Below, piece by piece: positions 1 to 64,000 of a DNA stretch of 64,000 nt. The stretch spans positions 86,767 through 150,766 of the forward strand of contig CAZDGN010000001.1 of NCBI GenBank assembly GCA_964505265.1. The letters are read 5' to 3'. Position 1 is the stretch's first letter, and every line of letters starts with the position of its first letter. The DNA comes from an uncultured Rickettsia sp. GTDB taxonomy: Bacteria > Pseudomonadota > Alphaproteobacteria > Rickettsiales > UBA1997. Both the position numbers and the translations under genes were made by a program. Under the pieces are notes generated by a model. That model saw only the letters and a program-made list of their open reading frames with translations, made no database searches and had not been told where the DNA came from.

Positions 1-158
1 TGGTTTTGATTTTTTTTTCCAGAAGAATTATTTTCATCGTTTTTGGGTTGAGATCCCCAAGGGCCGTTGCCCCAAGGACCTTTATCTCCATTTGATAATA
101 TGGAAATATTATATATAAAACAATCGATAAAATTTGGTTTTGGTATATTTCTATGCAT
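1..158 (-). CDS. Possible 5' end of a gene that runs off the left edge. Its Gly/Pro/Trp-rich N-terminus is reminiscent of HflK-type proteins.
   Basis: Hand translation of the minus strand from ATG at 158-156 gives MHRNIPKPNFIDCFIYNISILSNGDKGPWGNGPWGSQPKNDENNSSGKKNQN..., open to position 1. The locally GC-rich codons (GGT CCT TGG GGC AAC GGC CCT TGG GGA) stand out in an AT-rich background. It is too short for the ORF track. The family call is motif resemblance only. Confidence 0.3.
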   Translation of the reverse strand, partial: MHRNIPKPNFIDCFIYNISILSNGDKGPWGNGPWGSQPKNDENNSSGKKNQN

Positions 159-228
159 CAAAAAATTAATTGAGTTTAATGTTTAAAAATATTCTAATAT
201 TTATAAAAACAATTTCAATTAAAATTTT

Positions 229-1032
229 ATGAAAATAAATGATAAAAAAAATTTAAATGATTTTATTTCCCCAAAAAACCATATTAAAGATGTTAAGAAA
301 ATTTTTTTAGTTGCCTCAACAAAAGGCGGAGTAGGCAAATCAACATTAGCTTGTAATTTAGCCCAATATTTGGCCAATAAAAAATTAAATATTGCCATAG
401 TTGATGCCGATATTTACGGTCCATCTATTGCAAATTTTTTTGATATTAAACAAAAGCCGGAATTGAAAAATAATATTTTTTTACCAATCATTAAAAATCA
501 AATAAAAATTATGTCGATAGCTAATATTATCGATGAAAATCAGGCTGGAATTTGGCGAGGACCAATGGTTACCAAAATTTTACATCAATTGATTAATTTA
601 GTGAATTGGAGTTTTGATGGGTGTAAGGTTGATGCTATGATTATAGATATGCCTCCTGGAACTGGCGATGTTTATTTAACTATGGCAGAAAAATATTTTA
701 TCGATGGTGTTTTTTTAATTTCAAGTCCACAAAATATTGCTGTAATTGATTTGGTAAAGTCAGTTGATTGTTTTAAAAAACTAAATATACCTATTTTAGG
801 TTTAATTCAAAATTTAGCATTTTACGAAATAAATGGTCAAAAAAAATATTTATTTGGTAAGGATGGTGCTAAGAATTTGGCACATAAACATCAAATTGAT
901 TTTCTTGGAGACATTGCGATTGATGAAAATATTTCCAAATCTTGTGAGGAAAAAAAATTATTCGTTAATGAACATTTAAAAGATGAAATTAAAATGGTTT
1001 TTGAAAATATTTTTTATAAAATAAATGCTTGA
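229..1032 (+). CDS. mrp: Mrp/ApbC/NBP35-family P-loop ATPase (Fe-S cluster carrier family)
   Basis: Has the deviant Walker A VASTKGGVGKST and DMPPGTGD. Length is 267 aa. The usual C-terminal CxxC cluster-binding motif is not visible (see findings). Confidence 0.85.
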   Translation: MKINDKKNLNDFISPKNHIKDVKKIFLVASTKGGVGKSTLACNLAQYLANKKLNIAIVDADIYGPSIANFFDIKQKPELKNNIFLPIIKNQIKIMSIANIIDENQAGIWRGPMVTKILHQLINLVNWSFDGCKVDAMIIDMPPGTGDVYLTMAEKYFIDGVFLISSPQNIAVIDLVKSVDCFKKLNIPILGLIQNLAFYEINGQKKYLFGKDGAKNLAHKHQIDFLGDIAIDENISKSCEEKKLFVNEHLKDEIKMVFENIFYKINA

Positions 1033-1996
1033 TTCGGAAATTGATTTGTTGCAACCTCATAATTTCTCAGAATTGTTAAAGAAGATTAAAGATGACGGAA
1101 AAATCGAGCTATTTTATTTGTTGGATAAAATCATTATTGATGAAGGCAAAAATGATTTAAAAAATTTATTTTTGATTCACGATTTTATAAATTTAAAACA
1201 AAATAACTATACTGAATTCACGACAAATTATCCTTATGAAAAAGTTCCAATTTTTTTATGGGAAATTAATTCGCTAATGAGTCTTAATTTTTCTTCTGCT
1301 TGCCAAGTATCTCCTCCTAAAAATTTATTATATTTAGGCAATTTATCTTCTTTAAATTTAGCGAATTGTAAAATCGATGATTTTGATTTTTTAAAATCAA
1401 TTCATAATATAACTTTTCTAAATATTTCAAATACATCCCTTAGACATATTCCAGAAGCATTAAAGGATCTACAAAAATTAAAAATTTTAAATCTATCAAA
1501 TAATCCAAATATTCTTGAAGATGAGGGTTTGACTTCTTATCAAAAATTACAAAATTGTAATGATTTAAAATTTCTCTCTATAAGAAATAATTCCTTAGAA
1601 ATTTTACCTCCAGCGATTTTACATTTAAAAGACATAGTGGCAATTGATTGTCGAGAAAATATGATTTACGAATATGATGACTTGCAAAAGCTCACAAATT
1701 TGCAGGGTTTTTATCATGATCCTATGCGCGATTCAAGGCAATTGTCTAGTTTTTTTAGAGTGATAAAAAATATAAATTTAGTCAAATCAAGTTTATTTTT
1801 GATACATTATGGCCCAATTTATGGCATACCTATTTCATTGCAAGGGCAATCGATAGCAACTTTGGATTCGGCTGGTTTTGCTAGGAGAATACAAGAGGTT
1901 GAATCTGCTGATTTTAAAATAGCTAAGCCATCAAATACACCAAAGGATTTGGTCACAGAAGTCTTGGAAACTGGAGGCAGATTGCTTGCAATATAA
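1025..1996 (+). CDS. Leucine-rich-repeat (LRR) protein
   Basis: Consecutive LxxLxLxxN-type repeats are present: LSSLNLANCKIDDF, ITFLNISNTSLRHIPEAL, LQKLKILNLSNNPNI, LKFLSIRNNSLEILPPAI. The start overlaps the mrp stop by 8 nt. Confidence 0.8.
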   Translation: MLDSEIDLLQPHNFSELLKKIKDDGKIELFYLLDKIIIDEGKNDLKNLFLIHDFINLKQNNYTEFTTNYPYEKVPIFLWEINSLMSLNFSSACQVSPPKNLLYLGNLSSLNLANCKIDDFDFLKSIHNITFLNISNTSLRHIPEALKDLQKLKILNLSNNPNILEDEGLTSYQKLQNCNDLKFLSIRNNSLEILPPAILHLKDIVAIDCRENMIYEYDDLQKLTNLQGFYHDPMRDSRQLSSFFRVIKNINLVKSSLFLIHYGPIYGIPISLQGQSIATLDSAGFARRIQEVESADFKIAKPSNTPKDLVTEVLETGGRLLAI

Positions 1997-2048
1997 AAAC
2001 GAATTTTTAAAATAGTTTTTACTTAATAAAATTATAATTTACTCACAA

Positions 2049-4688
2049 ATGCAAGAGATAATTTCAAATTACAACCACCAATCGACTGAAAAAAAATGGC
2101 AAAATGAATGGGCGAAAACTGAAGTTTTTAAATTTCGCAACGATTCTCTTGCTCCAAAATTTTATGCTCTTGAAATGTTTCCATATCCTTCTGGAAAAAT
2201 TCATATGGGGCACTTGCGTAACTATACAATTGGCGATGTCGTTGCTAGATTTAAAAAACTTAAAGGCTTCGATGTTCTTCATCCAATGGGCTTTGATGCT
2301 TTTGGTTTGCCAGCGGAAAATGCCGCCTTACAACATAAAATTCATCCAGAAAATTGGACGCTTTCGAATATTGAAAATATGCGTCAAGAGCTCAAATCGA
2401 TTGGTTTGTCAATTGATTGGAAGCGTGAAATTATAACATGTATGCCCAATTATTACAAGCATGAGCAAAAAATTTTTTTGGATTTTCTTGATAAGGGTTT
2501 GGCATATCAAAAAGAATCTTTTGTAAATTGGGATCCGATTGATCAAACTGTGTTGGCTAATGAGCAAGTAATTGATGGAAGAGGTTGGAGAAGTGGAGCT
2601 TTAGTTGAAAAAAAGAAATTAAAACAATGGTTTTTAAAGGTCTCAGAATTTTCTGAAGATTTGTTGTCAGAGCTTCAAAATTTAAAAGGCTGGGATGATA
2701 GAGTGCTTTCAATGCAAGAAAAATGGATTGGAAAAAGTTCTGGTTTACTTATTGATTTTGAGATAAAATCAGCTCCACAATATCTTTCGAAAAAATTGCT
2801 TGAAACGGGAATTAAAGTATATACGACCAGACCAGATACACTATTTGGAGCTTCATTTATAGCTATTTCCGCCCACCATCCTCTGGCCTTAGAAATTGCA
2901 AATCACGATAAAGAAATAAAAAAATTTATTGATGAATGTAATAAAAATGCAGTGGATGAACAAACTCTAGAAAAGCAAGAGAAAAAGGGTGTTAAAACCA
3001 AAATTATCGTTAAAAATCCTATTGACGAAGAGTCAGAATTAAGTGTTTTTATTGCAAATTTTGTTTTAATGGAATATGGTACGGGTGCAATATTTGGATG
3101 CCCTGCTCATGATATTAGAGATTTTGAATTTGCAAAAAAATATCAACTAAAAATTTTACCAGTTGTCACTCCTTTTGATGAAAAAAATCAAGAAATTCCT
3201 TATTTAGAGGACGGAATAATGATTAATTCAAAATTTCTTGATGGTTTAAAAAATCATGAGGCAAAAGAAGAGGTATATAAATTTTTAAAATCTAAAAATA
3301 TCGCCGAAAAGAAAATTAATTATCGACTCCGTGATTGGGGGGTTTCGAGACAGAGATATTGGGGCTGTCCAATTCCAATTTTATATCTTGAAGATGGAAG
3401 AATTGTCAAGGTTCCAGAAAGCCAACTTCCGGTTGAATTGCCAAAAGATGTTGATTTCACTGGACTTGGCAATCCGCTAGAAAATCATCCAACATGGAAA
3501 TATACTTCTTATCAAGATGTTGATGGAAAAATTTATAAAGCCACCAGAGAAACCGATACTTTTGATACTTTTTTTGAAAGTTCTTGGTATTTTTTACGCT
3601 ATATTTCATTGGAAAATGACAAAGCTTTTGATAAGGATTTAGTTGATAAGATACTTCCGGTTGATCAATATATTGGTGGGGTTGAGCATGCGGTATTGCA
3701 TTTACTATATTCAAGATTTTTTGTTAAAGCTCTTAAAAAATGTGGATATTTATCGGTTAATGAGCCCTTTAAAAATCTATTAACTCAGGGAATGGTTTGT
3801 CATCATACTTTCAAAGACGAAGGTGGAAATTGGGTGTATCCAAGTGAGGCGATTGAATTGCAGAAAGATGTTTTTATTCACGAAAAAACTCGCGAAAAAT
3901 TAATCAAGGGTCGATATGAAAAGATGAGTAAATCGAAGAAAAATGTTGTAGAGCCGATAAATATTGTGCAAAGCTATGGGGCGGATACCGCAAGATTATT
4001 TATGCTTTCAGATACACCAGCTTCGAGAGATTTAGATTGGTCAGAAAGCGGTATTGACGGGGCTTGGCGCTATATAAATAGATTGTGGAAATTGGCTAAA
4101 AATTTTAGCAATATTACCAAAGGTAAATCATTTAATAGGCAAGCCGATTTTGTCAATTATGAAATTTTTAATAAATCACAACTGGAATTGTTAAAATTAA
4201 ATCATAAGACAATTTTTTACATTGACGATGAATTAAATAGACTTAGTTTTAATAGGGCAATTGCTAAGATTCGTGAATTCACCAATTTTCTTGAAAAATA
4301 TCAATTAAAAAAATTTGAAGAAAATAATTTAGAGATAAATAATGATTATGAATTGTTTTATTTTTCTTTAAAAAATTTGGCAATTTTACTCTCCCCAATT
4401 ACTCCGCATTTGGCAGAAGAAATATGGTTTGAATTAGAAAATCAAGGTTTGGTATGTGCTGCAAATTTTCCAAACTTTGATGAAAATTTTTTGAAAGAAG
4501 ATAAAGTTTCGATAGCTGTTCAGGTTTCTGGAAAGTTGCGCGCCGTAATTCAATTAACTAAGGATTGTTCGGAAAATGAAGTTAAGGAAACTGCTCTTAA
4601 ACAAGAAAATGTTCAAAAATTTTTATCTAATCAGGTGATTAAAAAAATAATTTTTGTTCCAAACAAATTACTAAATATCGTAATTTAA
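2049..4688 (+). CDS. leuS: Leucyl-tRNA synthetase
   Basis: 879 aa with the HIGH-type motif [15 protein letters not shown] and the KMSKS motif [13 protein letters not shown]1 editing insertion is present. Confidence 0.97.
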
Positions 4689-5272
4689 ACTTTTCAAAAA
4701 AAATAAAATGACAAAATAAAAGAAACCTTTTTTGATAAGAATATACCAAAAGTTTCTGTCGATTAGATATTCTTTTTAAGTTTTTTTATGGATCTCATCT
4801 AAAAATAAGAAGTCTAGTTTGTTATTTTAAATGATTTTTTTAATTAAAATGTTATTAAATAATCTCACCCAACAATCCTTTAAAAATTTTAAAAAACTTA
4901 TGATAAATCTACCAACTCAATCATTTTTGGTGTTTTATTTGGAGTGCTTTTGATAAATTATTATTTAAATATCATTTATTTGTTTTTTTTGAAAAATAAT
5001 TGATAATTATCAAGGTAATATATTCTATTTTTGAAACATTTTTAAAATTTAATAAAAATATAAGAAAATAATGAAGATGATTAAATAAAAATTTATAATA
5101 TTTATTTTAATAAATAAAAAAATTTTTTTTATTACACAATTTTGTTATCAAATAAATAATTATTAAAAATATATAAATCTAAAATAAAAATATTATTTTA
5201 ATTATTTTAATCGAATAAGTTTATTTGATTTGAAAAGCTATACTTAAATTTTTTTAAAAATAAAAATAAAAT

Positions 5273-6529
5273 ATGAAAAAACATAATATAAAAAATAATT
5301 TTTTTCCAAAAATACTATTTGGTCTGAAAATCAATATTTTGCTAATAGCTAATTCATATGCTGGCGGATATTCTTCTTCCCTATACTCAACATCTGGACT
5401 TGGAACGGCATATAGCGGTTCAGCTACTGGTTCACATGATATAAGTGATGTGTTTTTTAACCCTGCAATAACGGCTGGAAATAATAAATCTGAAATTATT
5501 TTGTCTGGTAGCTTATTAAATCTATCAATCGATCCCGATTTTATGAATTCAAATTTTGTTCCAGCTGGAACTGAAACGAGAAATGTTGGTACTAAAAAAC
5601 TAATTCCATCCTTGTATGCTTCAACCCCGATTAATCAAGACATTAATTTAAATTTTGCTATAACCACTCCTTTTGGTCTAGAAACCAGATACAACAGAAA
5701 CTGGGCTGGAAAATATCGTGCAGTTGATAGCTCTATTTCTACTATTAATTTTAACCCGTCTTTAGCCTTTAAAATTAATGACAAGCTTTCTTTTGGAGCT
5801 GGATTAGTTGCTCAGCATTATGAAGCTGAACTTACTAAAAAAGCCATATTAAATGCCAATCCTCTTGTTGAAGGATACGGAAGATTAAAAGGTAATGATT
5901 GGGGATATGGATTCAATTTTGGTGTTTTATATAAAATTTCTTCATACACCAATGTTGGAATTGGTTATCGTTCAGCCATTAAACATAATTTAAAGGGTAT
6001 TGCCAGTGTCAACGATAATTTGATGGTATCGAAATTTAAATCTAATACCACCACTCCTGAATCTTTAACTATTGGGGCTTCTCATAATTTAACCAATGAT
6101 TTGCAAATTTTATCAGACATTACTATAGCTAGATGGTCTCGCCTAAAATCTTTGAGAGTGACCACTAATAATCCACTCCTTGATTCAACTTCAAAATATA
6201 ATTGGAATAACTCAGTTTTATATTCGGTTGGTTCAAATTACAAAATTAGTAATAAAGATATATTTAGATTTGGTTTGGCTTATGAAAAAGACGCTGTTAA
6301 TGATAGAAACCGCGAGCCTACAGTTCCAAATGGCGATAAATATTGGATAACGGCGGGTTTAAATCATAAATTTGAAAATAATTTAGAGATTGATTTTACT
6401 TATGCTTACCAAAAATATAAAGCTAATAATATTAACATTAAGGAAATAGGAAATAATCAAGGAACCTTGGTTGGAAAATATCAGCTTAGAGCGGATGTTA
6501 TTTCCTTAGCAATTAAGAAGCAATTTTAG
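5273..6529 (+). CDS. FadL/OmpP1/TodX-family outer-membrane channel for hydrophobic compounds
   Basis: Signal peptide, then the family N-terminal hatch motif YSTSGLGTAYSGSATGSHDISDVFFNPAI. Alternating beta-strand pattern throughout, with a C-terminal aromatic residue (…KKQF). Confidence 0.8.
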   Translation: MKKHNIKNNFFPKILFGLKINILLIANSYAGGYSSSLYSTSGLGTAYSGSATGSHDISDVFFNPAITAGNNKSEIILSGSLLNLSIDPDFMNSNFVPAGTETRNVGTKKLIPSLYASTPINQDINLNFAITTPFGLETRYNRNWAGKYRAVDSSISTINFNPSLAFKINDKLSFGAGLVAQHYEAELTKKAILNANPLVEGYGRLKGNDWGYGFNFGVLYKISSYTNVGIGYRSAIKHNLKGIASVNDNLMVSKFKSNTTTPESLTIGASHNLTNDLQILSDITIARWSRLKSLRVTTNNPLLDSTSKYNWNNSVLYSVGSNYKISNKDIFRFGLAYEKDAVNDRNREPTVPNGDKYWITAGLNHKFENNLEIDFTYAYQKYKANNINIKEIGNNQGTLVGKYQLRADVISLAIKKQF

Positions 6530-6818
6530 CAATTGGACTTTTTAGAGATTAAATTTTTTGTTTTTTAGGTATAAAAATTTTAAAAAAACATTTTAATTTT
6601 GAGATAAACCTAACTTATAAAAAATAAATTTTGTTTAATAATATTTTACCCTTTTAAGTAAATTTTCAGCAACATTTTATTTTGTTGATATATCAAATTG
6701 GCTTTATTGTTTAATACAAAATATTAGGTTTAGTAGAATTTTTTGTTTTTCTAAATCGGATAATTTTTTTGTTTTGTATGTAAAAAATTATATAAGCAAT
6801 GCTGCAATTTATTTTTGC

Positions 6819-7028
6819 GGAAATATAAGGTTTGGATTCTTAAATTAAATTTAACATTTTAAAAGTAGGTAAAGATATAGATAAGTTATCGATAATTGAT
6901 TGATTTTAAATTATCAATTTATTGAAAACCATCATTTTTGCCTAAAGTTTAGATTTTATAATGTTAAAAATATATGGAAATTTTTAGGTTTGAAATTTTA
7001 TATAAATTTGAACTCTTAAATTAAATTT
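6819..7028. repeat. Two copies of a 35-50-bp AT-rich motif (GGAAAT-N-AGGTTTG…CTTAAATTAAATTT) inside the 987-bp spacer
   Basis: Copy 1 is 6819-6852, ggaaatataaggtttggattcttaaattaaattt. Copy 2 is 6976-7028, ggaaatttttaggtttgaaattttatataaatttgaactcttaaattaaatttt. A third, weaker AGGTTT-containing stretch lies near 6724. Confidence 0.4.
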
Positions 7029-7516
7029 TATCAAATTTTTTTATTTTATTTTTTTTAACCAAGCCATAAAAGGTCTTTTTAAAAACGATAAAAGCGATGA
7101 TATAATTCCTTATATCAAAAAATATTTAGTTAGAATTTGAAACTTCAAACCAATATATAAATTTTGTAATTGTATTTATTTAAGATTACTAGAAGCTACC
7201 AAATCTGAATAAATTTTTGGTAAATTATGTATGTTAATTTGATAAAATTTTTTTCAAATTAATAATTCAAAACAGAGCATAGCATATGCTAGTTTTTTTA
7301 GTAAATAATTTTAAGTCCGATTGTTATTATTTTAAGCTTTATGTCTAAGTGATATAGAAGCATAATATTTATGATAATTAAGAATAAAGTATATGTTTTT
7401 AAACTTAAAAATACAACCCAAAAAATTTTAAAAATTAACAATTTTAAAATTTAAAAAATACAACAACTATTTTATTAAAAAATATTTTTAAATCAATTTA
7501 AATTAAAACTTATTTT

Positions 7517-8950
7517 ATGGAAAATTTAAATCATAAAAACAAGGCACTAGTAAATTCTCGCAATCAAATCAATTCTCAATTTATTTTAGATTCATCTGAT
7601 GCATGGGAAATTGATAAGGAAAAGAGGTTCAATCTTGACAAGTTAAACGCTCGCTTTAGGGAGTCGATCCCTGTCCTTGATTTTCTTGATTGGAGAATTG
7701 AAAATATAAAAAGAGGCTATGCTGAAACAGTATTGCCTTTAAATGTTGCCTCTTCAAATCAATATATAACTCATCAGGCGGCATTAATGTTGTTATCAGC
7801 GGATTATACTGGTGGTATAGCGTTGGCAACATTATTTCATCTTGCACCAATTGTTGGTTTCTTTGAGGTCTTTGATGAATATGCAATTTATATGTGGGGT
7901 GCCAAATCAACTATTCGTTGGATTTGTCCTAGTACCTCTGATTTGATTTGTAGGTCAACGATACCCGAAGAATCACGTGAAGTTTTGGTCAATAGAATGA
8001 ATGCTAGTAAAAAAGTTTTGTTTACAGGAAAGGTTGAAATGTTTAACGGCACTAAATTAGTCGCCGATTGCGATTTTACTTATTGGGCTGAAGATATTCA
8101 CGGTCTTAGAAAAAAAGCAATGGATACTGATAAAATTGAAGTTTTATACGAGCATAAATTAAAGACTACTGCCAAGTTAATTTCTGGTTTTAGAGCTTTA
8201 GAGCAAGAGGAGGGAGAGTCTAGACTTGATGATCCATTTGCTTCGGTTATTGCTGGAAAGCACGGCATTACCTTAGCTAAAAGATTTAAAAAGCACACGC
8301 CACAAATTCAAGATATGGTTGTCGCTAGAGCTAAACATCTTGATAATGCGGTTTTGGATTTTATTAAAGATAAAGAATCTTATAATATTGTTAATATTGG
8401 TTCGGGATATGATAATAGATTTATCAGGCTAGATCTTTCAAAGGGCAATATTTTTGATTTGGATTTGCCAACAATGTTAAAAGATCGAGATAAAATTTTT
8501 AATATTTCTTCGAGAGAAAATGTTAAATTAGTTCCAATTGATTTAATTACCCAAGATATTGAAGAGGTTTTATTGAATCCAGCAAATGGATTTAATAAAG
8601 ACTTGCCAACTTTTTTTATTTGGGAGGGGGGGTCAATGTATTTTGGTCAAAATGAAATTAACAAAATTTTTAAAGCATTTTCTAAATTATTAAATAAAAA
8701 TAATAGATTATGGTTTGACTATGTATTATCCGATATTATTCTTGATAAAACTAATATTAAAGAAATTGAGGATTTTATGAAATCAATGAGAGTAATGGGG
8801 GAAGCCTTTATTAATGGCTTCAAAGACATTACTCTTTTTGTAAAAAAATATAATTTAGAAGTTTTGAATAATGAAAAATCTTCAAAAATTCTTAATATTG
8901 ATCAGCCTCATTTTGAGTTTTATAATTTTTGTATCGTATCAAAAAAATAA
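7517..8950 (+). CDS. Fusion protein with an N-terminal hotdog/PaaI-like thioesterase-type domain and a C-terminal LCM-family (leucine carboxyl methyltransferase-like) SAM-dependent O-methyltransferase
   Basis: N-terminal half: DFLDWRIENIKRGYAETVLPLNVASSNQYITHQAALMLLSADYTGGIALATLF. C-terminal half: DPFASVIAGKHG, VNIGSGYDNRFIRL, FDLDLPTMLKDR, PTFFIWEGGSMYF. Confidence 0.7.
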   Translation: MENLNHKNKALVNSRNQINSQFILDSSDAWEIDKEKRFNLDKLNARFRESIPVLDFLDWRIENIKRGYAETVLPLNVASSNQYITHQAALMLLSADYTGGIALATLFHLAPIVGFFEVFDEYAIYMWGAKSTIRWICPSTSDLICRSTIPEESREVLVNRMNASKKVLFTGKVEMFNGTKLVADCDFTYWAEDIHGLRKKAMDTDKIEVLYEHKLKTTAKLISGFRALEQEEGESRLDDPFASVIAGKHGITLAKRFKKHTPQIQDMVVARAKHLDNAVLDFIKDKESYNIVNIGSGYDNRFIRLDLSKGNIFDLDLPTMLKDRDKIFNISSRENVKLVPIDLITQDIEEVLLNPANGFNKDLPTFFIWEGGSMYFGQNEINKIFKAFSKLLNKNNRLWFDYVLSDIILDKTNIKEIEDFMKSMRVMGEAFINGFKDITLFVKKYNLEVLNNEKSSKILNIDQPHFEFYNFCIVSKK

Positions 8951-8965
8951 CTAAAATATTACATA

Positions 8966-11623
8966 ATGCCACAGCCTTTTATAGAAAGATTGCTTAAGTT
9001 TCTTTATGAAAATTATGAAAAAAGTAAATTAAATATCTTTTGGGGATCTTTAGTTTGCCTAGTTGGGCATCCATTATATTGGGCTGTGTGTGTATATCTT
9101 GTAAAAGAGCAATATGACAGTATTTTCTTTCGATTTAGCTCAAGCATAAGTTCTTTAGCTATCTTATTCTTGTTAATTTATTCTTCTCGAAAAAATTACA
9201 AAGCACAACCTTGGCTAATGATTCTGTGGTATTCGTGGGTAATGTGGATTTTGCCAATCACTTTCACTTATTTAATGCTTATTAATGATTTTTCTAAGAT
9301 TTGGTTAGTGGCTGAAACCATTATGATTTTTTTGGTAATTTTAATAGTGAACAATATTTTGCTGATACTGTTAATATTGTCTTTTGGGGTATTTTTTGGT
9401 TATTTATTTTATGATTATCTTTTTGGATATTCTTTAACCATAAGTTTTAGAGAGGTTGCCAGTATTTTATCCTTATTTCCATTTGCCTTTTTTTGCGGAA
9501 CGTTGTTTTTGACAAAGGCAAAAGTTGGCGATTTTGAAAGTAAAAAAGCCTCAATTTTCAAATCATTAGCAGGAGCAATAGCACACGAATTAAGAAACCC
9601 ACTAGCCAGCATCAGCGCTGTTGTAATTAATGTTGAAAATTATATTAATCAAATAAAAAAAAATATTTTTTTCAATGAAGAAATTGATGAAATTAGCAAT
9701 AATATTAAAAATGAAGATTTGGTTAAGAAAATTTTAAATAATTCTGAAAATCTTAAAAATGAAAGAAAACAATTGACACAATTTGTTGATTCGGTAAACC
9801 AGTCTGTTAGGCATGCCAATGATATTATTGATATTGTTTTAAGCGATATTTCTGAGAAAAAAATTGATGAGAATGATTTTATTTATTTATCCGCTTATGA
9901 AGTTATTGAAACCATCCAAAAATATTATCCTCAAAATCTGTATTCATCAAAAATTATATATGAAATTCCAGATCCAGAAAAATTTAGTAACCTATTTTTT
10001 AAAACCACCATCGAGAGATTTTACTTTATTTTCAACAATATAATTAAAAATGCTCTTTATTATTCAAATCAATTTCCAGACATGAATATTGCCATAAGTT
10101 TTGACCAAAAAATTATCTCTGGAAAAAAATATAACTTAATTAACTTTTTAGATAATGGTCCAGGAATTTCTAAATATAATATTAAAAAATTATTTAATGA
10201 TTTTTCTACTTTTAACAAAAAAGGTGGAACTGGACTTGGTTTAGCTTTTTGTAAAAAAAATATGAATTTATTTGGTGGTAATATTTATTGTGAATCGAAA
10301 TATGGCGAAGGTGATAGAGGGTGGACCAGATTTACTTTATTATTTCCATATCCTTCCAAAGAAGATGTTTTGAAAACCAAAGAACTTTCTCAGCAAAAGA
10401 AAATTTTATTGGTAGATGATCATGAAATTAACCTTATAGCCCTTAAAACTAAAATTCAAAAATTATTGCCAAACATAATTTGTGAAACCATAAGTAATTC
10501 AAGAGATGCAATAAATTTGGCCAAAAATAAAAAATTCGATTTGGTCTTAATGGATATTCAAATGCCTGAAATTGACGGAATTGAATCTGCTCGAATAATT
10601 AAAAAAACTAAAAATAATTTACCAATTATTTCGGCAACTTCACTTTCTTATGAAACCTTTTATGAAGATTTGAAAAATCGCGGTAATGTCAATGATTTTT
10701 CTGGCTATATTAGCAAAAATTCACCTTCCAATCAGGTAGCTAGAAATATTTCCAAACTACTTTTTAATTATGAAGATAATCTTAATTATCTTGGTAATAA
10801 AATTGAAAAAATATATAGAAAAATCGCTGGTAAAAAAATAATTTTGGCCGATGATCAGGAGTTGAATTTGGTTATGACTAGAAAAATGTTGGAAAAGTTA
10901 AATGTTATAACGATTGAAGCTAGAAGCGGTATTGAGGTATTAAATTTATATAAAAATAGTCTAGATAATTTTGGAAAAACAAGTTTTAATGCAATTATAA
11001 CCGATATTAATATGGATTTTTTAAATGGGGATGAGGCCTCAAGTGAAATTCGTAAAATTGAAGAAGCTAATAACATTGAATTTGACAAAAAAATACCCAT
11101 AATCGCACTTACAGGAGATGACTCTGCAGATGCGGTATCTGGATATTTTAAAAATGGTATGAATGATTATTTTGTTAAGGGTAAAAATTTTGAAATTTTG
11201 ATAAAGATTTTAGCCAATAATTTTGTTGATATCGATACCGATAAAGATTTCTTAGATAGAAGTTTTAATAATTTTCAACAACCAGAAATTAGCATTAATT
11301 CTAGTAAAGTTTTTAATTCAAATTTTATTTCTAATTTTTCCAAAGAAGAAAAGACGAAAATTTTAAATTTATTTATCGATGATAGTAAGCAAATAATTTC
11401 TAAAATAAAAAAATATAATTCTTTTGGCAATCATGAGGTAGTTAATAATCATTTACATTCTCTTAAGGGGATATTGGCAAATGTTGGTGCCGAAAAAATG
11501 TTCAATTATGTTAAAACAATTGATAAAATTTATAACAACAAATCTCAAAATGATGATTGGGTTAAAAATATAGATGATTTGCATTTAGAATTACTTAAAG
11601 AGTTGGATAGTTTTCTGAATTAA
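8966..11623 (+). CDS. Membrane-bound hybrid sensor histidine kinase: about 6 TM helices, HisKA, HATPase, REC, REC, Hpt
   Basis: Hydrophobic N-terminal segment spans aa 20-185. H-box is AIAHELRNPLASI, with the His codon at 9584-9586. N box is NNIIKNALYYS, G1 is LDNGPGIS, G2 is GGTGLGLAFC. REC1 is LLVDDHEINL…DLVLMDIQMPEIDG. REC2 is ILADDQELNL…AIITDINMDFLNG. Hpt is NNHLHSLKGILANVGA. Confidence 0.9.
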   Translation: MPQPFIERLLKFLYENYEKSKLNIFWGSLVCLVGHPLYWAVCVYLVKEQYDSIFFRFSSSISSLAILFLLIYSSRKNYKAQPWLMILWYSWVMWILPITFTYLMLINDFSKIWLVAETIMIFLVILIVNNILLILLILSFGVFFGYLFYDYLFGYSLTISFREVASILSLFPFAFFCGTLFLTKAKVGDFESKKASIFKSLAGAIAHELRNPLASISAVVINVENYINQIKKNIFFNEEIDEISNNIKNEDLVKKILNNSENLKNERKQLTQFVDSVNQSVRHANDIIDIVLSDISEKKIDENDFIYLSAYEVIETIQKYYPQNLYSSKIIYEIPDPEKFSNLFFKTTIERFYFIFNNIIKNALYYSNQFPDMNIAISFDQKIISGKKYNLINFLDNGPGISKYNIKKLFNDFSTFNKKGGTGLGLAFCKKNMNLFGGNIYCESKYGEGDRGWTRFTLLFPYPSKEDVLKTKELSQQKKILLVDDHEINLIALKTKIQKLLPNIICETISNSRDAINLAKNKKFDLVLMDIQMPEIDGIESARIIKKTKNNLPIISATSLSYETFYEDLKNRGNVNDFSGYISKNSPSNQVARNISKLLFNYEDNLNYLGNKIEKIYRKIAGKKIILADDQELNLVMTRKMLEKLNVITIEARSGIEVLNLYKNSLDNFGKTSFNAIITDINMDFLNGDEASSEIRKIEEANNIEFDKKIPIIALTGDDSADAVSGYFKNGMNDYFVKGKNFEILIKILANNFVDIDTDKDFLDRSFNNFQQPEISINSSKVFNSNFISNFSKEEKTKILNLFIDDSKQIISKIKKYNSFGNHEVVNNHLHSLKGILANVGAEKMFNYVKTIDKIYNNKSQNDDWVKNIDDLHLELLKELDSFLN

Positions 11624-12025
11624 AAGATAGTTTTGTTGTGGGGTTTTTGAAAAATTTTTAAACTTCAATTCCAATTTTAGACGAGAGCGGCGATATTTTA
11701 TATTTGGTTTTAGCAGCTCAATATTTTTATACCCTTTAAATAACTTGGCTCGCAAGCAAATGATAACATCATCATGATTTTAAATTTAATAAATGCCATA
11801 GGAGAAATGATGTAATAATTTTTCAATGCGATGTTGATAACTACAAATATTGATAAAAATTTTGATTTAACAAAAAAGAATATTTAGTAATAAAAGGCTG
11901 TGTAATAACCATCCCTAGGTTAAACCCCCTATATTAATTTTTAATAATTTTAACAAAAAAACTTATTGTTAAGTTGCGATTATATTTTACTATAAATTTT
12001 TTCAAATATTTCTAAAAAAAAACAT

Positions 12026-12511
12026 CTACAAAATTTTTAACATAATTACATCGTCAACATATTCATTGTTAATTTTGGCAAAATTTGGACGAATGGCAAT
12101 AATTTTGTATCCCAATTTTTCATATAAATTGATAGCAATTTTGTTATTAAAATTGCAACCGAGATATATTTGCAAAATATTTTTTTGTTTAGCAAAATTT
12201 TCAACAAATTTTATTAATTTGGTAGCAATTCCCAACTTGCGATGGGAGTGCTTGATATATAGACCGCCTATCTCGGCGGTATGATTGATTTTATTTTTTT
12301 TAGCAATTTCAAAACTAATCATTCCTATTAAATTATTTTCTTGAAAAAATCCAAACCAAAAGCTATTTTGTAATTTTTGTTGCCAGTCTAAATTAGAATA
12401 TTTAATTTCTTCCTCAAAAGTTGACAAGAAATTATTTGGTTCGGTTTTTAATGCTTCAAGCCGAAGATTAATAAATGAATTTAGTTGATTTGAATCAATA
12501 ATTTTAATCAT
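12026..12511 (-). CDS. GNAT-family N-acetyltransferase
   Basis: 161 aa with acetyl-CoA motif A, HSHRKLGIATKLI. The C-terminal part reads LYEKLGYKI. Confidence 0.85.
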   Translation of the reverse strand: MIKIIDSNQLNSFINLRLEALKTEPNNFLSTFEEEIKYSNLDWQQKLQNSFWFGFFQENNLIGMISFEIAKKNKINHTAEIGGLYIKHSHRKLGIATKLIKFVENFAKQKNILQIYLGCNFNNKIAINLYEKLGYKIIAIRPNFAKINNEYVDDVIMLKIL

Positions 12512-12512
12512 T

Positions 12513-12917
12513 TTAAATAATTATGCAGTGTTCATTAGTTGGTGATAAAATTTCATGATCATAAACTTTAAAATTTTGCGGTGGCGGAAAAAATGCATTA
12601 TGATGGTTTGAGAAAAATGAGTTAACAGAATATAATATCGGGTCTCGTCTGTTGTTTGAGAAAAATGAGTTAACAGGATATAGTGTGGGGTCTTGTGTTT
12701 TATTACGATTAATATGAATCGCATATTGTATATGAAAATTATCATGAGATCTATTATTTGTTTGTGGAGTTGTCGATTTATTAGAAATTTTAGAAAGATT
12801 TATTGAACTAAAAGAAGAATTAAATATGTATTCGTTACCATTCCCAAATGTGGTTCTTGCTTGATTTGATCCGCCTCCAGCTCCAAGACCACCTGCAATA
12901 AAATTCAATAATGACAT
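12513..12917 (-). CDS. Hypothetical small protein with an internal 16-aa tandem repeat and a C-terminal CIII
   Basis: The ORF fills the gap between glmM (stop 12918) and the GNAT gene (start 12511) exactly. The N-terminus is MSLLNFIAGGLGAGGGS. The repeats are DPTLYPVNSFFSNNRR and DPILYSVNSFFSNHHN. Confidence 0.6.
   Translation of the reverse strand: MSLLNFIAGGLGAGGGSNQARTTFGNGNEYIFNSSFSSINLSKISNKSTTPQTNNRSHDNFHIQYAIHINRNKTQDPTLYPVNSFFSNNRRDPILYSVNSFFSNHHNAFFPPPQNFKVYDHEILSPTNEHCIII
12607..12702. repeat. 48-bp tandem direct repeat (2 copies) inside the small ORF
   Basis: tttgagaaaaatgagttaacag starts at both 12607 and 12655. The copies diverge at a few positions. Confidence 0.8.
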
Positions 12918-14285
12918 TTAGTTATCCATAATTTTTTGTTTAATATTTTCGGCAATATTTTGAATTGCATTCAAATTTTTACCTTCAACCATGATTCGAA
13001 TTAAATTTTCAGTTCCAGATTTGCGAACCAATATTCTGCCTGATTTACCAACAATTTCTTGCTGTGATTTTATGTAATCTTGAATTTCATTTTTTTGCAA
13101 AGGATTGACCTCGCTTTGAAATTTTACATTTACTAAAATTTGTGGATTAAGACTAAAAATCTGCCTCAAATTGCTAATTTTTTGTTGCTTTTGATTGGCT
13201 AGAACTTCAAGAATTTGTAGTGAAGCAATTAGACCGTCGCCAGTAGTGGAGTAGTCTGAAAGCACAATATGACCCGATTGTTCAGCGCCAAAATTACATT
13301 TTTGTTTTTTCATTTCTTCTAAAACATAACGATCGCCAATATTGGTGCGAATTGTAGAAACGCCAATATAATTTAAATATTCCTCCAGTGCCATATTAGA
13401 CATTTGAGTTATGACCACCAAATCTTTTTTAAGCCTGCCTTCATTATGAAGTTTTTCAGCGATAAGAGCAATTAAAATATCGCCATCAATCATATTACCC
13501 AAATCATCAACTACCACTAATCTGTCGGCATCACCATCAAGGGCAATACCAATATCAGCCTGATGTTTCAAGACTTGTTGTTGCAAATCATGCGGATGGG
13601 TGGATCCGCAATTTAGATTAATATTAAAACCATTTGGTTCGGTGTGAATTTCAATAACTTCTGCACCAAGCTCTCGAAAAATTGTGGGTGCGATATTGTA
13701 AGAAGCACCATTTGCGCAGTCGACTACAATTTTAATATTGGTTAAATTTTTATCCTTTGGAAATGAATTTTTAACAAATTCAATATATCGTCCTTTTGGG
13801 TCTTCGAGCCTTTTTACCCGACCTAAATCATCAGATTTTGCTAAATATTTTTCTAAATTGCTATCAATCATTTGTTCAATTTCAAATTCAATTTCGTCAT
13901 CTAATTTGTTACCATCGCGATTGAAAATTTTGATGCCATTATCACCAAATGGATTATGCGAAGCTGAAATCATTATGCCAATATCGGCTCGAAGCGAACG
14001 GGTAAGCATAGAAACTGCTGGTGTTGGCACTGGACCTACTAAAAACACATCAAGACCCATAGCCACAAATCCTGAGGTTAAGGCGGGTTCAATCATATAG
14101 CCCGATAATCTGGTGTCTTTGCCAATTACTACACGGTGGCGATGCGAATCATTAGTGAAAGCCTTGCCAAACCTTGCGCCAAGAGCCATACCAACTTTTA
14201 GGGCAATTTCTGCCGTCATCGGAAATTGATTGGCGGTGCCACGAATGCCATCGGTTCCAAAATATTTTTTATGAATTTTTGTCAT
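12918..14285 (-). CDS. glmM: Phosphoglucosamine mutase
   Basis: Contains the active-site Ser loop ISASHNPFGDNGIK and the metal loop LDGDADRL. Length is 455 aa. Confidence 0.95.
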   Translation of the reverse strand: MTKIHKKYFGTDGIRGTANQFPMTAEIALKVGMALGARFGKAFTNDSHRHRVVIGKDTRLSGYMIEPALTSGFVAMGLDVFLVGPVPTPAVSMLTRSLRADIGIMISASHNPFGDNGIKIFNRDGNKLDDEIEFEIEQMIDSNLEKYLAKSDDLGRVKRLEDPKGRYIEFVKNSFPKDKNLTNIKIVVDCANGASYNIAPTIFRELGAEVIEIHTEPNGFNINLNCGSTHPHDLQQQVLKHQADIGIALDGDADRLVVVDDLGNMIDGDILIALIAEKLHNEGRLKKDLVVITQMSNMALEEYLNYIGVSTIRTNIGDRYVLEEMKKQKCNFGAEQSGHIVLSDYSTTGDGLIASLQILEVLANQKQQKISNLRQIFSLNPQILVNVKFQSEVNPLQKNEIQDYIKSQQEIVGKSGRILVRKSGTENLIRIMVEGKNLNAIQNIAENIKQKIMDN

Positions 14286-14290
14286 CTTAT

Positions 14291-15181
14291 TTATAAACTT
14301 AAAATGGTAATAATTGAAAATAATGTAATAAAAATGCCGATAAGATTTTTTATATTATGTTTTTCATTAAAATAATAAATTGAAATTAAAATGGCAATTA
14401 TTATTTCAATTTGAGCTAATATTTTTACCCCCAATACCTCGCCAAAACTGTAAGCGCTATACCAAAAAAAGGAGCCAATAAAACTAAAAATACTGGCAAT
14501 AAAAAAAGATTTTCGATTTTGAGCATGCCACAATGATTTAATACTTGAAATCAATGATTTTTCTTTAATTTTAATTAAAATAAAAAAAATATTTTGAAAA
14601 AAAATTGTCCATAACAAAACTATGGTTGATGCCAAAAAAATATGGTAATTCTCGTTAATTAAAATTTGAGTTGCATCTTTTAAATTAAAGGCGGTAATGG
14701 CAAAACAAGAACCACATAAAATGCCATAAAAATTTTTTGGATTTTTGATTGAATCAATAAATTCTTGGCGATTATTAAATTTAAAATCACTCATTAAAAT
14801 AATTCCGATAAAAGATAAAATTAATAACAATATTTTAAATGGTAATATTTTAAGATTGTAAAAAAAGTAGCCGATTATTAAAGCTTGAATTGTTTCGGTC
14901 TTGCCTAGAGCAACTGCGATTGAAAAATTTTTACTCTGCATTGCTTTAATCAAAAAAATACTTCCTAACATTTGAAAAAAAGCATTGGTTAAGATATATT
15001 TAAAAAAAACAAAATTGTAGTTTTGGAAAGTGAGTAATACTAAAATTATGGCAATTGGAAATGGCATAATAAATCTTGCCCAAGAAGAGGTTATGGCATC
15101 TACTTTTTTTGATAAATTTTTTTGTTCCAGATTGCGAAAAATTTGAAAAAAAACTGCAAGTAAAGTTAAAATTATCCACAT
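14291..15181 (-). CDS. EamA/DMT-family transporter
   Basis: 296 aa with about 10 predicted TM helices in two-EamA-repeat organisation. Confidence 0.75.
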   Translation of the reverse strand: MWIILTLLAVFFQIFRNLEQKNLSKKVDAITSSWARFIMPFPIAIILVLLTFQNYNFVFFKYILTNAFFQMLGSIFLIKAMQSKNFSIAVALGKTETIQALIIGYFFYNLKILPFKILLLILSFIGIILMSDFKFNNRQEFIDSIKNPKNFYGILCGSCFAITAFNLKDATQILINENYHIFLASTIVLLWTIFFQNIFFILIKIKEKSLISSIKSLWHAQNRKSFFIASIFSFIGSFFWYSAYSFGEVLGVKILAQIEIIIAILISIYYFNEKHNIKNLIGIFITLFSIITILSL

Positions 15182-17215
15182 TTATAATTGCAAAGTTTGT
15201 TTTAAAAAATTTAGCGCATCGGGAATTTTGTTGATATAAACTCCGGCTCCCATCGCCAAATCTTTTTTGCCACCTCCGCCCTTGCCACCAATAATTTCAG
15301 TGATTTGCGGTAAAATTTTGCTTGCATCAAATTTATTAGTTAAGTCGTTAGAAATCGCTAAACAAACTGCAACCTTATCATCGATAATGCCAAAAAAAAC
15401 TAAAATTTGGGATTTAGAAAATTGTTGGGATTTTTGCGCAAACATCATGATTTCTCGAAGGTCTTTGCTGTCGGTTTCTTTGAAAATATGATGAGAAAAA
15501 TTGATACTTTTTATGTTTTCGGTTTGAATTTTTTGTAAATTTTGGCTCCAAATTTCTTGTTTTAAACGCAAAATTTCCTTATCTTTTTCCTTAATATTTT
15601 GTAAAAAATCAATTCCAATTTGGGTAGTCTTTTCTAGGGCTTGATTTAGGTTTTGACTTTGACTTTTATTGATAATTTTTGGAGTATTTTCGTTAAGAAA
15701 ATAACTTAAATCATCATAGCCAACTTTGTTTGATAAAAACTCGTTTTCAGCAATTTTTACCTCATCAAATTGTTGCTTTACCTTAAGAGAATTCAATAAA
15801 GCGTAGAATTTTTGTTCTTGGAGTTTTAAATGTTGAAGTGCGTAAAAACCTGATTTGGCAGTAATTCTACGAACTCCAGATGCTACTCCATTTTCAGAGA
15901 TAATTTTAAAAATTCCAATATTGCCAGTATTTTCAACATGAGTTCCGCCGCATAATTCAACCGAAGGGCCCATGGCAACAACTCGAACGATATCGTCATA
16001 TTTTTCGCCAAAAAGAGCCTCGGCACCGGAATTTCTGGCCTGATCAATTGGCATTTCATTGGTATGAATTTTTGAATTTTGACGAATGTAAAAATTGACC
16101 AACTCCTCAACCTGTTCAATTTCTTCATTTGACATCGCGCGATTTAAATTAAAATCGAAAGTAAGTTGTTTGGCATCAACATTTGAACCTTTTTGCGAGA
16201 TGGAATTGCCCAAAACCTCTTTCAAAGCCTTGTGCAAAAGGTGAGTTGCCGAGTGATTTTGTGCCCGAAATTGGCGATTGCGATTATTGACGATGGCAAT
16301 AACTTCATCGCCGATTGATAGATTTCCTTTAAAATCGGCAACGAAATGCGCAAAAAGATTTCCAGCAAATTTTTTGGTTTCCAAAATATCGACAAAATTT
16401 TCAATATTATTATAGTCAATTGGTTTATTTTCTTGATAATTTGTTGAAATAAATAAATTTCCATCATCGCCTTTTTGACCACCTGAAGTAGCATAAAATG
16501 GGGTTTGGTCAAGAATTATAAAAATTAAATCACCAGCTTTTTTTTCAATTAAATTTAAATTCGATACTTCTTTAAGATTATGAAAAATTCCTAAAATTTT
16601 TGCTCGTGCTTTAGTGGTTTGGTGATATAAAAATTTAGTTTCACCAAATCTTTCTTTAAGTGTAAAAAAGATTTTGTCATCAGCGATTTCACCACTTCCA
16701 GCCCAACTTTGACGGGCTCTTTGGCGTTGATTTTCCATTTCTGATTCAAATTTATCGAGATCAATTTCTAAATTATTTTCGCTACAAATATTTTGTGTTA
16801 AATCAAGCGGAAAGCCAAAAGTGTCGTAGAGTTTAAAGGCAATTTCCCCTGATAATTTTTGCTTTGAATTATTAGAATTTTTAATTTTGGCAATTTCTTC
16901 ATCCAAAATTTTTAAGCCATTTTCGAGGGTTTCACGAAATTTTTCTTCTTCATTTTTTAAGGTTTCGATAATTACATTTTTAGCCCTAGATAATTCGGGA
17001 AAATTTTCCCCCATTTCGGTAATTAAAGCTACAACCAATTGGTGCATAATTAAATTTTTTGCTCCCAATTTATGAATTTGGCGAACACTTCTGCGAATAA
17101 TTCTGCGAAGTACGTATCCTCTACCTTCATTACTTGGTAAAATGCCATCGGCAATTAAAAAACAGCTAGAGCGTAAATGATCGGCAATGATTTTATATTC
17201 AGTTTTTAAAGACAT
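15182..17215 (-). CDS. alaS: Alanyl-tRNA synthetase lacking the N-terminal catalytic core (tRNA-recognition, editing and C-Ala domains only)
   Basis: It starts [42 protein letters not shown]. This aligns to about residue 278 onward of E. coli AlaRS ([37 protein letters not shown]). Editing motifs HSATHLLH and CGGTHV are present, as is the C-Ala motif [16 protein letters not shown]. A TAA lies one codon upstream of the ATG in frame. Confidence 0.9.
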   Translation of the reverse strand: [677 protein letters not shown]

Positions 17216-18113
17216 TTTTTAGAATTTTGTTTAAACTATTTTTATTCACAAATTCAATCGAAATTGCAACTATTATTAAAATTAAACCAAAGGTTCCAAA
17301 AATTGTAAAGGTGAAATTTTCTAAAAATGCAGAAACAATCAATGCAATTGTTGGGTAAATTAATGCAGTGTAATTGGCTCTAACTGAACCAATTTTTTGT
17401 ATTAAATAATATAGACACAAAAAGGCAACGATTGAGGAAAAAAATATTTGATAAAGTAATGAATAAATAAATTTAGTTGAATAATCAAATTCAAAATTAT
17501 GGCTTAAAGCGAGATTTAAAATAAATAAAAAAACCGAGCTAAAGCCAGAATAATAGGCAATTGCGGTGAATAAAGGAGTATGATTCTGGTTGCGGTTTTT
17601 TTCTACTAAAAAATTGCCAAAAGAAAATACAATCATCATAAAAATTCCAAGAACGAAACCCAGAATTTTTTGGCTCAATGGTGAATTGTCAAATTGCAAG
17701 AAGGGAGCGATAAATAATATTAATCCAATGGTGCCGATAGTGCTGCTTATGATAATTTTTTTCTGAATTTTTTTGCCATCGAAAATAGCTTTAAAAATTT
17801 CTGAAGTGATAATTGTTAGACTAAAAATTACTGCAATCATACCGCTTGGAATAAATTTACTGGCATGATAACCGATAATAAAATTCAAGAAAAAATTGCA
17901 AAAGGCGATGCTTAGAAAAAATTTATATTCAGTTTTGAAGGGTTTTAATCTTTTATTAGTGATTATGCATAGTAAAAACATTATTAGGGAGACGGGGAGG
18001 AAACGGTAAAATAATGAAATTTCGGGTGGCAAAAATGATTGAACCTGAAATTTCATTGCAATCCAGCTAAAACCCCAAGCAAAGCACATTCCAATGAAGG
18101 CAGTTAATGTCAT
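17199..18113 (-). CDS. EamA/DMT-family transporter
   Basis: 304 aa with about 10 TM helices. Its 3' end overlaps the alaS-fragment start by 17 nt. Confidence 0.75.
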   Translation of the reverse strand: MTLTAFIGMCFAWGFSWIAMKFQVQSFLPPEISLFYRFLPVSLIMFLLCIITNKRLKPFKTEYKFFLSIAFCNFFLNFIIGYHASKFIPSGMIAVIFSLTIITSEIFKAIFDGKKIQKKIIISSTIGTIGLILFIAPFLQFDNSPLSQKILGFVLGIFMMIVFSFGNFLVEKNRNQNHTPLFTAIAYYSGFSSVFLFILNLALSHNFEFDYSTKFIYSLLYQIFFSSIVAFLCLYYLIQKIGSVRANYTALIYPTIALIVSAFLENFTFTIFGTFGLILIIVAISIEFVNKNSLNKILKNVFKN

Positions 18114-19853
18114 TTAGTGTATATTTAAAATATTAATCTCAAGAGCGGGGCGCTTGCCCATAAAATCTTCAAGAATTTTTAACAGGTTGGAGCGAAGAGC
18201 TTTTTCAATTTCGGCGATAATTTTGGATTCTTTAATTTTTTTCTTTTTTTTCTTTAGAAAATTTAAGCCAAAGCCATCATTTAAATTGAGCTGGCGAGCC
18301 TTATTGCGAACAAAAATCTCGATTTCTTTACGAATAATGTCTTCAGCTTCTGGGTCGCTTTTAAAATCGTAGGCTCCAACTGAATTAATAATAATTCTAG
18401 ATTGAATTTTAAGGTTGTCATTGACGGCAAAACTAATGAATATAATCCCAGCTTCTTGCAATTTTTTTCTTTCACGAATTATATCGCTTTTTAAATCGAG
18501 TAATTGCTTGCCATCAACACCAATATAGCCAGTTTTTACGAAGCCAACTTTGTCGGAAGAAATAATATTATTTTTATCAATTTTGATGGCTAAACCATTT
18601 TCAATTTGAATGGTTTTTTCAACTCCACATTCTTTTGCAAGTTCGCAGTGAGTTTTGGTGTGAATAAACTCGCCATGAACTGGAATTGCAAGTTTTGGGC
18701 GAGCTAGAGCATAAAGCTCGCGCAATTCTTCTTTTGACGGATGTCCTGAAACATGAACAAAATGGTCTTTTTCGGTCATAACGTCAATTTGTTTTTTGGC
18801 AAGCAAATCAAATAATTCGAAGATTTTTTTCTCGTTTCCTGGAATAATTTTTGAAGAAAAAATCATCAAATCGCCTTTGGTAAAATGAATTGTTGGATGG
18901 GTGTTGGAGGCAATTTTACGTGTTCCAGCAAGGGGTTCTCCTTGACAACCAGTTGAGATAATTAAAATTTCTTTTTTGTCGTAAAATTTAATTTCGCGGT
19001 CAGAAATAAATTCAAAATTATCTAATAAATAACCACTTTTTTTGGCAACATCGAGTAATCTGTGAAGTGAAAATCCAACCAATACAACTTTTCTACCAAC
19101 TTCTTTAGCAATTGAGGCAATTGTGTGAATTCTAGCAATATTTGAGGCGAAGGTTGTGACTCCAACATAGCCATTGCGATTGACAATAAGACTTTTAAGT
19201 GAATCGTGTAAATCACCTTCCGATTTTGAGTGTCCTTCATTGATGGCATTGGTGGAGTCGCAAACCACTACATCAATTTCACCCGCATCGCCATATTTTT
19301 TAATTTTTTCAATTTCGCTGATCTCGCCAACCACAGGATTATGGTCAAATTTCCAGTCACCAGTATGCAAAACATTACCTTTTGGAGTTTTGATTAAAAG
19401 TGCCTTCATTTCTGGAACTGAGTGGGTAAGTCCAATAAATTCAATTTCAAATGAGTGAAGTTTTAAAGGCTTAGAAGCATCAATTATGTTGATTGGAACC
19501 AACTTATCAAGTTTGAATTCGGATAATTTGCTTTTTAAAAAATTCGCACCAAATTGAGTGGCAAAAACTGGTACTTCAAGCTCTTTCCATAAATATTGGA
19601 CTGCACCCATATGATCTTCATGAATATGGGTTAAGATAATTGCTAAAAGATTATGTCGATTTTGTTTGATAAAAGTAATATCTGCGGTCATCATATCTAC
19701 ACCAGGAATGTTATAAGCAAAGCCAACTCCGCAATCAATCATAATCCATTTGCCATCCAGGTGATACAAATTAAGGTTCATGCCAATTTCATTGGCTCCA
19801 CCTAAGGGTAAGAAAATCAGGTCTTCACGATGTTTTTTTAAATTTAAATCCAT
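18114..19853 (-). CDS. rnj: Ribonuclease J (metallo-beta-lactamase/beta-CASP)
   Basis: Contains HIHEDHMG, and the domain order is typical of RNase J. Length is 579 aa. Confidence 0.88.
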   Translation of the reverse strand: MDLNLKKHREDLIFLPLGGANEIGMNLNLYHLDGKWIMIDCGVGFAYNIPGVDMMTADITFIKQNRHNLLAIILTHIHEDHMGAVQYLWKELEVPVFATQFGANFLKSKLSEFKLDKLVPINIIDASKPLKLHSFEIEFIGLTHSVPEMKALLIKTPKGNVLHTGDWKFDHNPVVGEISEIEKIKKYGDAGEIDVVVCDSTNAINEGHSKSEGDLHDSLKSLIVNRNGYVGVTTFASNIARIHTIASIAKEVGRKVVLVGFSLHRLLDVAKKSGYLLDNFEFISDREIKFYDKKEILIISTGCQGEPLAGTRKIASNTHPTIHFTKGDLMIFSSKIIPGNEKKIFELFDLLAKKQIDVMTEKDHFVHVSGHPSKEELRELYALARPKLAIPVHGEFIHTKTHCELAKECGVEKTIQIENGLAIKIDKNNIISSDKVGFVKTGYIGVDGKQLLDLKSDIIRERKKLQEAGIIFISFAVNDNLKIQSRIIINSVGAYDFKSDPEAEDIIRKEIEIFVRNKARQLNLNDGFGLNFLKKKKKKIKESKIIAEIEKALRSNLLKILEDFMGKRPALEINILNIH

Positions 19854-19865
19854 TTTATTTTTTTA

Positions 19866-21359
19866 TTAATATTTCAAAAATCTTTCAACCGAATTTTCTA
19901 AGGTATCAAATCTTTGGTTGCCAACTTGCAATACGGCTAAGTTGCGTTGAACTGCTCCATTTGGAAGGAATCTAAAGATGCCGTCAATTCCTGTAAAATC
20001 ATTACTATGTTTTTCGCTAAAATCAATAAAATCCTTAAAGTTAATTCTTAGATTTTTTTTATCTTGAGCAATCATCGCGATAGCAGTTGTAAAATCATAG
20101 GCTAAAGAGGCAATTCTCGGTGGAAATTTGCCAAAGGAACTATAATAATTTTTTATGAAGGATTGGAATTTTTCAGGTTCTGGTGCAGGAAACCAAGCGC
20201 CCAAAAGGTTAATATCCTTAAGGGTGGATGGGTCGTCCCATTGTGAAGAACCGATTAATTGGAACTGTCTTTCCTCTTTATTTAAATTAACAATCGAACT
20301 GGCGATTTTTGATAATATTTTTCCAGATTCAGGAATGAATATAACTTGGGGATAAATGCGGTCATAATCTCCTAGATATGATGTATCGCGGTTTTTTGAT
20401 TTGGTTGGAACACCAAATGAATTTACCACTCTATTTACAGCTCGATCAATATCTAGGTTGGTTGGTTCATAAAATTCGGAGGTAATAAAATTGCCATCTC
20501 TAGCCCTTACAAATTTTTTGAGATAATCGGTTGAAATCTTGCCGTATGAGTTATTTGGAGCTAAAATTGCAAAGTTAAATTTTCCTTTATCCATAGCAAA
20601 ATTTACAATTCTATCGATTTGAGTTTCTGGCAATATTCCACCAACAAACACTCCACCAAATTCGGTGGTTTTGTTAAGTAATTCAAAATTATTTGATAGT
20701 GAAATAACTGTTATATCATTGTCCCTAGCAAGTTTTTCTATGGCAAAGGTGTTATTACTAAAAATTGGTCCAATTACAACTTTAATGTTGCGATCAATAA
20801 TTTCTTTGAAGGTTTTTTGGTTGTCTTGGATTGATTCTTTGGAGTCAAATAATATGAGTTCAATTTTGTTATTTAAGTCATTTTCGAATAATGCTAAGGT
20901 CGAAGCATTAAAAATACTCCAACCTAAATCCTTATATTTGCCAGAAAATGGTAAAAATAGGGCGACAGGAATTTTGCGGTGATATTGTTTTGGAATTTGC
21001 AAATCAGAAATTTCTAGATTTCTTGAGGTGCTTGGTCTTAAAAGAAGGGCTTCTTGTTCAGTTAAATTAGGGTTTTGCTCTGGAGCGACCCCCAAAGGGT
21101 TTTGGTTTTGAAAATTGTTAAAATTTTGATTTGGATTTGAAAAATTTATATCTGTTTGATTTTTTTCTTCTTGAAATTTTTGTTTGTTAATATTTTTTTT
21201 AGAATTAATATTATTTTCTTTGGTGATAATTTTATCGGAAACAATGCTATCGGTTGCATATTCTTGATCATTTTCATCAAAGTTTTGTCTAAATTTTAAA
21301 TCATGCATATTGCAAGAGCTTAAAAATCCAAACAAAATAATAAAAAATATATTTTTCAT
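19866..21359 (-). CDS. LpoA-like lipoprotein (penicillin-binding-protein activator / type 1 periplasmic-binding fold)
   Basis: Has a lipobox (FGFLSSC) and an N/Q-rich linker, then a PBP1-type domain (IPVALFLPFSGKY…). It sits divergent to rsmI-yraN, as lpoA does in E. coli. Confidence 0.65.
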   Translation of the reverse strand: MKNIFFIILFGFLSSCNMHDLKFRQNFDENDQEYATDSIVSDKIITKENNINSKKNINKQKFQEEKNQTDINFSNPNQNFNNFQNQNPLGVAPEQNPNLTEQEALLLRPSTSRNLEISDLQIPKQYHRKIPVALFLPFSGKYKDLGWSIFNASTLALFENDLNNKIELILFDSKESIQDNQKTFKEIIDRNIKVVIGPIFSNNTFAIEKLARDNDITVISLSNNFELLNKTTEFGGVFVGGILPETQIDRIVNFAMDKGKFNFAILAPNNSYGKISTDYLKKFVRARDGNFITSEFYEPTNLDIDRAVNRVVNSFGVPTKSKNRDTSYLGDYDRIYPQVIFIPESGKILSKIASSIVNLNKEERQFQLIGSSQWDDPSTLKDINLLGAWFPAPEPEKFQSFIKNYYSSFGKFPPRIASLAYDFTTAIAMIAQDKKNLRINFKDFIDFSEKHSNDFTGIDGIFRFLPNGAVQRNLAVLQVGNQRFDTLENSVERFLKY

Positions 21360-21373
21360 AAATATTTAGTTAA

Positions 21374-22246
21374 ATGATAAATCAAATTTCTAATATAAAA
21401 TTTCCTCAAATTGAAAATGCGCTTTATGTAGTTGCTACACCAATTGGTAACCTTTCAGATATTACCTTGAGGGCATTAAATATTTTATCTTCAGTAGATT
21501 ATATTGTCTGCGAAGATACAAGAATTTCAGGAATTTTACTACATAAATTTGAAATAATAAAGAAGAAATTGATAATATACAATGATTTTAGTGATAATTT
21601 ATGTAGAAATAAAATTCTTACTATGTTGCTTGAAAAAAACTCATTGGCTTTAATTTCTGATGCTGGCACCCCATTAATTTCAGATCCAGGCTATAAATTA
21701 ATTAAATATTTGCGAGCAAATAATCAAAAAATTATTTCGGTTCCAGGGGCATCTTCATTGACGGCGTCAATTTCAATTAGCGGTATTGCATGTGATAATT
21801 TTTTATTTTTAGGCTTCCTTGCTAGCACTAAAAACGAAAAAACCCATCAACTAAAATCGCTTTCACACAATTATAGTTTTGTATTTTTTGAGGCCTCAAA
21901 TCGTTTAATAGAAACTCTTCAAATTATCAATGAAATTATGCCTCAAAGATTAATTTGTATCGCCAAAGAATTAACCAAAATATATGAAGAAATATTTTTT
22001 GGCAATGCTATGGAGCTCTTGCAAATTTTTGATGAAAATCCTGATAAAACTAAAGGAGAATTTGTGGTTATCGTAGAAAAAATTTCTAAAGAACAAATTA
22101 AATTCGAAGAAAAAGAGGTTATTAAACTTGTAAAAATTTTGCATAAAAATGGAAAATCAATTAAAGACATCTCCATGGAAATCGCTGAAATTTATGGGGT
22201 AAATAAAAAGGAGATATATAAATTAGCACTCGAAAATATAAATTAG
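21374..22246 (+). CDS. rsmI: 16S rRNA (cytidine1402-2'-O)-methyltransferase
   Basis: Contains LYVVATPIGNLSDITLRAL…CEDTR and ISDAGTPLISDPG. Confidence 0.9.
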   Translation: MINQISNIKFPQIENALYVVATPIGNLSDITLRALNILSSVDYIVCEDTRISGILLHKFEIIKKKLIIYNDFSDNLCRNKILTMLLEKNSLALISDAGTPLISDPGYKLIKYLRANNQKIISVPGASSLTASISISGIACDNFLFLGFLASTKNEKTHQLKSLSHNYSFVFFEASNRLIETLQIINEIMPQRLICIAKELTKIYEEIFFGNAMELLQIFDENPDKTKGEFVVIVEKISKEQIKFEEKEVIKLVKILHKNGKSIKDISMEIAEIYGVNKKEIYKLALENIN

Positions 22247-22248
22247 AT

Positions 22249-22620
22249 ATGCCTAATCAAAAAAAAATTCAACAATATAAAATGGGTTTATGGGCGGAAT
22301 ATTTTGTAATGATTTTATTTTGGTTAAGGGGTCACAATATCATAAAACATCGCTATAAATCAAGATTTGGAGAAATTGATATTATTACCAAAAAACATTA
22401 TGAAATTTACTTTTTAGAAATAAAAACCAGAAATTCTAAAAAAAATTATGAAGAAATTATTTCCGATGCTCAAATTGCAAGAATTATAAAAAGTGGTGAA
22501 TATTTTTTGCAAAACAACCAAAGATTTAAAAATTGCAAAATCAATTATTTTTTACTGCTATTAACACCTACAATTTTTCCGTTTTTTAAAATTAATTATT
22601 TCAAAAATATCAATTCTTGA
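22249..22620 (+). CDS. yraN: YraN-family (UPF0102) endonuclease-like protein
   Basis: Contains GLWAEYFVMILFWLRGHNIIKHRYKSRFGEIDII and follows rsmI. Confidence 0.8.
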   Translation: MPNQKKIQQYKMGLWAEYFVMILFWLRGHNIIKHRYKSRFGEIDIITKKHYEIYFLEIKTRNSKKNYEEIISDAQIARIIKSGEYFLQNNQRFKNCKINYFLLLLTPTIFPFFKINYFKNINS

Positions 22621-22692
22621 AATTAATAATTGTAAAAATTATAATTATAAAAATTATTTAACTTAACTAATATTAACAACTTTAATTTTATC

Positions 22693-23244
22693 GTGAAACC
22701 ATCAAACAACAACAATAATAATAGCAATATTCAAAATAGTAATAATATATTTAGAATTAATGAACAAATTAAAGCAAAAGAAGTAAGAGTGATTGATTCT
22801 CGGGGTCAAATGATAGGTATAATGACTACCCTTGAGGGGATTAAAAAAGCCCAAGAACAGGATTTAGATTTAATTGAAGTCTCCCCTAATGCAATCCCGC
22901 CAGTTTGCAAAATTTCAAATTTTGGCAAGATGAAATATGAAATTCAAAAGAAAGCAGCAGATGCCAAGAAAAAACAAAAGGTTGTTGAGGTAAAAGAGAT
23001 AAAAATGACAATAAATATTGGTAAGGGTGATTTTGATACTAAAATTCGTCATACCAAAGAATTTATCGATAAAGGCAATAAAGTCAAAATAAGTATTAAA
23101 ATGAAGGGTCGTGAAATTACCCACCGAGATTTGGCTGAAAAAATGATGTCAGAAATTATGGAAATTACCTCAAGTTTTGCTAAGGCTGAACTCGAACCAA
23201 GGCTTGAAGGAATGCAAATGGTTGCGATATTAATCAAAAAATAA
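22693..23244 (+). CDS. infC: Translation initiation factor IF-3
   Basis: Contains RINEQIKAKEVRVID and KEIKM. There is no in-frame ATG upstream of the conserved N-domain, and the track start is GTG. Confidence 0.9.
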   Translation: MKPSNNNNNNSNIQNSNNIFRINEQIKAKEVRVIDSRGQMIGIMTTLEGIKKAQEQDLDLIEVSPNAIPPVCKISNFGKMKYEIQKKAADAKKKQKVVEVKEIKMTINIGKGDFDTKIRHTKEFIDKGNKVKISIKMKGREITHRDLAEKMMSEIMEITSSFAKAELEPRLEGMQMVAILIKK

Positions 23245-23248
23245 ATTT

Positions 23249-26200
23249 ATGCAAAATTTAATCAAACAAGTTTTAGAATTCTCCAAAAAAACTAAAATTA
23301 AGGAATTAAATCTCGACAAATTTTCAAATTTTATTCAAGAATTTTATATTGAAAATAAATTGGTCGATTTTGAAAATTATAATACCGAATCTTTATACTA
23401 TTATTCTTTATCTGCATATAAATTTTTAAATCAAAAAAAATCCAATAATTTTAATATTAGAATATACAATCCAAGTAAAGCCAATGATGGTTTTGAAAGT
23501 CCGTATACTATAATAGAAATTGTCAATAAAGACATGCCATTTTTAGTAGACTCTTCGGTTAATTTTTTGGATAAGCAAAGTATTAAAATTAACAACATAA
23601 TTCACCCCGTTTTTAAGGTTAAAAGAAGTAGCGAAGGAGACTTTCTTGAAGTTTGTAACTCTGGTACAGATGAGTCTTTAATCCAATTGCATTTAGATAA
23701 AATTACCAATGAATCAGAAATTAATTTGCTAAAAGAAAATCTTAGTAAAATTCTTGATACAATTGCTTTGGTGGTTAATGATTTTGAAGTAATGAAGGAA
23801 TATGTCAAAAAAGCCAGTTCTCAGATTGCAAATGCAAAAAAAATATGTAATGAAGAAGAAATTTTACAATATCAAGAGTTTTTGAATTGGGTTTTGGCTG
23901 GAAATTTTATTTTGCTTGGATGTAAAGAGTTTGATATTAAAAAAAACGACAACAGCTATGAGTTATTTGAGGTCGCCAACACTTCATTTGGGGTTTTTAA
24001 ATCTAAATATCCAGATTTTCTTCCTGAAGTTGTAAATGCTTCACCTCAAGAAGTTGGCGATTCAATTAATTTGCCATTTGTAATTGAGGTTATCAAATCA
24101 AGATATCGCTCGAAAATTCATCGCTCAACCAATGCTGAGAGAATTCGTGTTCAAAAATTTTCTGCTGATGGAAAGGTGATGGGAGAGTTTCGTTTTATTG
24201 GTTTATTTACTTCAAATGTTTATTATTCGAGTGTGTTTTCAATTCCACTTTTGAAAAATAAGATTAACCATGTTATTGAAAAATCTGAATATGTTAAAGG
24301 AAGTCATAATTACAAGGATTTAATTTCTATACTTGAATCTTATCCTCGCGATGAATTATTTCAGATTAGCGAAGATGATTTGCTAAAAAATTCAACAGGA
24401 ATAGTTTCCATTGCTGGTCGTTCAATTGTTAAATTTTTTGCCCGCAAAGATAAATTTAATCGCTTTGTAAGTTGTTTAATTTATACACCAAGAGACCGCA
24501 CTAATTCCGATATTAGAGAAAAAATTAAAAGTTATTTATGCGAAGTTTTTAATGGTGAAGTCGCAGATTCATTCCTGCAAATCACCGAATCAAATCTTAT
24601 TCGATTTCACCTTATAGTTCGAACTAATAAAGGCGTTCCAAATTATGATGAATCTCATATTGAGCAAGAGATTGTAAGAATTACTAAAATTTGGAGCGAT
24701 GAATTGGTGGAAGAATTGAAAAATAAATTTGAAAACGAGCAAAGAATAATTCTATATCCAAAATATAAAAATTCTTTTTCGGTTAGTTATATCGATAGAT
24801 TTGATGCTAAAACCGCTTGCGATGATATTGAATTTATTGAGCAATCATTTGCTTCAAATTCGGCAATTTTTAAATTAAAACAAAATATCGATAATTGTGA
24901 AAAAGAAATTACCGAATTAAAAATTTATTCTCCGCATCAAGAAATTATTCTATCATCAATTATGCCAGTGCTTGATAGCTTTGGATTAAATGTTATCAAG
25001 GAGCATACTTATCTAATAAATGTCGAAGAAGATGCCAAAAATCGTTCAATAAAAAAAGCATGGATTCATTATTTTAAGGTTGAGATTTCCAAAAATAGTG
25101 ATGTAAAATTTTCAACCCAATTAAAACAAAATTTTGAAAATGCAATTGATGCTTTATGGCATCAAAAAACTAAAATAGGTGCATTAAATAAATTAATTAT
25201 TTTATGCAATTTTTCTTGGAAGCAAGTATTCATACTTAGAGCTCTTTCAAAATATTTATATCAAGCTGGGTTTAAAATCAATCAAAGTAATGTAGCAGAG
25301 TGTTTTGCTCGCAACAGTCAAATTTGCAAAAAATTGATTGAATTATTTGAGTTAAAATTCAATCCAAATTTAAATATTGAACATAAAGATAGGCTTATAA
25401 AACTTGATGATTTAATCAAAAATATAAATGATGATTTGATAATTATTAAAGATGTTAACGATGATGCTATAATTAAAAGATTTTTATCAGTAATCATTGC
25501 ATGTCTTCGCACTAATTTTTATCAAACCGATATTAATGGCGAATTCAAAGGTTATGTGTCCTTTAAATTTGATTGCAAGAAAATTCCAAACCTACCATTA
25601 CCTCTTCCTTATGCCGAAATTTTTGTTTATTCGCCAAGAGTAGAGGCGGTGCATTTAAGGGGTGGAAAAGTTGCTAGGGGAGGTTTGCGTTGGTCTGATC
25701 GTCACGAAGATTTTCGCACTGAAGTTTTGGGTTTGATGAAGGCTCAAATGACTAAAAATGCAGTAATTGTTCCGGTTGGGTCAAAAGGTGGCTTTGTGGT
25801 TAAGTCTGATACTTCAAAAATGTCGCGTGATGAGTATCAAAAAGAAGGGATTGAGTGTTATAAAACTTTCTTGCGTGGTTTATTAGATATTACCGATAAT
25901 GTAATTGATAACAAAATTATTCATCCACAAAATGTAATAATGCATGATGAGTCCGACCCATATCTAGTTGTTGCCGCCGATAAGGGAACGGCAACATTTT
26001 CCGATATAGCCAATTCGGTTTCAATTGAATATAATTTTTGGCTTGGCGATGCTTTTGCCTCGGGCGGTTCTGCTGGCTATGATCATAAAAAAATGGGAAT
26101 TACTGCCAAAGGGGCTTGGATTTCAGTAATGAGGCATTTTAGAGAATTTGGAGTAGATATTCAAAACCAAGATTTCACCGTAATGGGAATTGGCGATTTA

Positions 26201-28072
26201 TCGGGGGATGTGTTTGGTAATGGAATGTTGCTTTCTAAGCATATCAAATTGCTGGGCGCCTTTAACCATCTTCATATATTTTTAGACCCAAATCCAAATC
26301 CTCAAGAGTCATTTAAGGAAAGAGAAAGAATGTTTAATTTACCACGCTCTACTTGGATGGATTATGATAAATCAAAAATTTCTAAGGGTGGTGGAGTTTT
26401 TGAAAGATCGGCAAAATCAATTAAATTAACTCCTGAAATAAAAGAAATGCTAAAAATCTCTGATGATGAATTAGCTCCAATTGATTTGATGAAAATTATG
26501 CTTAAAGCTCCAGTTGATTTGCTTTGGAATGGTGGCATCGGAACTTATGTCAAATCAAGCGAGGAAACTCATCAAGATGTTGGTGATAAAGCAAATGATT
26601 TGCTTAGAATTAATGGTAATGAGCTAAATTGCAAAGTGGTTGGAGAAGGCGGAAATCTTGGATTTACGCAAAAAGGAAGAATCGAATTTGCCAAAAAAGG
26701 TGGTCGAATCAATACCGACGCTATGGATAATTCTGCTGGCGTTGATTGTTCTGATCATGAAGTAAATATTAAAATCGCTTTAATTTCTGCTTTAAAAAGC
26801 AAAAAAATTAATTTAGAAGAGCGAAATAAAATGCTTGAAGCGATGACTGACAATGTTTCACATTTGGTGTTACTAGACAACAAATTGCAAACCCAAGCTA
26901 TTTCTATTGCTCAAAGCCTTCCAAGTTCAGCACTTAGCGAACAGTCGCAATTTTTGGATAGTCTAGAATCTTCTGGATTACTTAATAGAGCAATTGAGTT
27001 TTTACCAAATCGCAAAGAAATTGAAAGATTGCAAATTGAGCAAAAAACTCTAACTCGCCCCGAGTTATGTGTTATGCTAGCTTATTCTAAAATGGATATT
27101 TATAATAAAATATTAAATTCTGATTTGGTAAAGGATAAATATTTTGAAAAGGATTTATTGGCATATTTTCCAAAATTAATGCAAGAAAAATTGCCAAGTG
27201 AAATTATAAATCATCAATTAAGAAATGAAATTATTGCCACTCAAATTACTAATTTTGTGGTCAATAGAATTGGTATCACCTTTATCAACCAAATCTGTCA
27301 GGATAGTGGTTTTTCTTTGGTTGATGTAGTTAAAAACTTTATTATCGCTACTGATTCCTTTGGTGTTGGCGAGATTTGGCAAGAAATTGAAGATCTTGAT
27401 GGAAAAATTCCGTTAAATACTCAAACTCAAATGTTTGTTAGTGCAAATAAATTGATAGAAAGGTCAGTTTTATGGCTTTTGCGCAATCAAGTGAAAGGCT
27501 CAATTAGCGAAATTGTTGCCAGATTCGATAAAATTGCTGACGAACTTTTTGGAATTTTATCTTCGGTTATGGCACAAGCTTCTAGAGAATCATTTGAAAG
27601 AAAAATTGAAAGATATTGTATTAGCAATATCGACCGCAAACTCGCTGAAAAGGTTGCTTCGCTTGACCCAGTTGCCTCGGCTTTTGATATTGCAGAAATT
27701 GCAATTTCTACCAAACTTGAAATAAAAAAAATTGCTGAAATTTATTTTGCAGTCGGCACTAGATATTCTCTAAAGTGGCTTAGAAGCAGGCTAAACAAAA
27801 TCAATTTAAGCAATAGATGGCAAAAATTATCAAGCAAAACCGTGCTTGAAGATTTATATTCATATCAAATGAAATTATCTAAGGATATTGCAATTTTTAG
27901 CACCAATGAAAATTTTAGAAATGTCAATGAATTAATTTCTAGTTATTGCAAAAAATCTTCTTTCTTAACCGAGAGATTTGATAATTTTATTGCCGAACTT
28001 AAAAACGAACCCAACCCTGATTTATCTATGTTTATTGTAGCATTGAACCGCATAAAACCTTTAATAAATTAG
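23249..28072 (+). CDS. gdhZ: Large (about 180 kDa class) NAD-specific glutamate dehydrogenase
   Basis: 1607 aa. The catalytic region reads RGGLRWSDRHEDFRTEVLGLMKAQMTKNAVIVPVGSKGGF. Confidence 0.93.
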   Translation: MQNLIKQVLEFSKKTKIKELNLDKFSNFIQEFYIENKLVDFENYNTESLYYYSLSAYKFLNQKKSNNFNIRIYNPSKANDGFESPYTIIEIVNKDMPFLVDSSVNFLDKQSIKINNIIHPVFKVKRSSEGDFLEVCNSGTDESLIQLHLDKITNESEINLLKENLSKILDTIALVVNDFEVMKEYVKKASSQIANAKKICNEEEILQYQEFLNWVLAGNFILLGCKEFDIKKNDNSYELFEVANTSFGVFKSKYPDFLPEVVNASPQEVGDSINLPFVIEVIKSRYRSKIHRSTNAERIRVQKFSADGKVMGEFRFIGLFTSNVYYSSVFSIPLLKNKINHVIEKSEYVKGSHNYKDLISILESYPRDELFQISEDDLLKNSTGIVSIAGRSIVKFFARKDKFNRFVSCLIYTPRDRTNSDIREKIKSYLCEVFNGEVADSFLQITESNLIRFHLIVRTNKGVPNYDESHIEQEIVRITKIWSDELVEELKNKFENEQRIILYPKYKNSFSVSYIDRFDAKTACDDIEFIEQSFASNSAIFKLKQNIDNCEKEITELKIYSPHQEIILSSIMPVLDSFGLNVIKEHTYLINVEEDAKNRSIKKAWIHYFKVEISKNSDVKFSTQLKQNFENAIDALWHQKTKIGALNKLIILCNFSWKQVFILRALSKYLYQAGFKINQSNVAECFARNSQICKKLIELFELKFNPNLNIEHKDRLIKLDDLIKNINDDLIIIKDVNDDAIIKRFLSVIIACLRTNFYQTDINGEFKGYVSFKFDCKKIPNLPLPLPYAEIFVYSPRVEAVHLRGGKVARGGLRWSDRHEDFRTEVLGLMKAQMTKNAVIVPVGSKGGFVVKSDTSKMSRDEYQKEGIECYKTFLRGLLDITDNVIDNKIIHPQNVIMHDESDPYLVVAADKGTATFSDIANSVSIEYNFWLGDAFASGGSAGYDHKKMGITAKGAWISVMRHFREFGVDIQNQDFTVMGIGDLSGDVFGNGMLLSKHIKLLGAFNHLHIFLDPNPNPQESFKERERMFNLPRSTWMDYDKSKISKGGGVFERSAKSIKLTPEIKEMLKISDDELAPIDLMKIMLKAPVDLLWNGGIGTYVKSSEETHQDVGDKANDLLRINGNELNCKVVGEGGNLGFTQKGRIEFAKKGGRINTDAMDNSAGVDCSDHEVNIKIALISALKSKKINLEERNKMLEAMTDNVSHLVLLDNKLQTQAISIAQSLPSSALSEQSQFLDSLESSGLLNRAIEFLPNRKEIERLQIEQKTLTRPELCVMLAYSKMDIYNKILNSDLVKDKYFEKDLLAYFPKLMQEKLPSEIINHQLRNEIIATQITNFVVNRIGITFINQICQDSGFSLVDVVKNFIIATDSFGVGEIWQEIEDLDGKIPLNTQTQMFVSANKLIERSVLWLLRNQVKGSISEIVARFDKIADELFGILSSVMAQASRESFERKIERYCISNIDRKLAEKVASLDPVASAFDIAEIAISTKLEIKKIAEIYFAVGTRYSLKWLRSRLNKINLSNRWQKLSSKTVLEDLYSYQMKLSKDIAIFSTNENFRNVNELISSYCKKSSFLTERFDNFIAELKNEPNPDLSMFIVALNRIKPLIN

Positions 28073-28191
28073 TTTATTTTTGTTTTAAAAAATTATATTT
28101 TGCTTAATAAAATTTTAAAAAATACCGTTTGCATTAAAATTATTTTATCAATAAATTGATTTAATAATTTTGAATATTCAAAAATTAAATT

Positions 28192-28278
28192 GCGTTCGTG
28201 GCGGAATTGGTATACGCGTAACGTTGAGGTCGTTATGGGGTAACACCCGTGGAAGTTCAAGTCTTCTCGAACGCACCA
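28192..28278 (+). tRNA. tRNA-Leu(GAG), type II with long variable arm and encoded CCA
   Basis: Hand fold. Acceptor stem is GCGTTCG/CGAACGC. D arm is GCGG…(A)CGC. Anticodon stem is TAACG/CGTTA with loop TTGAGGT, giving anticodon GAG. Variable arm is GGGGTAACACCC. T arm is GGAAG-TTCAAGT-CTTCT. Discriminator is A, followed by CCA. Confidence 0.9.
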
Positions 28279-28294
28279 ATTTAAATAAATAAAT

Positions 28295-29407
28295 ATGAAA
28301 ATTCTAGCTTTAAAAGATACAAACTCTCAAGAGAAACGAGTGGCAATAACACCTGATGTAGTTGGTAAATATCAAAAATTTGGTTTTCAAGTTTTTATCG
28401 AATCTGATGCTGGAAAAAATGCTTTTTTTACTAATGCTGATTTCGAAAAGTCTGGTGCAAAAATTGTAAAAAATATCAATGAAGTAATTTCAGAAATTGA
28501 CATTGTGGTAAGTGTTCAAAATGTTGAATTTGATTATAGTAAACTTAAGGAAAATTCTAATATTATTTCGCTGGTAAATCCAGTTTTTAACAAAAATATT
28601 GTGCAAAAAATTGCTAATTTTAATGTTAATTTATTCGCTCTTGATTATCTTCCAAGAATAACTCGTGCTCAATCAATGGATGTGTTATCCTCACAAAGTA
28701 ACCTTGCAGGTTATAGAGCGGTAATTGATGCGGTTTACGAAACCTCAAAATCAGTGCCAATGATGATCACTTCAGCAGGAACAATTTCGGCATCAAAATT
28801 TTTAATAATTGGTGCAGGTGTGGCGGGTCTTCAAGCCATTGCTACCGCCAAAAGATTGGGTGCTATTGTTAGTGCTTTTGATGTTCGCTCTTCGGCAAAA
28901 GAGCAAGTTCAAAGTTTGGGTGGAAAATTCATTGAGGTTAAAACCGATGAAAAAACTGATGGGGTATATGCCACTGAAATGTCGGAAGAGTATAGAGTTA
29001 AGCAAAAAGAACTATTGGCAGAAACTTTAAAAACTCAAGATGTAGTTATTTCAACCGCTTTAATTCCAAATAAAAAAGCTCCAATCTTAATAACTAAGGA
29101 AATGGTTGATCTAATGAAGCCCAATTCAATAATCATTGATTTAGCTAGTGCTAACGGCGGAAATTGTGAATTAACTAAGATTAATCAAATTATAGAACAT
29201 AATGATGTTAAGATTTTTGGTTACGAAAATTATCCAAGTCGAATTCCTTTTGAATCAAGTAAATTTTTTTCAAAAAATATCTTAAATTTTGTTGAGCTTT
29301 TAATTGATAAGAATAAAAATATTATAACCATAAATAACGAAGATGAAATTTTAAAATCAACTTTAATTTGTGCTAATAAAAATATTATCAACGAAAATCT
29401 AAGATAA
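28295..29407 (+). CDS. pntAA: NAD(P) transhydrogenase subunit alpha part 1 (dI domain)
   Basis: Contains [11 protein letters not shown] and the Rossmann motif [20 protein letters not shown]. Length is 370 aa. Confidence 0.88.
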
Positions 29408-29412
29408 AATTT

Positions 29413-31272
29413 ATGCAAGATCACGAAAATTCTATTTCTCCAAAATCATCAAAAAAAACAAAAAGTCATATGCCAATCAAACTTGATATACCCCATCCTG
29501 AAATTATGAAGCCAAAAATTATCATTTTTGGAGTTGGTGGAGCTGGAGGGAATGCCCTTAACAATATGATTCGCTCCAATCTTGAGGGTGTTGAGTTTGT
29601 CGCTGCAAACACTGATTCGCAAGCATTAACTAATTCGCTTACTCCAAATAGAATTCAACTTGGAGTAAAAACTACAAAAGGCTTAGGAGCTGGATCCTTT
29701 CCTGATCGTGGTAAACTTGCAGCTGAAGAAAATATCGAAGAAATTTCTAAATATATCGAAGATTGTCATATGGTTTTTATCGCTGCTGGAATGGGTGGTG
29801 GAACTGGAACTGGTGCAGCTCCTGTTATTGCAAAATTAGCCAGAGAACGTGAAATTTTAACTGTTGGTGTTGTCACTAAGCCATTTCATTTTGAAGGAAA
29901 ATATCGTATGGAAACGGCTGAGGTTGGTATTGAAGAATTAAAAAAATATGTAGACACTCTTATCGTTATTCCAAATCAAAATCTTTTTAGAATTGCCAAT
30001 GAAAGCACTACATTTGAGTCTGCTTTTAAAATGGCTGATGATGTCTTATATGCGGGGGTTAGGGGGGTTACAGATTTAATAACAATGCCTGGTTTAGTAA
30101 ATCTTGATTTCGCCGATATTCGTACTATTATGACTAAAATGGGTAAAGCAATGATGGGAACTGGCGAAGCCACGGGTGAAAATCGAGCTATATTGGCATG
30201 CGAGGCGGCAATTGCTAATCCATTGCTTGATGATATTTCAATAAAAGGTGCTAAGGGAGTTTTGGTCAATATGACGGGTGGACCCGATATGACCTTATTT
30301 GAAGCGGATATGGCAGTCAATGCAATTCGCAAGGAAGTTGATCAAAATGCTAATATAATTTTTGGTTCAGCCTTTGACGAAAATATGAAAGGCAGAATTA
30401 GAATCTCGGTTGTTGCCACTGGCATTGATAGTGAAGAATTTCGTCGTGATCACCAAAAAAAAGAGGTTCACGAACCTTCAAGATTTAGAGCAGTTGTTCC
30501 TGAAGCCATCAATCACAATGTTAATAAAAGTTTTTTTGACCCAGGTATTTCCGCTAAGCCTCAAAAAACCGAAATTGATGAAATTAGTGATGAAAATTTC
30601 AAGCCAAAAAAAACCTATGTCCGTGAAGAAAATTTTGATCATCATTTTGAAGCTAAGGCTAAATCCCATCAAGAAGAAAAACATAATAAGAGCTCATTAT
30701 TTAATAATATTAACGAAGAAAGTTTCGATGACAATGAAGAGCAAGAAGATATTTCCTATGAAATTGAAACACCAAAAATTCTTAAAAATACTGAAAAATC
30801 TAACGAAAAACATCGACATAAAAATGAAACTGAGGCTGAAGTTGAGGATGAAGATAATAATCGTAAAACAGCAAAACACCATTATGAATCGCATGAAAAG
30901 CCGCAAAAAACTTCCAAAGTTTCAAGAGCTAGCAAAAGAGAAAGATCCAGAAAAGAATCTGGTTTTAGCCTTTTTAGCTTTATGAATAAAGAAAAAAGTG
31001 AACCAGAAATCTCAGATGATGACCATCATAACAATGATAAACATATTAAAAATAATATTTTTAGCGATTCGCATAAAATTGATATTGAGCACGAACATTC
31101 AAAAAAACATCATGAAGAATCATCAACTCATAATGTTAAGAATGAAGCAGATAAAAAGCGTCAGCAATTTTTTGGTGGAACCGTCTTTGACGAAGAAAAT
31201 GAAAGCAATTCTGAAGAAAAATTTGATGATGAAATTATCAATGTTCCGGCATTTTTTCGTCGCAAAAAATAA
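29413..31272 (+). CDS. ftsZ: Cell division protein FtsZ with a linker of about 260 aa
   Basis: Contains [10 protein letters not shown] and the tubulin signature [13 protein letters not shown]. The conserved C-terminal peptide is [15 protein letters not shown]. An alternative start at 29470 (MPIKLD…) is possible. Confidence 0.95.
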
Positions 31273-31277
31273 TTTAT

Positions 31278-31907
31278 ATGACAAAAATTTATTTAATTTC
31301 TCCGCCTAAAATTGAAATTGATAAATTTTCTAAATCACTAAAAAATGCATTACAAACCAATAAAGTTGCGGTATTTCAGCTTAGACTTAAAGATTATCCT
31401 CAACATGTAATAAAAAATTATAGTAAAGAAATTAAAAAGATTTGCAATGATTATAATTGTCCATTTATTTTAAATGATTTTTATGAAATTGCTACCGAGC
31501 TTGGTTTATCGGGAGTTCATGTTGGTATTGATGATAATAAAATTAATGAAATACGTCAAAATTCCCCAGAAAATTTTGTTATTGGTGCCAGTTGTTACGA
31601 TTCTAGACATTTGGCAATGGAAGCGGGTGAAATCGGAGCTGATTACATTTCCTTTGGAGCTTTCTTTCCATCCAAAACCAAAAATTCTCGAGGCAAACCA
31701 ACGATTGAATTGTTGAATTGGGCAATTGAAATGCTTAATTTACCGATTGTTGGAATTGGTGGCATAAATCCAGATAATTGTGGTGAGTTGGTAAAAAATA
31801 AAATCGATTTTTTGGCAGTAATTTCTTGTATATGGGATAGGGTTGGTGCTGAGGATGTTGCAATTAATCAATTAGATCAAGCGATTGCAAAAAACCTTAT
31901 TTCCTAA
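31278..31907 (+). CDS. thiE: Thiamine-phosphate synthase
   Basis: 209 aa TMP-TENI fold. Contains VFQLRLKD, GVHVG and IVGIGGI. Confidence 0.88.
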   Translation: MTKIYLISPPKIEIDKFSKSLKNALQTNKVAVFQLRLKDYPQHVIKNYSKEIKKICNDYNCPFILNDFYEIATELGLSGVHVGIDDNKINEIRQNSPENFVIGASCYDSRHLAMEAGEIGADYISFGAFFPSKTKNSRGKPTIELLNWAIEMLNLPIVGIGGINPDNCGELVKNKIDFLAVISCIWDRVGAEDVAINQLDQAIAKNLIS

Positions 31908-32008
31908 AAATAGTTATTTTACTAAAATTAATCAAAAAAATAATGTAGGTGTGCAAGCCCTCGCGCTAAAGAGGGTAAAAATTTCCTCTGCCAAAATTAG
32001 CAATTACA

Positions 32009-32061
32009 TCACCCTCCCCGTGCGAGAGGGTAAAATTTTCTGCAAGAAAATTTTGGGAGGG
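32009..32061. repeat. Left arm of the main inverted repeat
   Basis: The sequence is TCACCCTCCCCGTGCGAGAGGGTAAAATTTTCTGCAAGAAAATTTTGGGAGGG. It matches the reverse complement of 32189-32249 in blocks of 13, 11 and 11 identical nt. Confidence 0.85.
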
Positions 32062-32188
32062 AGAATTTTGGTTTATCAAAGAAAATTTTGATATTTTAAA
32101 TTTAAAATTTTATAAAATTGAGTTTTAACCTAAGAAAATTACTTTATCAAATTATTTTATCTTTGGAGTTTTAAATTATAATCCTTTG

Positions 32189-32249
32189 CCCCTCCCAAAA
32201 TTTTTTTTGGTAAAAAAAATTTTTACCCTCTTAGCAACGGGGAGGGTGA
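32189..32249. repeat. Right arm of the main inverted repeat
   Basis: The sequence is CCCCTCCCAAAATTTTTTTTGGTAAAAAAAATTTTTACCCTCTTAGCAACGGGGAGGGTGA. Confidence 0.85.
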
Positions 32250-32402
32250 TGAGACCGCTAATTTTCCCCTGTCGCTAAATGGAGAATCTTTTAAAAAAAA
32301 TTATCCCTAATAGTAAATAAAACTAAAATAATAAAAAATAACTAATAATAATATAAATAATATATCTTGACATATAATAATATTAATATAACGTAAATAA
32401 TA

Positions 32403-32433
32403 TGTATTTGTAATAATAAATATTACAAATGCA
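32403..32433. promoter_or_regulatory. 13-bp-arm inverted repeat upstream of the small ORF (candidate operator or RNA hairpin)
   Basis: TGTATTTGTAATA-ataaa-TATTACAAATGCA has one mismatch and lies 31 nt upstream of the ATG at 32464. Confidence 0.2.
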
Positions 32434-32463
32434 TAATTAGTATTAACAAATAATTATATAAAT

Positions 32464-32694
32464 ATGATAAATCTATATTTAGAAAAAATTTTAAGATCTC
32501 CAAGTGAAGATAATGCTGGAACAAATCCAGAATCAACTCCAACTACTCCTGGCCAAGCTACTGCAACTCCTCCAACTACTCCAAGAGATCAAATCGTTCC
32601 ATTGAGACCATCAAATGCTCCAGTTCCGGGTGCTCCTGATATAACTGGCGGGAGAACAGCAAATCCAACTTTAGGTGTTGGACAAAGAGGTTAA
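32464..32694 (+). CDS. Hypothetical Pro/Thr-rich small protein (76 aa)
   Basis: The ORF is clearly more GC-rich than its surroundings. It reads MINLYLEKILRSPSEDNAGTNPESTPTTPGQATATPPTTPRDQIVPLRPSNAPVPGAPDITGGRTANPTLGVGQRG. I recognise no family. Confidence 0.35.
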   Translation: MINLYLEKILRSPSEDNAGTNPESTPTTPGQATATPPTTPRDQIVPLRPSNAPVPGAPDITGGRTANPTLGVGQRG

Positions 32695-32742
32695 TTTCAA
32701 ATACTAATTTATACCATTTGGTTTTAAAAATTAGAAATAAAA

Positions 32743-33996
32743 TTAATTAAATTCTTTAAGAATTTTTTCAATTGCCGAGAAAATATTTCTTAACTCGGCA
32801 ATTGAAATTGAAAGCGATGGCATCACATAAATTACATTACCAAATGGGCGTAAAAAAACATTTTTTTCAATAAAACTCAAGCGCATTTTTTTAATTTCTT
32901 CCCAGTTAGTGTCAATTTCAATAACAGCAATAGCCCCGATAAATCTGACCTCAAGAACTTTCTTGTATTTTTTAAATTTTGGTAAATTTTTGCAAAAAAA
33001 CTTCTCAATAATTTTTACTTTTCGCTCATAATCAATTTGTTCAAATAAATCAAGCGAAGCATTGGCACAAGCACAGGCGAGAGCATTGCCCATAAAAGTC
33101 GGGCCATGCATTAGAGCTTGATTTAAGTCATCGCTGTAAAATTTTGTAAAAATTTCGTCAGTGATTAAAGTTGATGATAAGCCCATATAGCCAGCAGTTA
33201 AAGCCTTACCCACTAACAAAATATCGGGCTTATATTTGCTATGCATAAAAGCAAATTTTTTGCCTGTCCGATAGAAGCCTGTAGCACATTCATCAACAAT
33301 GGTAATGATGTTATACTTTTTGGCAATTTCAAAAATTTTGTCGAGGGTTTTGACATTATGAAATTTCATTCCTCCAGCACATTGCACAAGTGGTTCAATA
33401 AAAATTCCAGCAATTTGCGAATGATTTTTGGCAATAAAATTTTCAAACTTGACAAAATCATTCTCGTTTGCAGGTAATTTATGGCAAAAATTTTCTATTA
33501 AGTAGCCAGAAAATTTTTTATGCATCCCGCTTTGTAAATCGGCTAGAGACATTGCCCCCGTTGTATCACCGTGATAAGAATTTTTGAAAGAAACAAATTT
33601 TTTCTTTAAATTGTTGCCTGAATTTAAATAATATTGCCACGAAATTTTCATTGCCACCTCAACTGCTGTTGAGCCTGAATCGGAAAAAAATACCTTATCC
33701 ATTTCGCAAAAATTAGCTAAGCGATAAGCCAATTTATAAGTGGATTCATTGGCAAATCCGGCAAGCATCAAATGGGGTATTTGCTTTAATTGCTGCCTAA
33801 TCTTTTTATCAATATATGGGTGGTTATAGCCATGGGAAACCGCCCACCACGAGGAAATGCCGTCGATTAATTTTTGTCCATTTTTTAAATAAATTTTGGT
33901 GCCTTTGGTTTTTATTGCCTCAAGTTGCGGCAAGTGATTGAGCATAGGTGTATAGGGAAGCCAAATGTGTTTTTTACCTAATTCAAAATAATTCAT
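32743..33996 (-). CDS. bioA: Adenosylmethionine-8-amino-7-oxononanoate aminotransferase
   Basis: Class III aminotransferase. Contains HIWLPYTPM, VDECATGFYRTGK and LVGKALTAGY (PLP Lys). Confidence 0.9.
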   Translation of the reverse strand: MNYFELGKKHIWLPYTPMLNHLPQLEAIKTKGTKIYLKNGQKLIDGISSWWAVSHGYNHPYIDKKIRQQLKQIPHLMLAGFANESTYKLAYRLANFCEMDKVFFSDSGSTAVEVAMKISWQYYLNSGNNLKKKFVSFKNSYHGDTTGAMSLADLQSGMHKKFSGYLIENFCHKLPANENDFVKFENFIAKNHSQIAGIFIEPLVQCAGGMKFHNVKTLDKIFEIAKKYNIITIVDECATGFYRTGKKFAFMHSKYKPDILLVGKALTAGYMGLSSTLITDEIFTKFYSDDLNQALMHGPTFMGNALACACANASLDLFEQIDYERKVKIIEKFFCKNLPKFKKYKKVLEVRFIGAIAVIEIDTNWEEIKKMRLSFIEKNVFLRPFGNVIYVMPSLSISIAELRNIFSAIEKILKEFN

Positions 33997-34008
33997 AATT
34001 TAATATTG

Positions 34009-34761
34009 CTAATTGGGATTAACATATTTTTGAACTTCTTTACTCCAATAATTTCTGGGATATTTTTCTTGCAATGCAAGGGCTAGTTCAGTGGAAAAAT
34101 CTTTAAATCCAATTCTAAAATAAATTTCTGCTAATCTAAAATATGCTTCTGGAACTTGATTGCTTTTGCCTTGTCTTGTAATCACATGATTAAGATTTTT
34201 AATGGCCCCAATGTAATTTTCTACCGACATTTGATATCGTGCAATTGACATTCTTGATCCTGCTAAATGCTCATCAACAAAATCAAGTTTGCTTTTAGCA
34301 TCAACACTATATTCACTATCTGGATATCTTGCAATAAGTTCACGAAAAGCATAAGAAGCCTCTTTAGTATAATCTTGAGCTCTTTCAATTGAGGGTATTT
34401 TGTGATAAAATGCTAATGATTTCATATATAAAACATAAGGATTATATTCGCTATTTGGGACTGCCCGAATAAAATCATCGGTGATTTGAATAATTTTGTC
34501 ATATTCATTTAATTTATAATTACAATAAATCGCCATAACCTTGCCTTTTATCGCCCATTTTGAAAGCGGAAATTCTTCATCAATTTTTTCAAATGCTTCG
34601 CCAGCCATCATATAATCTTTGTCTTTAAGCATTTCGAAGGCTTTGTAATAAAGATATTGGGCACTATTTTCTGGCTCAACCTTTTTGCAAGAAAATAAAG
34701 AAAAACCTAAAATCAAAATTAAAAATATATTGCCTAAAAACTTACCGGAAAAAATTTTCAT
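34009..34761 (-). CDS. bamD: Outer membrane protein assembly factor BamD
   Basis: Lipobox FSLFSC followed by TPR-like repeats (YLYYKAFEMLKDKDYMMAGEAFEKIDEEFPLSKWA). Confidence 0.85.
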   Translation of the reverse strand: MKIFSGKFLGNIFLILILGFSLFSCKKVEPENSAQYLYYKAFEMLKDKDYMMAGEAFEKIDEEFPLSKWAIKGKVMAIYCNYKLNEYDKIIQITDDFIRAVPNSEYNPYVLYMKSLAFYHKIPSIERAQDYTKEASYAFRELIARYPDSEYSVDAKSKLDFVDEHLAGSRMSIARYQMSVENYIGAIKNLNHVITRQGKSNQVPEAYFRLAEIYFRIGFKDFSTELALALQEKYPRNYWSKEVQKYVNPN

Positions 34762-36050
34762 TGGCGAATATCAATTGAAAGTTGGTGGGCACTAAGACCT
34801 TCGCATTTAGCTAAAATTGAGGTCGCTTTATTAATTTTATTAAACGATTTTTGGTCACATGAAATTAAGGAAATTCTTTTTAAAAAATCATAAACAGATA
34901 ATCCGCTGGAAAATCTGGCTGTGCTTGATGTTGGTAAAGTATGACTTGGACCCGCCATATAATCACCAATAGCTTCTGGAGTATAATTTCCAAGAAAAAT
35001 TGCACCAGCATTATGTATTTGTGATAAAATTTCTTTGGAATTTTTGGTGCAAATCTCTAAATGTTCTGGAGCAATGAAATTGGCTATAATGCTAGCTTCA
35101 TCAAGGTTTTTAATAATAAAGATTGCAGAATTTTTTAAGGATTTTTTAATTATTTCGTTTCGTGGTAAGGTTGGAGCAAATTTATTAATCGCGGTTATAA
35201 TTTTATCGGCAAAATTAATTTTATCAGTTATAATAAAGGCTTTCGAATCTGGACCATGTTCGAGTTGAGATAAGGCATCAATAGCTATCCACTCAGGCTT
35301 TGCAGTTTCATCTGCGATTATGGTTATATCAGTTGGTCCTGCGATCATGTCGATACCAACTTGGCCATACAGCATTTTTTTTGCCAAAGCAACATAGCTG
35401 TTACCGGGGCCGACGATTTTATCTACTTTAGCAATAGATTCAGTGCCAAAAGCCATTGAAGCAATTGCTTGGGCGCCACCAATCAGATGAATTTTTTCAA
35501 TTTCACAAATTTTGGCACAATATAAAATTGCTGGATTGATTGCACCTTTTTGCGAAGGGGCAAAAATTGAAATTTCCTTAACTCCTGCACATTTGGCGGG
35601 TAAAACCGACATTAAAAATGAACTTGGGTAAGATGCAGTTCCACCAGGAACGTAAACACCAACTTTTTCAATTGGTTTCCAAATATTTCCAAGTTTTACC
35701 CCAGATTTATCTCGATAATTGAAGTCTTTAGGAAGTTGTTTTTGGTGATATGCAATAATTCGATTTTTTGCCAATTTCAAACTTTCTTTAACTTCAGAAT
35801 TAATTAATTTTTCTGAATTTTTAATGGTGTTTTTTTCAAGAATTAGGTCAGAAATATTTTTAGCTTTAGTGCCATCAAATTTGTTGGTAAAATTCAAGAC
35901 CGCTTGGTCTTTATCTTGTTTTACTGCCTCAATAATTTCTTGGACTTTGTTGGAAATTTCGGCAATATCAACATTGAAATTTTTAACAAAATTTTGCCAA
36001 TCTAGGTTTTTTGATTTTTTAATATTTTGTGAAATAATTATTTTTTGCAT
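34758..36050 (-). CDS. hisD: Histidinol dehydrogenase
   Basis: Contains QLEHGPDS, APEHLEI and GDYMAGPSHTLPT. Length is 430 aa. Confidence 0.95.
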   Translation of the reverse strand: MQKIIISQNIKKSKNLDWQNFVKNFNVDIAEISNKVQEIIEAVKQDKDQAVLNFTNKFDGTKAKNISDLILEKNTIKNSEKLINSEVKESLKLAKNRIIAYHQKQLPKDFNYRDKSGVKLGNIWKPIEKVGVYVPGGTASYPSSFLMSVLPAKCAGVKEISIFAPSQKGAINPAILYCAKICEIEKIHLIGGAQAIASMAFGTESIAKVDKIVGPGNSYVALAKKMLYGQVGIDMIAGPTDITIIADETAKPEWIAIDALSQLEHGPDSKAFIITDKINFADKIITAINKFAPTLPRNEIIKKSLKNSAIFIIKNLDEASIIANFIAPEHLEICTKNSKEILSQIHNAGAIFLGNYTPEAIGDYMAGPSHTLPTSSTARFSSGLSVYDFLKRISLISCDQKSFNKINKATSILAKCEGLSAHQLSIDIRQ

Positions 36051-36583
36051 TATTTGGCTAAAATGATTTTATAATTTGGTTGAATTTGAAACTTATCGGT
36101 AATTCCAGCATTTAATTCTAGAACTGCTATTGACTGACGTTTGTGAGAAATTGTTTCCAAAGAAAACGGAGTGGCATTTTTGTGAATATGATTTATTTTA
36201 TATTCTTGATCTAAAAAAATCATATCAAGTGGGATTTTGGTATTTTTCATCCACATTTCAATTTTTTGTGGATAATTTTTTATAAATAACATACCATATT
36301 CCATCGGAAGATAATCCAAATTCATTAATCCATTAATTTGCTTATCTGGTGTGTCGGCAATGGCTATATAAAACTCGGCAATTTTTTGATTTAATTCGTT
36401 TAATATTAAAATTTTTTGATTATAATTTTTAAGATTGCTATTAAATTCAATATTGATTTTTTCGGTTTTAGCATTAATTTTTTTGGCATTACAAATTTTA
36501 ACTTTAGTAAATAAAACCAACAAAAATATAACGAAAATAAAACTAAAAATGTTAAGAATTTTTTTTAATTGTAGGGTTTTCAT
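36050..36583 (-). CDS. DUF192-family secreted protein
   Basis: Signal peptide, then MEYGMLFI…MWMKNTKIPLDMIFLD…AVLELNAG. Confidence 0.75.
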   Translation of the reverse strand: MKTLQLKKILNIFSFIFVIFLLVLFTKVKICNAKKINAKTEKINIEFNSNLKNYNQKILILNELNQKIAEFYIAIADTPDKQINGLMNLDYLPMEYGMLFIKNYPQKIEMWMKNTKIPLDMIFLDQEYKINHIHKNATPFSLETISHKRQSIAVLELNAGITDKFQIQPNYKIILAK

Positions 36584-37151
36584 AAAATTATTTTATCTAA
36601 TTATTATTTTTTTGCTTGGTCAAAATTTGCAAGTTCCAAATTCTTATGCCAATAATAATTCAAAAAAAAATAAATCTCAAATTAAAATAAAAGCTGAAAT
36701 TTTTGATATCAAACAAAATAATCAAAAAATTGATTTAATAAATAATGTTATTATCGAAAAAGACGATATTTCATTACTTTCTGACAAAATGGAAATTATT
36801 TATCAAGACATTAAAAAAAACGATTTAAACAATAGCTCTAAAATCAAAGAAATCAAGGCTATAAACAATGTAAAAATGTTCAACAGTGAATTCGTTGCCA
36901 GTTCGCAAATTGGCATTTATGACCCGAAAAAAAACATTTTTATTTTGAAAAAAAATGTTATTGTTAATAGCGGAACATCGATTGCAACTGGCGAAGAATT
37001 CATCTATGATTTAAATATTAAAAAAGGGTTTTTTTCTGGTAATAAAAAAACTACTTCAAATTCCTTAGGTCAAGATAAAATTGACGATAGAGTCACTGTT
37101 ATAATTGGTTCTGACATTAACGAACAAGTTAAAAATTTTAAAAAAGAATAA
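36549..37151 (+). CDS. lptA: LPS transport periplasmic protein LptA (OstA-like)
   Basis: Signal peptide is [34 protein letters not shown]. An OstA-type beta-jellyroll pattern follows ([10 protein letters not shown]…[21 protein letters not shown]), and the gene directly precedes lptB. I trimmed the track start (36435) to the ATG at 36549. The true start is uncertain. Confidence 0.72.
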
Positions 37152-37153
37152 CT

Positions 37154-37879
37154 ATGCATAAAATTTTATCAGCCAAAAATTTATCGAAATCATACGGAAA
37201 AAAACAAGTTCTTCGTGACATTTCTATAAATCTAAAACAGGGCGAGGCCGTTGCCTTACTTGGTCCAAATGGAGCAGGAAAAACCACAAGTTTTTACATG
37301 ATTGTTGGCATTGTAAAGCCAGATAGTGGAGAAATTTCCATTGATGAATATAATATTACTAATTTGGCAATTCATCAGCGAGCCAAACTTGGAATCGGCT
37401 ATTTACCTCAAGAGGCATCAATTTTTCGTGGATTAAATGTTGAAGATAATATTATGGCAGTGCTAGAAATTGTTGAATCCAGCCCAAAGATTAGGCAACA
37501 CAAGCTGGAAAGTTTATTACAGGAATTTTCGATTTCTCATATTCGTAAATCTCATGCTTTAGCGTTATCGGGTGGTGAAAGAAGGCGAACTGAAATTGCT
37601 CGAGCCTTAGCCAATGATCCAGCCTTTATCTTGCTTGATGAGCCCTTTGCTGGTGTTGACCCTATTGCGGTAAATGATATTAGGCAAATGGTGTCGCATT
37701 TAAAGCAACGTGGAATTGGAGTATTAATTACTGATCACAATGTTCGTGAAACCCTATCAATTGTGGATCGAGCCTATATTGTTTATGATGGTAATATTTT
37801 ATTTTCCGGCACAAAAGACGAAATTATCAACAATCCAGAAGTGCGTCGAGTTTATTTAGGACAAGATTTTAATTTTTAA
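37154..37879 (+). CDS. lptB: LPS export ABC transporter ATP-binding protein
   Basis: Walker A is GPNGAGKTT, the signature motif is LSGGERRR and Walker B is [12 protein letters not shown]. Confidence 0.95.
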
Positions 37880-37881
37880 AA

Positions 37882-39078
37882 ATGAAAAAAATTATATCAA
37901 AAAAAATATTAACCAGTTTTTTTAAATCATATTTTGCGGCAGAATTTGCGGTAGGAATTATTTTAATTTTTGCCACAATCATTGCGATTTTATTTTCCAA
38001 TTCTAGCAATTCGAGCCTTTATTTCGATTTTTTTAATCAAAATTTTGATTTAAAAATAAGTTTTTTAGCAATTGAAAAAAAACTTACCTTGCGCGATTGG
38101 ATTAATGATGCTTTGATGGCGATTTTTTTCTTTTTAGTTGGGCTTGAATTAAAATCCGAGGTTATAAAAGGCGAACTTTCTTCGAAAAAAAAGCTGGCTT
38201 TGCCCCTGATTTGTGCGGTTGGCGGGGTTTTACTTCCGATGTTGTTATTTTTATTATTTAACCTTAAGCATCCAGAAAATTTGCGTGGCTTAGCTATTGC
38301 TTGTGCCACCGATATTGCTTTTGCTTATGGCTTTATTGCCTTATTTGGTAAAATTTTTTCTAATTCAGTAAAAATTTTTTTGGTAGCGCTTGCGGTAATT
38401 GACGACCTGATCGCCATTTTGATAATCGCCTTTTTTTATACTGATAATTTGCAAATGAATTATTTGGGTTATGCTTTAATAGTTTGTCTCGGTCTATATT
38501 TTTTAAATTTCAAAAAATCATCCAATTTGTTTTTATATCTTTTGCTTGGAATTATACTGTGGTTAATGATTTTAAAATCTGGAGTCCATGCCACAATTGC
38601 TGGGGTTTTATGTGCATTATTTATCCCATTTAAAGTTAATAAAATTAATTTTTTAGAAATTATTGCTCACAAAATTTCACCCGTGGTGAATTTTTTTATT
38701 TTGCCAGTTTTCGCCTTTGGCAATAGCGGGGTTGATTTAAGTAATTTTAGCTTTTCACAACTCTCTTCGCCATTGATTATTTCTATTATTATCGCTTTGT
38801 TTTTTGGGAAACAAATTGGGGTGATGCTATTTGCTTTTGTGAGCAATAAATTTTTTGCCATAAAACTTCCGCTAGGCACTAATTGGCTTGAATTTTATGG
38901 TGTTAGTTTATTTACGGGTATTGGCTTTACTATGAGTTTATTCATTGCTTCTTTGGCTTTTAATAAAGATTTAGTGCGCTTTGATGAGGCTAAAATTGGG
39001 GTAATAATTGGTTCGCTCTTATCGGTTATTTTTGGGGCTATAATTGCGATAATTTTATCAAAAATGCCTAGGAAATAA
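37882..39078 (+). CDS. nhaA: Na+/H+ antiporter NhaA
   Basis: Contains ACATDIAFAYG and the conserved Asp pair in LAVIDDLIAILIIAFFY. Length is 398 aa. Confidence 0.93.
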   Translation: MKKIISKKILTSFFKSYFAAEFAVGIILIFATIIAILFSNSSNSSLYFDFFNQNFDLKISFLAIEKKLTLRDWINDALMAIFFFLVGLELKSEVIKGELSSKKKLALPLICAVGGVLLPMLLFLLFNLKHPENLRGLAIACATDIAFAYGFIALFGKIFSNSVKIFLVALAVIDDLIAILIIAFFYTDNLQMNYLGYALIVCLGLYFLNFKKSSNLFLYLLLGIILWLMILKSGVHATIAGVLCALFIPFKVNKINFLEIIAHKISPVVNFFILPVFAFGNSGVDLSNFSFSQLSSPLIISIIIALFFGKQIGVMLFAFVSNKFFAIKLPLGTNWLEFYGVSLFTGIGFTMSLFIASLAFNKDLVRFDEAKIGVIIGSLLSVIFGAIIAIILSKMPRK

Positions 39079-39131
39079 TTTTATATCTATTAAATTTGGA
39101 GTTGAAATTAATTTTATATTTCATTAAATTT
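39076..39131. repeat. Imperfect 22-23-bp direct repeat upstream of the methyltransferase gene
   Basis: TAATTTTATATCTATTAAATTT (39076-39097) pairs with TAATTTTATATTTCATTAAATTT (39109-39131). Confidence 0.45.
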
Positions 39132-39218
39132 AACATTCAATTATGCCTACCATAAATCAAAAAACAGTATAGTCAAAAACTTTTTTTATGATTAATTTAA
39201 ACCCTAAATATAATATCA

Positions 39219-40349
39219 ATGAAACCAAAAATATTAAAAAATAACTTTAAAATAAATACTGCAAACCCTGATTTTAATAATATTCAATCAGAATTATTTA
39301 ACGATTATAATAATTATGTTAACCAAAACAATCATCCTGATTTTATTGATATTGATGAACTCTGGAGTGGCACAAAAAAAACTAAATTAACCGCTTTAGA
39401 TTTGTTTTGTGGATGCGGTGGAATTTCAAAAGGCTTGGAATTGGCTGGAATAAATGTTTTGGCAGGTCTAGATTTTTTTAAAGAAGCAGGTGACACATAT
39501 CAAGCAAATTTTAATCACAAATTTATTTATGGTGACATAACTCAAGAAGAAGTTAAAAATAAATTATATTCGCAAATTAAATCGAGTTTAAAGGGAAAAA
39601 AATTGAATATTATTGCCGGAGGCTTTCCTTGCCAAGGTTTTTCAATGTCAGGTAGAAGAGATAAGAGTGACCCCAGAAATAGACTTTATCTAGAGGTTGT
39701 TGATATAGTTAAAAATTTAGAACCAGAATATATTTTTCTTGAAAATGTCAAGGGTTTGATTTCAATGGATAACGGAAAGGTTAAAGAAAAAATTCTAGGT
39801 GATTTTCAAAATCTTGGATACGAAATTAAAGCTTATGTTTTAAATGCAGTTAATTTTGAAACTCCTCAAAAGAGAGAGAGGGTGGTATTTTTGGGTAATA
39901 GAATTGGAAAAAAAATATTATATCCAAACTCAATTATTAAAGACAATAAATTTAAAACTACCAAAGATGCAATTGAAGATTTGATTAGTCTTGAAGAAGA
40001 TAAGGATTTTAGTCATTTTATTACTAAGCACAACAAGGATATGCAGTCTAGGCTTTTGAGTGTGAAGGAGGGTAAGGGACTTTATGAAAATTACTCAGAT
40101 TCATGGAAAAAATGTCCGTGGAACGAGCCATCATGCACTATTAAAGAGAATCATGGAGGGGTAAATATTCATCCAAAGCTACCGCGAGTCTTAACAGTTC
40201 GAGAATGTGCTAGGATTCAAGGTTTTCCCGATGATTTTATTTTTAAAGGTACAAAAAGTAAACAATTGGTACAAATTGGTAATGCAGTTCCTCCAATGCT
40301 TGCAAAAGCGGTAGGATTAGCAATAATTAAAAGTTATAAAAATAAGTAA
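39219..40349 (+). CDS. DNA (cytosine-5)-methyltransferase, type II
   Basis: All canonical m5C motifs occur in order. Motif I is DLFCGCGGISKG, IV is GGFPCQGFS, VI is ENVKGL and VIII is QKRERVVFLG. Motif IX is TVRECARIQGFPDDF and X is QIGNAVPPMLA. Confidence 0.95.
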   Translation: MKPKILKNNFKINTANPDFNNIQSELFNDYNNYVNQNNHPDFIDIDELWSGTKKTKLTALDLFCGCGGISKGLELAGINVLAGLDFFKEAGDTYQANFNHKFIYGDITQEEVKNKLYSQIKSSLKGKKLNIIAGGFPCQGFSMSGRRDKSDPRNRLYLEVVDIVKNLEPEYIFLENVKGLISMDNGKVKEKILGDFQNLGYEIKAYVLNAVNFETPQKRERVVFLGNRIGKKILYPNSIIKDNKFKTTKDAIEDLISLEEDKDFSHFITKHNKDMQSRLLSVKEGKGLYENYSDSWKKCPWNEPSCTIKENHGGVNIHPKLPRVLTVRECARIQGFPDDFIFKGTKSKQLVQIGNAVPPMLAKAVGLAIIKSYKNK

Positions 40350-40356
40350 AGTTCAG

Positions 40357-40932
40357 TTGTTTTTAGAATTGGCAAACCCTGATAAAACTGGTAATTCTAG
40401 AAAAGTATTAGTTGAGGAATTTGTTGGTAAATATGAGAAATTAAAATTTGGAAATGGTGGAGATTGGTGTAGATCAGACGGAAGTTTGGCTAATAAATTT
40501 ATAGTCGAAAGATTTAAAGATGGCAATTCAATTGTTGCGGTTCAATTATTTGGTCACAATACCAAGAAAAAAATTAATAAACAAATAGATAGTAAAATTT
40601 CAAAAATAATTAAATCTCAAAAATGTGAAGTTCTTTATGTTGGAAATGTTGAAGTAGACCACAAGGATGGACATAGAGATGATTTCGAAAATTTAAAAAT
40701 AAAAAATCAAAAAATTGACGATTTTCAACCGCTTCCACCATCTGTTAATAAAGCAAAAAGACAGCATTGCAAAAATTGTAGAGAAACTAAGCAGAGATTC
40801 GATGCTAGATTGCTTGGATATTCAAAATCTGCTTGGGCAGGAAATGGAAAATATCGCGGTACTTGTGTTGGATGTTATTGGTATGATATAAAAAAATTTA
40901 ATCAAGAAATATCCAAAAACTATTTCAGCTAA
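40357..40932 (+). CDS. Small HNH (beta-beta-alpha-Me) nuclease, probable cognate type II restriction endonuclease
   Basis: The HNH-like core is VEVDHKDGHRDD…QPLPPSVNKAKR. Two CxxC pairs are present (HCKNC and CVGC). The start is TTG, 7 nt after the methyltransferase stop. Length is 191 aa. Confidence 0.65.
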   Translation: MFLELANPDKTGNSRKVLVEEFVGKYEKLKFGNGGDWCRSDGSLANKFIVERFKDGNSIVAVQLFGHNTKKKINKQIDSKISKIIKSQKCEVLYVGNVEVDHKDGHRDDFENLKIKNQKIDDFQPLPPSVNKAKRQHCKNCRETKQRFDARLLGYSKSAWAGNGKYRGTCVGCYWYDIKKFNQEISKNYFS

Positions 40933-41777
40933 ATTTTATATGGCGGAAAATCTAGCCCCGCTGGCGATTTCGTAAAAATTTCGCAACCATCTTTGGTGAT
41001 GCCAATCGTGTGTTCAAACTGCGCTGATAATGCTCTCTTGCCAGTTGACGGATTTTTATCTGCGGTAATAACTGTCCATTCGTAAAGAATAGGATCATTT
41101 TTAAGAGTTTCATCTTTTTTACAATAATAACCGCATTCATTGATCATTGGCTCAATGGTAAAAAACATACCTTCTTCAAGGATTATGCCTTCATTTTTTC
41201 TTCCATAATGAAGTATACTTGGTTCGGCATGAAATACTTTACCGATTCCGTGTCCACAATAATCGCGAACAACTGAAAAACCATTTTTTTCAGCATAATT
41301 TTGAATTGCATAACCAATATTACTAATCTTATTACCTGGCTTCGCTTGCTCAATTCCTAACATCATACAATCAAAAGTTGTTTGGACTAATTTCTTTGCT
41401 TTAATTGAAACATTGTCGCCAATTAAATACATTCTACTTGTATCGCCATGCCAGCCATCAACTATAACCGTAACATCTATATTTAATATATCACCATTTT
41501 TAAGAATCCTATTAGATGGAACTCCATGGCAAATTACTTCATTAATTGAAGTACAAATTGATTTTGGAAAAGGATTTTTGAAGCTACTAGGATGATAATT
41601 CAGTGGTGCAGGAATTGCATTATTTTCGATGATTTTTTTGTGACATAAATCATTGAGGCTGTCCGTGCTAACTCCTACTTGCACGAATGGAGTAATGTAA
41701 TCAAGTATTTCTGCTGCTAATTTTCCTGCTTTATGCATTTTGGTAAAATCGTCTTTGCTATGAATTGTTATGGTCAT
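40929..41777 (-). CDS. map: Methionine aminopeptidase type I
   Basis: MTITIHSKDDFTKMHKAGKLAAEIL aligns with the E. coli MAP N-terminus. Also contains GHGIG, FTIEP and QFEHT. The track start (41807) would add 10 aa. Confidence 0.93.
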   Translation of the reverse strand: MTITIHSKDDFTKMHKAGKLAAEILDYITPFVQVGVSTDSLNDLCHKKIIENNAIPAPLNYHPSSFKNPFPKSICTSINEVICHGVPSNRILKNGDILNIDVTVIVDGWHGDTSRMYLIGDNVSIKAKKLVQTTFDCMMLGIEQAKPGNKISNIGYAIQNYAEKNGFSVVRDYCGHGIGKVFHAEPSILHYGRKNEGIILEEGMFFTIEPMINECGYYCKKDETLKNDPILYEWTVITADKNPSTGKRALSAQFEHTIGITKDGCEIFTKSPAGLDFPPYKI

Positions 41778-41857
41778 AAATTTTAAAGTTATTTTATTTG
41801 CTATCATTAAATAATAAATTTAAAATAATTTCAATTTGTAATTTTAATTTTTTATCT

Positions 41858-42418
41858 ATGCCACATACCAATAAAATTAACGAAATGATTCGAGTCAATC
41901 ATGCTGGTGAAATGGGTGCCAAGGTGATTTATGATGGTCAAATTTTGGCTTTAAAGTTAAAAAAAGATTATGAAACACTTAAAATTGTTGAAGAAATGAA
42001 ATTGCAAGAAATCAAACATTTTGAATATTTTAACAATCAAATTAAGCAACAAAAAATTCGTCCAACCCTAATGCAACCAATTTGGTTGGCAGGAGGATTT
42101 GCTTTAGGTTTTATGACTGCAATAATTGATAAAAAGTCGGCTATGACTTGCACTACAGCAGTTGAAGAAATTATAGATGAGCATTATCAACAGCAAATTT
42201 CTGAATTAGAATTTATCGAAAAAAATAATCCAAATCAAAATCAAAAATCTGAATTAGAAGATTTAAAATCAAAAATTTCTAAATTTCGCGACGAAGAAAT
42301 TGAACATAAAGATACTGCCTTTGGGCATAATGCCCAAGATTTTGTGGCATTTGAGCCATTGTCAAAATTTATAAAACTTACTACAAAAATGGCAATTGCA
42401 ATTTCCAAAAAAATCTAA
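41858..42418 (+). CDS. coq7: Demethoxyubiquinone hydroxylase (COQ7 family)
   Basis: Contains RVNHAGEMGA and di-iron EXXH motifs (EIKHF and EEIEHKD). I trimmed the start from 41798 to the ATG at 41858. Confidence 0.85.
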   Translation: MPHTNKINEMIRVNHAGEMGAKVIYDGQILALKLKKDYETLKIVEEMKLQEIKHFEYFNNQIKQQKIRPTLMQPIWLAGGFALGFMTAIIDKKSAMTCTTAVEEIIDEHYQQQISELEFIEKNNPNQNQKSELEDLKSKISKFRDEEIEHKDTAFGHNAQDFVAFEPLSKFIKLTTKMAIAISKKI

Positions 42419-42502
42419 TTATTTTTAAAAATAATAATTGCAAAAACTAATATAAATTTTGATAATTAATTTAATATTTTAACTTAATTTATAATTATAA
42501 TT

Positions 42503-44683
42503 ATGACTAGTCCAATTAATTTTTCGATTGATAAATCAGGTGTAGCCAATCTTATTTTTGATTTACCAAATGAAAAAATTAACAAATTATCTAGACCGGT
42601 TCTTGAGGAGTTAGAAAGGGCGATAAATTTGGTTGATGGCAATAAAGCCATTCGAGTTTTGTTGATTTCATCTGCCAAAAAAGATATTTTTATTGCTGGT
42701 GCTGATATCGCTGAAATTCGCGATATTACCGAAGAAAAAGATGCTAGAGAAAAAGTTGCCAAGGGTCAAGAAATTTTAAATAAATTAGCCAATGTAAATA
42801 TTCCAACTATTGCCGTAATTAAAGGAGCCTGTATGGGTGGCGGTTTGGAGCTAGCTTTGGCATGTAAATATCGAGTTGGGGTTTATAATTCAAAAACTAA
42901 ATTAGGATTGCCCGAAGTTAATCTTGGCATAATTCCAGGTTTTGGTGGAACACAACGCCTTCCAGCATTGGTTGGCTTGGAAGAGGCGTTAAAAATGATT
43001 TTGTCAGGAAAGCCAATTGAGGTAGACAAAGCCTTTAAAATCGGGCTTTTAGATGAGGCTACCCACGAAGAATTTATGGAAGATAGTTTGAGTAAATTGG
43101 TAACAGAAATTTTAAAAAATCCACAAAATAATAAATTTTTAGCGAAAAGAAAATTGGCTTCGAGACAAAGATTTTATTTTGAGTCATTGCTTTTAAACAA
43201 GCATGTAATTTTTTATTTTGCCAAAAAAAATCTTTGGGAAAAAACCAAAGGACATTATCTTGCGCAGTTTTTTGCTCTTGAAGTAATTCGTAAAACTTAT
43301 CGTAAAACCTATGGTTCAAGAGGTTTCAAGATTGAGCTAGACGCATTTTGCGAACTTGTGGTTGGTGATATTTGTAAAAATTTAATTGAAATTTTTTACA
43401 CAAATGAGGCTTTGAAAAAAGAAACTTTCATTGAAAATAACTTAATTGATGCAAATCAAAAACTTGATTTTAATAATGTTGCGGTGGTTGGTGCTGGGGT
43501 TATGGGCGGGGGAATTACTTGGTTGTTTGCCAATCACAATTACTCGGTTCGACTTAAGGATATTACGCAAAAAGCTATTGCCTTAGGCTATAACCAAATT
43601 CTAAAAATCTTCAATCAGCTTGTAAAAATCCGCAAAATTTCTACCAATATTGCAAGTTTAAAAATATCAAATGTGACCGCTTCCCTTGATTATTCTGGCT
43701 TTAACAATTGTGATTTGGCGATTGAGGCAGTGGTTGAAAATATGCAGGTTAAAAAAAATATTTTACAAGAAATTGAATCTCAAATTCCAGCTAATGCCAT
43801 TATTGCTAGCAATACCTCTTCACTTTCTATTTCGCAAATGGCTAGTGTTTTGAAAAATCCTGAAAGATTCGTTGGTATGCATTTTTTTAATCCAGTTAAT
43901 AAAATGCCGTTAATCGAGGTTGTGAAAGGTGAAAAAACCTCAGACGAAACCGTTTTAAAAATTGTAAAACTCTCTAAGGAATTGCAAAAAACTCCGATTG
44001 TTGTAAAAGATGTTCCGGGGTTTTTGGTTAACAGAATTTTGCTTACCTATTTAAATGAAGCTGGATATTTATTGCAAGATGGCTTTTCAATTAAAGAAAT
44101 CGACTATGAAATTGAAAATTTTGGTATGCCGATGGGACCATTTATTTTAGCTGATGTTGTTGGGATTGATGTTGGTGTTAAGGTTGCCAAGTCGCTTGAA
44201 GAAGGGTATGGGGTTAGAATGAAGGTATCAGAAATTTTAAATGAAATTTATCATAATCACAAAGAATTACTCGGAAAAAAATCGCAAATTGGTTTTTACA
44301 ACTACAATCAAGATAAAATTGATGGCGAAAATAGTAAAATTTACAAAATTTTAGACAAGTTGGAGGTGGATAATAAAATTCAATCGAATTCAAAAAAATT
44401 AGAGCCAAGTGAAATAATCGATAGATGTATTCTTACCATGATAAATGAATCCGCAAAGTGCCTCGAGGAAAATGTTGTTGCTAATGCCAAATATTTGGAT
44501 ATGGCGATGATTATGGGGGTAGGATTTCCGCCGTTTCGTGGAGGAGTTTTGCGTTATTGCGATAGAATCGGAATTGATGTGGTGGTAAAAAAATTACAAA
44601 ATTTAGAAAATAAATTTGGACAAAGATTTGCAGTTAGTAATTTATTATTGCAAATGGCAAAAAATAATCAGAAATTTTATTAA
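42503..44683 (+). CDS. fadB: Multifunctional fatty-acid oxidation protein (enoyl-CoA hydratase/3-hydroxyacyl-CoA dehydrogenase)
   Basis: The crotonase part reads FIAGADI…GACMGGGLELALAC. The Rossmann motif VVGAGVMGGGI begins the 3HCDH domains. Length is 726 aa. Confidence 0.9.
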   Translation: MTSPINFSIDKSGVANLIFDLPNEKINKLSRPVLEELERAINLVDGNKAIRVLLISSAKKDIFIAGADIAEIRDITEEKDAREKVAKGQEILNKLANVNIPTIAVIKGACMGGGLELALACKYRVGVYNSKTKLGLPEVNLGIIPGFGGTQRLPALVGLEEALKMILSGKPIEVDKAFKIGLLDEATHEEFMEDSLSKLVTEILKNPQNNKFLAKRKLASRQRFYFESLLLNKHVIFYFAKKNLWEKTKGHYLAQFFALEVIRKTYRKTYGSRGFKIELDAFCELVVGDICKNLIEIFYTNEALKKETFIENNLIDANQKLDFNNVAVVGAGVMGGGITWLFANHNYSVRLKDITQKAIALGYNQILKIFNQLVKIRKISTNIASLKISNVTASLDYSGFNNCDLAIEAVVENMQVKKNILQEIESQIPANAIIASNTSSLSISQMASVLKNPERFVGMHFFNPVNKMPLIEVVKGEKTSDETVLKIVKLSKELQKTPIVVKDVPGFLVNRILLTYLNEAGYLLQDGFSIKEIDYEIENFGMPMGPFILADVVGIDVGVKVAKSLEEGYGVRMKVSEILNEIYHNHKELLGKKSQIGFYNYNQDKIDGENSKIYKILDKLEVDNKIQSNSKKLEPSEIIDRCILTMINESAKCLEENVVANAKYLDMAMIMGVGFPPFRGGVLRYCDRIGIDVVVKKLQNLENKFGQRFAVSNLLLQMAKNNQKFY

Positions 44684-45166
44684 ATGCGCATCATTGGCAT
44701 TGACCCTGGGCTTACCAAAACTGGGATTGGAATAATTGATGTTAAGAATAATTCTATTAGCTATGTTTTTTCCACTACAATTCACAGCTCACCAGATGAT
44801 GATATGGCAGTTCGATTAAAATTATTTCACGACTCCTTATTGCAAATAATTCAGCTTTATCAACCGGAAATTGCTTCGATTGAAGAAACTTTTGTTAATA
44901 AAAATCCAATATCATCCTTAAAGCTTGGTCATGCTCGCGGAGCACTTATTTTAACTCTTGGCTTATGCAATATCAAGGTATATGAATATTCAGCAACTTC
45001 AGTAAAGAAAACTATAGTTGGAGTAGGGCGAGCGGAAAAGCATCAAGTTCAGGCGATGATTAAAATTTTAATGCCAAAAGCAAATTTTAAAAGTGAAGAT
45101 GAAGCGGATGCCCTAGCAATTGCAATTTGTCATCAACATCATTCAACAAGTTTCAAATATTCTTAA
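44684..45166 (+). CDS. ruvC: Holliday junction resolvase RuvC
   Basis: Contains IIGIDPGLTKTG, IEETF and EDEADALAIAICH. Confidence 0.95.
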   Translation: MRIIGIDPGLTKTGIGIIDVKNNSISYVFSTTIHSSPDDDMAVRLKLFHDSLLQIIQLYQPEIASIEETFVNKNPISSLKLGHARGALILTLGLCNIKVYEYSATSVKKTIVGVGRAEKHQVQAMIKILMPKANFKSEDEADALAIAICHQHHSTSFKYS

Positions 45167-45181
45167 AATATATATTATTGA

Positions 45182-46138
45182 TTAGATTCCTGCATTAATA
45201 CAATCGTGAATGTGAATTATGCCTAAAATATTTTGATTTTCGGCAACAAAAATGCTAGTGATTGCTTTGCTTTTCATGATTGAAAGGGCATCGCTTGCAA
45301 GTGATTTGCTGGATATAGTAATTGGATTTTTGGTCATAATTTGTTGGGCTGAAAGTTCAAGGAAATTATTGCAAATATGACGTCTAAGATCGCCATCGGT
45401 GATAATCCCAACTATTTTATTGTTTTCATCTAAAACCGCGGTGCATCCAAGATGTTTTGAAGTCATTTCAAACAAAATTTCGGGAATTTTTTGGTTGATT
45501 TTACAAGTTGGAATCAAATTTTCTTTGCGCATTATATCGCCAACTTTAACAAAGGCTGAGCCCAATTTCCCGCCAGGGTGAAAGGTGGCAAAATTTTCTG
45601 CAGAAAAATTGCGAGCTTCAACTAAACTTAAAGTTATACAATCGCCAAGAATCAACATCATTGTGGTTGAAGTAATTGGTGCATTGACTTTGTTAGCTTC
45701 AGAAATTGCTGGTAAGGTGAGAGCAATAGTGCTTGAATTAGCCAGCTCGGAGCCAAATTTACGGCTTATCCCAATAATTGGAATTTTAAATCTTTGGCAA
45801 TAAAAAATTATATCGCGAAGTTCCTTGGTTTCTCCAGAATTGGAAAGTAAAATTACGACATCGTTTTTTTCAATCATTCCAAGATCGCCGTGACTTGCCT
45901 CTGCGGGGTGAACAAAGAAAGACGGAGTGCCTGTTGAGGCTAGGCTTGCAGAAATCTTTTTGGCAATATGGCCAGATTTGCCCATTCCGCTTAAAATAAC
46001 TTTGCCATTGCAACTTAAAATTAAATCAACCGCTTGAATATATTTTTCATCAAGGAAATCTCTTAAGGCTTGAATTGCTTGAATTTGTGTGGCAATGGTG
46101 TTGTAAGCAGAATTTAAATGCGGATTTGATGTATTCAT
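45182..46138 (-). CDS. kdsD: Arabinose-5-phosphate isomerase (KdsD/KpsF; SIS plus 2 CBS domains)
   Basis: Contains GMGKSGHIAKKISASLASTGTPSFFVHPAEASHGDLG, with tandem CBS domains at the C-terminus. Confidence 0.9.
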   Translation of the reverse strand: MNTSNPHLNSAYNTIATQIQAIQALRDFLDEKYIQAVDLILSCNGKVILSGMGKSGHIAKKISASLASTGTPSFFVHPAEASHGDLGMIEKNDVVILLSNSGETKELRDIIFYCQRFKIPIIGISRKFGSELANSSTIALTLPAISEANKVNAPITSTTMMLILGDCITLSLVEARNFSAENFATFHPGGKLGSAFVKVGDIMRKENLIPTCKINQKIPEILFEMTSKHLGCTAVLDENNKIVGIITDGDLRRHICNNFLELSAQQIMTKNPITISSKSLASDALSIMKSKAITSIFVAENQNILGIIHIHDCINAGI

Positions 46139-46218
46139 AAATTAAAATTTTATTTGAGTTTCAATTGCTGTTAATTTATTCTAACTAATAATTTATTTAA
46201 ACCAATATTTTTTTAATA

Positions 46219-46839
46219 ATGGAACCAAATTCAAAACAATTAAATTCTTCAGAAATTTTACAAGAATTCATTGATGCCAATGCAATTTTAAAGGGGCATT
46301 TTATTTTATCTTCTGGTTTGCATTCAGATACCTATATGCAATGTGCTAGAGTTTTAATGGACCCAAAGCGAGCAGAAAAATTATGCCAAATTTTGGCACA
46401 AAAAATATTTTCAAAATTAGGCAATGATTTTGCCGACATAGTGCTTTCTCCAGCAATGGGTGGGGTTGTTGTGGGTTATGAATTGGCTCGTCAATTAAAT
46501 TTAGATTCAATTTTTTGCGAAAGAGTAAATGGTAATTTTGAATTAAGAAGGGGGTTTGAAATATTAAAAAATTCCAGAATTTTGGTGGTAGAAGATGTAA
46601 TTACCACAGGAAAATCTTCGCTTGAAACCTTTAAAATCGCCGAACAATATGGCGCTAAAATTGTAGCAGAAGCCTGTTTAGTTGATAGAAGTAGTGATGA
46701 AAATTTAAGTGAAAAATTACAAGTCCCCGTATTTTCTTTGCTTAAAATTCAAGTCAATAGCTTTGATGAAAATAATATCCCTTTGGAGCTAAAAAACATT
46801 CCAGCTATAAAGCCCGGCTCGAGATATATTAAAAATTAA
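46219..46839 (+). CDS. pyrE: Orotate phosphoribosyltransferase
   Basis: The PRPP-binding motif is ILVVEDVITTGKS. Confidence 0.9.
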   Translation: MEPNSKQLNSSEILQEFIDANAILKGHFILSSGLHSDTYMQCARVLMDPKRAEKLCQILAQKIFSKLGNDFADIVLSPAMGGVVVGYELARQLNLDSIFCERVNGNFELRRGFEILKNSRILVVEDVITTGKSSLETFKIAEQYGAKIVAEACLVDRSSDENLSEKLQVPVFSLLKIQVNSFDENNIPLELKNIPAIKPGSRYIKN

Positions 46840-46841
46840 TA

Positions 46842-48431
46842 TTAATTCTTTGATAAGAAATGGGTGTAGCTATCGTGAAGAGCTAAAAAAGATGCATCTA
46901 TAATATTGTTAGAAACCCCGATAGTACTAAATTTGTTGTTATTTGTATCAATTGATTCAATTTGCACTCTAGTTATAGCTTCGGTGCCATCTGATGGGCT
47001 GAGAATTCGGACTTTGTAATCAATTAATTTGGTGTTTTTGATGGTTGGATATTTTTTGATTAAGGCAATTCTAAGAGCATTATCAAGTGCATTTACAGGT
47101 CCATTACCTTTAGCTTTTGCATTTAATATTTTGTTGGAAATTTTGATGCTAATTTCTGCCTCGGCTTGAATTTTAACTCTATTATTTTTATCTAAAAATC
47201 TTTGATCAATTACCTTAAAATTTATTAATTCAAAAAAATTTGGCACAATTGATAAGGTTTTTTTGGCGAGAATTTCAAAGCTGGCATCGGCTGAATCGTA
47301 GGAGTATCCTTTAGCTTCTTGCTCCTTAACAATATTTACTAAATCGGCAATTTTTTGGTTATAATCTTCGTCATTTTTGATTAAATTAATTGATTTTAAT
47401 CTAGAAATTATATTAGATTTTCCAGCCTGATTTGATACTAAAATCATGCGTTGATTGCCAACTAATTCGGGTTCAATATGTTCATATGATTTTGGGTTTT
47501 TAGCAACGGCGGAAACATGTAAACCTCCTTTGTGAGCAAAAGCATATTTGCCAACAAAAGGAGCATATTTATCTGGCTCTTTGTTTAGAATATCATTTAA
47601 AAAATTTGATAATTTGGTAAGATTTTTTAATTGATTTTGGTTGATTCCAATATCGTAATTTAGTTTAAGTGATAAAATCGGGATAATAGAAGTTAAATTG
47701 GCATTTCCACATCTTTCTCCAAGTCCATTTATAGTGCCTTGAACTTGCCTAACTCCTGCCTCTACCGCCATAATTGAGTTAGCGACGGCGTTGCCAGTAT
47801 CGTTGTGGCAATGAATACCTAAATTTTTACCAGGTATATGCTTAATAACCTCTTGAATAATTGATTTTGTTTCGCTTGGCAAAGTTCCGCCATTGGTGTC
47901 GCATAAAATAATCCATCGAGCTTTAGCCTGATATGCAGTTTTTATTACATCAAGGGCAAATTTAGGATTGGCCTTGAAGCCATCAAAAAAATGTTCTGCA
48001 TCAAAAATTGGAGTTTTCTTTCTGGCGATTATGTGTTTGATAGAATCGGCAATCATTGCCAAATTTTCTTCTGGAGAAATATTTAGAGCATGCTTCAAAT
48101 GAAAATCCCAGCTTTTACCAACAATACAAACTGATTTAGTGTTGCTATTGATAAGGCTATTTAGGGCATTATCATTACCCGCTGAGCTATTATTTCTTCT
48201 GGTCATACCAAAGGCAACAAATTCGGATTTTGAAGTTTTGGGTAAATTTGAAAAAAATTCATCATCAGTAGGATTGGCTCCTGGCCAACCTCCTTCAATG
48301 TAATCAATTCCAATTTCATCTAGTTTCTTGGCAATTGATATTTTGTTTTGCATAGTAAAATTTACTGAGCTGGTTTGGGCTCCGTCTCTAAGGGTTGAAT
48401 CATAAATATAAACTCTATTATCTGAACTCAT
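46842..48431 (-). CDS. Citramalate synthase / 2-isopropylmalate synthase family (LeuA/CimA)
   Basis: Contains IYDSTLRDGAQ and HCHNDTGNAVANS, plus a C-terminal LeuA-type regulatory domain. I trimmed the start from 48488 to the ATG at 48431, 2 nt after the mraY stop. Confidence 0.85.
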   Translation of the reverse strand: MSSDNRVYIYDSTLRDGAQTSSVNFTMQNKISIAKKLDEIGIDYIEGGWPGANPTDDEFFSNLPKTSKSEFVAFGMTRRNNSSAGNDNALNSLINSNTKSVCIVGKSWDFHLKHALNISPEENLAMIADSIKHIIARKKTPIFDAEHFFDGFKANPKFALDVIKTAYQAKARWIILCDTNGGTLPSETKSIIQEVIKHIPGKNLGIHCHNDTGNAVANSIMAVEAGVRQVQGTINGLGERCGNANLTSIIPILSLKLNYDIGINQNQLKNLTKLSNFLNDILNKEPDKYAPFVGKYAFAHKGGLHVSAVAKNPKSYEHIEPELVGNQRMILVSNQAGKSNIISRLKSINLIKNDEDYNQKIADLVNIVKEQEAKGYSYDSADASFEILAKKTLSIVPNFFELINFKVIDQRFLDKNNRVKIQAEAEISIKISNKILNAKAKGNGPVNALDNALRIALIKKYPTIKNTKLIDYKVRILSPSDGTEAITRVQIESIDTNNNKFSTIGVSNNIIDASFLALHDSYTHFLSKN

Positions 48432-48433
48432 GT

Positions 48434-49486
48434 TTAAATTAAAAATATTAAAATACCTATAATGGCAAAGACTAGGGAAGCCATCCAAAATCGAGCGACA
48501 ACTTTTTGCTCACTCCAGCCAATTTTTTCGAAGTGATGATGAATTGGTGACATTAAGAATACTCTTTTTTTGCGGATTTTGTAGGAGCTAACCTGAATTA
48601 TCACAGACAATGCTTCGATAATAAAGAGTGAAGAAATAATTAAAAAGACAAATTCTTGTTTGCAAATTATTGCCATTAGGCCAAGAACTGAGCCGATTCC
48701 AAGACTACCGACATCGCCCATAAAAATTTTAGCGGGTTTTAAATTAAGCAATAAAAAACCTAAAATTGCTCCAATCAAAGAAATACAAAAAAAGATTAAT
48801 TCACCAGAAAATAAAATTTGAGGTATATCAAGTTGTTTTGCAAGATCTTTGTTTGAGCAAGCATGAATTAATAAAATCAAACAAAGTAAATTAATTATTG
48901 CTGGAACCGAAACCAAACCATCAAGACCATCGGTGAGGTTAACGGCATTTGATGTACCAACAATTACCATAGTAAAAAATACGATGTAAATTGCTAAGGG
49001 CAGAAAAAAATAATAATGAGAACCAATCGGAAAAAATATTTGCCCCGTAGCATGAACTGGGTCAATCAAATTAAGCCATAAAAAGGCAATTCCAATAACA
49101 AAAAATTGAATTACAATTTTATAGCTTCCTTTAAAACCTTTGGAATTTTTATAAAAAACTTTGAGCAAATCGTCTGTCAAACCTATTAAAGCAAAACTAA
49201 TCATAATCGAACATACCACTAAAATATAGCGATTTGTTATATCGATAAAAAATAAAGTAGTGATAAGTGTTGCTAAAATTATGAAGATGCCACCCATTGT
49301 TGGGGTTTTCTTTTTATTTAGTAAGTGTGTTTGTGGACCATCGGCGCGAATTGGTTGAAAAATATTATTGCTGTTCATATAGACAATATATTTTTTAAGG
49401 GAAAAAAAACATATTGTAAATGATGAGGCAAAGCATAATAAGGCTTTTATCCAGATAGATTTAAAAATAATAAGATTAGTGAGCAC
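48434..49486 (-). CDS. mraY: Phospho-N-acetylmuramoyl-pentapeptide transferase
   Basis: Contains NAVNLTDGLDGL, MGDVGSLGIG and SPIHHHFE. Confidence 0.95.
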   Translation of the reverse strand: MLTNLIIFKSIWIKALLCFASSFTICFFSLKKYIVYMNSNNIFQPIRADGPQTHLLNKKKTPTMGGIFIILATLITTLFFIDITNRYILVVCSIMISFALIGLTDDLLKVFYKNSKGFKGSYKIVIQFFVIGIAFLWLNLIDPVHATGQIFFPIGSHYYFFLPLAIYIVFFTMVIVGTSNAVNLTDGLDGLVSVPAIINLLCLILLIHACSNKDLAKQLDIPQILFSGELIFFCISLIGAILGFLLLNLKPAKIFMGDVGSLGIGSVLGLMAIICKQEFVFLIISSLFIIEALSVIIQVSSYKIRKKRVFLMSPIHHHFEKIGWSEQKVVARFWMASLVFAIIGILIFLI

Positions 49487-50909
49487 TGTTTTTTAAAGTT
49501 AGTTTTTCAATAAAATTTTCCATTTTAATACCTCTAGAGCCTTTGAGATAAATGATGTCACCATCATTAACTAAATTTTCTATTGATTCACTAGCAGTTT
49601 TTGAATCTGGATAGGTAGTTGCATTATTTAATTTGACCTGATTTTGAGCTTCATGCATTTGTTTTCCAACTAATATAACCTTATCAATATTTTTACTTTG
49701 AACAAATTTTAGTAATTCTTGATGAATTTCTTCGGATTTTTCTCCGAGTTCAAGCATATCACCAAGGGCACAAATTATTCGATTTTTATTTAATGTTTTA
49801 GCAAGGTTAAAGCAGTTTTCAATTCCAGATTTCATTGATAAGATACTTGCGTTGTATGTGTCATCAATGATGGTAATTTTTTTATTATTATAAATTATAT
49901 TTGATATTTTTCCTCTTCCTTGAGCACAAGAAAACTCTTCTAAACCTTTGATGCCTGCAAATAAATCGTTGCCGATTAAATCCAGACATGCAATGGTAAT
50001 GACAGTATTAGAAGAAATTGCAGGGTTAAGAGATTTAATTGAAAAATTGATTTCAGTGTTGGAATCCTTCAATTCAATTGTAATTTCAGAATTTAAATTT
50101 GAATTTGGTTGAATATTTTTAATTTTGTAATCCGAATTTTTGTTATGTGAAAATTTCAAAATATGTGACTCCTTGATACCAGCCATTATAGCTTGCTTTT
50201 TGATAAATTCAAAGTGAATATTGTCGTAATTTAAAATTGCATATCCATTTGGACAAATTCCTGCAAAAATTTCTGATTTTGCTAATGCAATTTCTTGTTC
50301 ATTAGTAAAAAATTCAATATGGACAGGTCCGACATTGGTAATAATTGCGATATGTGGTTGAGCAATTTTTGAGAGATGAATTATTTCGTTTAAGTGATTC
50401 ATTCCCATTTCAAAAATCGCATATTTACAATCTGATTCTAAGTTGGCAAGGGATAATGGCAATCCAATATGATTATTTAAGTTACCAAAGTTAGCAAAAG
50501 TTTTACCCTGAGATTCAAATGCCATTTTTAACATTTCTTTGGTGCTTGTTTTACCAACGCTTCCGGTTATGGCGATGATTTTAGCCTGAGTTCTAAATCG
50601 CGAAAATTTCGCCAAATCATTTAAGGCTTCATATGAATTTTTTACGATGATTAAATTTTTTATAAAATTTGGATTAAGATTTTTAGGAATTGCTTCTACG
50701 ATGCAATAGCTAGCACCTTGATTTATGGTGTCATTTACAAAGTTATGTCCATCATTAACACTACCTTTTAAAGCAATGAAAATTGAATTTTTTTGAACCT
50801 TACGACTATCAATTACGACATCAGTTGTTGGTAATTTTAAATCATTAAAAGGTTGAATTAGCTGGTCTTTTAAGGCCAATGATAATTCCTTTGCACTCCA
50901 TAATTGCAT
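49476..50909 (-). CDS. murF: UDP-N-acetylmuramoyl-tripeptide--D-alanyl-D-alanine ligase
   Basis: The P-loop is ITGSVGKTSTKEM, with Mur ligase middle and C-terminal domains. I trimmed the start from 50948 to the ATG at 50909. Confidence 0.9.
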   Translation of the reverse strand: MQLWSAKELSLALKDQLIQPFNDLKLPTTDVVIDSRKVQKNSIFIALKGSVNDGHNFVNDTINQGASYCIVEAIPKNLNPNFIKNLIIVKNSYEALNDLAKFSRFRTQAKIIAITGSVGKTSTKEMLKMAFESQGKTFANFGNLNNHIGLPLSLANLESDCKYAIFEMGMNHLNEIIHLSKIAQPHIAIITNVGPVHIEFFTNEQEIALAKSEIFAGICPNGYAILNYDNIHFEFIKKQAIMAGIKESHILKFSHNKNSDYKIKNIQPNSNLNSEITIELKDSNTEINFSIKSLNPAISSNTVITIACLDLIGNDLFAGIKGLEEFSCAQGRGKISNIIYNNKKITIIDDTYNASILSMKSGIENCFNLAKTLNKNRIICALGDMLELGEKSEEIHQELLKFVQSKNIDKVILVGKQMHEAQNQVKLNNATTYPDSKTASESIENLVNDGDIIYLKGSRGIKMENFIEKLTLKNSAH

Positions 50910-50910
50910 A

Positions 50911-51900
50911 TTATTTTTTAAATTCGTTAATAAATTTTTCAATTTCATTTAATTCGAAACGAGCTCCAAATTTTTGAATAATTTTGCTAGCTAAAAAATT
51001 AGCAAAATTTGCACAATCTATAAATGATTTTCCATTTTGGAATTGATACAAAAAAGCACTAGCAAAAATATCGCCCGCACCTGTAGTGTCAACAACATTT
51101 TTAACTTCGTAGCCTTCAACTGGGAACAATTGATCATTATAAAAAATTGCCGACCCTTTTGCTCCAAGAGTAAGAGCTAAAATTAGTTTTGGATTTAAAT
51201 CACTAATAAATTTTTGAATTAAATTTGATTCCAAAATACTAAAATTAGTAAGTTTTGCAATTTCTGATTCATTAGCAAATAAAATATCTATATCGTGTTT
51301 AATTAACTCTAAAAAATCCTTTTGATGACGATCAACACAAAATCCATCTGATAAACTAAAGGCGATTTTTAATTGCTGTTGTTTAGCTAATTTTATTGCT
51401 TTTTTAATCGATAAAATCGATTCTGGGCGATCCCATAAATAACCCTCAATAAATAAAATTTTACCATCGGCAAATAATTTTTCGTTAATTAAGCTTGGGT
51501 CAATTTGCGGAGCGCAGCCAAGGTAAGTTGCCATTGTTCTTTGTCCATCGGGTGAAACAAAAATAAAAGATGAAGCGGTGCTTTGATTTGGGCTTATAAA
51601 GCCTTTAAATTTACAATTTTCATTTTCAATTTGTTCAATAAATAATTTCCCAGTGTGGTCATTGCCAACATTACCAATGAATTCAACTTTTGCTCCCAAA
51701 AGAGAAAGGTTAGAAATTGAATTGCCAATTGAGCCGCCCGAACAAAATTTTTCGAATTTAGAATTTAAATTAGTCTTAACAAAATTCTGGTCAACTAAAC
51801 TCATTGAGCCTTTAACTAAATTATTTTCCTTTAAAAAACTATCTTCAATCTTAATAAAGAAATCAACTATAGCATTGCCAATTCCGATTATTTTATGCAT
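50911..51900 (-). CDS. PfkB-family kinase (adenosine kinase-like)
   Basis: Contains IGIGNAIVDFF and DTTGAGDIFASAF. I trimmed the start from 51966 to the ATG at 51900, 4 nt after the tyrS stop. Confidence 0.8.
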   Translation of the reverse strand: MHKIIGIGNAIVDFFIKIEDSFLKENNLVKGSMSLVDQNFVKTNLNSKFEKFCSGGSIGNSISNLSLLGAKVEFIGNVGNDHTGKLFIEQIENENCKFKGFISPNQSTASSFIFVSPDGQRTMATYLGCAPQIDPSLINEKLFADGKILFIEGYLWDRPESILSIKKAIKLAKQQQLKIAFSLSDGFCVDRHQKDFLELIKHDIDILFANESEIAKLTNFSILESNLIQKFISDLNPKLILALTLGAKGSAIFYNDQLFPVEGYEVKNVVDTTGAGDIFASAFLYQFQNGKSFIDCANFANFLASKIIQKFGARFELNEIEKFINEFKK

Positions 51901-53155
51901 TTTTATTAAATTTAATTTTAAAAAATTTTTTCTTGCCAATTGCGAGATCAAAATTATGCTTTTCAATGATAAGATGGTTAATATCGTTAACCAAATTATT
52001 GTTGATTTTAACTGCCTTGCCCTCGATTAATCTTTTGGCATCTGCCTTTGATTCTGTAGCTTTGATAGCAATTATAATATCGGTAATTTTTAGGCCATTT
52101 TCAGGAAGGTCTAAATAAAATTCCTCAAATGCATCAGGGTTTTTTTGTAAGAAAATTTGGCGAGCTTTATATAGACAATCATTGGCAATATTTTCGCCAT
52201 GACAAATTTTGGTGGTTTCAAAAGCTAAAATTTCCTTTACTTGGTTTAAATCTTTCCCGGATAGAGTGGAAAATTTATTAATCTCTTCGAGTGGCATATC
52301 GGTAAATAATTTTAGAAATTTAATTACATCATCATCGTGAGAATTTCGAAAAAACTGAAAATACTCAAATGCTGGTAAATCATCGATGCTAAGCCAAACT
52401 GCTCCATCAGCGGTTTTGCCCATTTTTTTTCCATCTGCGGTGATTAAAAGTGGGGTGGTTAAACCAAAGGCTTCGCTTCTATTTTGTTTTTCTAAGAAAT
52501 TTAATTTGCGGATTAATTCAACGCCGTTAACAATATTGCCCCATTGGTCAGAACCTCCAATTTGAAGGGTGCAATTGAAATTTTTGTGAAGATGGAAAAA
52601 ATCATAGGCTTGCAAAATCATATAATTAAATTCCAAAAAAGACAAAGGTTGTTCGCGATCAAGCCGAGTTTTAACCGAGTCAAAGCTAAGCATTCGATTA
52701 ATCGAGAAATGCCTACCAATATCGCGAAGAAAATCAATATAATTCAAGTTTTCAAGCCAATCTATATTATTTAAAATCATAGCTTTATTATTAGAAAAAT
52801 CTAAAAATTTTTCTAAAACTTTTTTAATACCTAGTAAATTTTGTGAAATTTGTTGATTGTCAAGAATTTTTCGAGCCTCGTCTTTGCCAGATGGGTCGCC
52901 TATTTTTGTGGTTCCACCACCCAATAAGATTATTGGATAATGACCATATTTTTGGAGTAATCGTAAAATCATGATTTGAATTAAACTTCCAGCATGAAGA
53001 CTATGTGCGGTGCAATCAAAGCCGATATAGCAATGAATTTTTTCTTCTTGGAATTTTTGTTGCAAAACATTTAAATCAGTGCATTGAGCTAAATATCCGC
53101 GGTCAATAAATTCTTGTAAAAAACTAATATTTTTTGTATTAATATTTTTCGACAT
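51893..53155 (-). CDS. tyrS: Tyrosyl-tRNA synthetase
   Basis: The HIGH-region reads GFDCTAHSLHAGSL and the KMSKS-type motif is KMGKT. A C-terminal S4-like domain is present. Confidence 0.95.
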   Translation of the reverse strand: MSKNINTKNISFLQEFIDRGYLAQCTDLNVLQQKFQEEKIHCYIGFDCTAHSLHAGSLIQIMILRLLQKYGHYPIILLGGGTTKIGDPSGKDEARKILDNQQISQNLLGIKKVLEKFLDFSNNKAMILNNIDWLENLNYIDFLRDIGRHFSINRMLSFDSVKTRLDREQPLSFLEFNYMILQAYDFFHLHKNFNCTLQIGGSDQWGNIVNGVELIRKLNFLEKQNRSEAFGLTTPLLITADGKKMGKTADGAVWLSIDDLPAFEYFQFFRNSHDDDVIKFLKLFTDMPLEEINKFSTLSGKDLNQVKEILAFETTKICHGENIANDCLYKARQIFLQKNPDAFEEFYLDLPENGLKITDIIIAIKATESKADAKRLIEGKAVKINNNLVNDINHLIIEKHNFDLAIGKKKFFKIKFNKNA

Positions 53156-53277
53156 CGCTGAAAATTTTATTTAAAAAAACAATTTTAATTAAAAAAAATT
53201 ATTTTAAAATCTTTTTTTAAAAATAAAATTTACAACATTTATTAATGAATTTTAAAATTAATTTTAAGTAAAATATT

Positions 53278-54132
53278 ATGAATATTGAAGATAAGCAAAA
53301 GTTAACATCGGCTTGGTTTAAAAAATTACGAGATAAAATTTGCTTTGAGTTTGAAAAAATTGAACAAGAATTTGACCCAAAATATCCTAGTAAGTTTAAT
53401 CGAAAAAACTGGAATCGCATCGATAAAACTGCGCCTAATAATGATGGCGGATATGGTGAAATGTCAATAATGAAGGGCAATGTCTTTGAAAAGGTTGGAG
53501 TTAATTTTTCTGAAGTTCATGGTGAATTCTCTCCTGAATTTAGTCGAGAAATTCCAGGTGCCGATAAAAATCCTAAATTTTGGGCTTCAGGCATTTCTTT
53601 AGTCGCCCACATGAAATCGCCATTAACTCCAGCGGTTCACCTCAACACTAGGTTTATTTGTACTGAAAAAAATTGGTTTGGTGGTGGCACTGACTTGAAT
53701 CCTGCCATAGAAAATCCTCAAGATACTATTGATTTCCATTCGGCACTTAAAAAAGTTTGCGACCAAACCGATTCATCTTATTATGAAAAATTTAAAAAAT
53801 GGTGCGATGATTATTTTTTCATTAAGCATAGGGGGGTTGCAAGAGGGGTAGGCGGAGTTTTTTATGATTATTTAAATACTGATAATTTTGAAAATGATTT
53901 TAATTTTACTAAAAATATTGGTTTGGCCTTTTTAGATATCTATCCAAAGATTGTTCGCAGACATATGTCTAAAAAATTTAACGATGAACAAAAACAAATT
54001 CAATTGCAAAAACGAGGATTATATGCAGAATTTAATTTAGTTTATGATCGTGGCACTAAATTTGGACTTATGACTGACGGCAATGTTGAGGCTATTCTTA
54101 TGTCGCTTCCGCCTTTAGCTAAATGGGAATAA
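53278..54132 (+). CDS. hemF: Oxygen-dependent coproporphyrinogen-III oxidase
   Basis: Contains GGGTDLNP and RGLYAEFNLVYDRGTKFGL. Confidence 0.95.
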   Translation: MNIEDKQKLTSAWFKKLRDKICFEFEKIEQEFDPKYPSKFNRKNWNRIDKTAPNNDGGYGEMSIMKGNVFEKVGVNFSEVHGEFSPEFSREIPGADKNPKFWASGISLVAHMKSPLTPAVHLNTRFICTEKNWFGGGTDLNPAIENPQDTIDFHSALKKVCDQTDSSYYEKFKKWCDDYFFIKHRGVARGVGGVFYDYLNTDNFENDFNFTKNIGLAFLDIYPKIVRRHMSKKFNDEQKQIQLQKRGLYAEFNLVYDRGTKFGLMTDGNVEAILMSLPPLAKWE

Positions 54133-54149
54133 AATTTAAAAAATAGTTT

Positions 54150-54875
54150 ATGGAAAAATTAAATAAGATTTATGATGGAAAGGCAAAGATTTTGTATTCT
54201 ACTTCAAATTCAAATAAATTGATTCAATATTTCAAGGATGAGGCTACTGCTTTTAATGCTCAAAAAAAAGCTGTAATCGAAAATAAAGGAGTTTTAAATA
54301 ATTTCTTGTCGGAATTTTTTATGTTGCAAATGGAAAAAAATTCAATACCAACTCATTTTATTCAAAGGCTTAATCAGCGCGAACAGCTAATCAAGAAAGC
54401 CAAAATTTTTGCCCTTGAAGTTATTGTTAGAAATGTTTCAGCGGGATCATTATCCAAAAAACTTGGAATTGAAGAGGGTATTAAATTTGATAAGCCAATT
54501 TTTGAAATTTGTTATAAAAATGATGCCTTACAAGACCCTTTAATTAATGATGATTATGCCGTTTATGCTCTTAAGATTTTATCGCTTCCTCAGCTGCAGA
54601 TCATAAAAGAATATGCTTTTAAAATTAACGAAATTCTCACTAAAATTTTTGAGGATGTTGGAATAATTTTAGTTGATTTTAAAATCGAATTTGGGTTAGA
54701 TTGCAATGATAATAAAACCATAATCTTGGCTGATGAAATTAGTCCAGATAGCTGTAGATTATGGGATAAAGACACTCTTGAAAAGCTAGACAAAGACCGC
54801 TTCCGTCGAGATTTGGGAGGGCTTTGCGAAGCTTATTTAAATGTTGCCAATCGTTTGAAAATATCAATTAACTAA
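54150..54875 (+). CDS. purC: SAICAR synthetase
   Basis: Contains YDGKAKILY and LADEISPDSCRLWD. Confidence 0.95.
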   Translation: MEKLNKIYDGKAKILYSTSNSNKLIQYFKDEATAFNAQKKAVIENKGVLNNFLSEFFMLQMEKNSIPTHFIQRLNQREQLIKKAKIFALEVIVRNVSAGSLSKKLGIEEGIKFDKPIFEICYKNDALQDPLINDDYAVYALKILSLPQLQIIKEYAFKINEILTKIFEDVGIILVDFKIEFGLDCNDNKTIILADEISPDSCRLWDKDTLEKLDKDRFRRDLGGLCEAYLNVANRLKISIN

Positions 54876-54883
54876 TAAAAATT

Positions 54884-55126
54884 ATGAAAATTAGAGTGAA
54901 TATTTCTTTAAAAAAAGCAGTTTTAGACACACAAGGTAAGGCTATTGAGTCAGCTTTGGTTAAAAATTTAGGTTATAGTCAAATCGGCAATGTTCGCCAA
55001 GGAAAGTTTGTTGACCTTGAAATTAATACCGATTCTGTTGATGAAGCGAAAAAAATTGTCGATGAAATTGCCGATAAATTATTGGTAAATAAAATTATCG
55101 AAGATTATAATTTTGAAATTTTGTAA
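54884..55126 (+). CDS. purS: FGAM synthase subunit PurS
   Basis: 80 aa, positioned between purC and purQ. The PurS-like pattern is VLDTQGKAIESAL. Confidence 0.9.
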   Translation: MKIRVNISLKKAVLDTQGKAIESALVKNLGYSQIGNVRQGKFVDLEINTDSVDEAKKIVDEIADKLLVNKIIEDYNFEIL

Positions 55127-55143
55127 AACTAAACTTACTTAAT

Positions 55144-55830
55144 ATGAAATCAGTAGTTATAACTTTTCCAGGCTCTAATTGCGATAGGGATGCAGTTGAT
55201 GCGTTGCAAAAAATTAATTCCAAGGTGCAAAGGGTCTGGCATAGTGAAGCTTCTCTTAATAATGACCTTGATTTAATTGTGGTTCCGGGTGGTTTTTCTT
55301 TTGGAGATTATCTTAGAAGTGGGGCTATGGCGAGTATTTCGCCTATTATTAGTGAAGTTAGAAGATTATCTTTGAAGGGAGTGAGAGTTCTCGGGGTATG
55401 TAATGGCTTTCAAATATTGACCGAAGCTAATTTACTTCCAGGGGTTTTGACTCGTAATAGTAAAATTAAATTTATTTGTAAATCAGTGTTTATTCGAGTT
55501 GAAAATAATCAAACTGATTTTACCAAAAATTTTAAATCACGTCAGGTAATTTCTATGCCAATAGCTCATATGGATGGTAATTATTTTGCCAATTCTGAAA
55601 CTTTAAAAATGATTGAAGATAATTCAATGATTGCCTTCAAATATGTTGATGCTTATGGCAATGTTTCTGATGAAGCTAATCCCAACGGTTCTTCATTAAA
55701 TATCGCAGGTATTTATAATATGGAAAAAAATATTTTAGGTATGATGCCTCACCCAGAAAGGGCAATTGATAAAAATACGGGTTCAAGCGATGGTTTGATG
55801 ATATTTGAATCGCTTAATAATTTATTTTAA
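55144..55830 (+). CDS. purQ: FGAM synthase glutaminase subunit PurQ
   Basis: The nucleophile motif is GVCNGFQIL, and MMPHPER is also present. Confidence 0.95.
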   Translation: MKSVVITFPGSNCDRDAVDALQKINSKVQRVWHSEASLNNDLDLIVVPGGFSFGDYLRSGAMASISPIISEVRRLSLKGVRVLGVCNGFQILTEANLLPGVLTRNSKIKFICKSVFIRVENNQTDFTKNFKSRQVISMPIAHMDGNYFANSETLKMIEDNSMIAFKYVDAYGNVSDEANPNGSSLNIAGIYNMEKNILGMMPHPERAIDKNTGSSDGLMIFESLNNLF

Positions 55831-55831
55831 T

Positions 55832-56434
55832 ATGACCAAAAAAATCAGAGTTGCTATTTTAATTTCAGGAAGAGGTTCAAATATGAAAGCTTTGATTAAT
55901 GCTTGCAAAGATCCTGATTTTCCTGCAGAAATTTGTCTGGTAATTTCAAACAAATCAGATGCTGAAGGCTTAAATTATGCTCAACAAAATCAAATTGCTA
56001 CCAAAATTATTGAAAGTAAAAATTTTTCAAAAGATGAAAATGGAAGAACTAATTATGATAAGTTGGTTTTTGAAGAAATTCTTAATCATCAAATTGATTT
56101 AGTTTGTTTAGCGGGTTTTATGCGTATTTTATCAAAATGGTTTGTAGAGAATTTGGCAAATAAAATAATCAATATTCATCCATCTTTACTTCCAAGTTTT
56201 AAGGGAGCAAATGCGGTATTTGATGCTTTACAAGCTGGTGTAAAAATTACCGGTTGCACCACACATTATGTCACTGAAAAATTGGATGATGGACCCATAA
56301 TTTATCAGTCGGCAGTTGAAATTGATGTTGATGATAATTTAGAAAGTCTTGCCAAAAAAATATTAGTTCAAGAGCATATAATCTATCCAAAAACTCTGCG
56401 ATTAATTTCAAAAAAAATACTTAATTTACTATGA
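55832..56434 (+). CDS. purN: Phosphoribosylglycinamide formyltransferase
   Basis: Contains ILISGRGSN and NIHPSLLPSFKG. I trimmed the start from 55805 to the ATG at 55832. Confidence 0.9.
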   Translation: MTKKIRVAILISGRGSNMKALINACKDPDFPAEICLVISNKSDAEGLNYAQQNQIATKIIESKNFSKDENGRTNYDKLVFEEILNHQIDLVCLAGFMRILSKWFVENLANKIINIHPSLLPSFKGANAVFDALQAGVKITGCTTHYVTEKLDDGPIIYQSAVEIDVDDNLESLAKKILVQEHIIYPKTLRLISKKILNLL

Positions 56435-56991
56435 AGACTTTACCTTTAGTTTTAGCACCCGATCCATTTTTAAAAAAAATTTCTCAAGCAGTCGATAAAA
56501 TCGATGATAGCCTCAAAGAATTTCTAAAACAAATGGTGCAAACTATGTATCATGAGGGTGGGGTTGGTCTTGCTGGAGTTCAGGTTGGATTTTTAAAAAG
56601 AGTTTTAGTAATGGATGTTGATTATGAAATTTCTCATCATCACCACCATGATGATGAAGAAATTGAATGCAAAGATTTTGAAATTATCAATCCAAATCCA
56701 CAATATTTTATTAATCCAGAAATAATTGAGTCCTCATCTGAAAAATCCAGCTTCAATGAGGGTTGTTTGTCATTTCCTGGTGCTAGAGCTGAAGTGATTC
56801 GCCCCGAAGCAATAACTGTAAAATTTCTTGACATCAATGGGCAAGAACAGGTAAAAAGATATGATGGAATTTCTGCAACTTGTATTCAACATGAGATTGA
56901 TCATTTAAATGGCATAACTTTTGTTGATAGAATATCGCCTTTAAAAAAAGAAGTAATTCTTAAAAAAATAAAAAAACGCAAAAATGGCTAA
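56431..56991 (+). CDS. def: Peptide deformylase
   Basis: Contains GVGLAGVQVG, EGCLSFPG and QHEIDHLNG. A His5/acidic insertion lies between motifs 1 and 2. Confidence 0.92.
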   Translation: MKTLPLVLAPDPFLKKISQAVDKIDDSLKEFLKQMVQTMYHEGGVGLAGVQVGFLKRVLVMDVDYEISHHHHHDDEEIECKDFEIINPNPQYFINPEIIESSSEKSSFNEGCLSFPGARAEVIRPEAITVKFLDINGQEQVKRYDGISATCIQHEIDHLNGITFVDRISPLKKEVILKKIKKRKNG

Positions 56992-58180
56992 TTTCAGATA
57001 TAGAGCAATTAATCAGGAAGGTAAGTATATAACTGGCAAAATCTCAGCTGAAAATCCTTCGGATTTAATGTCGCTATTGAAATCTAGCTCTCTTGAATTG
57101 GTATCGTTTCGTGAAGAAAAAAATAATTTTGCAAATTTACTGGGTGGTTTAAAAAGTAGCGAACTTATTACTATTTTTATTCACCTTGAACAGCTTGATA
57201 GAGCTGGTGTATCGATTATTGATTCAATTCAAGATTTAAAAGAAACCTCGGATTCCAATAAAGTTAAAAACTTAATGCAAGAAATATACGAGTCGATTAA
57301 AAATGGTAATTTATTTTCCGAAAGTCTTGCTAAAAGACCTGATATTTTTAAATCAACCTATGTTGGTTTAATTGCTATGGGAGAAAAAACTGGTAATTTA
57401 TCTAACTCTTTTACAAATATTATTGAAGATATTAAGTGGAATATTGAAATTCGAAGAAAAACCAGAAAAGCAATTATGGGTCCTTTATTTGGTCTTTCAT
57501 TGATGTTTTTAGTGCTTGGAGTTATGACTGCAGTGGTGGTTCCAAAGGTAACGGGTTTCTTATCTGCACAAAGTATTGATTTACCTTTTATTACTGTGGC
57601 CTTGGTTAATTTTTCTAATTTTGTACAAGGAAATTGGGCAAGTATTTTATTGCTTCCACCTCTAATTTATGGTTTAATTAAAGTTTTAGAAAGGCTTCCG
57701 GCTACTCAAATTAAAGTCGATTATTTTAAGTTAAAAATTCCAGTTTTTGGTGGAATTATAACTAAAATTGAATCAGCCAAATTTTGTCAGTTTTTTGCAA
57801 TGACTTTTAAAAGCGGTCTGGGTGTGCTTGAGTGCCTTGATTCTTCAAGTGTTGCCCTTAAGAATAAGGCAATTAAAAATGCAATTAGTTTTGTGCGTCA
57901 ACAAGTTTCAGATGGACAATCATTATCGGGTTCTATTTCGGCAACAAAATTTTTTCCAAACTTGGTGGTAAGGATGTTTAAAGTTGGTGAGGAAAGCGGT
58001 AATATGGAAAGCTCATTGAAGAATATTAAATATTTCTACGACAAAGAAATCAACGACTCAATTGATAGAATTGTTGGATTAATTCAACCAACTATTACAG
58101 TTATTATGGGTGGAATGATCGCATGGATTGCGGTGGCGGTCTTTGGTCCAATTTACAGCACATTCTCGAATTTACAATAA
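56984..58180 (+). CDS. pilC: Type II secretion / type IV pilus platform protein (GspF/PilC family)
   Basis: 398 aa with two T2SS-F repeats (…LEQLDRAGVSIIDSIQ… and …MTFKSGLGVLECLD…) and 3 TM segments. Confidence 0.82.
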   Translation: MANFRYRAINQEGKYITGKISAENPSDLMSLLKSSSLELVSFREEKNNFANLLGGLKSSELITIFIHLEQLDRAGVSIIDSIQDLKETSDSNKVKNLMQEIYESIKNGNLFSESLAKRPDIFKSTYVGLIAMGEKTGNLSNSFTNIIEDIKWNIEIRRKTRKAIMGPLFGLSLMFLVLGVMTAVVVPKVTGFLSAQSIDLPFITVALVNFSNFVQGNWASILLLPPLIYGLIKVLERLPATQIKVDYFKLKIPVFGGIITKIESAKFCQFFAMTFKSGLGVLECLDSSSVALKNKAIKNAISFVRQQVSDGQSLSGSISATKFFPNLVVRMFKVGEESGNMESSLKNIKYFYDKEINDSIDRIVGLIQPTITVIMGGMIAWIAVAVFGPIYSTFSNLQ

Positions 58181-58800
58181 TGCTTACAGCTCAAAATTAT
58201 CTAGTTTTAGGAATTGGCACTGATATTGGAAAAACTTTTTTGGTAGAAAATATTTGTCGAAATTTCCCAAAATTTTTTGCTATTAAACCGCTAATTTCTG
58301 GATTTGATGATCCAGAAAATTCTGATAGTGGAAAAATTTTAAAGTCTTTAAATATTCAAATTAATACCAAAAATCTTGATAATATTTCGCCTTGGAGGTT
58401 TGAAAAGCCTGTATCACCAAATTTTATTAGCAATATTGATATGAATGAAATAATTGATTTTTGTAAAAACAAAATCGAGTATTGTAATCAAAATAATTTG
58501 TCGCTTTTGATAGAGGGTGTTGGCGGGGTGATGAGTCCGATTAATAAAAAAAATAATTTTTTAGATGTGGCAGAGATTTTGCAATTACCAATTATTTTGG
58601 TGATATCGAATTATCTTGGAGCTATTTCCCACACTCTTACCGCTATTAAGTCTATTGAGTCGCAAAATCTTAAAATTGACAAAATTATAGCTAATAATCA
58701 TATGAATATGCCAGTTTCAATGAATGAATTTATAGATTGTTTAAAAGATTTTGTTAATTATGAAATTGAAAATATCGAAAATTTTTTAAAAAAACCTTGA
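58180..58800 (+). CDS. bioD: Dethiobiotin synthetase
   Basis: The P-loop is LGIGTDIGKT, and EGVGGVMSP is also present. I trimmed the start from 58123 to the ATG at 58180 (TAATG overlap with the pilC stop). Confidence 0.8.
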   Translation: MLTAQNYLVLGIGTDIGKTFLVENICRNFPKFFAIKPLISGFDDPENSDSGKILKSLNIQINTKNLDNISPWRFEKPVSPNFISNIDMNEIIDFCKNKIEYCNQNNLSLLIEGVGGVMSPINKKNNFLDVAEILQLPIILVISNYLGAISHTLTAIKSIESQNLKIDKIIANNHMNMPVSMNEFIDCLKDFVNYEIENIENFLKKP

Positions 58801-58855
58801 TTAAAATTTAAAATGTTTTTTACTTAAATAATAAAATTTAATAACAAATAAAATT

Positions 58856-59815
58856 ATGACAAACATTATCAATTTTAACGATCCAAATAAAGAAATAACT
58901 CCAATCGAAAATATTTCTGTGCAAAAAGAAAATACCAAACAGGATTGGGAAAAAAAAGCAGAAATTCTTTGCGAAGCTCTTCCTTATATGCGCAAATTTG
59001 CTGGCGAAACTTTTGTCATTAAATTTGGTGGTTCGGCGATGGGTGGAGTTGATAATCTAAAAAATTTTGCAAAAAATGTAGTGTTATTGAAGCAGGTTGG
59101 AATTAATCCGGTCGTGGTTCATGGCGGTGGTCCACAAATTGGAAAAATGCTAGAAAAACTAAATATAAAATCGACATTTGTTGATGGTTTGAGAGTAACC
59201 GATGCTGACACCATTGATGTTGTTGAAATGGTTTTGGCGGGGTCAATCAATAAACAAATTGTCAAAGAAATTAATCAAGCATCGGGCAAAGCGATAGGTA
59301 TTTGCGGTAAGGACTCAAATTTTATTAGGGCAAAAAAAGCCACTAAAGTAAAAAAAGATCCAAATTCAAATATTGAAAAAATTTTGAATCTTGGTTTTGT
59401 TGGCGAGCCTTATCATGTTGATCCAGAGTTTTTGACTATATTTGAAGATACCGACATTATTCCGGTTATTGCCCCTATAGGTATTGGTGATAATGGCGAA
59501 ACCTACAACATAAATGCGGATACCGTAGCTGGGGCGGTTGCTTCAGCGATTGGTGCCACGAAATTAATTATGCTTTCCGATGTAAATGGAGTTTTACTTC
59601 CAAATGGTGAATTAGTAAGTCATTTAAATATTGCTACGGCCAGACAAATGATTGTTGATGGTATTATTACTGGTGGCATGATCCCAAAGGTTGAAACATG
59701 CATTAGTGCCATAGAAAATGGTGTGGGCAATGCTCATATTTTAAATGGAGCCATTGATAATATTTTATTGATGGAAATCTTCACGGAAAGTGGAGCGGGA
59801 ACAATGTTTTTATAA
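58856..59815 (+). CDS. argB: Acetylglutamate kinase
   Basis: Contains IKFGGSAMG, VVHGGGPQI and NINADTVAG. Confidence 0.95.
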   Translation: MTNIINFNDPNKEITPIENISVQKENTKQDWEKKAEILCEALPYMRKFAGETFVIKFGGSAMGGVDNLKNFAKNVVLLKQVGINPVVVHGGGPQIGKMLEKLNIKSTFVDGLRVTDADTIDVVEMVLAGSINKQIVKEINQASGKAIGICGKDSNFIRAKKATKVKKDPNSNIEKILNLGFVGEPYHVDPEFLTIFEDTDIIPVIAPIGIGDNGETYNINADTVAGAVASAIGATKLIMLSDVNGVLLPNGELVSHLNIATARQMIVDGIITGGMIPKVETCISAIENGVGNAHILNGAIDNILLMEIFTESGAGTMFL

Positions 59816-59927
59816 TTGTTTCGATTAATTAATGAAGTTAGGTGTAATTTAAAAAATAAATTTTGTTTGAGGCATAATTAAAAAATAGGCTTAAGAAAAA
59901 CTATAAAATTTTCTAATATCAATAAAA

Positions 59928-61166
59928 TTATTGTTTTAATCTACCCCAAAATATTAAAGCGATGATACTGGCAAAAGAGCCAAATAAGATGTAATAAAAC
60001 ATCGAAAATAAGCCATAATTTTTAATTAGAAAAGTTAAAATCATTGGTGCGGTTCCACCAAAAATTGCCGCGGTAAAGCTATAGCTCATACCAACTCCCG
60101 AAGAACGAACTTGTATTGGAAAATTATTGACAATCATTTTCGGCATTGCCCCTTGGAAGGTTGCTAACAAGGCTCCTGCGCTAATAAAAGCAAACCATAA
60201 TTGAATTTGTGAACCGCTGATTAATGCCATTAAAAATAAAGGAGTGAAAATGGCGATTAATAAGGCGGAAATCATCAAAAATAATTTAGGATTATATTTG
60301 TCGCAAAGATATCCAAAAAAAGGAGTGATTAACATAAAGGAGCATAAAATTATTATGTGATATTTCTCAACATCGTCAAATGAATAGCCAAGCATCTGCA
60401 TAATCGATTTTGAATAAACTGCAAAGCTGTAAATTGGTATGGTTATACACATAAAAATTCCGCAAGAAATGAAGAAATTTGCTGGATAATTTTTAAAAAT
60501 AGTTCGCAACGGTTTTTGAATTAATTTATGTTGCGATTGGGCTTTTTTAAAGGCCTCACTCTCCTCGAGATGACTTCTTAAATATATGCCAAGCACACCA
60601 ATAAATATGCTAGAAACAAATGGAATTCTCCAAGCAAATTCTTGAATTTCACTTGCCGTAAAATAATGATGAATTAATAAAGCCATCGCCGATGCCAAAA
60701 TCATGCCAAGACCAATACTGGCGGTGGAAAATGAACCATAAAATCCTTGTTGATTTTTTGGAGCTGATTCAACTAAAAAAGTTGATGAAGCCGAAAATTC
60801 TCCGCCAAGCGAAATGCCTTGTAAAATTCGCATCAGAATTAATAGAATTGGGGCAAAAATTCCGATTTGATGATAGGTTGGCAACAAACCCATAATGGTG
60901 GTTGGAACAGCAATTAATATGATAGAGATGGTCAGGGATACTTTTCTGCCAAAGCGGTCGCCAATATAGCCAAAGACTATCCCGCCAAGAGGTCTGGCAA
61001 CGAAGCCTATGGCAAAGGCTGCGAAGCTAATCATAATTGAAAGATATTCGTCAGAAGTTGGAAAAAATAATTTAGCAAAAATATCGGCAAAATAGGCATA
61101 AAGCAAATAGTCATACCATTCAAGTGCATTGCCAACTATGGCAGAAAATAAGATGCGTAATTTCAT
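59928..61166 (-). CDS. MFS transporter, metabolite:H+ symporter (ProP/KgtP-like) family
   Basis: Contains the N-terminal family signature GNALEWYDYLLYAYFA and GDRFGRK. There are 12 TM helices. Confidence 0.85.
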   Translation of the reverse strand: MKLRILFSAIVGNALEWYDYLLYAYFADIFAKLFFPTSDEYLSIMISFAAFAIGFVARPLGGIVFGYIGDRFGRKVSLTISIILIAVPTTIMGLLPTYHQIGIFAPILLILMRILQGISLGGEFSASSTFLVESAPKNQQGFYGSFSTASIGLGMILASAMALLIHHYFTASEIQEFAWRIPFVSSIFIGVLGIYLRSHLEESEAFKKAQSQHKLIQKPLRTIFKNYPANFFISCGIFMCITIPIYSFAVYSKSIMQMLGYSFDDVEKYHIIILCSFMLITPFFGYLCDKYNPKLFLMISALLIAIFTPLFLMALISGSQIQLWFAFISAGALLATFQGAMPKMIVNNFPIQVRSSGVGMSYSFTAAIFGGTAPMILTFLIKNYGLFSMFYYILFGSFASIIALIFWGRLKQ

Positions 61167-61211
61167 AAATTTTTTTAAATTAACTGATAAATATTTTTAA
61201 ATTCTAAATTT

Positions 61212-62072
61212 TTAATTTAATTTTAAAATATAAAAATTTGATTCCACTGCTTGTCTTAATTCTTTATACCAATTTTTTTCATTTGCCGAGGTGTGGTCGA
61301 CAACTTGGACAAAAAAACGACATTGATTTTTTTTTCCATAATCAAGCAAGGATTTGGTTTGCCCCTTCATTTCCTTTGGCTGAAGAGGATTGCCAAAGGA
61401 AATATTGATATTTAAATCAGCTTGGTCTTGTGCTCGATTCGGTATATTATTATTAAAAATTACAATACCATCATCACGCAAATAAACATTAAAAATATAT
61501 TCAGGGGAGCCATTTGCCTTAGCCCAACAAGGTGGAAAGCCTATGCCTTTGACTTTACGTATAAGGTGCAAATTTTGCCCCTCCAAATTGTTAATTTTTT
61601 TGGATAATGAAATTTTTTCATTGAGCAATTCTTTAAGTTCATTTTCTAACTTCATTTCTTTGGTAAGAACTGGCGCAACTGGCATAGCAAGCGGATTTTC
61701 AAGTTCCTTAACCTCGCTTTCTTGAATTTCTTTTTCCAAATCTTCGCGCATTTTTTGTAATAATTGATCTAAATTTACCTCTTCCTTGTCTGGTAGTTTA
61801 TTTCGTTTCTCCACTAATTTTTTTATTTCTGGAAGTTTTTCAAGACCTTCAACAAGCTCCTGTGTAAGTGGTTGCTCTTTTTTTTCAATAAAATTTACCA
61901 GCCTTTCAATACTCTCTTCATTTTTCTTATATTTTTCGACTTTTCTTTGTTCTTTTTTGATGAAAAATGAAAATGCTAACAATAAAACAAAAATAATCAT
62001 GATGGTTATTTCCGACATCGTCAGCCCCATAATTAAGCCTTTGCGATAGCTTTTATTGTCGGCATTAGACAT
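61212..62072 (-). CDS. Single-TM protein with an ExbD/TolR/MotB-like acidic TM helix, an E/K-rich coiled coil and an unassigned C-terminal domain
   Basis: The TM helix is GLTMSEITIMIIFVLLLAF (compare the INVTPFIDVMLVLLIIF type). An E/K-rich helical region of about 120 aa follows. The C-terminal domain contains GFPPCWAKANGSPEYIF and has no OmpA/PG-binding motif. The start lies 2 nt after the upstream stop. Confidence 0.55.
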   Translation of the reverse strand: MSNADNKSYRKGLIMGLTMSEITIMIIFVLLLAFSFFIKKEQRKVEKYKKNEESIERLVNFIEKKEQPLTQELVEGLEKLPEIKKLVEKRNKLPDKEEVNLDQLLQKMREDLEKEIQESEVKELENPLAMPVAPVLTKEMKLENELKELLNEKISLSKKINNLEGQNLHLIRKVKGIGFPPCWAKANGSPEYIFNVYLRDDGIVIFNNNIPNRAQDQADLNINISFGNPLQPKEMKGQTKSLLDYGKKNQCRFFVQVVDHTSANEKNWYKELRQAVESNFYILKLN

Positions 62073-62074
62073 AA

Positions 62075-62860
62075 TTAATTATTTTGATTAGTGTTAAATT
62101 GATTTTTTTGGTCAATAATTTTTGCCAAATTCGAAAGACTTTGCGAAATTTCTTGAGTTGAGGTTTGAATTTTATTGATGCTTTCTTCAAGTTTGGCGAT
62201 AATTACTTCATTTTGTTCTAAAATTAATTTAGAGCTTTGTGAAAATTGTTCAGAATTATTGATCAAATTTTTTGCCAAATTTTCGCGCACATCTTGGAAC
62301 GATTCTTGAACTGAATTTTTAAGTGAGCGAGTGTAGCTGTTGAAAGAAATTGAAGATTTATAAAGCTCATTAACTAACTTATTTGAAGTTTCGGCAACTT
62401 TATTTTGCGCACTTTTTTCAATATCATCACTATCACGATAAAGCTGGGCAAAAAATACTCGAATAGCGATGCCAAAAATTGTTGACCATAAAGCTACACC
62501 AAAGCTTCCGATGATATTCATAATTTCGAATTCTGATTCTTTGGAGAAAGCATATAAGGCATAAGAAAGACTCGATAGGGTATATAAAAACCCGAGATAA
62601 TAGCTATTATCGCCAATTTGATCTTCACGAATATGGAATAATCGATTGCGATAGGCTAAAAAAGCATAGTAAATAATTAATGAAACCGATGTGAAAGTTA
62701 TATATGCTTGTTCAATCTTGAAATGCTTAGAAAGCCAGATAAAACAAAAACCAAAAATGGCAAAAAATATAAAGAAATATCTTGGAATTTTGCTGATTGT
62801 TTGTTTAGTGATTTCGCCGTTATTCATTTTAGCCCTCAATTGGTAAAAATCTTGATACAT
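62075..62860 (-). CDS. 4-TM MotA/ExbB/TolQ-like protein with a C-terminal coiled-coil tail of about 110 aa
   Basis: YYLGFLYTLSSLSYALYAF…GSFGVALWSTIFGIAIRVFFAQL resembles the ExbB/MotA channel helices (VGLFGTVWGIMNSF…GIAEALLATAIGLVAAIP). The tail reads NKVAETSNKLVNELYKSS…LEESINKIQTSTQEI. An alternative ATG at 62827 lies 1 nt after the upstream stop. Confidence 0.55.
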   Translation of the reverse strand: MYQDFYQLRAKMNNGEITKQTISKIPRYFFIFFAIFGFCFIWLSKHFKIEQAYITFTSVSLIIYYAFLAYRNRLFHIREDQIGDNSYYLGFLYTLSSLSYALYAFSKESEFEIMNIIGSFGVALWSTIFGIAIRVFFAQLYRDSDDIEKSAQNKVAETSNKLVNELYKSSISFNSYTRSLKNSVQESFQDVRENLAKNLINNSEQFSQSSKLILEQNEVIIAKLEESINKIQTSTQEISQSLSNLAKIIDQKNQFNTNQNN

Positions 62861-63650
62861 TAGCCCCTTGCGAAGAAAAAAACTCCATCCAAAAATCCCT
62901 TAATTGAGGAGTTTGGATTTTTCCAGTGTTTTCGCGATGCAAGAAAAATAATTCAACATCAACATTTTCAAGATCGGATTTTACATGTTTATAATGCTCG
63001 GAGTCTTTGTATTGAGAAAAATTATAGTTGCTTTTATAGGCAGAAAATTTTGGGGTATTTTGCAATAAATCAGTCACCAAAATTAATTTTTTGTTGATAG
63101 CTTTATTGTTCAGAGGAATGAAAGAGGTAATGGCAACCGATTGAATAGATTCCATAATTGGTGATTGATTTAGCGAGTCGCGATTTAAAACATTATCTAA
63201 AATTATATCGAGATTTTTTTTGAATTTTTCCTCATATCTTTTTTGAATAATTTTTTTATTTTCGGTAAGCTGATTAGCATCTTCGGCATTTCCTGGGTTG
63301 CATAAATCAATCGATGGTTCCAAAATTTTATCGATGATTTTATCGACAGAATATATTTGAATTTTGTGAGTATTTTTTTCGAGATTATTGGCAATTTCCC
63401 AAAATCGAGTTTTTAGCGATGCCTTTTGAATTAAGGATAATTTGTCGGTGGCATCGATAATTATTACGGTTAATTTTTTTAAATTATTTGCACAAAAATT
63501 CTCTTTATTAATGGCCGATGATTTAGTTTGTTCTTTGCTAAAAGAAATAGTAAAAAATCCGATTATAATTCCTGCCATTGCAATTAGGGCTATAGCGGTT
63601 AGGTTGCCTTTTGAACCACCATTTTTATTGTTCATTTGTTGGTATCTCAT
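62829..63650 (-). CDS. N-terminally TM-anchored protein with a vWA-like (degenerate MIDAS) domain
   Basis: The TM helix is LTAIALIAMAGIIIGFFTI. It is followed by LTVIIIDATDKLS…SPIMESI…KKLILVTDLLQN, which is the beta-strand/Asp pattern of vWA folds. The assignment is tentative. Confidence 0.45.
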   Translation of the reverse strand: MRYQQMNNKNGGSKGNLTAIALIAMAGIIIGFFTISFSKEQTKSSAINKENFCANNLKKLTVIIIDATDKLSLIQKASLKTRFWEIANNLEKNTHKIQIYSVDKIIDKILEPSIDLCNPGNAEDANQLTENKKIIQKRYEEKFKKNLDIILDNVLNRDSLNQSPIMESIQSVAITSFIPLNNKAINKKLILVTDLLQNTPKFSAYKSNYNFSQYKDSEHYKHVKSDLENVDVELFFLHRENTGKIQTPQLRDFWMEFFSSQGANVSRFLPIEG

Positions 63651-63651
63651 A

Positions 63652-64000
63652 TTAAAAACTTAGTTGATATTTCTCGGTTGTTGAGCCGTAAAAATTGTTA
63701 ATATTTTCGCACAATTTTTTATATTCAATCGATGAAGAATCTAGGTCGTTTTTAAAAACCTGCAAAATACTTTCCATATCTAAACCGAGCGTTTCCAGTT
63801 GTTTTTTTTCGATGGTATATTTTGGAGCATCTTGCAATTGACGATAAAATTTTAGCAAATAATTCAACACTTCTTCAAGATGATTTAAATGTTGAGGCAA
63901 TAGCTTTAACCACTTTTTTTCGCGGTTATAAATGCTTTGCAATTCATCAAAACGATAGCGAATTTTTTCAAATTCAACGGTAATTACTTCAATTTTTTTA
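63652..64000 (-). CDS. Helical/coiled-coil hypothetical protein, 5'-truncated by the window edge
   Basis: Hand translation shows the frame stays open from 64000: KKIEVITVEFEKIRYRFDELQSIYNREKKWLK…. The track start at 63942 is only an internal TTG. The stop lies 1 nt before the next gene's start. Confidence 0.6.
   Translation of the reverse strand, partial: KKIEVITVEFEKIRYRFDELQSIYNREKKWLKLLPQHLNHLEEVLNYLLKFYRQLQDAPKYTIEKKQLETLGLDMESILQVFKNDLDSSSIEYKKLCENINNFYGSTTEKYQLSF

Follow-up and report, generated by a model that had tools for sequence, protein, structure and literature searches.

To our knowledge, the autoinducers of Gram-negative bacteria comprise very few chemical classes, each of them defined by its synthase. 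The α-hydroxyketones CAI-1 of Vibrio and LAI-1 of Legionella are linked to the PLP-dependent acyl-transferases CqsA and LqsA, whose genes adjoin those of the receptors CqsS and LqsS, and these receptors, which rely on LuxU or LqsR for onward phosphotransfer, are usually regarded as α-hydroxyketone receptors tied to CqsA and LqsA. In Xanthomonas and its relatives, the acyl-ACP-derived signal DSF, a free cis-2-enoic acid, comes from RpfF, a thioesterase-active enzyme of the crotonase fold, and is sensed by RpfC, a hybrid kinase with several TM segments that contains REC and Hpt domains. Finally, the Phc system of Ralstonia uses methyl 3-hydroxymyristate or methyl 3-hydroxypalmitate as its signal and places the gene of a SAM-dependent enzyme, PhcB, directly upstream of that of the membrane histidine kinase PhcS, with PhcR, PhcQ and PhcX as partners. 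It is reported to be restricted to Betaproteobacteria (PMC10653808).

Here we describe a gene pair found in a 64-kb window, the whole stretch of DNA that was analysed (64,000 nucleotides), from a metagenome-assembled genome (MAG) of the Rickettsiales. It resembles the Cqs and Lqs systems in that a candidate synthase gene adjoins the gene of a receptor of the same family. In the position of CqsA or LqsA, however, there is a hotdog::carboxyl-methyltransferase fusion, the kinase carries a second receiver domain and its own Hpt domain, and a methyl ester instead of an α-hydroxyketone is predicted as its ligand. With RpfF/RpfC it would share the acyl-derived signal and the layout of the hybrid kinase, whereas the fold of RpfF and the chemistry of its signal differ. 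Our best reading is that the module represents a variant of Cqs/Lqs-type signalling not known before.

Organization of the locus

The candidate signal synthase is encoded on the plus strand at 7517..8950, starting with ATG and comprising 477 aa. Its stop is followed after 15 nt (8951-8965), on the same strand, by the gene of the candidate cognate receptor, a hybrid sensor histidine kinase of 885 aa (8966..11623, plus strand). The 15-nt gap contains no terminator-like site, in a terminator scan that was at chance level overall. Upstream, also on the plus strand, lies a gene for a FadL/TodX-type outer-membrane channel for hydrophobic molecules (5273..6529, 418 aa), which matches PF03349 (Toluene_X) over its full length with an E-value of 7.8e-78 and the NCBIfam FadL model NF007988 with an E-value of 4e-40, below the cutoff of that model.

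The FadL and fusion genes are separated by an AT-rich non-coding spacer of 987 bp (6530..7516), presumed to be the promoter region of the methyltransferase-kinase pair. Its longest ORF does not exceed 47 aa, it matches no Rfam family, and promoter-like sites are not more frequent in it than in shuffled sequence. The spacer is ~375 bp longer than its counterparts in two 98%-identical MAG loci, L002 and L003, to which it aligns poorly except for the last ~150 bp; in a further locus, L004, FadL directly abuts the methyltransferase gene. These coordinates bear out the 477-aa ORF, the 987-bp spacer and the 15-nt gap described in an earlier note on this DNA, and the AT-rich alphaproteobacterial host proposed there agrees with a source of 25-34% GC that shares 98% identity with L002 and L003. 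The Rickettsiales MAG is probably host-associated. Apart from the hybrid kinase itself, the 64-kb window encodes no protein with a REC domain, and no cognate response regulator was found in it.

The fusion enzyme

The N-terminal half of the enzyme contains a hotdog-fold domain of the DUF4442/YiiD_C/PaaI-like thioesterase type (7679..8110, plus strand; aa ~55-198) with a central helix at aa 82-104. The AlphaFold model of the whole 477-aa protein (pLDDT 88, pTM 0.85) shows by DSSP the strands of an antiparallel sheet around a long central helix, as expected for a hotdog fold. Foldseek matched this half to 1t82 and 1sh8 (E-value ~3e-8, target TM 0.69-0.72), two solved single-domain hotdog structures that are labelled only as putative thioesterases; in contrast to these, the domain in the window is fused to a methyltransferase. 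Pfam similarity is evident at the level of the family: DUF4442 was matched by 8 of 15 members (best E-value 4.6e-9) and YiiD_C by 10 of the 15 (best E-value 2.5e-4), while the window protein itself reached YiiD_C at a sub-threshold 14.4 bits (E-value 0.039, cutoff 27). The predicted fold thus agrees with the hotdog core that the earlier note had assigned to the first ~200 aa, and on which it had made its reading depend.

Across 81 sequences of the family, residues N81, Q82, Q87, D/E96, Y97, T98, G99, G100, P138 and S139 are invariant, and the central helix carries the invariant motif N-x4-H-Q-x8-D/E-Y-T-G-G. The HGG motif of PaaI is represented by H-Q-A-A in the window fusion. Position 96, always acidic (D/E), would be equivalent to the central-helix position of the catalytic Asp of PaaI-type enzymes. 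A thioesterase activity of this half would fit these features; hotdog domains can also serve as acyl-binding or dehydratase modules elsewhere.

The C-terminal half is predicted to form an OPCMT-like/LCM small-molecule carboxyl O-methyltransferase domain (8141..8947, plus strand; aa ~209-477). PF04072 (LCM) is matched over aa 225-387 with an E-value of 1.9e-22 (80.5 bits, cutoff 22.3) and TIGR00027 with 97.8 bits (cutoff 93.55), in keeping with the LCM-type layout that had been proposed for the last ~240 aa, and all four motifs cited in its favour (DPFASVIAG, VNIGSGYDNRF, LDLPTMLKDR and FFIWEGGSMYF) are present in the translation. The best Foldseek matches of the domain are ML2640c and Rv0731c (E-values of 1e-13 to 1e-12), followed by LCMT1, PPM1 and TYW4. 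ML2640c and Rv0731c are experimentally proven small-molecule carboxyl methyltransferases, and for OPCMT-like enzymes the SAM-binding residues have been defined together with the landmark residues that hold the carboxylate, Thr20 and Tyr/Phe194 (PMC10193983).

Profile alignment of ML2640c to the window protein places Thr20 at T218, Arg28 at R226, Arg90 at R271, ASG113-115 at G295-S-G297, Asp135 at D316, Asp164 at D342, Glu189-Gly190 at E370-G371 and Tyr194 at Y375. R226, G295, G297, D316, E370, G371 and Y375 are invariant in the 81 sequences, in which position 342 is Asp in most and Asn in a few; in the 15-sequence alignment A1, R271 is invariant and the T218 position is either Thr or Ser. Judged from this alignment, the domain keeps every landmark residue of the proven carboxyl methyltransferases, and both halves of the enzyme look catalytically competent. 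The fusion would then act by carboxyl O-methylation, with an acid as its substrate and a methyl ester as its product. Since the characterised OPCMT-like enzymes favour rigid acids and do not accept lauric acid (PMC10193983), a simple fatty acid is not guaranteed as the substrate.

The fusion domain and the OPCMT-like enzymes ML2640c, Rv0731c and MnMT4 have the fold, the SAM-binding residues and the Thr/Tyr landmarks in common. The latter, however, are stand-alone proteins of ~300 aa from Actinobacteria that prefer rigid, steroid-like acids and have no kinase linkage, whereas the domain in the window stands behind a ~200-aa hotdog module and is paired with a receptor kinase. The earlier note had counted a grouping with polyketide- or mycolate-type O-methyltransferases devoid of linked kinases as evidence against a signalling role. 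The domain does group with TIGR00027/OPCMT-like enzymes of mycobacteria; in most genomes, however, the fusion family is linked to kinases.

The adjacent kinase

The gene downstream of the fusion had been described as a 6-TM hybrid kinase, and our analysis agrees. Hydropathy indicates some six hydrophobic helices between aa 24 and 182. They lie in a membrane sensor domain (8966..9535, plus strand; aa 1-190) whose homologue in CqsS binds CAI-1. It is followed on the plus strand by a HisKA/HATPase_c kinase core identified with Pfam (9557..10363), with H207 in the H-box AHELRNPL, by two receiver domains (10403..11215; aa ~480-590 and ~622-750) covered by two stretches of PF00072 (E-value 1.5e-30), and by a C-terminal Hpt phosphotransfer domain (11360..11593; aa 799-876). 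The latter was matched by PF01627 with an E-value of 4.9e-5 and 23.9 bits, just below the Pfam cutoff of 24.6; the orthologous kinases in three other loci (L107, L108 and L110) were assigned an Hpt domain as well.

Using BLASTP, the window kinase aligned with V. campbellii CqsS at an E-value of 4e-59, starting at residue 17 in both proteins and including the receiver region, which aligned with the REC domain of CqsS. The CqsS used for comparison from locus L112 was authenticated through its neighbour CqsA, which scored 697 bits against NF005526 (cutoff 428). For the sensor alone, hhalign of the profile A3 with CqsS gave a probability of 99.7% (E-value 4.7e-26, 199 columns), and with the Vibrio CqsS sensor as the sole query the window kinase was found at an E-value of 6e-8 and methyltransferase-linked kinases in 35 loci at values down to 3e-21. 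A Porticoccaceae orthologue was required as a bridge from the window sensor to CqsS, and a word-index search of a large protein database with the sensor profile returned at least 14 matches. The window sensor shares with this receptor family the motifs PxYY, PQPYE, R, P..F and MxN..S..W, followed by HisKA, HATPase and REC. On these alignments and shared motifs, the kinase is a receptor of the CqsS/LqsS family.

We then compared individual positions, using the residue roles established for CqsS in V. cholerae numbering (PMC3376566). The methyltransferase-linked sensors (n=34) keep P31, Y33/34, PQPYE42-46, R51, P88, F91, N98 and W104, but of S107, F160, F162 and F166, the residues that read CAI-1's head group, they have replaced S107, F162 and F166. 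The S107 position is Ala or Cys in 34/34 of them. F162 is replaced by Ile, Met or Val and position 166 by Leu or Cys, next to an invariant, clade-specific Pro161, the alignment to CqsS being less certain in TM6 than in TM4. In a neighbour-joining tree, calculated with no support values, the methyltransferase-linked sensors form one clade apart from the CqsA-linked, the FabH-like-linked and the orphan CqsS-type sensors. V. campbellii CqsA has no homologue with E<1e-3 in the 64-kb window or in the 81 loci, and these contain no FabH-like gene either, the search being confined to the window and these loci.

The membership of the kinase in the CqsS/LqsS family had not been noticed in the earlier note. 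No NCBIfam model matched the sensor domain of either the window kinase or CqsS. LuxN_Vibrio was the top partial match for the window kinase and for true CqsS alike, through the kinase core only, and a LuxN-type receptor was rejected. A tblastn search of a plasmid collection with the AT-biased sensor domain of the window yielded no match.

Comparison with the Ralstonia Phc system

The proposal made previously for this locus was a PhcB-like synthase of fatty-acid methyl esters, offered as an architectural analogy. To compare it with the genuine system, we recovered the phcXBSRQ locus of Ralstonia (L106), which has the gene order X-B-S-R-Q. A published primer gave 25 exact matches, corresponding to nine phc loci and 16 chance matches in unrelated ORFs; the remaining GMI1000 primers had no match within 2-3 mismatches in these phc loci of the R. 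pickettii group. PhcB (L106, 7240-8652) falls in an exact-sequence cluster named by NCBI as 'class I SAM-dependent methyltransferase PhcB [Ralstonia]'.

Its only recognizable domain is Methyltransf_25/12 (PF13649/PF08242) at aa 288-401, with neither LCM nor hotdog. PhcB belongs to the generic class-I methyltransferases and its N-terminal region is unrelated, as opposed to the hotdog and LCM halves of the window enzyme, and the two proteins align with a BLASTP E-value of 3.4 and an hhalign probability of 1.5%. The HMM of the fusion family likewise found no match in the nine phc loci at E<=10, and homology of the fusion to PhcB was rejected on these grounds. PhcB was also absent among the best 120 family matches, the best 80 genome loci and ten divergent clusters, an absence that is uninformative alone as most entries are nameless. 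PhcS, which is not a hybrid kinase and whose TM domain is unrelated, resembles the window kinase only in HATPase_c and the H-box, that is, in the generic kinase core, and the window contains no PhcR-, PhcQ- or PhcX-like gene.

Both systems place the gene of a SAM-dependent enzyme immediately in front of that of a membrane histidine kinase, and the enzyme of the window is proposed to yield, like PhcB, a methyl ester of a fatty acid. The earlier analogy holds at this level, while kinship does not: as far as these comparisons reach, the window module is analogous and not homologous to PhcB/PhcS, and would be convergent with Phc.

Distribution and gene neighbourhoods

The fusion family, with a length of ~465 aa, comprises 129 clusters at 50% identity (E<1e-30). 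Its neighbourhoods were counted in the best 80 genome loci related to the fusion, whereas residue conservation refers to 81 sequences. In 34 of the 80 loci, the methyltransferase gene adjoins a kinase with a homologous 6-TM sensor; the carriers belong to Rickettsiales, Chlorobiota, Thiosymbion, a Burkholderiaceae MAG, Porticoccaceae and other Alpha- and Gammaproteobacteria. This kinase is nearly always located immediately downstream on the same strand, with the exception of L029, where it lies upstream in divergent orientation.

A further 32 loci, mostly of Planctomycetota, carry the fusion beside another hybrid His-kinase of ~1,970 aa, often with FadL on the opposite side. This kinase is composed of Ser/Thr kinase, STAND ATPase, TPR, GAF, HisKA, HATPase, REC and Hpt domains and has no sensor region in common with the 6-TM type, from which we conclude that the link between enzyme and kinase outlasts a swap of the sensor type. 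A hybrid kinase of either type is thus found within 1 kb in 66/80 loci from at least four phyla. The other 14 have neither type within 1 kb; some of these are cut by contig ends, and ~8, both Methylobacterium loci among them, have complete flanks, showing that the enzyme can occur without a linked kinase.

FadL is encoded within 3.5 kb of the fusion in 17/80 loci. It adjoins the methyltransferase gene in the Rickettsiales (L001-L004), follows the kinase in L025 and L110, and stands beside the methyltransferase gene in many planctomycete loci. No PKS or other biosynthetic genes were found in the neighbourhoods examined. Scanned viral contigs contained no relatives of the fusion enzyme, and tblastn against the plasmid collection retrieved stand-alone LCM domains only, and no fusion. 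A literature search found no publication on the hotdog::LCM fusion family.

A candidate methyl-ester signalling module

We propose that FadL, the fusion and the CqsS-type kinase form a small-molecule signalling module, in which the synthase of a signal of the acyl methyl-ester type is combined with its cognate receptor, and assign this reading a probability of about 0.5. The hotdog half would bind, and probably hydrolyse, an acyl thioester (acyl-ACP or acyl-CoA) from fatty-acid metabolism, and the OPCMT-like/LCM half would methylate the freed carboxylate with SAM. The product would be a neutral, membrane-permeant acyl methyl ester, possibly 3-hydroxy- or 3-oxo-substituted, that partitions into membranes and may cross the outer membrane with the aid of FadL. 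[quoted passage not shown] The phosphorelay would then run from His through REC and Hpt to a response regulator encoded outside the window. The logic of thioester cleavage, carboxyl O-methylation and sensing by a lipid-type kinase had been suggested before; it is strengthened by the synteny across phyla, the FadL linkage and the carboxylate-holding residues, in contrast to the kinship with PhcB/PhcS. The fusion and the kinase are probably an undescribed pair of signal maker and receptor.

The alternative that survives best, though we hold it to be unlikely, is a module that modifies signals or senses lipids. The kinase would sense an exogenous hydrophobic molecule arriving via FadL, such as fatty acids of the host or community or a foreign α-hydroxyketone, and the fusion would methyl-esterify this molecule or its acyl-thioester derivative as a co-regulated quencher or homeostasis enzyme. 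FadL is classically an import channel, the MAG comes from a probably host-associated member of the Rickettsiales, and the Methylobacterium enzyme has no kinase; in addition, the authors of the OPCMT work proposed a role in acid homeostasis or detoxification (PMC10193983), and Chlorobia have cqsA/cqsS elsewhere (PMC10158934). The thioesterase domain, however, points to an endogenous acyl thioester and not to an imported free acid, and in its head-group residues the receptor clade differs from α-hydroxyketone receptors. The tight same-strand pairing with one receptor clade, joined by a second, independent kinase pairing, moreover follows the pattern of a synthase-receptor cassette (for the principle, see PMC3376566).

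Less plausible still is an ordinary tailoring enzyme of lipid or secondary metabolism, to which the neighbouring kinase would mean nothing beyond co-regulation. Some family members bear the JGI label 'O-methyltransferase involved in polyketide biosynthesis / PaaI-like thioesterase', and the ~8 loci with full flanks and no adjacent kinase would fit this view. It is difficult to reconcile with a receptor clade specific to the fusion enzyme, with the recurrence of two types of hybrid kinase within 1 kb across at least four phyla, and with neighbourhoods devoid of PKS or other biosynthetic genes.

There is little to recommend a protein methyltransferase comparable to LCMT1/PPM1, which act on the C-terminal leucine of PP2A, or to CheR, which acts on chemoreceptors. 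The LCM half would here tune the kinase or a relay protein, with the hotdog as a regulatory acyl-binding domain, as the proximity to kinases, the naming of the Pfam family after protein carboxyl methyltransferases and the significant sequence and structure matches to LCMT1 and PPM1 might suggest. The best structural matches, the equivalents of Thr20 and Tyr194 and the TIGR00027 score are nevertheless those of small-molecule carboxyl methyltransferases, lipid chemistry is suggested by the strictly conserved active-site-like motif of the hotdog and by the linkage to FadL, and a common protein substrate is unlikely, since the two types of kinase linked to the enzyme have no sensor region in common. 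Finally, a true Phc system, with the fusion as a divergent PhcB making methyl 3-hydroxy-myristate/-palmitate and the kinase as a PhcS homologue, can be dismissed for practical purposes, as only the architecture (a SAM methyltransferase of ~470 aa, then a membrane kinase) and the similar predicted product class (a fatty-acid methyl ester) speak for it, against the sequence, domain and gene-content differences described above.

Returning to the signal synthase with its cognate receptor, we more tentatively extend this reading to the whole family. The fusion could be a widespread, unrecognised class of autoinducer synthase, whose esters would be read by a CqsS-family clade in Proteobacteria and Chlorobiota or by giant GAF/STAND kinases in Planctomycetota, with FadL as a gate. 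The CqsS/LqsS scaffold might then be a receptor for lipid signals in general, to which unrelated synthases have been joined as new partners (CqsA, the fusion and perhaps, in Paraburkholderia, a FabH-like enzyme), and a Rickettsiales lineage would possess a quorum-sensing-like circuit.

For a whole CqsS-type clade, the partner is not CqsA or LqsA but an enzyme unrelated to them whose chemistry can be interpreted, and this pairing extends over green sulfur bacteria, marine symbionts, freshwater Burkholderiaceae, Porticoccaceae and a Rickettsiales lineage. Planctomycetes combine the enzyme with another hybrid kinase. Should the ligand be made by the enzyme, a class of signal would be added, and the swapping of synthases on a conserved receptor scaffold would be one route by which signalling systems evolve; methyl-ester signalling would, if so, have been invented a second time, independently of the Phc system of Ralstonia. 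For annotation, the comparison corrects a pitfall, as the window enzyme is not PhcB. Green sulfur bacteria also have a canonical cqsA/cqsS pair elsewhere (PMC10158934), and because of this, cross-talk between the two systems is possible in them.

Gene arrangement

The fusion enzyme and the adjacent kinase form a system in which a different, chemically interpretable enzyme stands in the synthase position of a CqsS/LqsS-family receptor clade, and which is not Phc-like by descent. The earlier note had placed a hotdog::LCM fusion directly before a membrane kinase, and ORF, domain and model checks show this feature to be real. The fusion gene (7517..8950, +) starts with ATG and encodes 477 aa; the hybrid kinase gene (8966..11623, +; 885 aa) follows after 15 nt. 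Upstream, a FadL/TodX channel gene (5273..6529, +; 418 aa; Pfam E 7.8e-78) is separated from the enzyme gene by a 987-bp spacer (6530-7516) without any ORF longer than 47 aa. The lengths of the ORF, the gap and the non-coding stretch all agree exactly with those first read from the sequence. Composition and locus comparison identify the source as an AT-rich Rickettsiales MAG.

The spacer is ~375 bp longer than in L002 and L003, two 98%-identical MAG loci, with which it aligns poorly save for the final ~150 bp. The extra DNA contains no ORF and gave no Rfam match. In another compared locus, L004, the FadL and enzyme genes abut.

Folds and conserved residues of the enzyme

Pfam places the LCM domain at aa 225-387 (E 1.9e-22), and the enzyme belongs to NCBIfam TIGR00027 (97.8 bits, cutoff 93.55). 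The N-terminal half by itself gave only a sub-threshold Pfam match to YiiD_C; among 15 family members, YiiD_C was matched by ten and DUF4442 by eight (best E 4.6e-9). An AlphaFold model built from a 15-sequence alignment was confident (pLDDT 88, pTM 0.85). Structural matches to its N-terminal half are two solved hotdog proteins labelled 'putative thioesterases', 1t82 and 1sh8 (E ~3e-8, target TM ~0.7), and those to its C-terminal half are ML2640c, Rv0731c, LCMT1, PPM1 and TYW4; together with the LCM and TIGR00027 assignments, these matches bear out the two folds originally proposed.

Across 81 sequences from several phyla, near-invariant positions are found both in the hotdog central-helix region (N81, Q82, Q87, D/E96, Y97-T98-G99-G100, P138, S139) and in the methyltransferase motifs (G295, G297, D299, R301, D316, D342, E370-G-x-S-M-Y375). 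ML2640c and Rv0731c are experimentally shown small-molecule carboxyl methyltransferases, which hold the carboxylate with Thr20 and Tyr194 and bind SAM through Arg28, Arg90, A113-S-G115, Asp135, Asp164 and Glu189 (PMC10193983). In a profile alignment, the former landmarks map to conserved T218 and Y375, the latter to conserved R226, R271, G295-S-G297, D316, D342 and E370. Since all of them fall on conserved residues, the best reading of the C-terminal half, from its sequence, is a small-molecule carboxyl O-methyltransferase. In the hotdog half, an acidic residue occupies what we take to be the position of the catalytic Asp of PaaI-type enzymes, and this half may act as a thioesterase; both halves look functional. 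Thioester release followed by carboxyl methylation, as the earlier note suggested, is a reasonable predicted chemistry and has gained support from the landmark residues and synteny.

The kinase belongs to the CqsS/LqsS family

The window kinase comprises about six TM helices, HisKA, HATPase, two REC domains and Hpt, and its TM sensor domain recurs beside the enzyme gene in many loci. The motifs of this sensor seemed to us CqsS-like, a presumption that prompted a comparison with CqsS. When a Porticoccaceae orthologue was used as a bridge query against a plasmid collection, it matched Vibrio second chromosomes and betaproteobacterial replicons. The match in the V. campbellii locus L112 is a 690-aa kinase, which we identify as CqsS because the product of the adjoining gene is CqsA (NF005526, 'alpha-hydroxyketone-type quorum-sensing autoinducer synthase'; 697 bits, cutoff 428). 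The alignment of the window kinase with this CqsS starts at residue 17 in each protein and runs through sensor, kinase core and REC (BLASTP E 4e-59). With a sensor-domain profile, hhalign gave 99.7% probability over CqsS residues 10-208 (E 4.7e-26), and the Vibrio CqsS sensor used alone finds enzyme-linked kinases in 35 loci (best E 3e-21). The sensor kinase is thus homologous to that of the Vibrio Cqs system, whereas CqsA is missing from the window and its position is taken by the hotdog::LCM enzyme; neither the window nor any of the 81 loci has a CqsA or FabH-like gene. In an NJ tree, calculated without support values, all enzyme-linked sensors fall in one clade, apart from CqsA-linked CqsS, a FabH-like-linked Paraburkholderia kinase and plasmid orphans.

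The Paraburkholderia caribensis plasmid 2 locus (L113, NZ_CP013105.1) adds a third type of lipid enzyme placed where this receptor family has its 'synthase': a FabH-like KAS III at 2849-3886 (NF006720 E 1e-30, below cutoff), whose gene precedes that of a CqsS-type hybrid kinase (3914-6490) by 27 bp. On Polaromonas sp. JS666 plasmid 1 (L114) and on Dyella and Rhodanobacter plasmids (L115/L116), CqsS-type kinases without an adjacent synthase, which may be eavesdropping receptors, neighbor an annotated response regulator in the first and a DEAD/DEAH helicase gene in the other two.

Comparison with the Phc system

PhcB was not seen among the family matches listed, and was therefore recovered directly with a published GMI1000 phcB deletion primer (PMC5481312). 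This primer matches 25 metagenome contigs exactly, nine of which share a ~470-aa ORF at the primer site. The Ralstonia phc locus (L106) encodes, in order, an LqsR-like regulator, a 470-aa protein, a 442-aa TM kinase, a REC+HK protein and a REC protein. Its PhcB has Arg22 and its PhcQ Arg154, matching published mutants, and its exact sequences occur in clusters named by NCBI 'class I SAM-dependent methyltransferase PhcB [Ralstonia]' and 'sensor histidine kinase PhcS'; the JGI name is '3-hydroxypalmitic acid methyl ester biosynthesis protein'.

Comparison of PhcB with the window protein gave a BLASTP E of 3.4, and with the fusion-family profile an hhalign probability of 1.5%; the fusion-family HMM found nothing in phc loci even at E<=10. 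The likeness of PhcS to the window kinase is confined to HATPase_c and the H-box. Homology to PhcB/PhcS is refuted by these results, and the PhcB likeness drawn in the earlier note stands as an analogy of architecture only: the sole domain found in PhcB is Methyltransf_25/12 (aa 288-401), whereas the window enzyme is hotdog::LCM. Residues 1-280 of the genuine PhcB (L106 7240-8652, -), including the R22 adaptive-mutation site, match no Pfam or NCBIfam model, so that most of this protein is uncharacterised.

Ligand-reading residues

Judged by the residue roles summarized for V. cholerae CqsS (PMC3376566), the enzyme-linked clade retains the region-I core and W104. S107, conserved in Vibrio and Legionella, is replaced by Ala or Cys in 34/34 enzyme-linked sensors; Ile, Met or Val stands in place of the gatekeeper F162 and Leu or Cys in place of F166, and position 161 is an invariant Pro specific to the clade. 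This pattern would fit a ligand whose acyl tail is similar but whose head group differs. The clade is variable at the tail-length position (Vc C170, Vh F175; PMC3285556); by BLASTP register the window kinase has Phe there (F181), which is only a weak hint.

Conservation of the pairing and proposed mechanism

A histidine-kinase core lies no more than 1 kb from the enzyme gene in 58 of 80 related loci. In 34 of the 80, a CqsS-type sensor is beside the enzyme; its gene nearly always follows the enzyme gene directly and in the same orientation, whereas in L029 it lies upstream and is divergent. Represented among the 34 are Rickettsiales, Chlorobiota, Thiosymbion, a Burkholderiaceae MAG, Porticoccaceae and further Alpha- and Gammaproteobacteria. 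In 32 of the 80, mostly from Planctomycetota, a ~1,970-aa protein with Ser/Thr kinase, STAND ATPase (AAA_16), TPR, GAF, HisKA, HATPase, REC and Hpt domains adjoins the enzyme in its place (L073 1738-7725, -; L074 1794-7694, +; ~30 further mostly planctomycete loci), and a FadL-type gene often flanks the enzyme on the opposite side. FadL is found within 3.5 kb in 17/80 loci, and one alphaproteobacterial MAG has the order HK, enzyme, hybrid HK, FadL, Hpt.

We give roughly even odds that enzyme and kinase are a synthase-receptor pair. The hotdog domain would take an acyl thioester, the fused methyltransferase would turn the acid into its methyl ester, and FadL may aid outer-membrane passage. The CqsS-type sensor would read the molecule within the membrane, and the kinase's own REC-REC-Hpt relay would pass the signal to a regulator; no other REC protein is encoded in the 64-kb window. 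Several points count against this reading, which is open to direct test. Neither kinase type lies within 1 kb in 14/80 loci; some end at a contig edge, but ~8 are complete on both sides, and these include Methylobacterium, whose enzyme gene lies among mobile-element genes. Characterised OPCMT-like enzymes did not take lauric acid as a substrate (PMC10193983), the closest hotdog structures are putative thioesterases only, a canonical cqsA/cqsS pair is present elsewhere in green sulfur bacteria (PMC10158934), and a literature search found no paper with experimental work on any fusion-family member.

The kinase-less copy of Methylobacterium sp. J-030 (L109 9001-10362) lies among a resolvase, an integrase and an 883-aa TIR-domain protein, which suggests a mobile or defence-island context. 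A Chlorobium sp. signalling island (L022 501-11907; also in L018 and L021) encodes, in this order, an SRPBCC/Polyketide_cyc2 lipid-binding protein, a paralogous second hybrid kinase of CqsS-like type, a hybrid kinase with three PAS domains, the enzyme and its linked CqsS-type kinase. The paralogous sensors group in a clade of their own, together with the kinase encoded immediately before the enzyme in L025.

Elsewhere in the window, a 134-aa ORF (12513-12917, -) with an internal near-repeat (DPTLYPVNSFFSNN / DPILYSVNSFFSNH) had no match in a Pfam search; its counterpart is called as a gene in the compared locus L001, between a GNAT gene and glmM. Just upstream of leuS, L001 376-1347 (+), corresponding to about 1025-1996 of the window, encodes a 323-aa protein with faint matches to leucine-rich repeats, a type of protein common in host-associated bacteria.

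Follow-up and report, generated by a model that had tools for sequence, protein, structure and literature searches.

The 64,000-nucleotide stretch of DNA analysed here, referred to as the window, contains a gene for alanyl-tRNA synthetase (AlaRS) that begins only after the aminoacylation core, and the question raised by this locus is whether such a gene can still be part of a working enzyme. In a first-pass annotation, four mutually exclusive options had been put forward without a choice between them, namely a split AlaRS with its catalytic half encoded elsewhere, a long AlaX-like paralog, a recently truncated pseudogene and an assembly chimera at about 17.2 kb. The first of these is supported by a family of stand-alone proteins of about 261 amino acids that ends where the truncated gene begins, the paralog is disfavoured, and the pseudogene and the chimera are refuted. 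We consider it likely that the gene, named here alaS-C, belongs to a naturally split, heteromeric AlaRS of a widespread aquatic alphaproteobacterial clade, which was labelled Rickettsiales by the depositors.

The truncated alaS gene and its surroundings

The features of the locus, all of which are located on the reverse strand, are as follows:

15182..17215, reverse strand: alaS-C, gene of the C-terminal ("beta-like") subunit of the putative split AlaRS (ORF, 677 aa)
16706..17215, reverse strand: tRNA-recognition (helical) domain, residues 1-170, aligned to E. coli AlaRS 280-438 (3HXU/3HXZ)
17102..17137, reverse strand: position of the motif with Asn29, aligned to its E. coli counterpart and invariant in alignment A1
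16796..16819, reverse strand: FGFPLDLT with Asp138, aligned to E. coli FGFPVDLT and invariant in alignment A1
15860..16522, reverse strand: editing domain (AlaX-M-like), residues 232-452, including tRNA_SAD (NCBIfam AlaXM, Pfam)
16232..16255, reverse strand: HSATHLLH, residues 321-328, first half of the editing-site zinc motif (HxxxH)
15938..15952, reverse strand: CGGTH, residues 422-426, second half of the editing-site zinc motif (CxxxH)
15188..15478, reverse strand: C-Ala (DHHA1-like) domain (Pfam DHHA1, residues 580-676; Foldseek 3G98)
15269..15289, reverse strand: GGKGGGG, residues 643-649, inside C-Ala
17199..17215, reverse strand: overlap of 17 nt in which the upstream EamA gene ends (stop) and alaS-C begins, read from the sequence; the point where a canonical alaS would have the catalytic core
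17199..18113, reverse strand: upstream EamA-family transporter gene (Pfam EamA), context and not part of the enzyme
14291..15181, reverse strand: second EamA paralog, downstream, beginning at the base following the alaS-C stop codon and also present in L215
12918..14285, reverse strand: glmM (Pfam PGM_PMM I-IV), context

In canonical AlaRS, the helical recognition domain is part of the aminoacylation unit, and the C-Ala domain serves tRNA elbow binding and dimerisation. The alaS-C protein matched the Pfam profile tRNA-synt_2c only at positions 269-550 of 552, together with tRNA_SAD (residues 410-451) and DHHA1, while the NCBIfam alaS profile TIGR00344 was matched at positions 268-847 of 847 with 507 bits, exceeding the cutoff of 457 bits. 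According to these matches, the recognition domain, the editing domain and C-Ala are present and the class II catalytic core with motifs 1-3 is absent from the polypeptide, in agreement with the first-pass description of an intact gene without the aminoacylation core. The start had been placed at about residue 278 of E. coli AlaRS, which is close to the alignment, as residue 7 of alaS-C aligns with residue 280 in 3HXU/3HXZ, a fragment of E. coli AlaRS, which places residue 1 at about residue 274. The match to E. coli residues 280-438 extends over alaS-C residues 7-170 (E = 1.4e-47), and all of the motifs named at first reading could be located, with KIIADH at residues 8-13 in addition to HSATHLLH, CGGTH and GGKGGGG. 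The AlphaFold2 (AF2) model of the recognition domain is helical and gave a Foldseek match to 3HXU over about 168 columns, and the C-Ala domain was matched to the Aquifex C-Ala domain 3G98 with a target-normalised TM of 0.91.

The role of the Asn that reads G3:U70 in E. coli AlaRS is established (Naganuma 2014, as cited in PMC11392972). Asn29 and Asp138, the counterparts of the G3:U70-reading Asn and Asp of the E. coli enzyme, are both located on the C-terminal half (C-half) and are invariant in alignment A1. In the same alignment, S322, H325, L326, L327 and H328 of HSATHLLH are invariant and H321, A323 and T324 nearly so, and C422-H426 (CGGTH) is invariant as well.

The gene is set in a tightly packed, operon-like gene run. 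The upstream EamA ORF (17199-18113, reverse strand) overlaps the ATG by 17 nt, as had been reported, and the in-frame TAA, previously described as one codon upstream of the ATG, is in fact two codons upstream (17221-17219, with AAA between). The earlier statement that no ORF of the window encodes class II motifs 1-3 was confirmed: tblastn of the 64 kb with an AlaRS N-terminal probe matched only the start of alaS-C, and no class II core was found in Pfam scans of the 59 ORFs of at least 100 aa taken as genes (60 ORFs were listed and 59 scanned, with short ORFs overlapping longer genes left out). Comparison with relatives, which had been suggested as a check, showed that the order RNase J-EamA-alaS-C is common to L001, L087, L212 and L215. 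Furthermore, glmM is the next gene after alaS-C in L086, and in L212 it is found at a distance of about 9.5 kb in the downstream direction; it adjoins or is near alaS-C in several lineages and is probably an ancestral neighbour. Overall, the alaS-C relatives occupy at least five distinct gene neighbourhoods, with RNase J-EamA-C and dadA-C-glmM among the gene orders, and the regions flanking full-length alaS genes showed no synteny with the window.

A stand-alone catalytic half and its fit to alaS-C

A family of short proteins consisting of the N-terminal part of AlaRS (N-half) was recovered with a DNA pattern in which an AGR arginine codon was used, the SAR11 Pro variant was excluded and an alphaproteobacterial Met-Phe anchor was required. 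Even where the genome has only 30% GC, codons ending in C are used in the conserved block of the N-half, which is why strict AT-codon DNA patterns found no N-half. A protein search with the N-terminus of L009, the closest full-length relative, returned GC-rich alphaproteobacterial AlaRS fragments and no N-half, and among the matches listed in a profile search of genome contigs with the C-half alignment there were only full-length alphaproteobacterial alaS genes (L004-L083).

Stop-terminated N-half ORFs are present at L161:353-1144 (263 aa) and L095:168-953 (261 aa). The search with the L095 protein resulted in at least 120 clusters, and all those listed have a length of 253-307 aa, mostly 260-263 aa, with PF01411 as the only domain and 72-100% identity to the query. 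Members were found inside long contigs, in three conserved contexts, and the gene orders around the N-half include OmpH-N-AnmK, N-Ank-LysRS and N-dadA. The blocks RAGGKHNDLDNVG.TARHHTFFEMLGNFSFG, GPCGPCSEIF, EIWNLVFMQ and DTGMGLER are invariant, and, judged by its sequence, the N-half contains every conserved motif of a class II core and is complete in this respect. Its AF2 model superimposes on 3HXU with a query-normalised TM of 0.83, and over the structural alignment it is 59% identical to E. coli AlaRS. The closest non-AlaRS fold is the core of the GlyRS alpha subunit (3RGL, 3RF1, 5F5W). Against TIGR00344, the N-half scores 383 bits, which is under the alaS cutoff of 457 bits. The synonymous sites of the N-halves are saturated, while pN is only 0.10-0.20. 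When clustered at 50%, the N-halves collapse into one 265-aa representative. It heads the list, and the entries below it are mainly full-length AlaRS (800-1040 aa), with shorter sequences in between that are probably partial; this collapse points to a single origin.

In the phylogeny, no clear full-length sister was found for either half. An assignment of the window to SAR11 was rejected, because the alaS of the Pelagibacteraceae is full-length and only 40% identical.

The two halves are exactly complementary in their anatomy. The N-half aligns to E. coli residues 3-267 and TIGR00344 positions 1-247, the C-half to E. coli residues 280-438 onward and TIGR00344 positions 268-847. All N-halves end at one column, at about E. 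coli residue 270 and about 12 residues before the YKVIADH of full-length L009, and in the C-half 6 residues precede KIIADH. The end of the N-half is 3-4 residues short of the start of the C-half. The halves thus abut without overlap, and once both are summed, all four AlaRS domains and all diagnostic motifs are present.

We propose that alaS-C encodes the large subunit of a naturally split AlaRS, which would have arisen when an ancestral single alaS was interrupted in the variable linker that connects the class II core to the helical recognition domain, between about residues 270 and 274 of the E. coli enzyme. The bare catalytic core of about 261 aa with motifs 1-3 would be encoded by another gene elsewhere on the chromosome and would perform alanine activation and transfer, while alaS-C would supply the recognition of the G3:U70 acceptor stem through Asn and Asp, editing and C-Ala, and its product would also deacylate Ser- and Gly-tRNAAla as usual. 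The two polypeptides presumably associate non-covalently via the surface that joins these domains in single-chain AlaRS, and they would form a heteromer by analogy with the alpha/beta GlyRS of bacteria. Among fragments of E. coli AlaRS, 368N shows no activity on tRNA, and tRNA aminoacylation requires at least 442N (PMC11392972). Since the N-half of 261 aa is smaller than every E. coli fragment for which aminoacylation of tRNA is known, its activity would depend wholly on this association in trans.

A more specific scenario is put forward only tentatively and is rather doubtful as a whole. Here, translation in the clade would run on an obligately heteromeric AlaRS, the 261-aa subunit of which would be smaller than any other known free-standing core of a class II synthetase, without tRNA identity readers and with G3:U70 recognition entirely in trans, and the split would have been caused by a dadA-like gene landing in the alaS linker, giving the ancestral order N-half, dadA, C-half, the pieces of which were later scattered by rearrangement. 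Such an origin is suggested by the gene orders, as the N-half is followed by dadA in one lineage and dadA by the C-half in another, the two DadA proteins being 47% identical.

Indirect evidence for one genome and alternative explanations

We infer that both halves are located in the same genome, that they bind to each other and that their complex is the only AlaRS of the cell. The strongest competing explanation, which is nevertheless unlikely, is that alaS-C is a long AlaX-like trans-editing or tRNA-binding paralog beside a complete AlaRS, retained solely for the deacylation of mischarged tRNAAla. Free-standing AlaX proteins are well known, the editing core (residues 311-460) shows good conservation (73% mean pairwise identity, with the HxxxH and CxxxH motifs invariant), and alaS-C gives a partial match to the NCBIfam profile AlaXM at residues 232-452. 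However, this match reaches 85 bits, far under the cutoff of 300 bits, as opposed to the 507 bits above the cutoff obtained for alaS. Moreover, alaS-C keeps a recognition domain of 170 aa, which AlaX does not have, and it is the beginning of this domain that is the most conserved stretch of the protein, the first 45 residues having 80% mean pairwise identity and 60% invariant columns. The family of 261-aa catalytic cores would also be left without a recognition domain of its own, and it has no other partner. In addition, among the alaS-like contigs listed for sequencing run X1, in which the window is present, only a contig with an N-half-family gene gave a match longer than about 130 nt, and the depth of this contig is that of the window; this search required at least 80% identity to an N-half reference, so that a divergent full-length alaS would be below its reach.

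A very small probability is assigned to the explanation that the two families come from different organisms, with their complementarity a coincidence and catalysis in the C-half hosts perhaps being achieved in some other way. The linkage to one genome is indirect, by depth, neighbours and composition, and the runs with the L095 N-half (X25-X48) do not overlap those with the window (X1-X24). In twelve contig look-ups, the same assembly was never returned for both halves: the N-halves P0349, P0335, P0271, P0336 and P0242 and the C-halves P0053 and P0001 are all from different samples. The two genes are adjacent at none of the loci examined, and in seven lineages no N-half was found within 10 kb of the C-half. 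Against a separate origin, the break points agree within about 4 residues, and either half alone would be non-functional, going by known AlaRS fragments. Both families are alphaproteobacterial, with 30-38% GC, come from the same aquatic habitats and comprise at least 120 clusters each, and the disjoint runs show only that L095 represents a population other than that of the window.

Furthermore, runs X1, X3 and X4 hold an N-half-family gene at the depth of the window. Run X1 contains the window at 100% of the sampled words and has a 19.7-kb contig with one N-half-family gene, which is about 83% identical to L095; none of the retrieved N-half sequences matches this variant. The word depth of this contig is 11.4, compared with 10.2, 12.1, 11.1 and 11.4 for the contigs of the window. 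In X3, the corresponding values are 10.9 and about 10-11, and in X4 10.4 and 7.3-9.8. The depth match refers to these three runs; in the more complex runs X9, X10, X15 and X16 the depth values were too noisy for scoring, and in X25-X28, considered for the reciprocal comparison, the depth is only 4-8. The X1 contigs at the two ends of the window (10.0 kb and 29.7 kb) are distinct from the 19.7-kb contig, and therefore the N-half is not located immediately beyond the window. The loci of the two halves share orthologous neighbours, namely RNase E (57% identity), FabH (66%) and DadA (47%), and their tetranucleotide signatures correlate up to 0.98.

That alaS-C is a recently truncated, decaying pseudogene was suggested by the absence of an essential domain and by the fact that most N-halves have no NCBI protein accession, as if they had been treated as incomplete. 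This explanation is refuted by the conservation of the gene, and its probability is close to nil. The proposed test of dN/dS gave 0.044 against L215, the closest relative with 97% identity, and 0.13-0.27 in deeper pairs in which dS is saturated; alaS-C is under strong purifying selection. All listed relatives (at least 120 clusters with 51-97% identity) have the truncated form, with 604-749 aa, in all but six of the 120 listed 659-703 aa, and with a query coverage of 90-100%. No frameshifts or stops were found in the 120 listed clusters, and the same starting point is shared by 14 aligned relatives and the loci L084, L086 and L087. The tightly packed, operon-like setting also argues against decay.

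An assembly chimera at about 17.2 kb, with EamA fused into the middle of alaS, has nothing in its favour apart from the unusual gene structure; it is refuted as well and hardly needs to be considered. The junction (17199-17215) is crossed by Logan contigs of 14.0 kb in X1, with 0 differences, and 11.3 kb in X3 (0-4 differences in these contigs), and also by unitigs in at least X2, X9 and X10, so that it is spanned in at least five of the eight public runs examined and covered in all eight, with no joints reported. This stretch of the window is contained in 20 runs from nine studies, and the same EamA-alaS-C junction is repeated in independent NCBI, JGI, ENA and Logan assemblies of relatives. 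Equally negligible is a joining of the halves into a single mature chain, after translation by a split intein or during translation by frameshift or bypass: split-intein genes are a known way of encoding one protein in two genes, but the ends of the halves leave no room for an IntN of about 100 aa or an IntC of about 35 aa, no intein family was found in Pfam, and the genes are non-adjacent at all loci examined.

Comparison with known synthetases and significance

AlaRS is described as the one synthetase to retain a four-domain "prototype" in all of biology, Nanoarchaeum being the sole exception with a split enzyme (PMC10036535). In N. equitans, G3:U70-specific charging requires the two subunits together (PMC11392972; PMC10036535). 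The parallel to Nanoarchaeum drawn in the first-pass annotation holds for the kind of arrangement but not for the break point. As in the split AlaRS of the Nanoarchaeota, there would be two distant genes, one for an N-terminal catalytic piece and one for a C-terminal piece with editing and C-Ala domains. However, the alpha subunit of N. equitans corresponds to E. coli residues 1-368 and keeps part of the recognition domain including Asn (PMC11392972), whereas the N-half described here extends only to about residue 270, with Asn as well as Asp located on the C-half. With both G3:U70 readers on the other chain, chemistry would be fully separated from tRNA identity. In contrast to Nanoarchaeum, the proposed split is bacterial and, since the sequences are alphaproteobacterial, of independent origin, and the clade is widespread in fresh and marine waters and not restricted to hyperthermophilic symbionts.

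Compared with canonical AlaRS such as E. coli alaS, there are two polypeptides, and a linker of about 10 residues is missing. The C-half resembles AlaX-S, AlaX-M and AlaX-L in having a homologous editing domain with HxxxH and CxxxH that is free of the catalytic core, but it is far longer, with an aminoacylation-specific recognition domain and a full C-Ala, and scores as alaS. Another natural departure from the AlaRS "prototype" is the mini-AlaRS of Tupanvirus (PMC10036535). Like the present enzyme, it deviates from this architecture, although it is truncated in the opposite way, with the catalytic and recognition domains in one chain and without an editing or a C-Ala domain.

The arrangement also resembles that of GlyRS. 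Bacterial GlyRS is heterotetrameric, with GlyQ alpha subunits of about 300 aa and GlyS beta subunits of about 700 aa, and the putative split AlaRS, with subunits of nearly equal size (261 and 677 aa), would likewise combine a small free class II core with a large tRNA-binding subunit. To our knowledge, the alpha/beta arrangement of GlyRS is ancient and nearly universal in bacteria, whereas the AlaRS split would be a derived state, in which a fused gene was broken within a single clade. The GlyRS alpha core and AlaRS share subclass IId, and no beta-subunit domain is common to bacterial GlyRS and AlaRS (bioRxiv 10.1101/2021.08.20.456953). As the amino acid differs and the large subunits are unrelated, the likeness is to be regarded as an analogy only.

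A two-gene layout of AlaRS has so far been described only in tiny archaea, and a bacterial AlaRS with a clean cut separating the core from the recognition domain would be a second case, independent of the first. It would provide a natural experiment on the coupling of the "operational RNA code" for alanine to catalysis, on the communication between editing and aminoacylation across subunits, and on whether the architectures of AlaRS and bacterial GlyRS are related by fission and fusion. There are also practical consequences, as tools that count PF01411 as a single-copy marker would see two copies, and these double counts, together with the gaps in the records of the N-half, would bias the annotation of the clade and the quality estimates of its metagenome-assembled genomes. 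In the public records, most N-halves are without an NCBI protein accession, and the C-half is named "alanine--tRNA ligase" by the annotation pipelines.

A truncated but conserved alaS gene

The gene alaSC of the window encodes an alanyl-tRNA synthetase (AlaRS) without catalytic core and is probably the C-terminal part (C-half) of a split AlaRS, whose catalytic half would be encoded elsewhere in what we infer to be the same genome.

15182-17215, minus strand: alaSC, ORF of 677 aa

The Pfam match to tRNA-synt_2c (552 profile positions) does not begin until position 269 and is followed by tRNA_SAD and DHHA1. The ORF begins at about residue 274 of E. coli AlaRS (ORF residue 7 aligned to residue 280 of the 3HXU/3HXZ fragment), in agreement with the approximate residue 278 of the first-pass annotation, whose motifs were all located in the ORF, as was the 17-nt overlap of the EamA gene upstream with the ATG; the in-frame TAA, however, lies two codons and not one codon upstream. 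The class II catalytic core was likewise correctly described as missing from the window, since a tblastn probe matched the start of alaSC alone and a Pfam scan of the 59 ORFs of at least 100 aa revealed no such core, but ordinary housekeeping genes (LeuRS, TyrRS, FtsZ, IF3, purine and histidine biosynthesis, MraY, Mur ligase). EamA-family paralogs flank alaSC on both sides: the one at 14291-15181 has its first base directly after the alaSC stop codon, and the upstream one (17199-18113) is also kept in four relative loci with a C-half (L001, L087, L212, L215).

It is unlikely that alaSC is instead an AlaX-like paralog, as its AlaXM score of 85 bits is far below the 300-bit cutoff and it carries the recognition domain, which sets it apart from AlaX. 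In a protein collection of 5.8 billion clusters, at least 120 relatives with 51-97% identity were found; among the matches listed, all have the truncated form with 604-749 aa (most 660-700) and a query coverage of 90-100%. All 14 aligned C-halves start a few residues ahead of KIIADH, and at least five distinct neighbourhoods occur.

Neighbourhoods of alaSC among relatives
RNase J-EamA-alaSC (window arrangement)
Mrp-alaSC-RNase J
YggT/alaSC-Tmk
dadA-alaSC-glmM
RNase J-EamA-alaSC, then a SidC_N-domain protein

Residues 1-45, part of the aminoacylation-specific recognition domain, are the most conserved stretch with 80% mean pairwise identity and 60% invariant columns, above the editing core (73%), and the Asn and Asp counterparts of the G3:U70 readers in known AlaRS are invariant across the aligned C-halves. 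Compared with a 97%-identical relative, dN/dS is 0.044 (dS 0.28), which, together with the uniform truncated form and start, refutes a recent pseudogene. An assembly chimera at about 17.2 kb is refuted as well, because the EamA/alaS junction lies inside a single Logan contig or unitig (assemblies of public runs) for at least five of the eight runs compared, and all eight cover it. No assembly joints were reported there in the eight runs, one spanning contig of 14 kb shows zero differences, and the stretch is present in twenty runs from nine studies.

The stand-alone catalytic core

In no lineage examined does a catalytic half (N-half) lie less than 10 kb from the C-half. Among the matches listed in a contig scan for C-half relatives, all were full-length alphaproteobacterial alaS. 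When the N-terminus of the nearest full-length relative served as protein query, fragments dominated the result and no N-half was found. A DNA pattern was then designed for the invariant block KHNDL[DE]NVGYT[not P]RHHTFFEM, in which arginine was given as AGR and a Met-Phe anchor was placed upstream; among the loci of the earlier scan, only Rickettsia passed it. The metagenome scan with it gave at least 120 loci, two of them with stand-alone AlaRS cores ending in a stop codon.

L161:353-1144: N-half, 263 aa, on a 42.6-kb contig, then a convergent ankyrin-type gene and class I LysRS
L095:168-953: N-half, 261 aa

With the L095 N-half as query, at least 120 protein clusters of 72-100% identity were obtained; among the matches listed, all have 253-307 aa (mostly 260-263) and PF01411 as sole family. 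The genes looked up lie well within long contigs in three recurring contexts.

Contexts of the N-half (N)
FolE-OmpH-N-AnmK...PGK
HK/RR-N, then convergent Ank-LysRS-MiaB-BON
EF-Tu-OMP-N-dadA

In a library of 50%-identity representatives, a single 265-aa entry stands for the whole N-half family at the top of the list, followed by mostly full-length AlaRS with shorter, probably partial sequences mixed in, which points to a single origin of the N-halves. All conserved blocks of the AlaRS core are retained, pN is 0.10-0.20 with saturated synonymous sites, and the AF2 model (pLDDT 74, pTM 0.78) fits 3HXU at a TM of 0.83 (query-normalised); its nearest non-AlaRS structural neighbour is the GlyRS alpha core.

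Fit of the two halves to AlaRS references
E. coli AlaRS (3HXU/3HXZ): N-half, residues 3-267; C-half, residues 280-438 of the 441-aa fragment
NCBIfam TIGR00344 alaS profile: N-half, positions 1-247; C-half, positions 268-847

The split AlaRS considered in the first-pass annotation is therefore supported by a separate family that ends where the C-half begins. The N-half C-termini share one alignment column right after the helix ...NYEIDxFKNLIxxIxKxx, where the full-length relative L009 continues with the linker KTKAEGDKKPS and then YKVIADH, so that the break costs a variable linker only. Intein halves were not detected in the split genes, which have no space for them.

Pairing of the halves and proposed origin and mechanism of the probable split

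The placement of both halves in one genome is the least secure step of this reading, and its support is indirect. Among the contigs looked up, no assembly id is common to N-half and C-half. The public run X1, in which 100% of the words sampled from the window are found, has a 19.7-kb contig with an N-half-family gene of 83-84% DNA identity to L095, closer to it than the other N-halves compared, with a colinear 110-nt divergent stretch. Depth was scored in three runs containing the window.

Word depth of the N-half-family contig and the window contigs
X1: 11.4; window contigs 10.2, 12.1, 11.1, 11.4
X3: 10.9; window contigs about 10-11
X4: 10.4; window contigs 7.3-9.8

N-half and C-half loci also have orthologous neighbours in common, RNase E (57% identity), FabH (66%) and a DadA-like dehydrogenase (47%), and their tetranucleotide signatures correlate up to 0.98, mostly above the correlation of either with SAR11 or Rickettsia. 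Judged by known fragments, either half alone would be useless, because the E. coli fragment 368N fails to charge tRNA and 442N is the shortest one that succeeds (PMC11392972).

Two loci carry a dadA-like D-amino-acid dehydrogenase gene next to one half.

L216:6791-8008: directly after the N-half, beginning one base past its stop
L086:8761-10023: directly before the C-half, overlapping its start by 23 nt

The proteins, identical at 47% over their full length, score 358-379 bits on NCBIfam NF001933, slightly below the 383-bit cutoff; the window has no equivalent. Both positions would be explained by an ancestral order N-half, dadA, C-half with later breaks on either side of dadA, which hints at a link between the split and this itself alanine-related gene. 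No lineage with all three together was found.

In the mechanism proposed from this anatomy, activation of alanine and its transfer to tRNA would fall to the 261-aa core, while the 677-aa protein would recognise the acceptor stem, edit Ser/Gly-tRNAAla and, through C-Ala, bind the elbow and dimerise. The halves may associate via the interface joining the same domains in single-chain AlaRS, and their stoichiometry would have to be set in trans, because the genes lie in different operons.

The only split AlaRS described is that of Nanoarchaeota, whose alpha subunit is equivalent to E. coli 1-368 and thus includes the Asn determinant (PMC11392972; PMC10036535); a 2023 paper states that the AlaRS prototype structure is kept throughout biology, N. 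equitans excepted (PMC10036535). Here, in contrast, the break lies about 100 residues earlier, the large subunit has both Asn and Asp, and the sequences belong to Alphaproteobacteria, which makes this an independent event. The architecture resembles bacterial GlyRS (alpha about 300 aa, beta about 700 aa), but the large subunits of bacterial GlyRS and AlaRS are not homologous (bioRxiv 10.1101/2021.08.20.456953). No bacterial split AlaRS was found described in the literature searched, whose coverage excludes most subscription journals; the split should interest aminoacyl-tRNA synthetase specialists.

Annotation, organism and neighbouring genes

The split is invisible to standard annotation, since the C-half stands in NCBI records as 'alanine--tRNA ligase', N-halves of NCBI assemblies mostly lack a protein accession and a name (one is a 'hypothetical protein'), and the N-half scores 383 bits on the alaS equivalog model (cutoff 457). 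Single-copy-marker counts based on PF01411 would double.

Metagenomes from rivers, fresh water and estuaries contain the gene-dense window (30% GC), and its relatives are labelled 'Rickettsiales', 'Rickettsiaceae' or 'Alphaproteobacteria bacterium' by depositors; SAR11 was rejected because its alaS is normal. In relatives, the surroundings of the two halves include VirB3, a protein with a SidC_N domain, ankyrin proteins and LRR proteins. Together with an LRR protein in the window, these genes of host-interaction type suggest a host-associated or predatory lifestyle of the clade, which also retains many biosynthetic genes. The following genes were observed.

L212:12245-17185: 1646-aa SidC_N-domain protein; with VirB3, adjoining the C-half
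L161:1167-2981 and L226:8393-9496: ankyrin-repeat proteins convergent to the N-half
Window 1025-1996: LRR protein
Window 8966-11623: 885-aa hybrid sensor kinase (HisKA, HATPase_c, two receiver stretches, Hpt) in a streamlined genome
Window 23249-28072: NAD-specific glutamate dehydrogenase, 1607 aa, full ACT and helical-motif domain set, syntenic with the alaS C-half block in L001
Window 28192-28278: tRNA-Leu(GAG) (ARAGORN)
Window 39219-40349 and 40357-40932: C5 cytosine DNA methylase, then IceA-family (NlaIII-like) endonuclease
Window 61212-63650: three consecutive minus-strand ORFs (286, 261, 273 aa)

A kinase/receiver protein also lies just 5' of the N-half in L226, with no detectable orthology to the window kinase. 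An Rfam scan of the whole window at gathering threshold gave no match, tRNA family included. The three consecutive ORFs have no significant Pfam family, and one shows a weak apolipoprotein-like match far below cutoff, probably a coiled-coil. The methylase and endonuclease look like a type II restriction-modification pair amid housekeeping genes.

Follow-up and report, generated by a model that had tools for sequence, protein, structure and literature searches.

A conserved four-gene membrane cassette encoding a candidate MotAB-type pair and a vWA-fold partner

To our knowledge, MotAB-type ion-driven motors have only a handful of known functions, namely in flagella, the Ton and Tol systems, gliding and type IX secretion (T9SS), and Zorya. 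The stretch of DNA that we analyzed, 64,000 nucleotides of a contig from an uncultured Rickettsia sp. (hereafter the window), ends in four closely packed minus-strand genes, g1, g2, g3, and g4, and these raise the question of whether a further system of this type is encoded there, and if so, what it does.

The first-pass annotation, which was made from the sequence alone, had described four minus-strand reading frames with spacings of 1–2 nt and one overlap of 32 nt that ran off the right edge of the window, and the coordinates agree with this description: g4 and g3 are separated by 2 nt, g3 and g2 overlap by 32 nt, and the frame of g1 terminates at 63652, leaving 1 nt to g2, and is open to the window edge. 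A scan of the minus strand between the four genes found no terminator-like site. Only the C-terminal 116 codons of g1 (63652–64000, minus strand) lie within the window, but the extension of the contig that the annotation had advised was possible, as the missing part could be recovered from a 98%-identical contig (L001). In L001 genes for RNase H (rnhA) and proC are upstream of the operon and an MFS transporter gene is downstream, whereas tolB and pal are absent upstream, in keeping with the earlier view that the cluster is not a diverged tolQRA. The neighbors of the operon in the window lineage are housekeeping genes (rnhA, proC, the MFS transporter gene, and argB), G+C content is uniform, and no thermonuclease gene was found beside the cassette in the window. 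The cassette has been retained in this low-G+C Rickettsiales MAG.

The annotation had made its reading depend on whether the four genes also occur together elsewhere, and they do. The order g1-g2-g3-g4 and the shared strand were kept in all 87 loci examined (g1 was detected in 83, g2 in 87, and g4 in 85), which come from Rickettsiales, Rhizobium, Bradyrhizobium, Micavibrio, Methylomonas, and Bdellovibrionota, thus spanning the Alpha- and Gammaproteobacteria, with homologs in the compared loci sharing 25–55% identity. In every locus with both genes g4 follows g3, and the two abut or overlap. The four genes are therefore a conserved unit, and our search of the literature found no publication describing the set. 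The surroundings of the cassette are varied. Within ~2 kb of it, 31 of the 87 loci encode a thermonuclease with a signal peptide (SNase, PF00565, 50 bits), whose position and orientation vary and which accompanies both of the g4 subtypes described below; the second commonest neighbor is a histidine kinase, not a defense gene. Several settings are mobile or defense-like: 14 of 22 plasmid matches are on conjugative or mobilizable plasmids, elsewhere the cassette is flanked by IS elements, in one context it is near HipA, and in another it is near a CHAT protein, Phd/YefM, and DUF4041. At some loci, including one on a Paracoccus chromid, it lies among housekeeping genes. Clustering of the genes within 3.5 kb revealed no T4SS, tolA/tolB/pal, or tonB family and no conserved outer-membrane partner. 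Viral contigs, of which 2.9 million were searched, yielded a single locus.

The product of g3 (62075–62860, minus strand; 261 residues) had been described as having four transmembrane (TM) helices followed by a coiled-coil tail, and its AlphaFold2 model (pLDDT 84) has this arrangement, with helices at residues 25–46, 51–71, 79–107, and 113–142 making up a membrane domain (residues 25–142, 62435–62788) and one long helix at residues 146–260 making up a predicted cytoplasmic tail (residues 146–261, 62078–62425). We found 49 homologs, and among GTDB species representatives the gene is present at 415 loci. Alignments of the family identified two invariant motifs in the membrane domain, IGDNxYYxGFxxTLxSL and FGxAxxxTIxG. 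Residues T94, S97, S126, and T127 show little or no variation, and alignments disagree on how they correspond to T145/T178 of TolQ. Tail length across the family ranges from ~115 to ~490 residues, and ZorA tails also vary in length. The earlier description of the module as compact is true of the window lineage only, as g3 relatives of ~340–630 residues have 90–370 residues more, ending in a conserved segment (...RSRxYTExTHxSLxSMTKTLAEKLQ) that is absent from the window protein.

The annotation had also likened the last two helices of g3 to the channel helices of MotA and ExbB. This likeness was consistent, but in no sequence comparison did it reach a curated threshold. Against Pfam MotA_ExbB (PF01618) the window protein scored 17.5 bits (E = 0.0035) over residues 81–141, relative to a gathering score of 22.9 bits, and family consensus sequences also fell under that threshold at 15–17 bits. 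When the coiled coil was left out, 16 of 17 relatives matched MotA_ExbB, all below the threshold (best E-value 0.0014) and always over the last two helices, and it was the only Pfam family common to these TM-only members. Matches to the PADLOC model ZorA2 were weak for both the window protein (E = 5.2e-6) and the TM region of the Methylobacter homolog (E = 2.5e-4), PADLOC matches lying partly in coiled coil. A Foldseek search of the monomer model against 350,000 PDB chains returned TolQ, ExbB, ZorA, or PomA as about 35 of the top 40 matches, at E-values of 0.02–1, a best probability of 0.97, and TM-scores of 0.2–0.3. Neither a profile search of PDB sequences (hmmsearch) nor hhalign comparison with TolQ/ExbB gave an informative match. 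Overall, g3 resembles MotA/TolQ/ExbB/ZorA consistently, with weak support for homology.

The partner gene g4 (61212–62072, minus strand; 286 residues) encodes a short N-terminus, one TM helix, an E/K-rich helical linker, and a C-terminal domain with two cysteines. A comparison of 28 homologs shows a conserved motif, SYRRGLxLGLTMAEIMLLL, at the N-terminus. A glutamate within a single TM helix had been pointed out previously, and we identified one hydrophobic segment (residues 20–38 by hydropathy) in a helix of approximately residues 15–38 (61959–62030) that contains this residue, Glu21 (codon 62010–62012). The glutamate is invariant in 85 of 85 homologs, within the motif G-x-[TS]-[LM]-[AS]-E, and is never replaced by aspartate. 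It lies close to the N-terminus of the helix, presumably on the cytoplasmic side, and the aspartate of MotB, TolR, and ExbD is similarly placed as judged from a comparison by eye, the sequences giving no significant alignment. The C-terminal domain had been considered not to be OmpA-like, and in the window protein it indeed has no Pfam match to OmpA (PF00691) and instead comprises a PPCW...CRF domain (residues 172–286, 61215–61559) with invariant residues P9, C11, W12, G31, C80, and R81 in 14 homologs. No family was found for this domain in Pfam, and its hhalign comparison with TolR/ExbD was not significant. Its sole sequence match in the PDB was bleomycin hydrolase, which we judged to be spurious. 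Among the 85 relatives this type of C-terminus occurs in 24, while in 61 the same TM helix is followed by an OmpA domain (e.g., the protein from Rhizobium plasmid pRL11, 28.7 bits against PF00691 with a cut-off of 27.2), and PGAP names such relatives "OmpA family protein." Matches to the PADLOC model ZorB1 were weak for both the window protein (E = 0.0066) and the OmpA-type relatives (E = 8e-6), again with PADLOC matches partly in coiled coil. The plan of g4, taken with the OmpA domain of most relatives, is MotB-like.

The two remaining proteins match no Pfam or PADLOC family. The product of g2 (62829–63650, minus strand; 273 residues; 2,184 clusters at 50% identity and E ≤ 1e-10) had been called a TM-anchored protein like von Willebrand factor A (vWA), which stood at the level of fold and not at that of sequence, as there was no match to a vWA family in Pfam even with a consensus sequence and none in PADLOC. 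Its AlphaFold2 model (pLDDT 84, pTM 0.77) consists of a TM helix (approximately residues 14–42, 63525–63611) and a domain (approximately residues 53–273, 62832–63494) whose predicted fold is clearly that of a vWA domain: Foldseek returned 115 PDB matches at E ≤ 1e-3, with target-normalized TM-scores up to 0.62, and the best were all vWA/I domains (integrin I domains, the Sec23/24 trunk, Rpn10, and a BatA-like protein). Residues C53, D66, D69, C117, S163, and D194 are invariant, and the motif that follows strand 1 is D66-x-[TS]-D69 and not the canonical DxSxS MIDAS. The arginine-rich N-terminus and the two invariant cysteines suggest that the domain is probably located at the periplasmic face. 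As for g1, which had been noted from its C-terminal part as a helical protein, the full-length product (453 residues, L001:1630–2991) proved to be a polytopic membrane protein, with a helical N-terminal domain, about four TM helices, and a coiled-coil C-terminal domain. An alignment of 22 homologs has a DDPYPGYG motif and invariant residues E173, N177, G188, G191, N244, and R251, and neither Pfam nor PADLOC yielded a family. The claim that the vWA partner is outside the described Zorya types was upheld, as g2 of three lineages, and likewise g1, matched none of the PADLOC models, including those of the Zorya partners.

We tentatively propose, with a confidence that stops just short of even, that the four proteins of the operon assemble in the inner membrane around a MotA/MotB-type stator unit and that the complex acts as a Zorya-like envelope sensor/transducer. 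We infer a 5:2 assembly, an ion drive, the details of topology that follow, and a role in defense. The outer ring of the ion channel would be formed by g3, as a pentamer by analogy, with its helical tail projecting into the cell. The single TM helix of g4 would insert into this ring and provide its invariant glutamate as the ion-binding residue, and the helical linker would extend into the periplasm, where most g4 relatives would be anchored to peptidoglycan through the OmpA domain and the protein of the window lineage would have a different, disulfide-type domain in its place. The vWA-fold, metal-site-like binding domain of g2 would be placed at the periplasmic membrane face, and g1 would add polar membrane helices along with a pair of coiled-coil domains, predicted to lie with the g3 tail on the cytoplasmic side. 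Its most likely function would be to couple ion flow with an envelope event and then either report that event to the cytoplasm or act upon it. It would be an accessory, horizontally mobile sensor/transducer of the Zorya kind that in about one third of loci works with the secreted thermonuclease, whose recurrence suggests foreign DNA or phage entering the cell as the target.

ZorA and ZorB of Zorya assemble into a 5:2 motor that protects against phage and has a long tail in the cytoplasm (PMC11946911, PMC11890865). The cassette resembles Zorya in having a MotA-like membrane subunit followed by a helical tail of variable length, in the peptidoglycan-binding domain of the MotB-like partner in most relatives, in its accessory and often plasmid- or island-borne distribution, and in its frequent partnership with a nuclease, and ZorA/ZorB are the best, albeit weak, PADLOC matches of g3/g4 (E-values of 5e-6 to 1e-2). 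It differs in that ZorC, D, E, F, and G are absent and there are instead two membrane proteins without families, g1 and the vWA-fold g2; its nuclease is an SNase with a signal peptide, and so probably periplasmic, rather than a cytoplasmic effector; the acidic TM residue is glutamate, compared to aspartate in ZorB; the motor genes are last in the order; and the window copy has a short g3 tail and lacks the OmpA domain. A Zorya-like defense function is possible. The most specific form of this idea is that an undescribed glutamate-based 5:2 motor, a vWA sensor, and a polytopic partner make up a four-component envelope alarm/effector, commonly equipped with a periplasmic nuclease, that acts at or before DNA entry and that plasmids and ICEs have carried through Proteobacteria and Bdellovibrionota. 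We regard this as somewhat unlikely, although if true it would constitute a new anti-phage or anti-plasmid immune system.

As in MotAB/PomAB and TolQR/ExbBD, the A and B genes are adjacent, the last two helices of g3 resemble channel helices, and the one TM helix of g4 carries its acidic residue close to the N-terminus; the OmpA domain of its relatives is shared with MotB, and TolQ and ExbB are top structural neighbors of g3. Unlike these systems, g3 falls below the Pfam threshold and lacks the large cytoplasmic loop of MotA or ExbB, the TM residue is glutamate instead of the aspartate of MotB, ExbD, and TolR, and no flagellar, TonB, TolA, TolB, or Pal genes are near the cassette. An intramembrane glutamate is important in GldLM/PorLM of type IX secretion and gliding, to which the cassette would be similar as a putative non-flagellar 5:2-type motor. 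Its topology and periplasmic partner differ from theirs, however, there are no T9SS genes nearby, and GldL/GldM were not among the top 50 Foldseek matches listed for g3.

Inner-membrane-tethered vWA "force transducers" of unknown function have been described that are encoded beside motor genes (PMC12204202, Mol Biol Evol 2025), and g2, as a vWA protein with one TM anchor and a probable periplasmic location beside a TolQ/MotA-like gene, is similar to them. An alternative is that the cassette is a periplasmic force transducer or envelope-maintenance machine with no immune role, in which the g3/g4 motor moves or pulls g2 and/or g1, possibly for tethering of the wall or outer membrane, adhesion, or movement of surface proteins, as in Tol-Pal, Ton, and Agl-Glt. 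The vWA fold and probable periplasmic location of g2, the peptidoglycan-binding OmpA domain in most g4 relatives, the housekeeping contexts in the window lineage and Paracoccus, and the persistence of the cassette in a low-G+C Rickettsiales MAG would all suit such a machine. However, the published transducers either combine a TonB-like SHLS/His helix with a long linker or have a transpore helix that bears Asp and takes the place of TolR (PMC12204202), and g2 has neither: its TM helix contains no conserved residue, including the His/SHLS or Asp, and its vWA domain begins ~10–15 residues after that helix, leaving no linker able to span the periplasm. Furthermore, a separate MotB-like g4 and the fourth protein, g1, are always present in the cassette, there is no conserved outer-membrane partner nearby, and the recurrent SNase neighbor, the plasmid/ICE locations, and the long, variable cytoplasmic tail of g3 would be left unexplained. 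We consider this reading unlikely.

A different possibility is that there is no ion-driven motor at all, the likeness of g3 to MotA/ExbB being that of any helical hairpin, and that the proteins form a static scaffold or signaling complex (for example, a coiled-coil membrane organizer with an OmpA anchor). The sub-threshold scores, PADLOC matches located partly in the coiled coil, negative profile searches, low TM-scores, and substitution of glutamate for the canonical aspartate are what it would predict. Generic similarity would not be expected to confine the MotA_ExbB match to the last two helices in nearly all of the coiled-coil-free domains, nor to draw almost exclusively A subunits of 5:2 motors from 350,000 chains, and it does not account for a g4 family with exactly the MotB plan (short N-terminus, acid-bearing TM helix, linker, and OmpA domain) whose gene abuts or overlaps g3 in every locus; a complex of this sort is quite improbable.

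Less probable again is an envelope complex borne by plasmids or ICEs that assists or polices DNA transfer, perhaps through entry exclusion, mating-pair stabilization, or breakdown of unwanted periplasmic DNA by the plasmid-type "nuc" thermonuclease, because although the cassette adjoins a DotM_C protein and a TraG-type T4 coupling protein in two loci (L005 and L008, with resolvases nearby), 10 of its 22 plasmid matches are conjugative and four mobilizable, ArdC-like zincin proteins and thermonuclease are neighbors on rhizobial plasmids, and the SNase recurs as noted, clustering gave no T4SS family, no conjugation genes were found around the operon on the Rickettsiales window contig, and the other eight plasmid matches are on non-mobilizable replicons.

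The best reading, in our view, is of a new MotAB-type module that would sense or transduce at the envelope, possibly in Zorya-like defense, and would be anchored to the cell wall in most relatives; the window lineage is a variant without the OmpA domain of g4, the conserved end of the g3 tail, or an adjacent nuclease. Annotation pipelines currently label two of the four proteins hypothetical or give them wrong names, as no family model covers them. If the motor reading is true, it would add a large and diverse family, with g3 in at least 415 species-level genomes, to the motors listed at the outset, along with a non-canonical putative ion-binding residue (glutamate) and new partners: a vWA domain that is anchored in the membrane and probably periplasmic, a polytopic protein outside any classified family, and frequently a nuclease that is secreted. 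The cassette also occurs in tractable organisms, including Rhizobium johnstonii 3841 (plasmid pRL11), Sinorhizobium, Bradyrhizobium, and Methylomonas, and its function is therefore directly testable.

The right end of the window (61212-64000) is filled by four minus-strand ORFs, with a uniform G+C of ~0.30 throughout and no terminator-like site between g1 and g4 on that strand. The MotA/ExbB-like gene g3 (62075-62860, 261 aa) is separated by 2 nt from the MotB/ExbD-like g4 (61212-62072, 286 aa) and overlaps the vWA-like g2 (62829-63650, 273 aa) by 32 nt; the frame of the polytopic coiled-coil protein g1 stops at 63652, one nucleotide away from g2, and runs open off the window edge after 116 codons. 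These ORFs and spacings are as described in the first-pass annotation, which had left a diverged tolQRA as an alternative to a novel module. The exact sequence of the window g3 is not on record, although a 98%-identical protein (P0001) is, on a 132-kb contig (L001), and this extension completed the operon with a full-length g1 of 453 aa. On L001 RNase H and proC lie upstream of the operon and an MFS transporter downstream, the latter as in the window, and no tolA, tolB, or pal was found around it, for which reason the tolQRA alternative was rejected. Near-identical contigs are labeled as Rickettsiales MAGs in GTDB records.

With each species represented by one genome, a scan identified 415 loci with a g3 relative. 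We compared 87 loci (80 fetched from the species scan, two on plasmids, and the others from contig look-up), among which phmmer detected g1 in 83, g2 in 87, and g4 in 85. The order g1-g2-g3-g4 on one strand was kept in all 87, with neighboring genes usually abutting or overlapping. Hosts include Rhizobium, Sinorhizobium, Bradyrhizobium, Mesorhizobium, Micavibrio, Thalassospira, Methylomonas, Methylobacter, and Pseudobdellovibrionaceae. A complete cassette was also seen in a Candidatus Saccharibacteria bin (contig L019, CAYGIH010000004.1, with a PPCW-type g4); this contig may be misbinned, as the host is unexpected and the cassette relatives bear a Gram-negative-style wall anchor. Among IMG/VR viral contigs a single locus was found (L094, IMGVR_UViG_3300035703_002996), with a g2 relative at 30% identity. 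We found no published description of the four-gene cassette in the literature, and in RefSeq its proteins are "hypothetical" or misnamed, g3 as "methyl-accepting chemotaxis protein," probably on account of its coiled-coil tail, and g1 as "DMT family transporter" (L093:1541-2992 and 3728-5335; plasmid matches H15 and H18).

The g3 protein is probably homologous to the A subunits of the MotA/ExbB type. Its AlphaFold2 model (pLDDT 84) has four helices within residues 25-142 and a single long helix at 146-260, and the motifs REDQIGDNxYYLGFLxTLxSL and FGVALxSTIxGIxxRV are conserved in the family. The Pfam family MotA_ExbB scored 17.5 bits over residues 81-141 of the window protein (E = 0.0035), short of its 22.9-bit cut-off, and was the one model matched by 16 of 17 g3 relatives once their coiled coil had been removed, in every case sub-threshold; family consensus sequences gave no gain in Pfam score over single sequences. 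The PADLOC ZorA2 profile matched the window g3 at E = 5e-6 and the TM region of a Methylobacter relative at E = 2.5e-4. When the g3 model was searched against the PDB with Foldseek, a check the first-pass annotation had proposed, TolQ, ExbB, ZorA, and PomA made up ~35 of the top 40 matches, but the matches were weak (E 0.02-1, TM-scores 0.2-0.3). Profile searches of PDB sequences returned coiled-coil noise only with full-length g3 and no match with the TM region. Alignment of the TM profile by hhalign was uninformative against single E. coli TolQ, ExbB, and MotA and not significant against a TolQ plus ExbB alignment, partly because the template TolQs, >82% identical to each other, offered almost no diversity; no genuine TolQ, ExbB, or MotA was found among the fetched loci.

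At 261 aa the window g3 is atypically short, its relatives being about 340-630 aa. Its tail (62078-62425, minus strand) ends 90-130 residues earlier than in its closest relatives (alignment A1) and omits the segment RSRxYTExTHxSLxSMTKTLAEKLQ that is conserved at their C-termini. This short form recurs in 98%-identical contigs, from which we take the truncation to be lineage-specific and not a sequencing artefact. Tail length did not correlate with g1 or g4 segment lengths in a comparison underpowered at only 13 distinct points.

The N-terminus of g4, SYRRGLxLGLTMAEIMLLLxF, is common to all homologs, and the Glu of its TM helix is present in 85/85. Compared by eye, with no significant alignment, this Glu sits close to where the helix begins, in a position similar to that of the Asp of MotB, TolR, and ExbD. 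Beyond a helical linker the C-terminus is dimorphic, being an OmpA domain in 61 of the 85 homologs and a PPCW...CRF domain in the remaining 24, the window protein among them. The OmpA-type g4 of Rhizobium plasmid pRL11, named "OmpA family protein" by PGAP, scored 28.7 bits for the OmpA domain (cut-off 27.2) and matched PADLOC ZorB1 at E = 8e-6. The PPCW...CRF domain (61215-61559, minus strand) is ~115 aa with two invariant Cys and matched no Pfam family. A bleomycin hydrolase match among PDB sequences (E = 2e-4) was judged spurious because the conserved Cys of the family were unaligned, and a proposed kinship with the periplasmic domains of TolR and ExbD was not borne out, the similarity being non-significant (P = 0.41).

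The g2 protein begins with an Arg/Lys-rich stretch, which a single TM helix connects to a domain with invariant residues C53, D66, D69, C117, S163, P164, Q170, and D194. It matched nothing in Pfam, PADLOC, or, by profile, PDB sequences. However, its model (pLDDT 84, pTM 0.77), with the order beta-alpha-beta-beta-alpha-alpha-beta-alpha-beta-alpha-beta, gave 115 Foldseek matches at E ≤ 1e-3, led by integrin I domains, the Sec23/24 trunk, Rpn10, and a BatA-like protein, and the earlier vWA assignment is therefore correct at the level of the fold. At the metal site, D-x-[TS]-D takes the place of DxSxS. The positive N-terminus and Cys pair suggest that the domain faces the periplasm. The g2 family is large, coherent, and unannotated: searching 1.84 billion representatives with its profile gave 2,989 clusters at 50% identity, including 2,184 with E ≤ 1e-10, and the best 150 listed clusters are 210-299 aa in length, most about 270 aa.

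No library searched contained the g1 family. The protein comprises ~165 helical residues, about four TM segments (a region in which E173, N177, G188, G191, N244, and R251 are invariant), a DDPYPGYG motif, and a coiled-coil C-terminal domain; the positive-inside pattern would place the two coiled-coil domains in the cytoplasm, together with the g3 tail.

The genomic context of the cassette is often mobile or conflict-related. Its neighbors include DotM, a T4 coupling protein, and resolvases, and IS elements and HipA occur among its contexts, as do a CHAT protein, Phd/YefM, and DUF4041, and also an ArdC-like zincin and UvrD; 14 of the 22 plasmid matches were on conjugative or mobilizable plasmids. 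The near-identical cassettes of L005 (an NCBI assembly; 710-4884) and L008 (a Pseudobdellovibrionaceae MAG) adjoin genes of type IVB secretion, for a DotM_C protein and for a coupling protein of the TraG type, and serine recombinases are close by, an arrangement that suggests ICE cargo. The context is instead housekeeping on a Paracoccus chromid and on the window contig. Between the def/fmt and bioD/argB sides of the window's housekeeping genes lies a gene for a PilC/GspF-type platform protein (T2SSF, 56984-58180); the examined part of the window holds no further pilus or secretion genes.

The sole widely recurrent neighbor is a signal-peptide thermonuclease (SNase, PF00565, 50 bits), within about 2 kb of the cassette in 31/87 loci (e.g., L086:10070-10813, L087:11226-11918, and L005:6770-7255, plus 28 others) and seen with both g4 subtypes. 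Its position and orientation vary: many loci of the Bradyrhizobium type have it upstream on the same strand at 0-19 bp, and in Rhizobium it lies downstream in convergent orientation; in the window lineage none lies beside the cassette. On pRL11 of R. johnstonii 3841 the cassette corresponds to RL_RS31080-31095 and the thermonuclease to RL_RS31100. Some copies have an additional C-terminal Cys-rich segment (CPIKGN...IYH...WFC), and the nuclease of one Sinorhizobium plasmid follows an excalibur calcium-binding protein (L093:275-502).

The g3/g4 pair has the plan of a stator unit, an A subunit with channel-like helices and a cytoplasmic extension and a B subunit whose single TM helix bears an acidic residue and is followed by a linker and, in the majority of relatives, by a wall-binding domain. 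On this basis we infer that g3 and g4 form an ion-driven complex, anchored to the wall in most relatives; g2 would add a domain for binding or sensing on the periplasmic side of the membrane surface, and g1 would be a membrane partner whose coiled coils meet the g3 tail. Taken as a whole, the proposal that this assembly acts in the manner of Zorya against phage or plasmid DNA entering the cell is tentative, a little short of an even chance; we favor it because of the accessory, mobile distribution, the variable g3 tail, and the recurrent secreted nuclease. Zorya types I-III combine ZorAB with soluble ZorC/D, ZorE, or ZorF/G (PMC11946911, PMC11890865), all of which are absent from the cassette.

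The main rival, a mechanical role that is Tol-like or that of a "vWA force transducer," is unlikely by our estimate. A 2025 study proposed that inner-membrane-tethered vWA proteins are motor-driven force transducers (PMC12204202), with either a TonB-like His helix and long linker or an Asp transpore helix in place of TolR. Unlike these, g2 has neither arrangement, and the cassette always has a separate MotB-like g4 and g1. That the cassette is not a motor at all, to which the sub-threshold Pfam scores of g3 are relevant, is quite improbable given the stator-unit plan. A conjugation-accessory role, consistent with the plasmids and coupling proteins, is less likely still.

The first-pass interpretation of a stator-like module therefore stands in part: the vWA fold, the distinction from tolQRA, and the conservation of the four genes are supported, and MotA/ExbB homology remains sub-threshold. 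We class the cassette with the MotAB-type modules, the motor homology of g3 being probable. The cassette is widespread and its role can be tested in model rhizobia.
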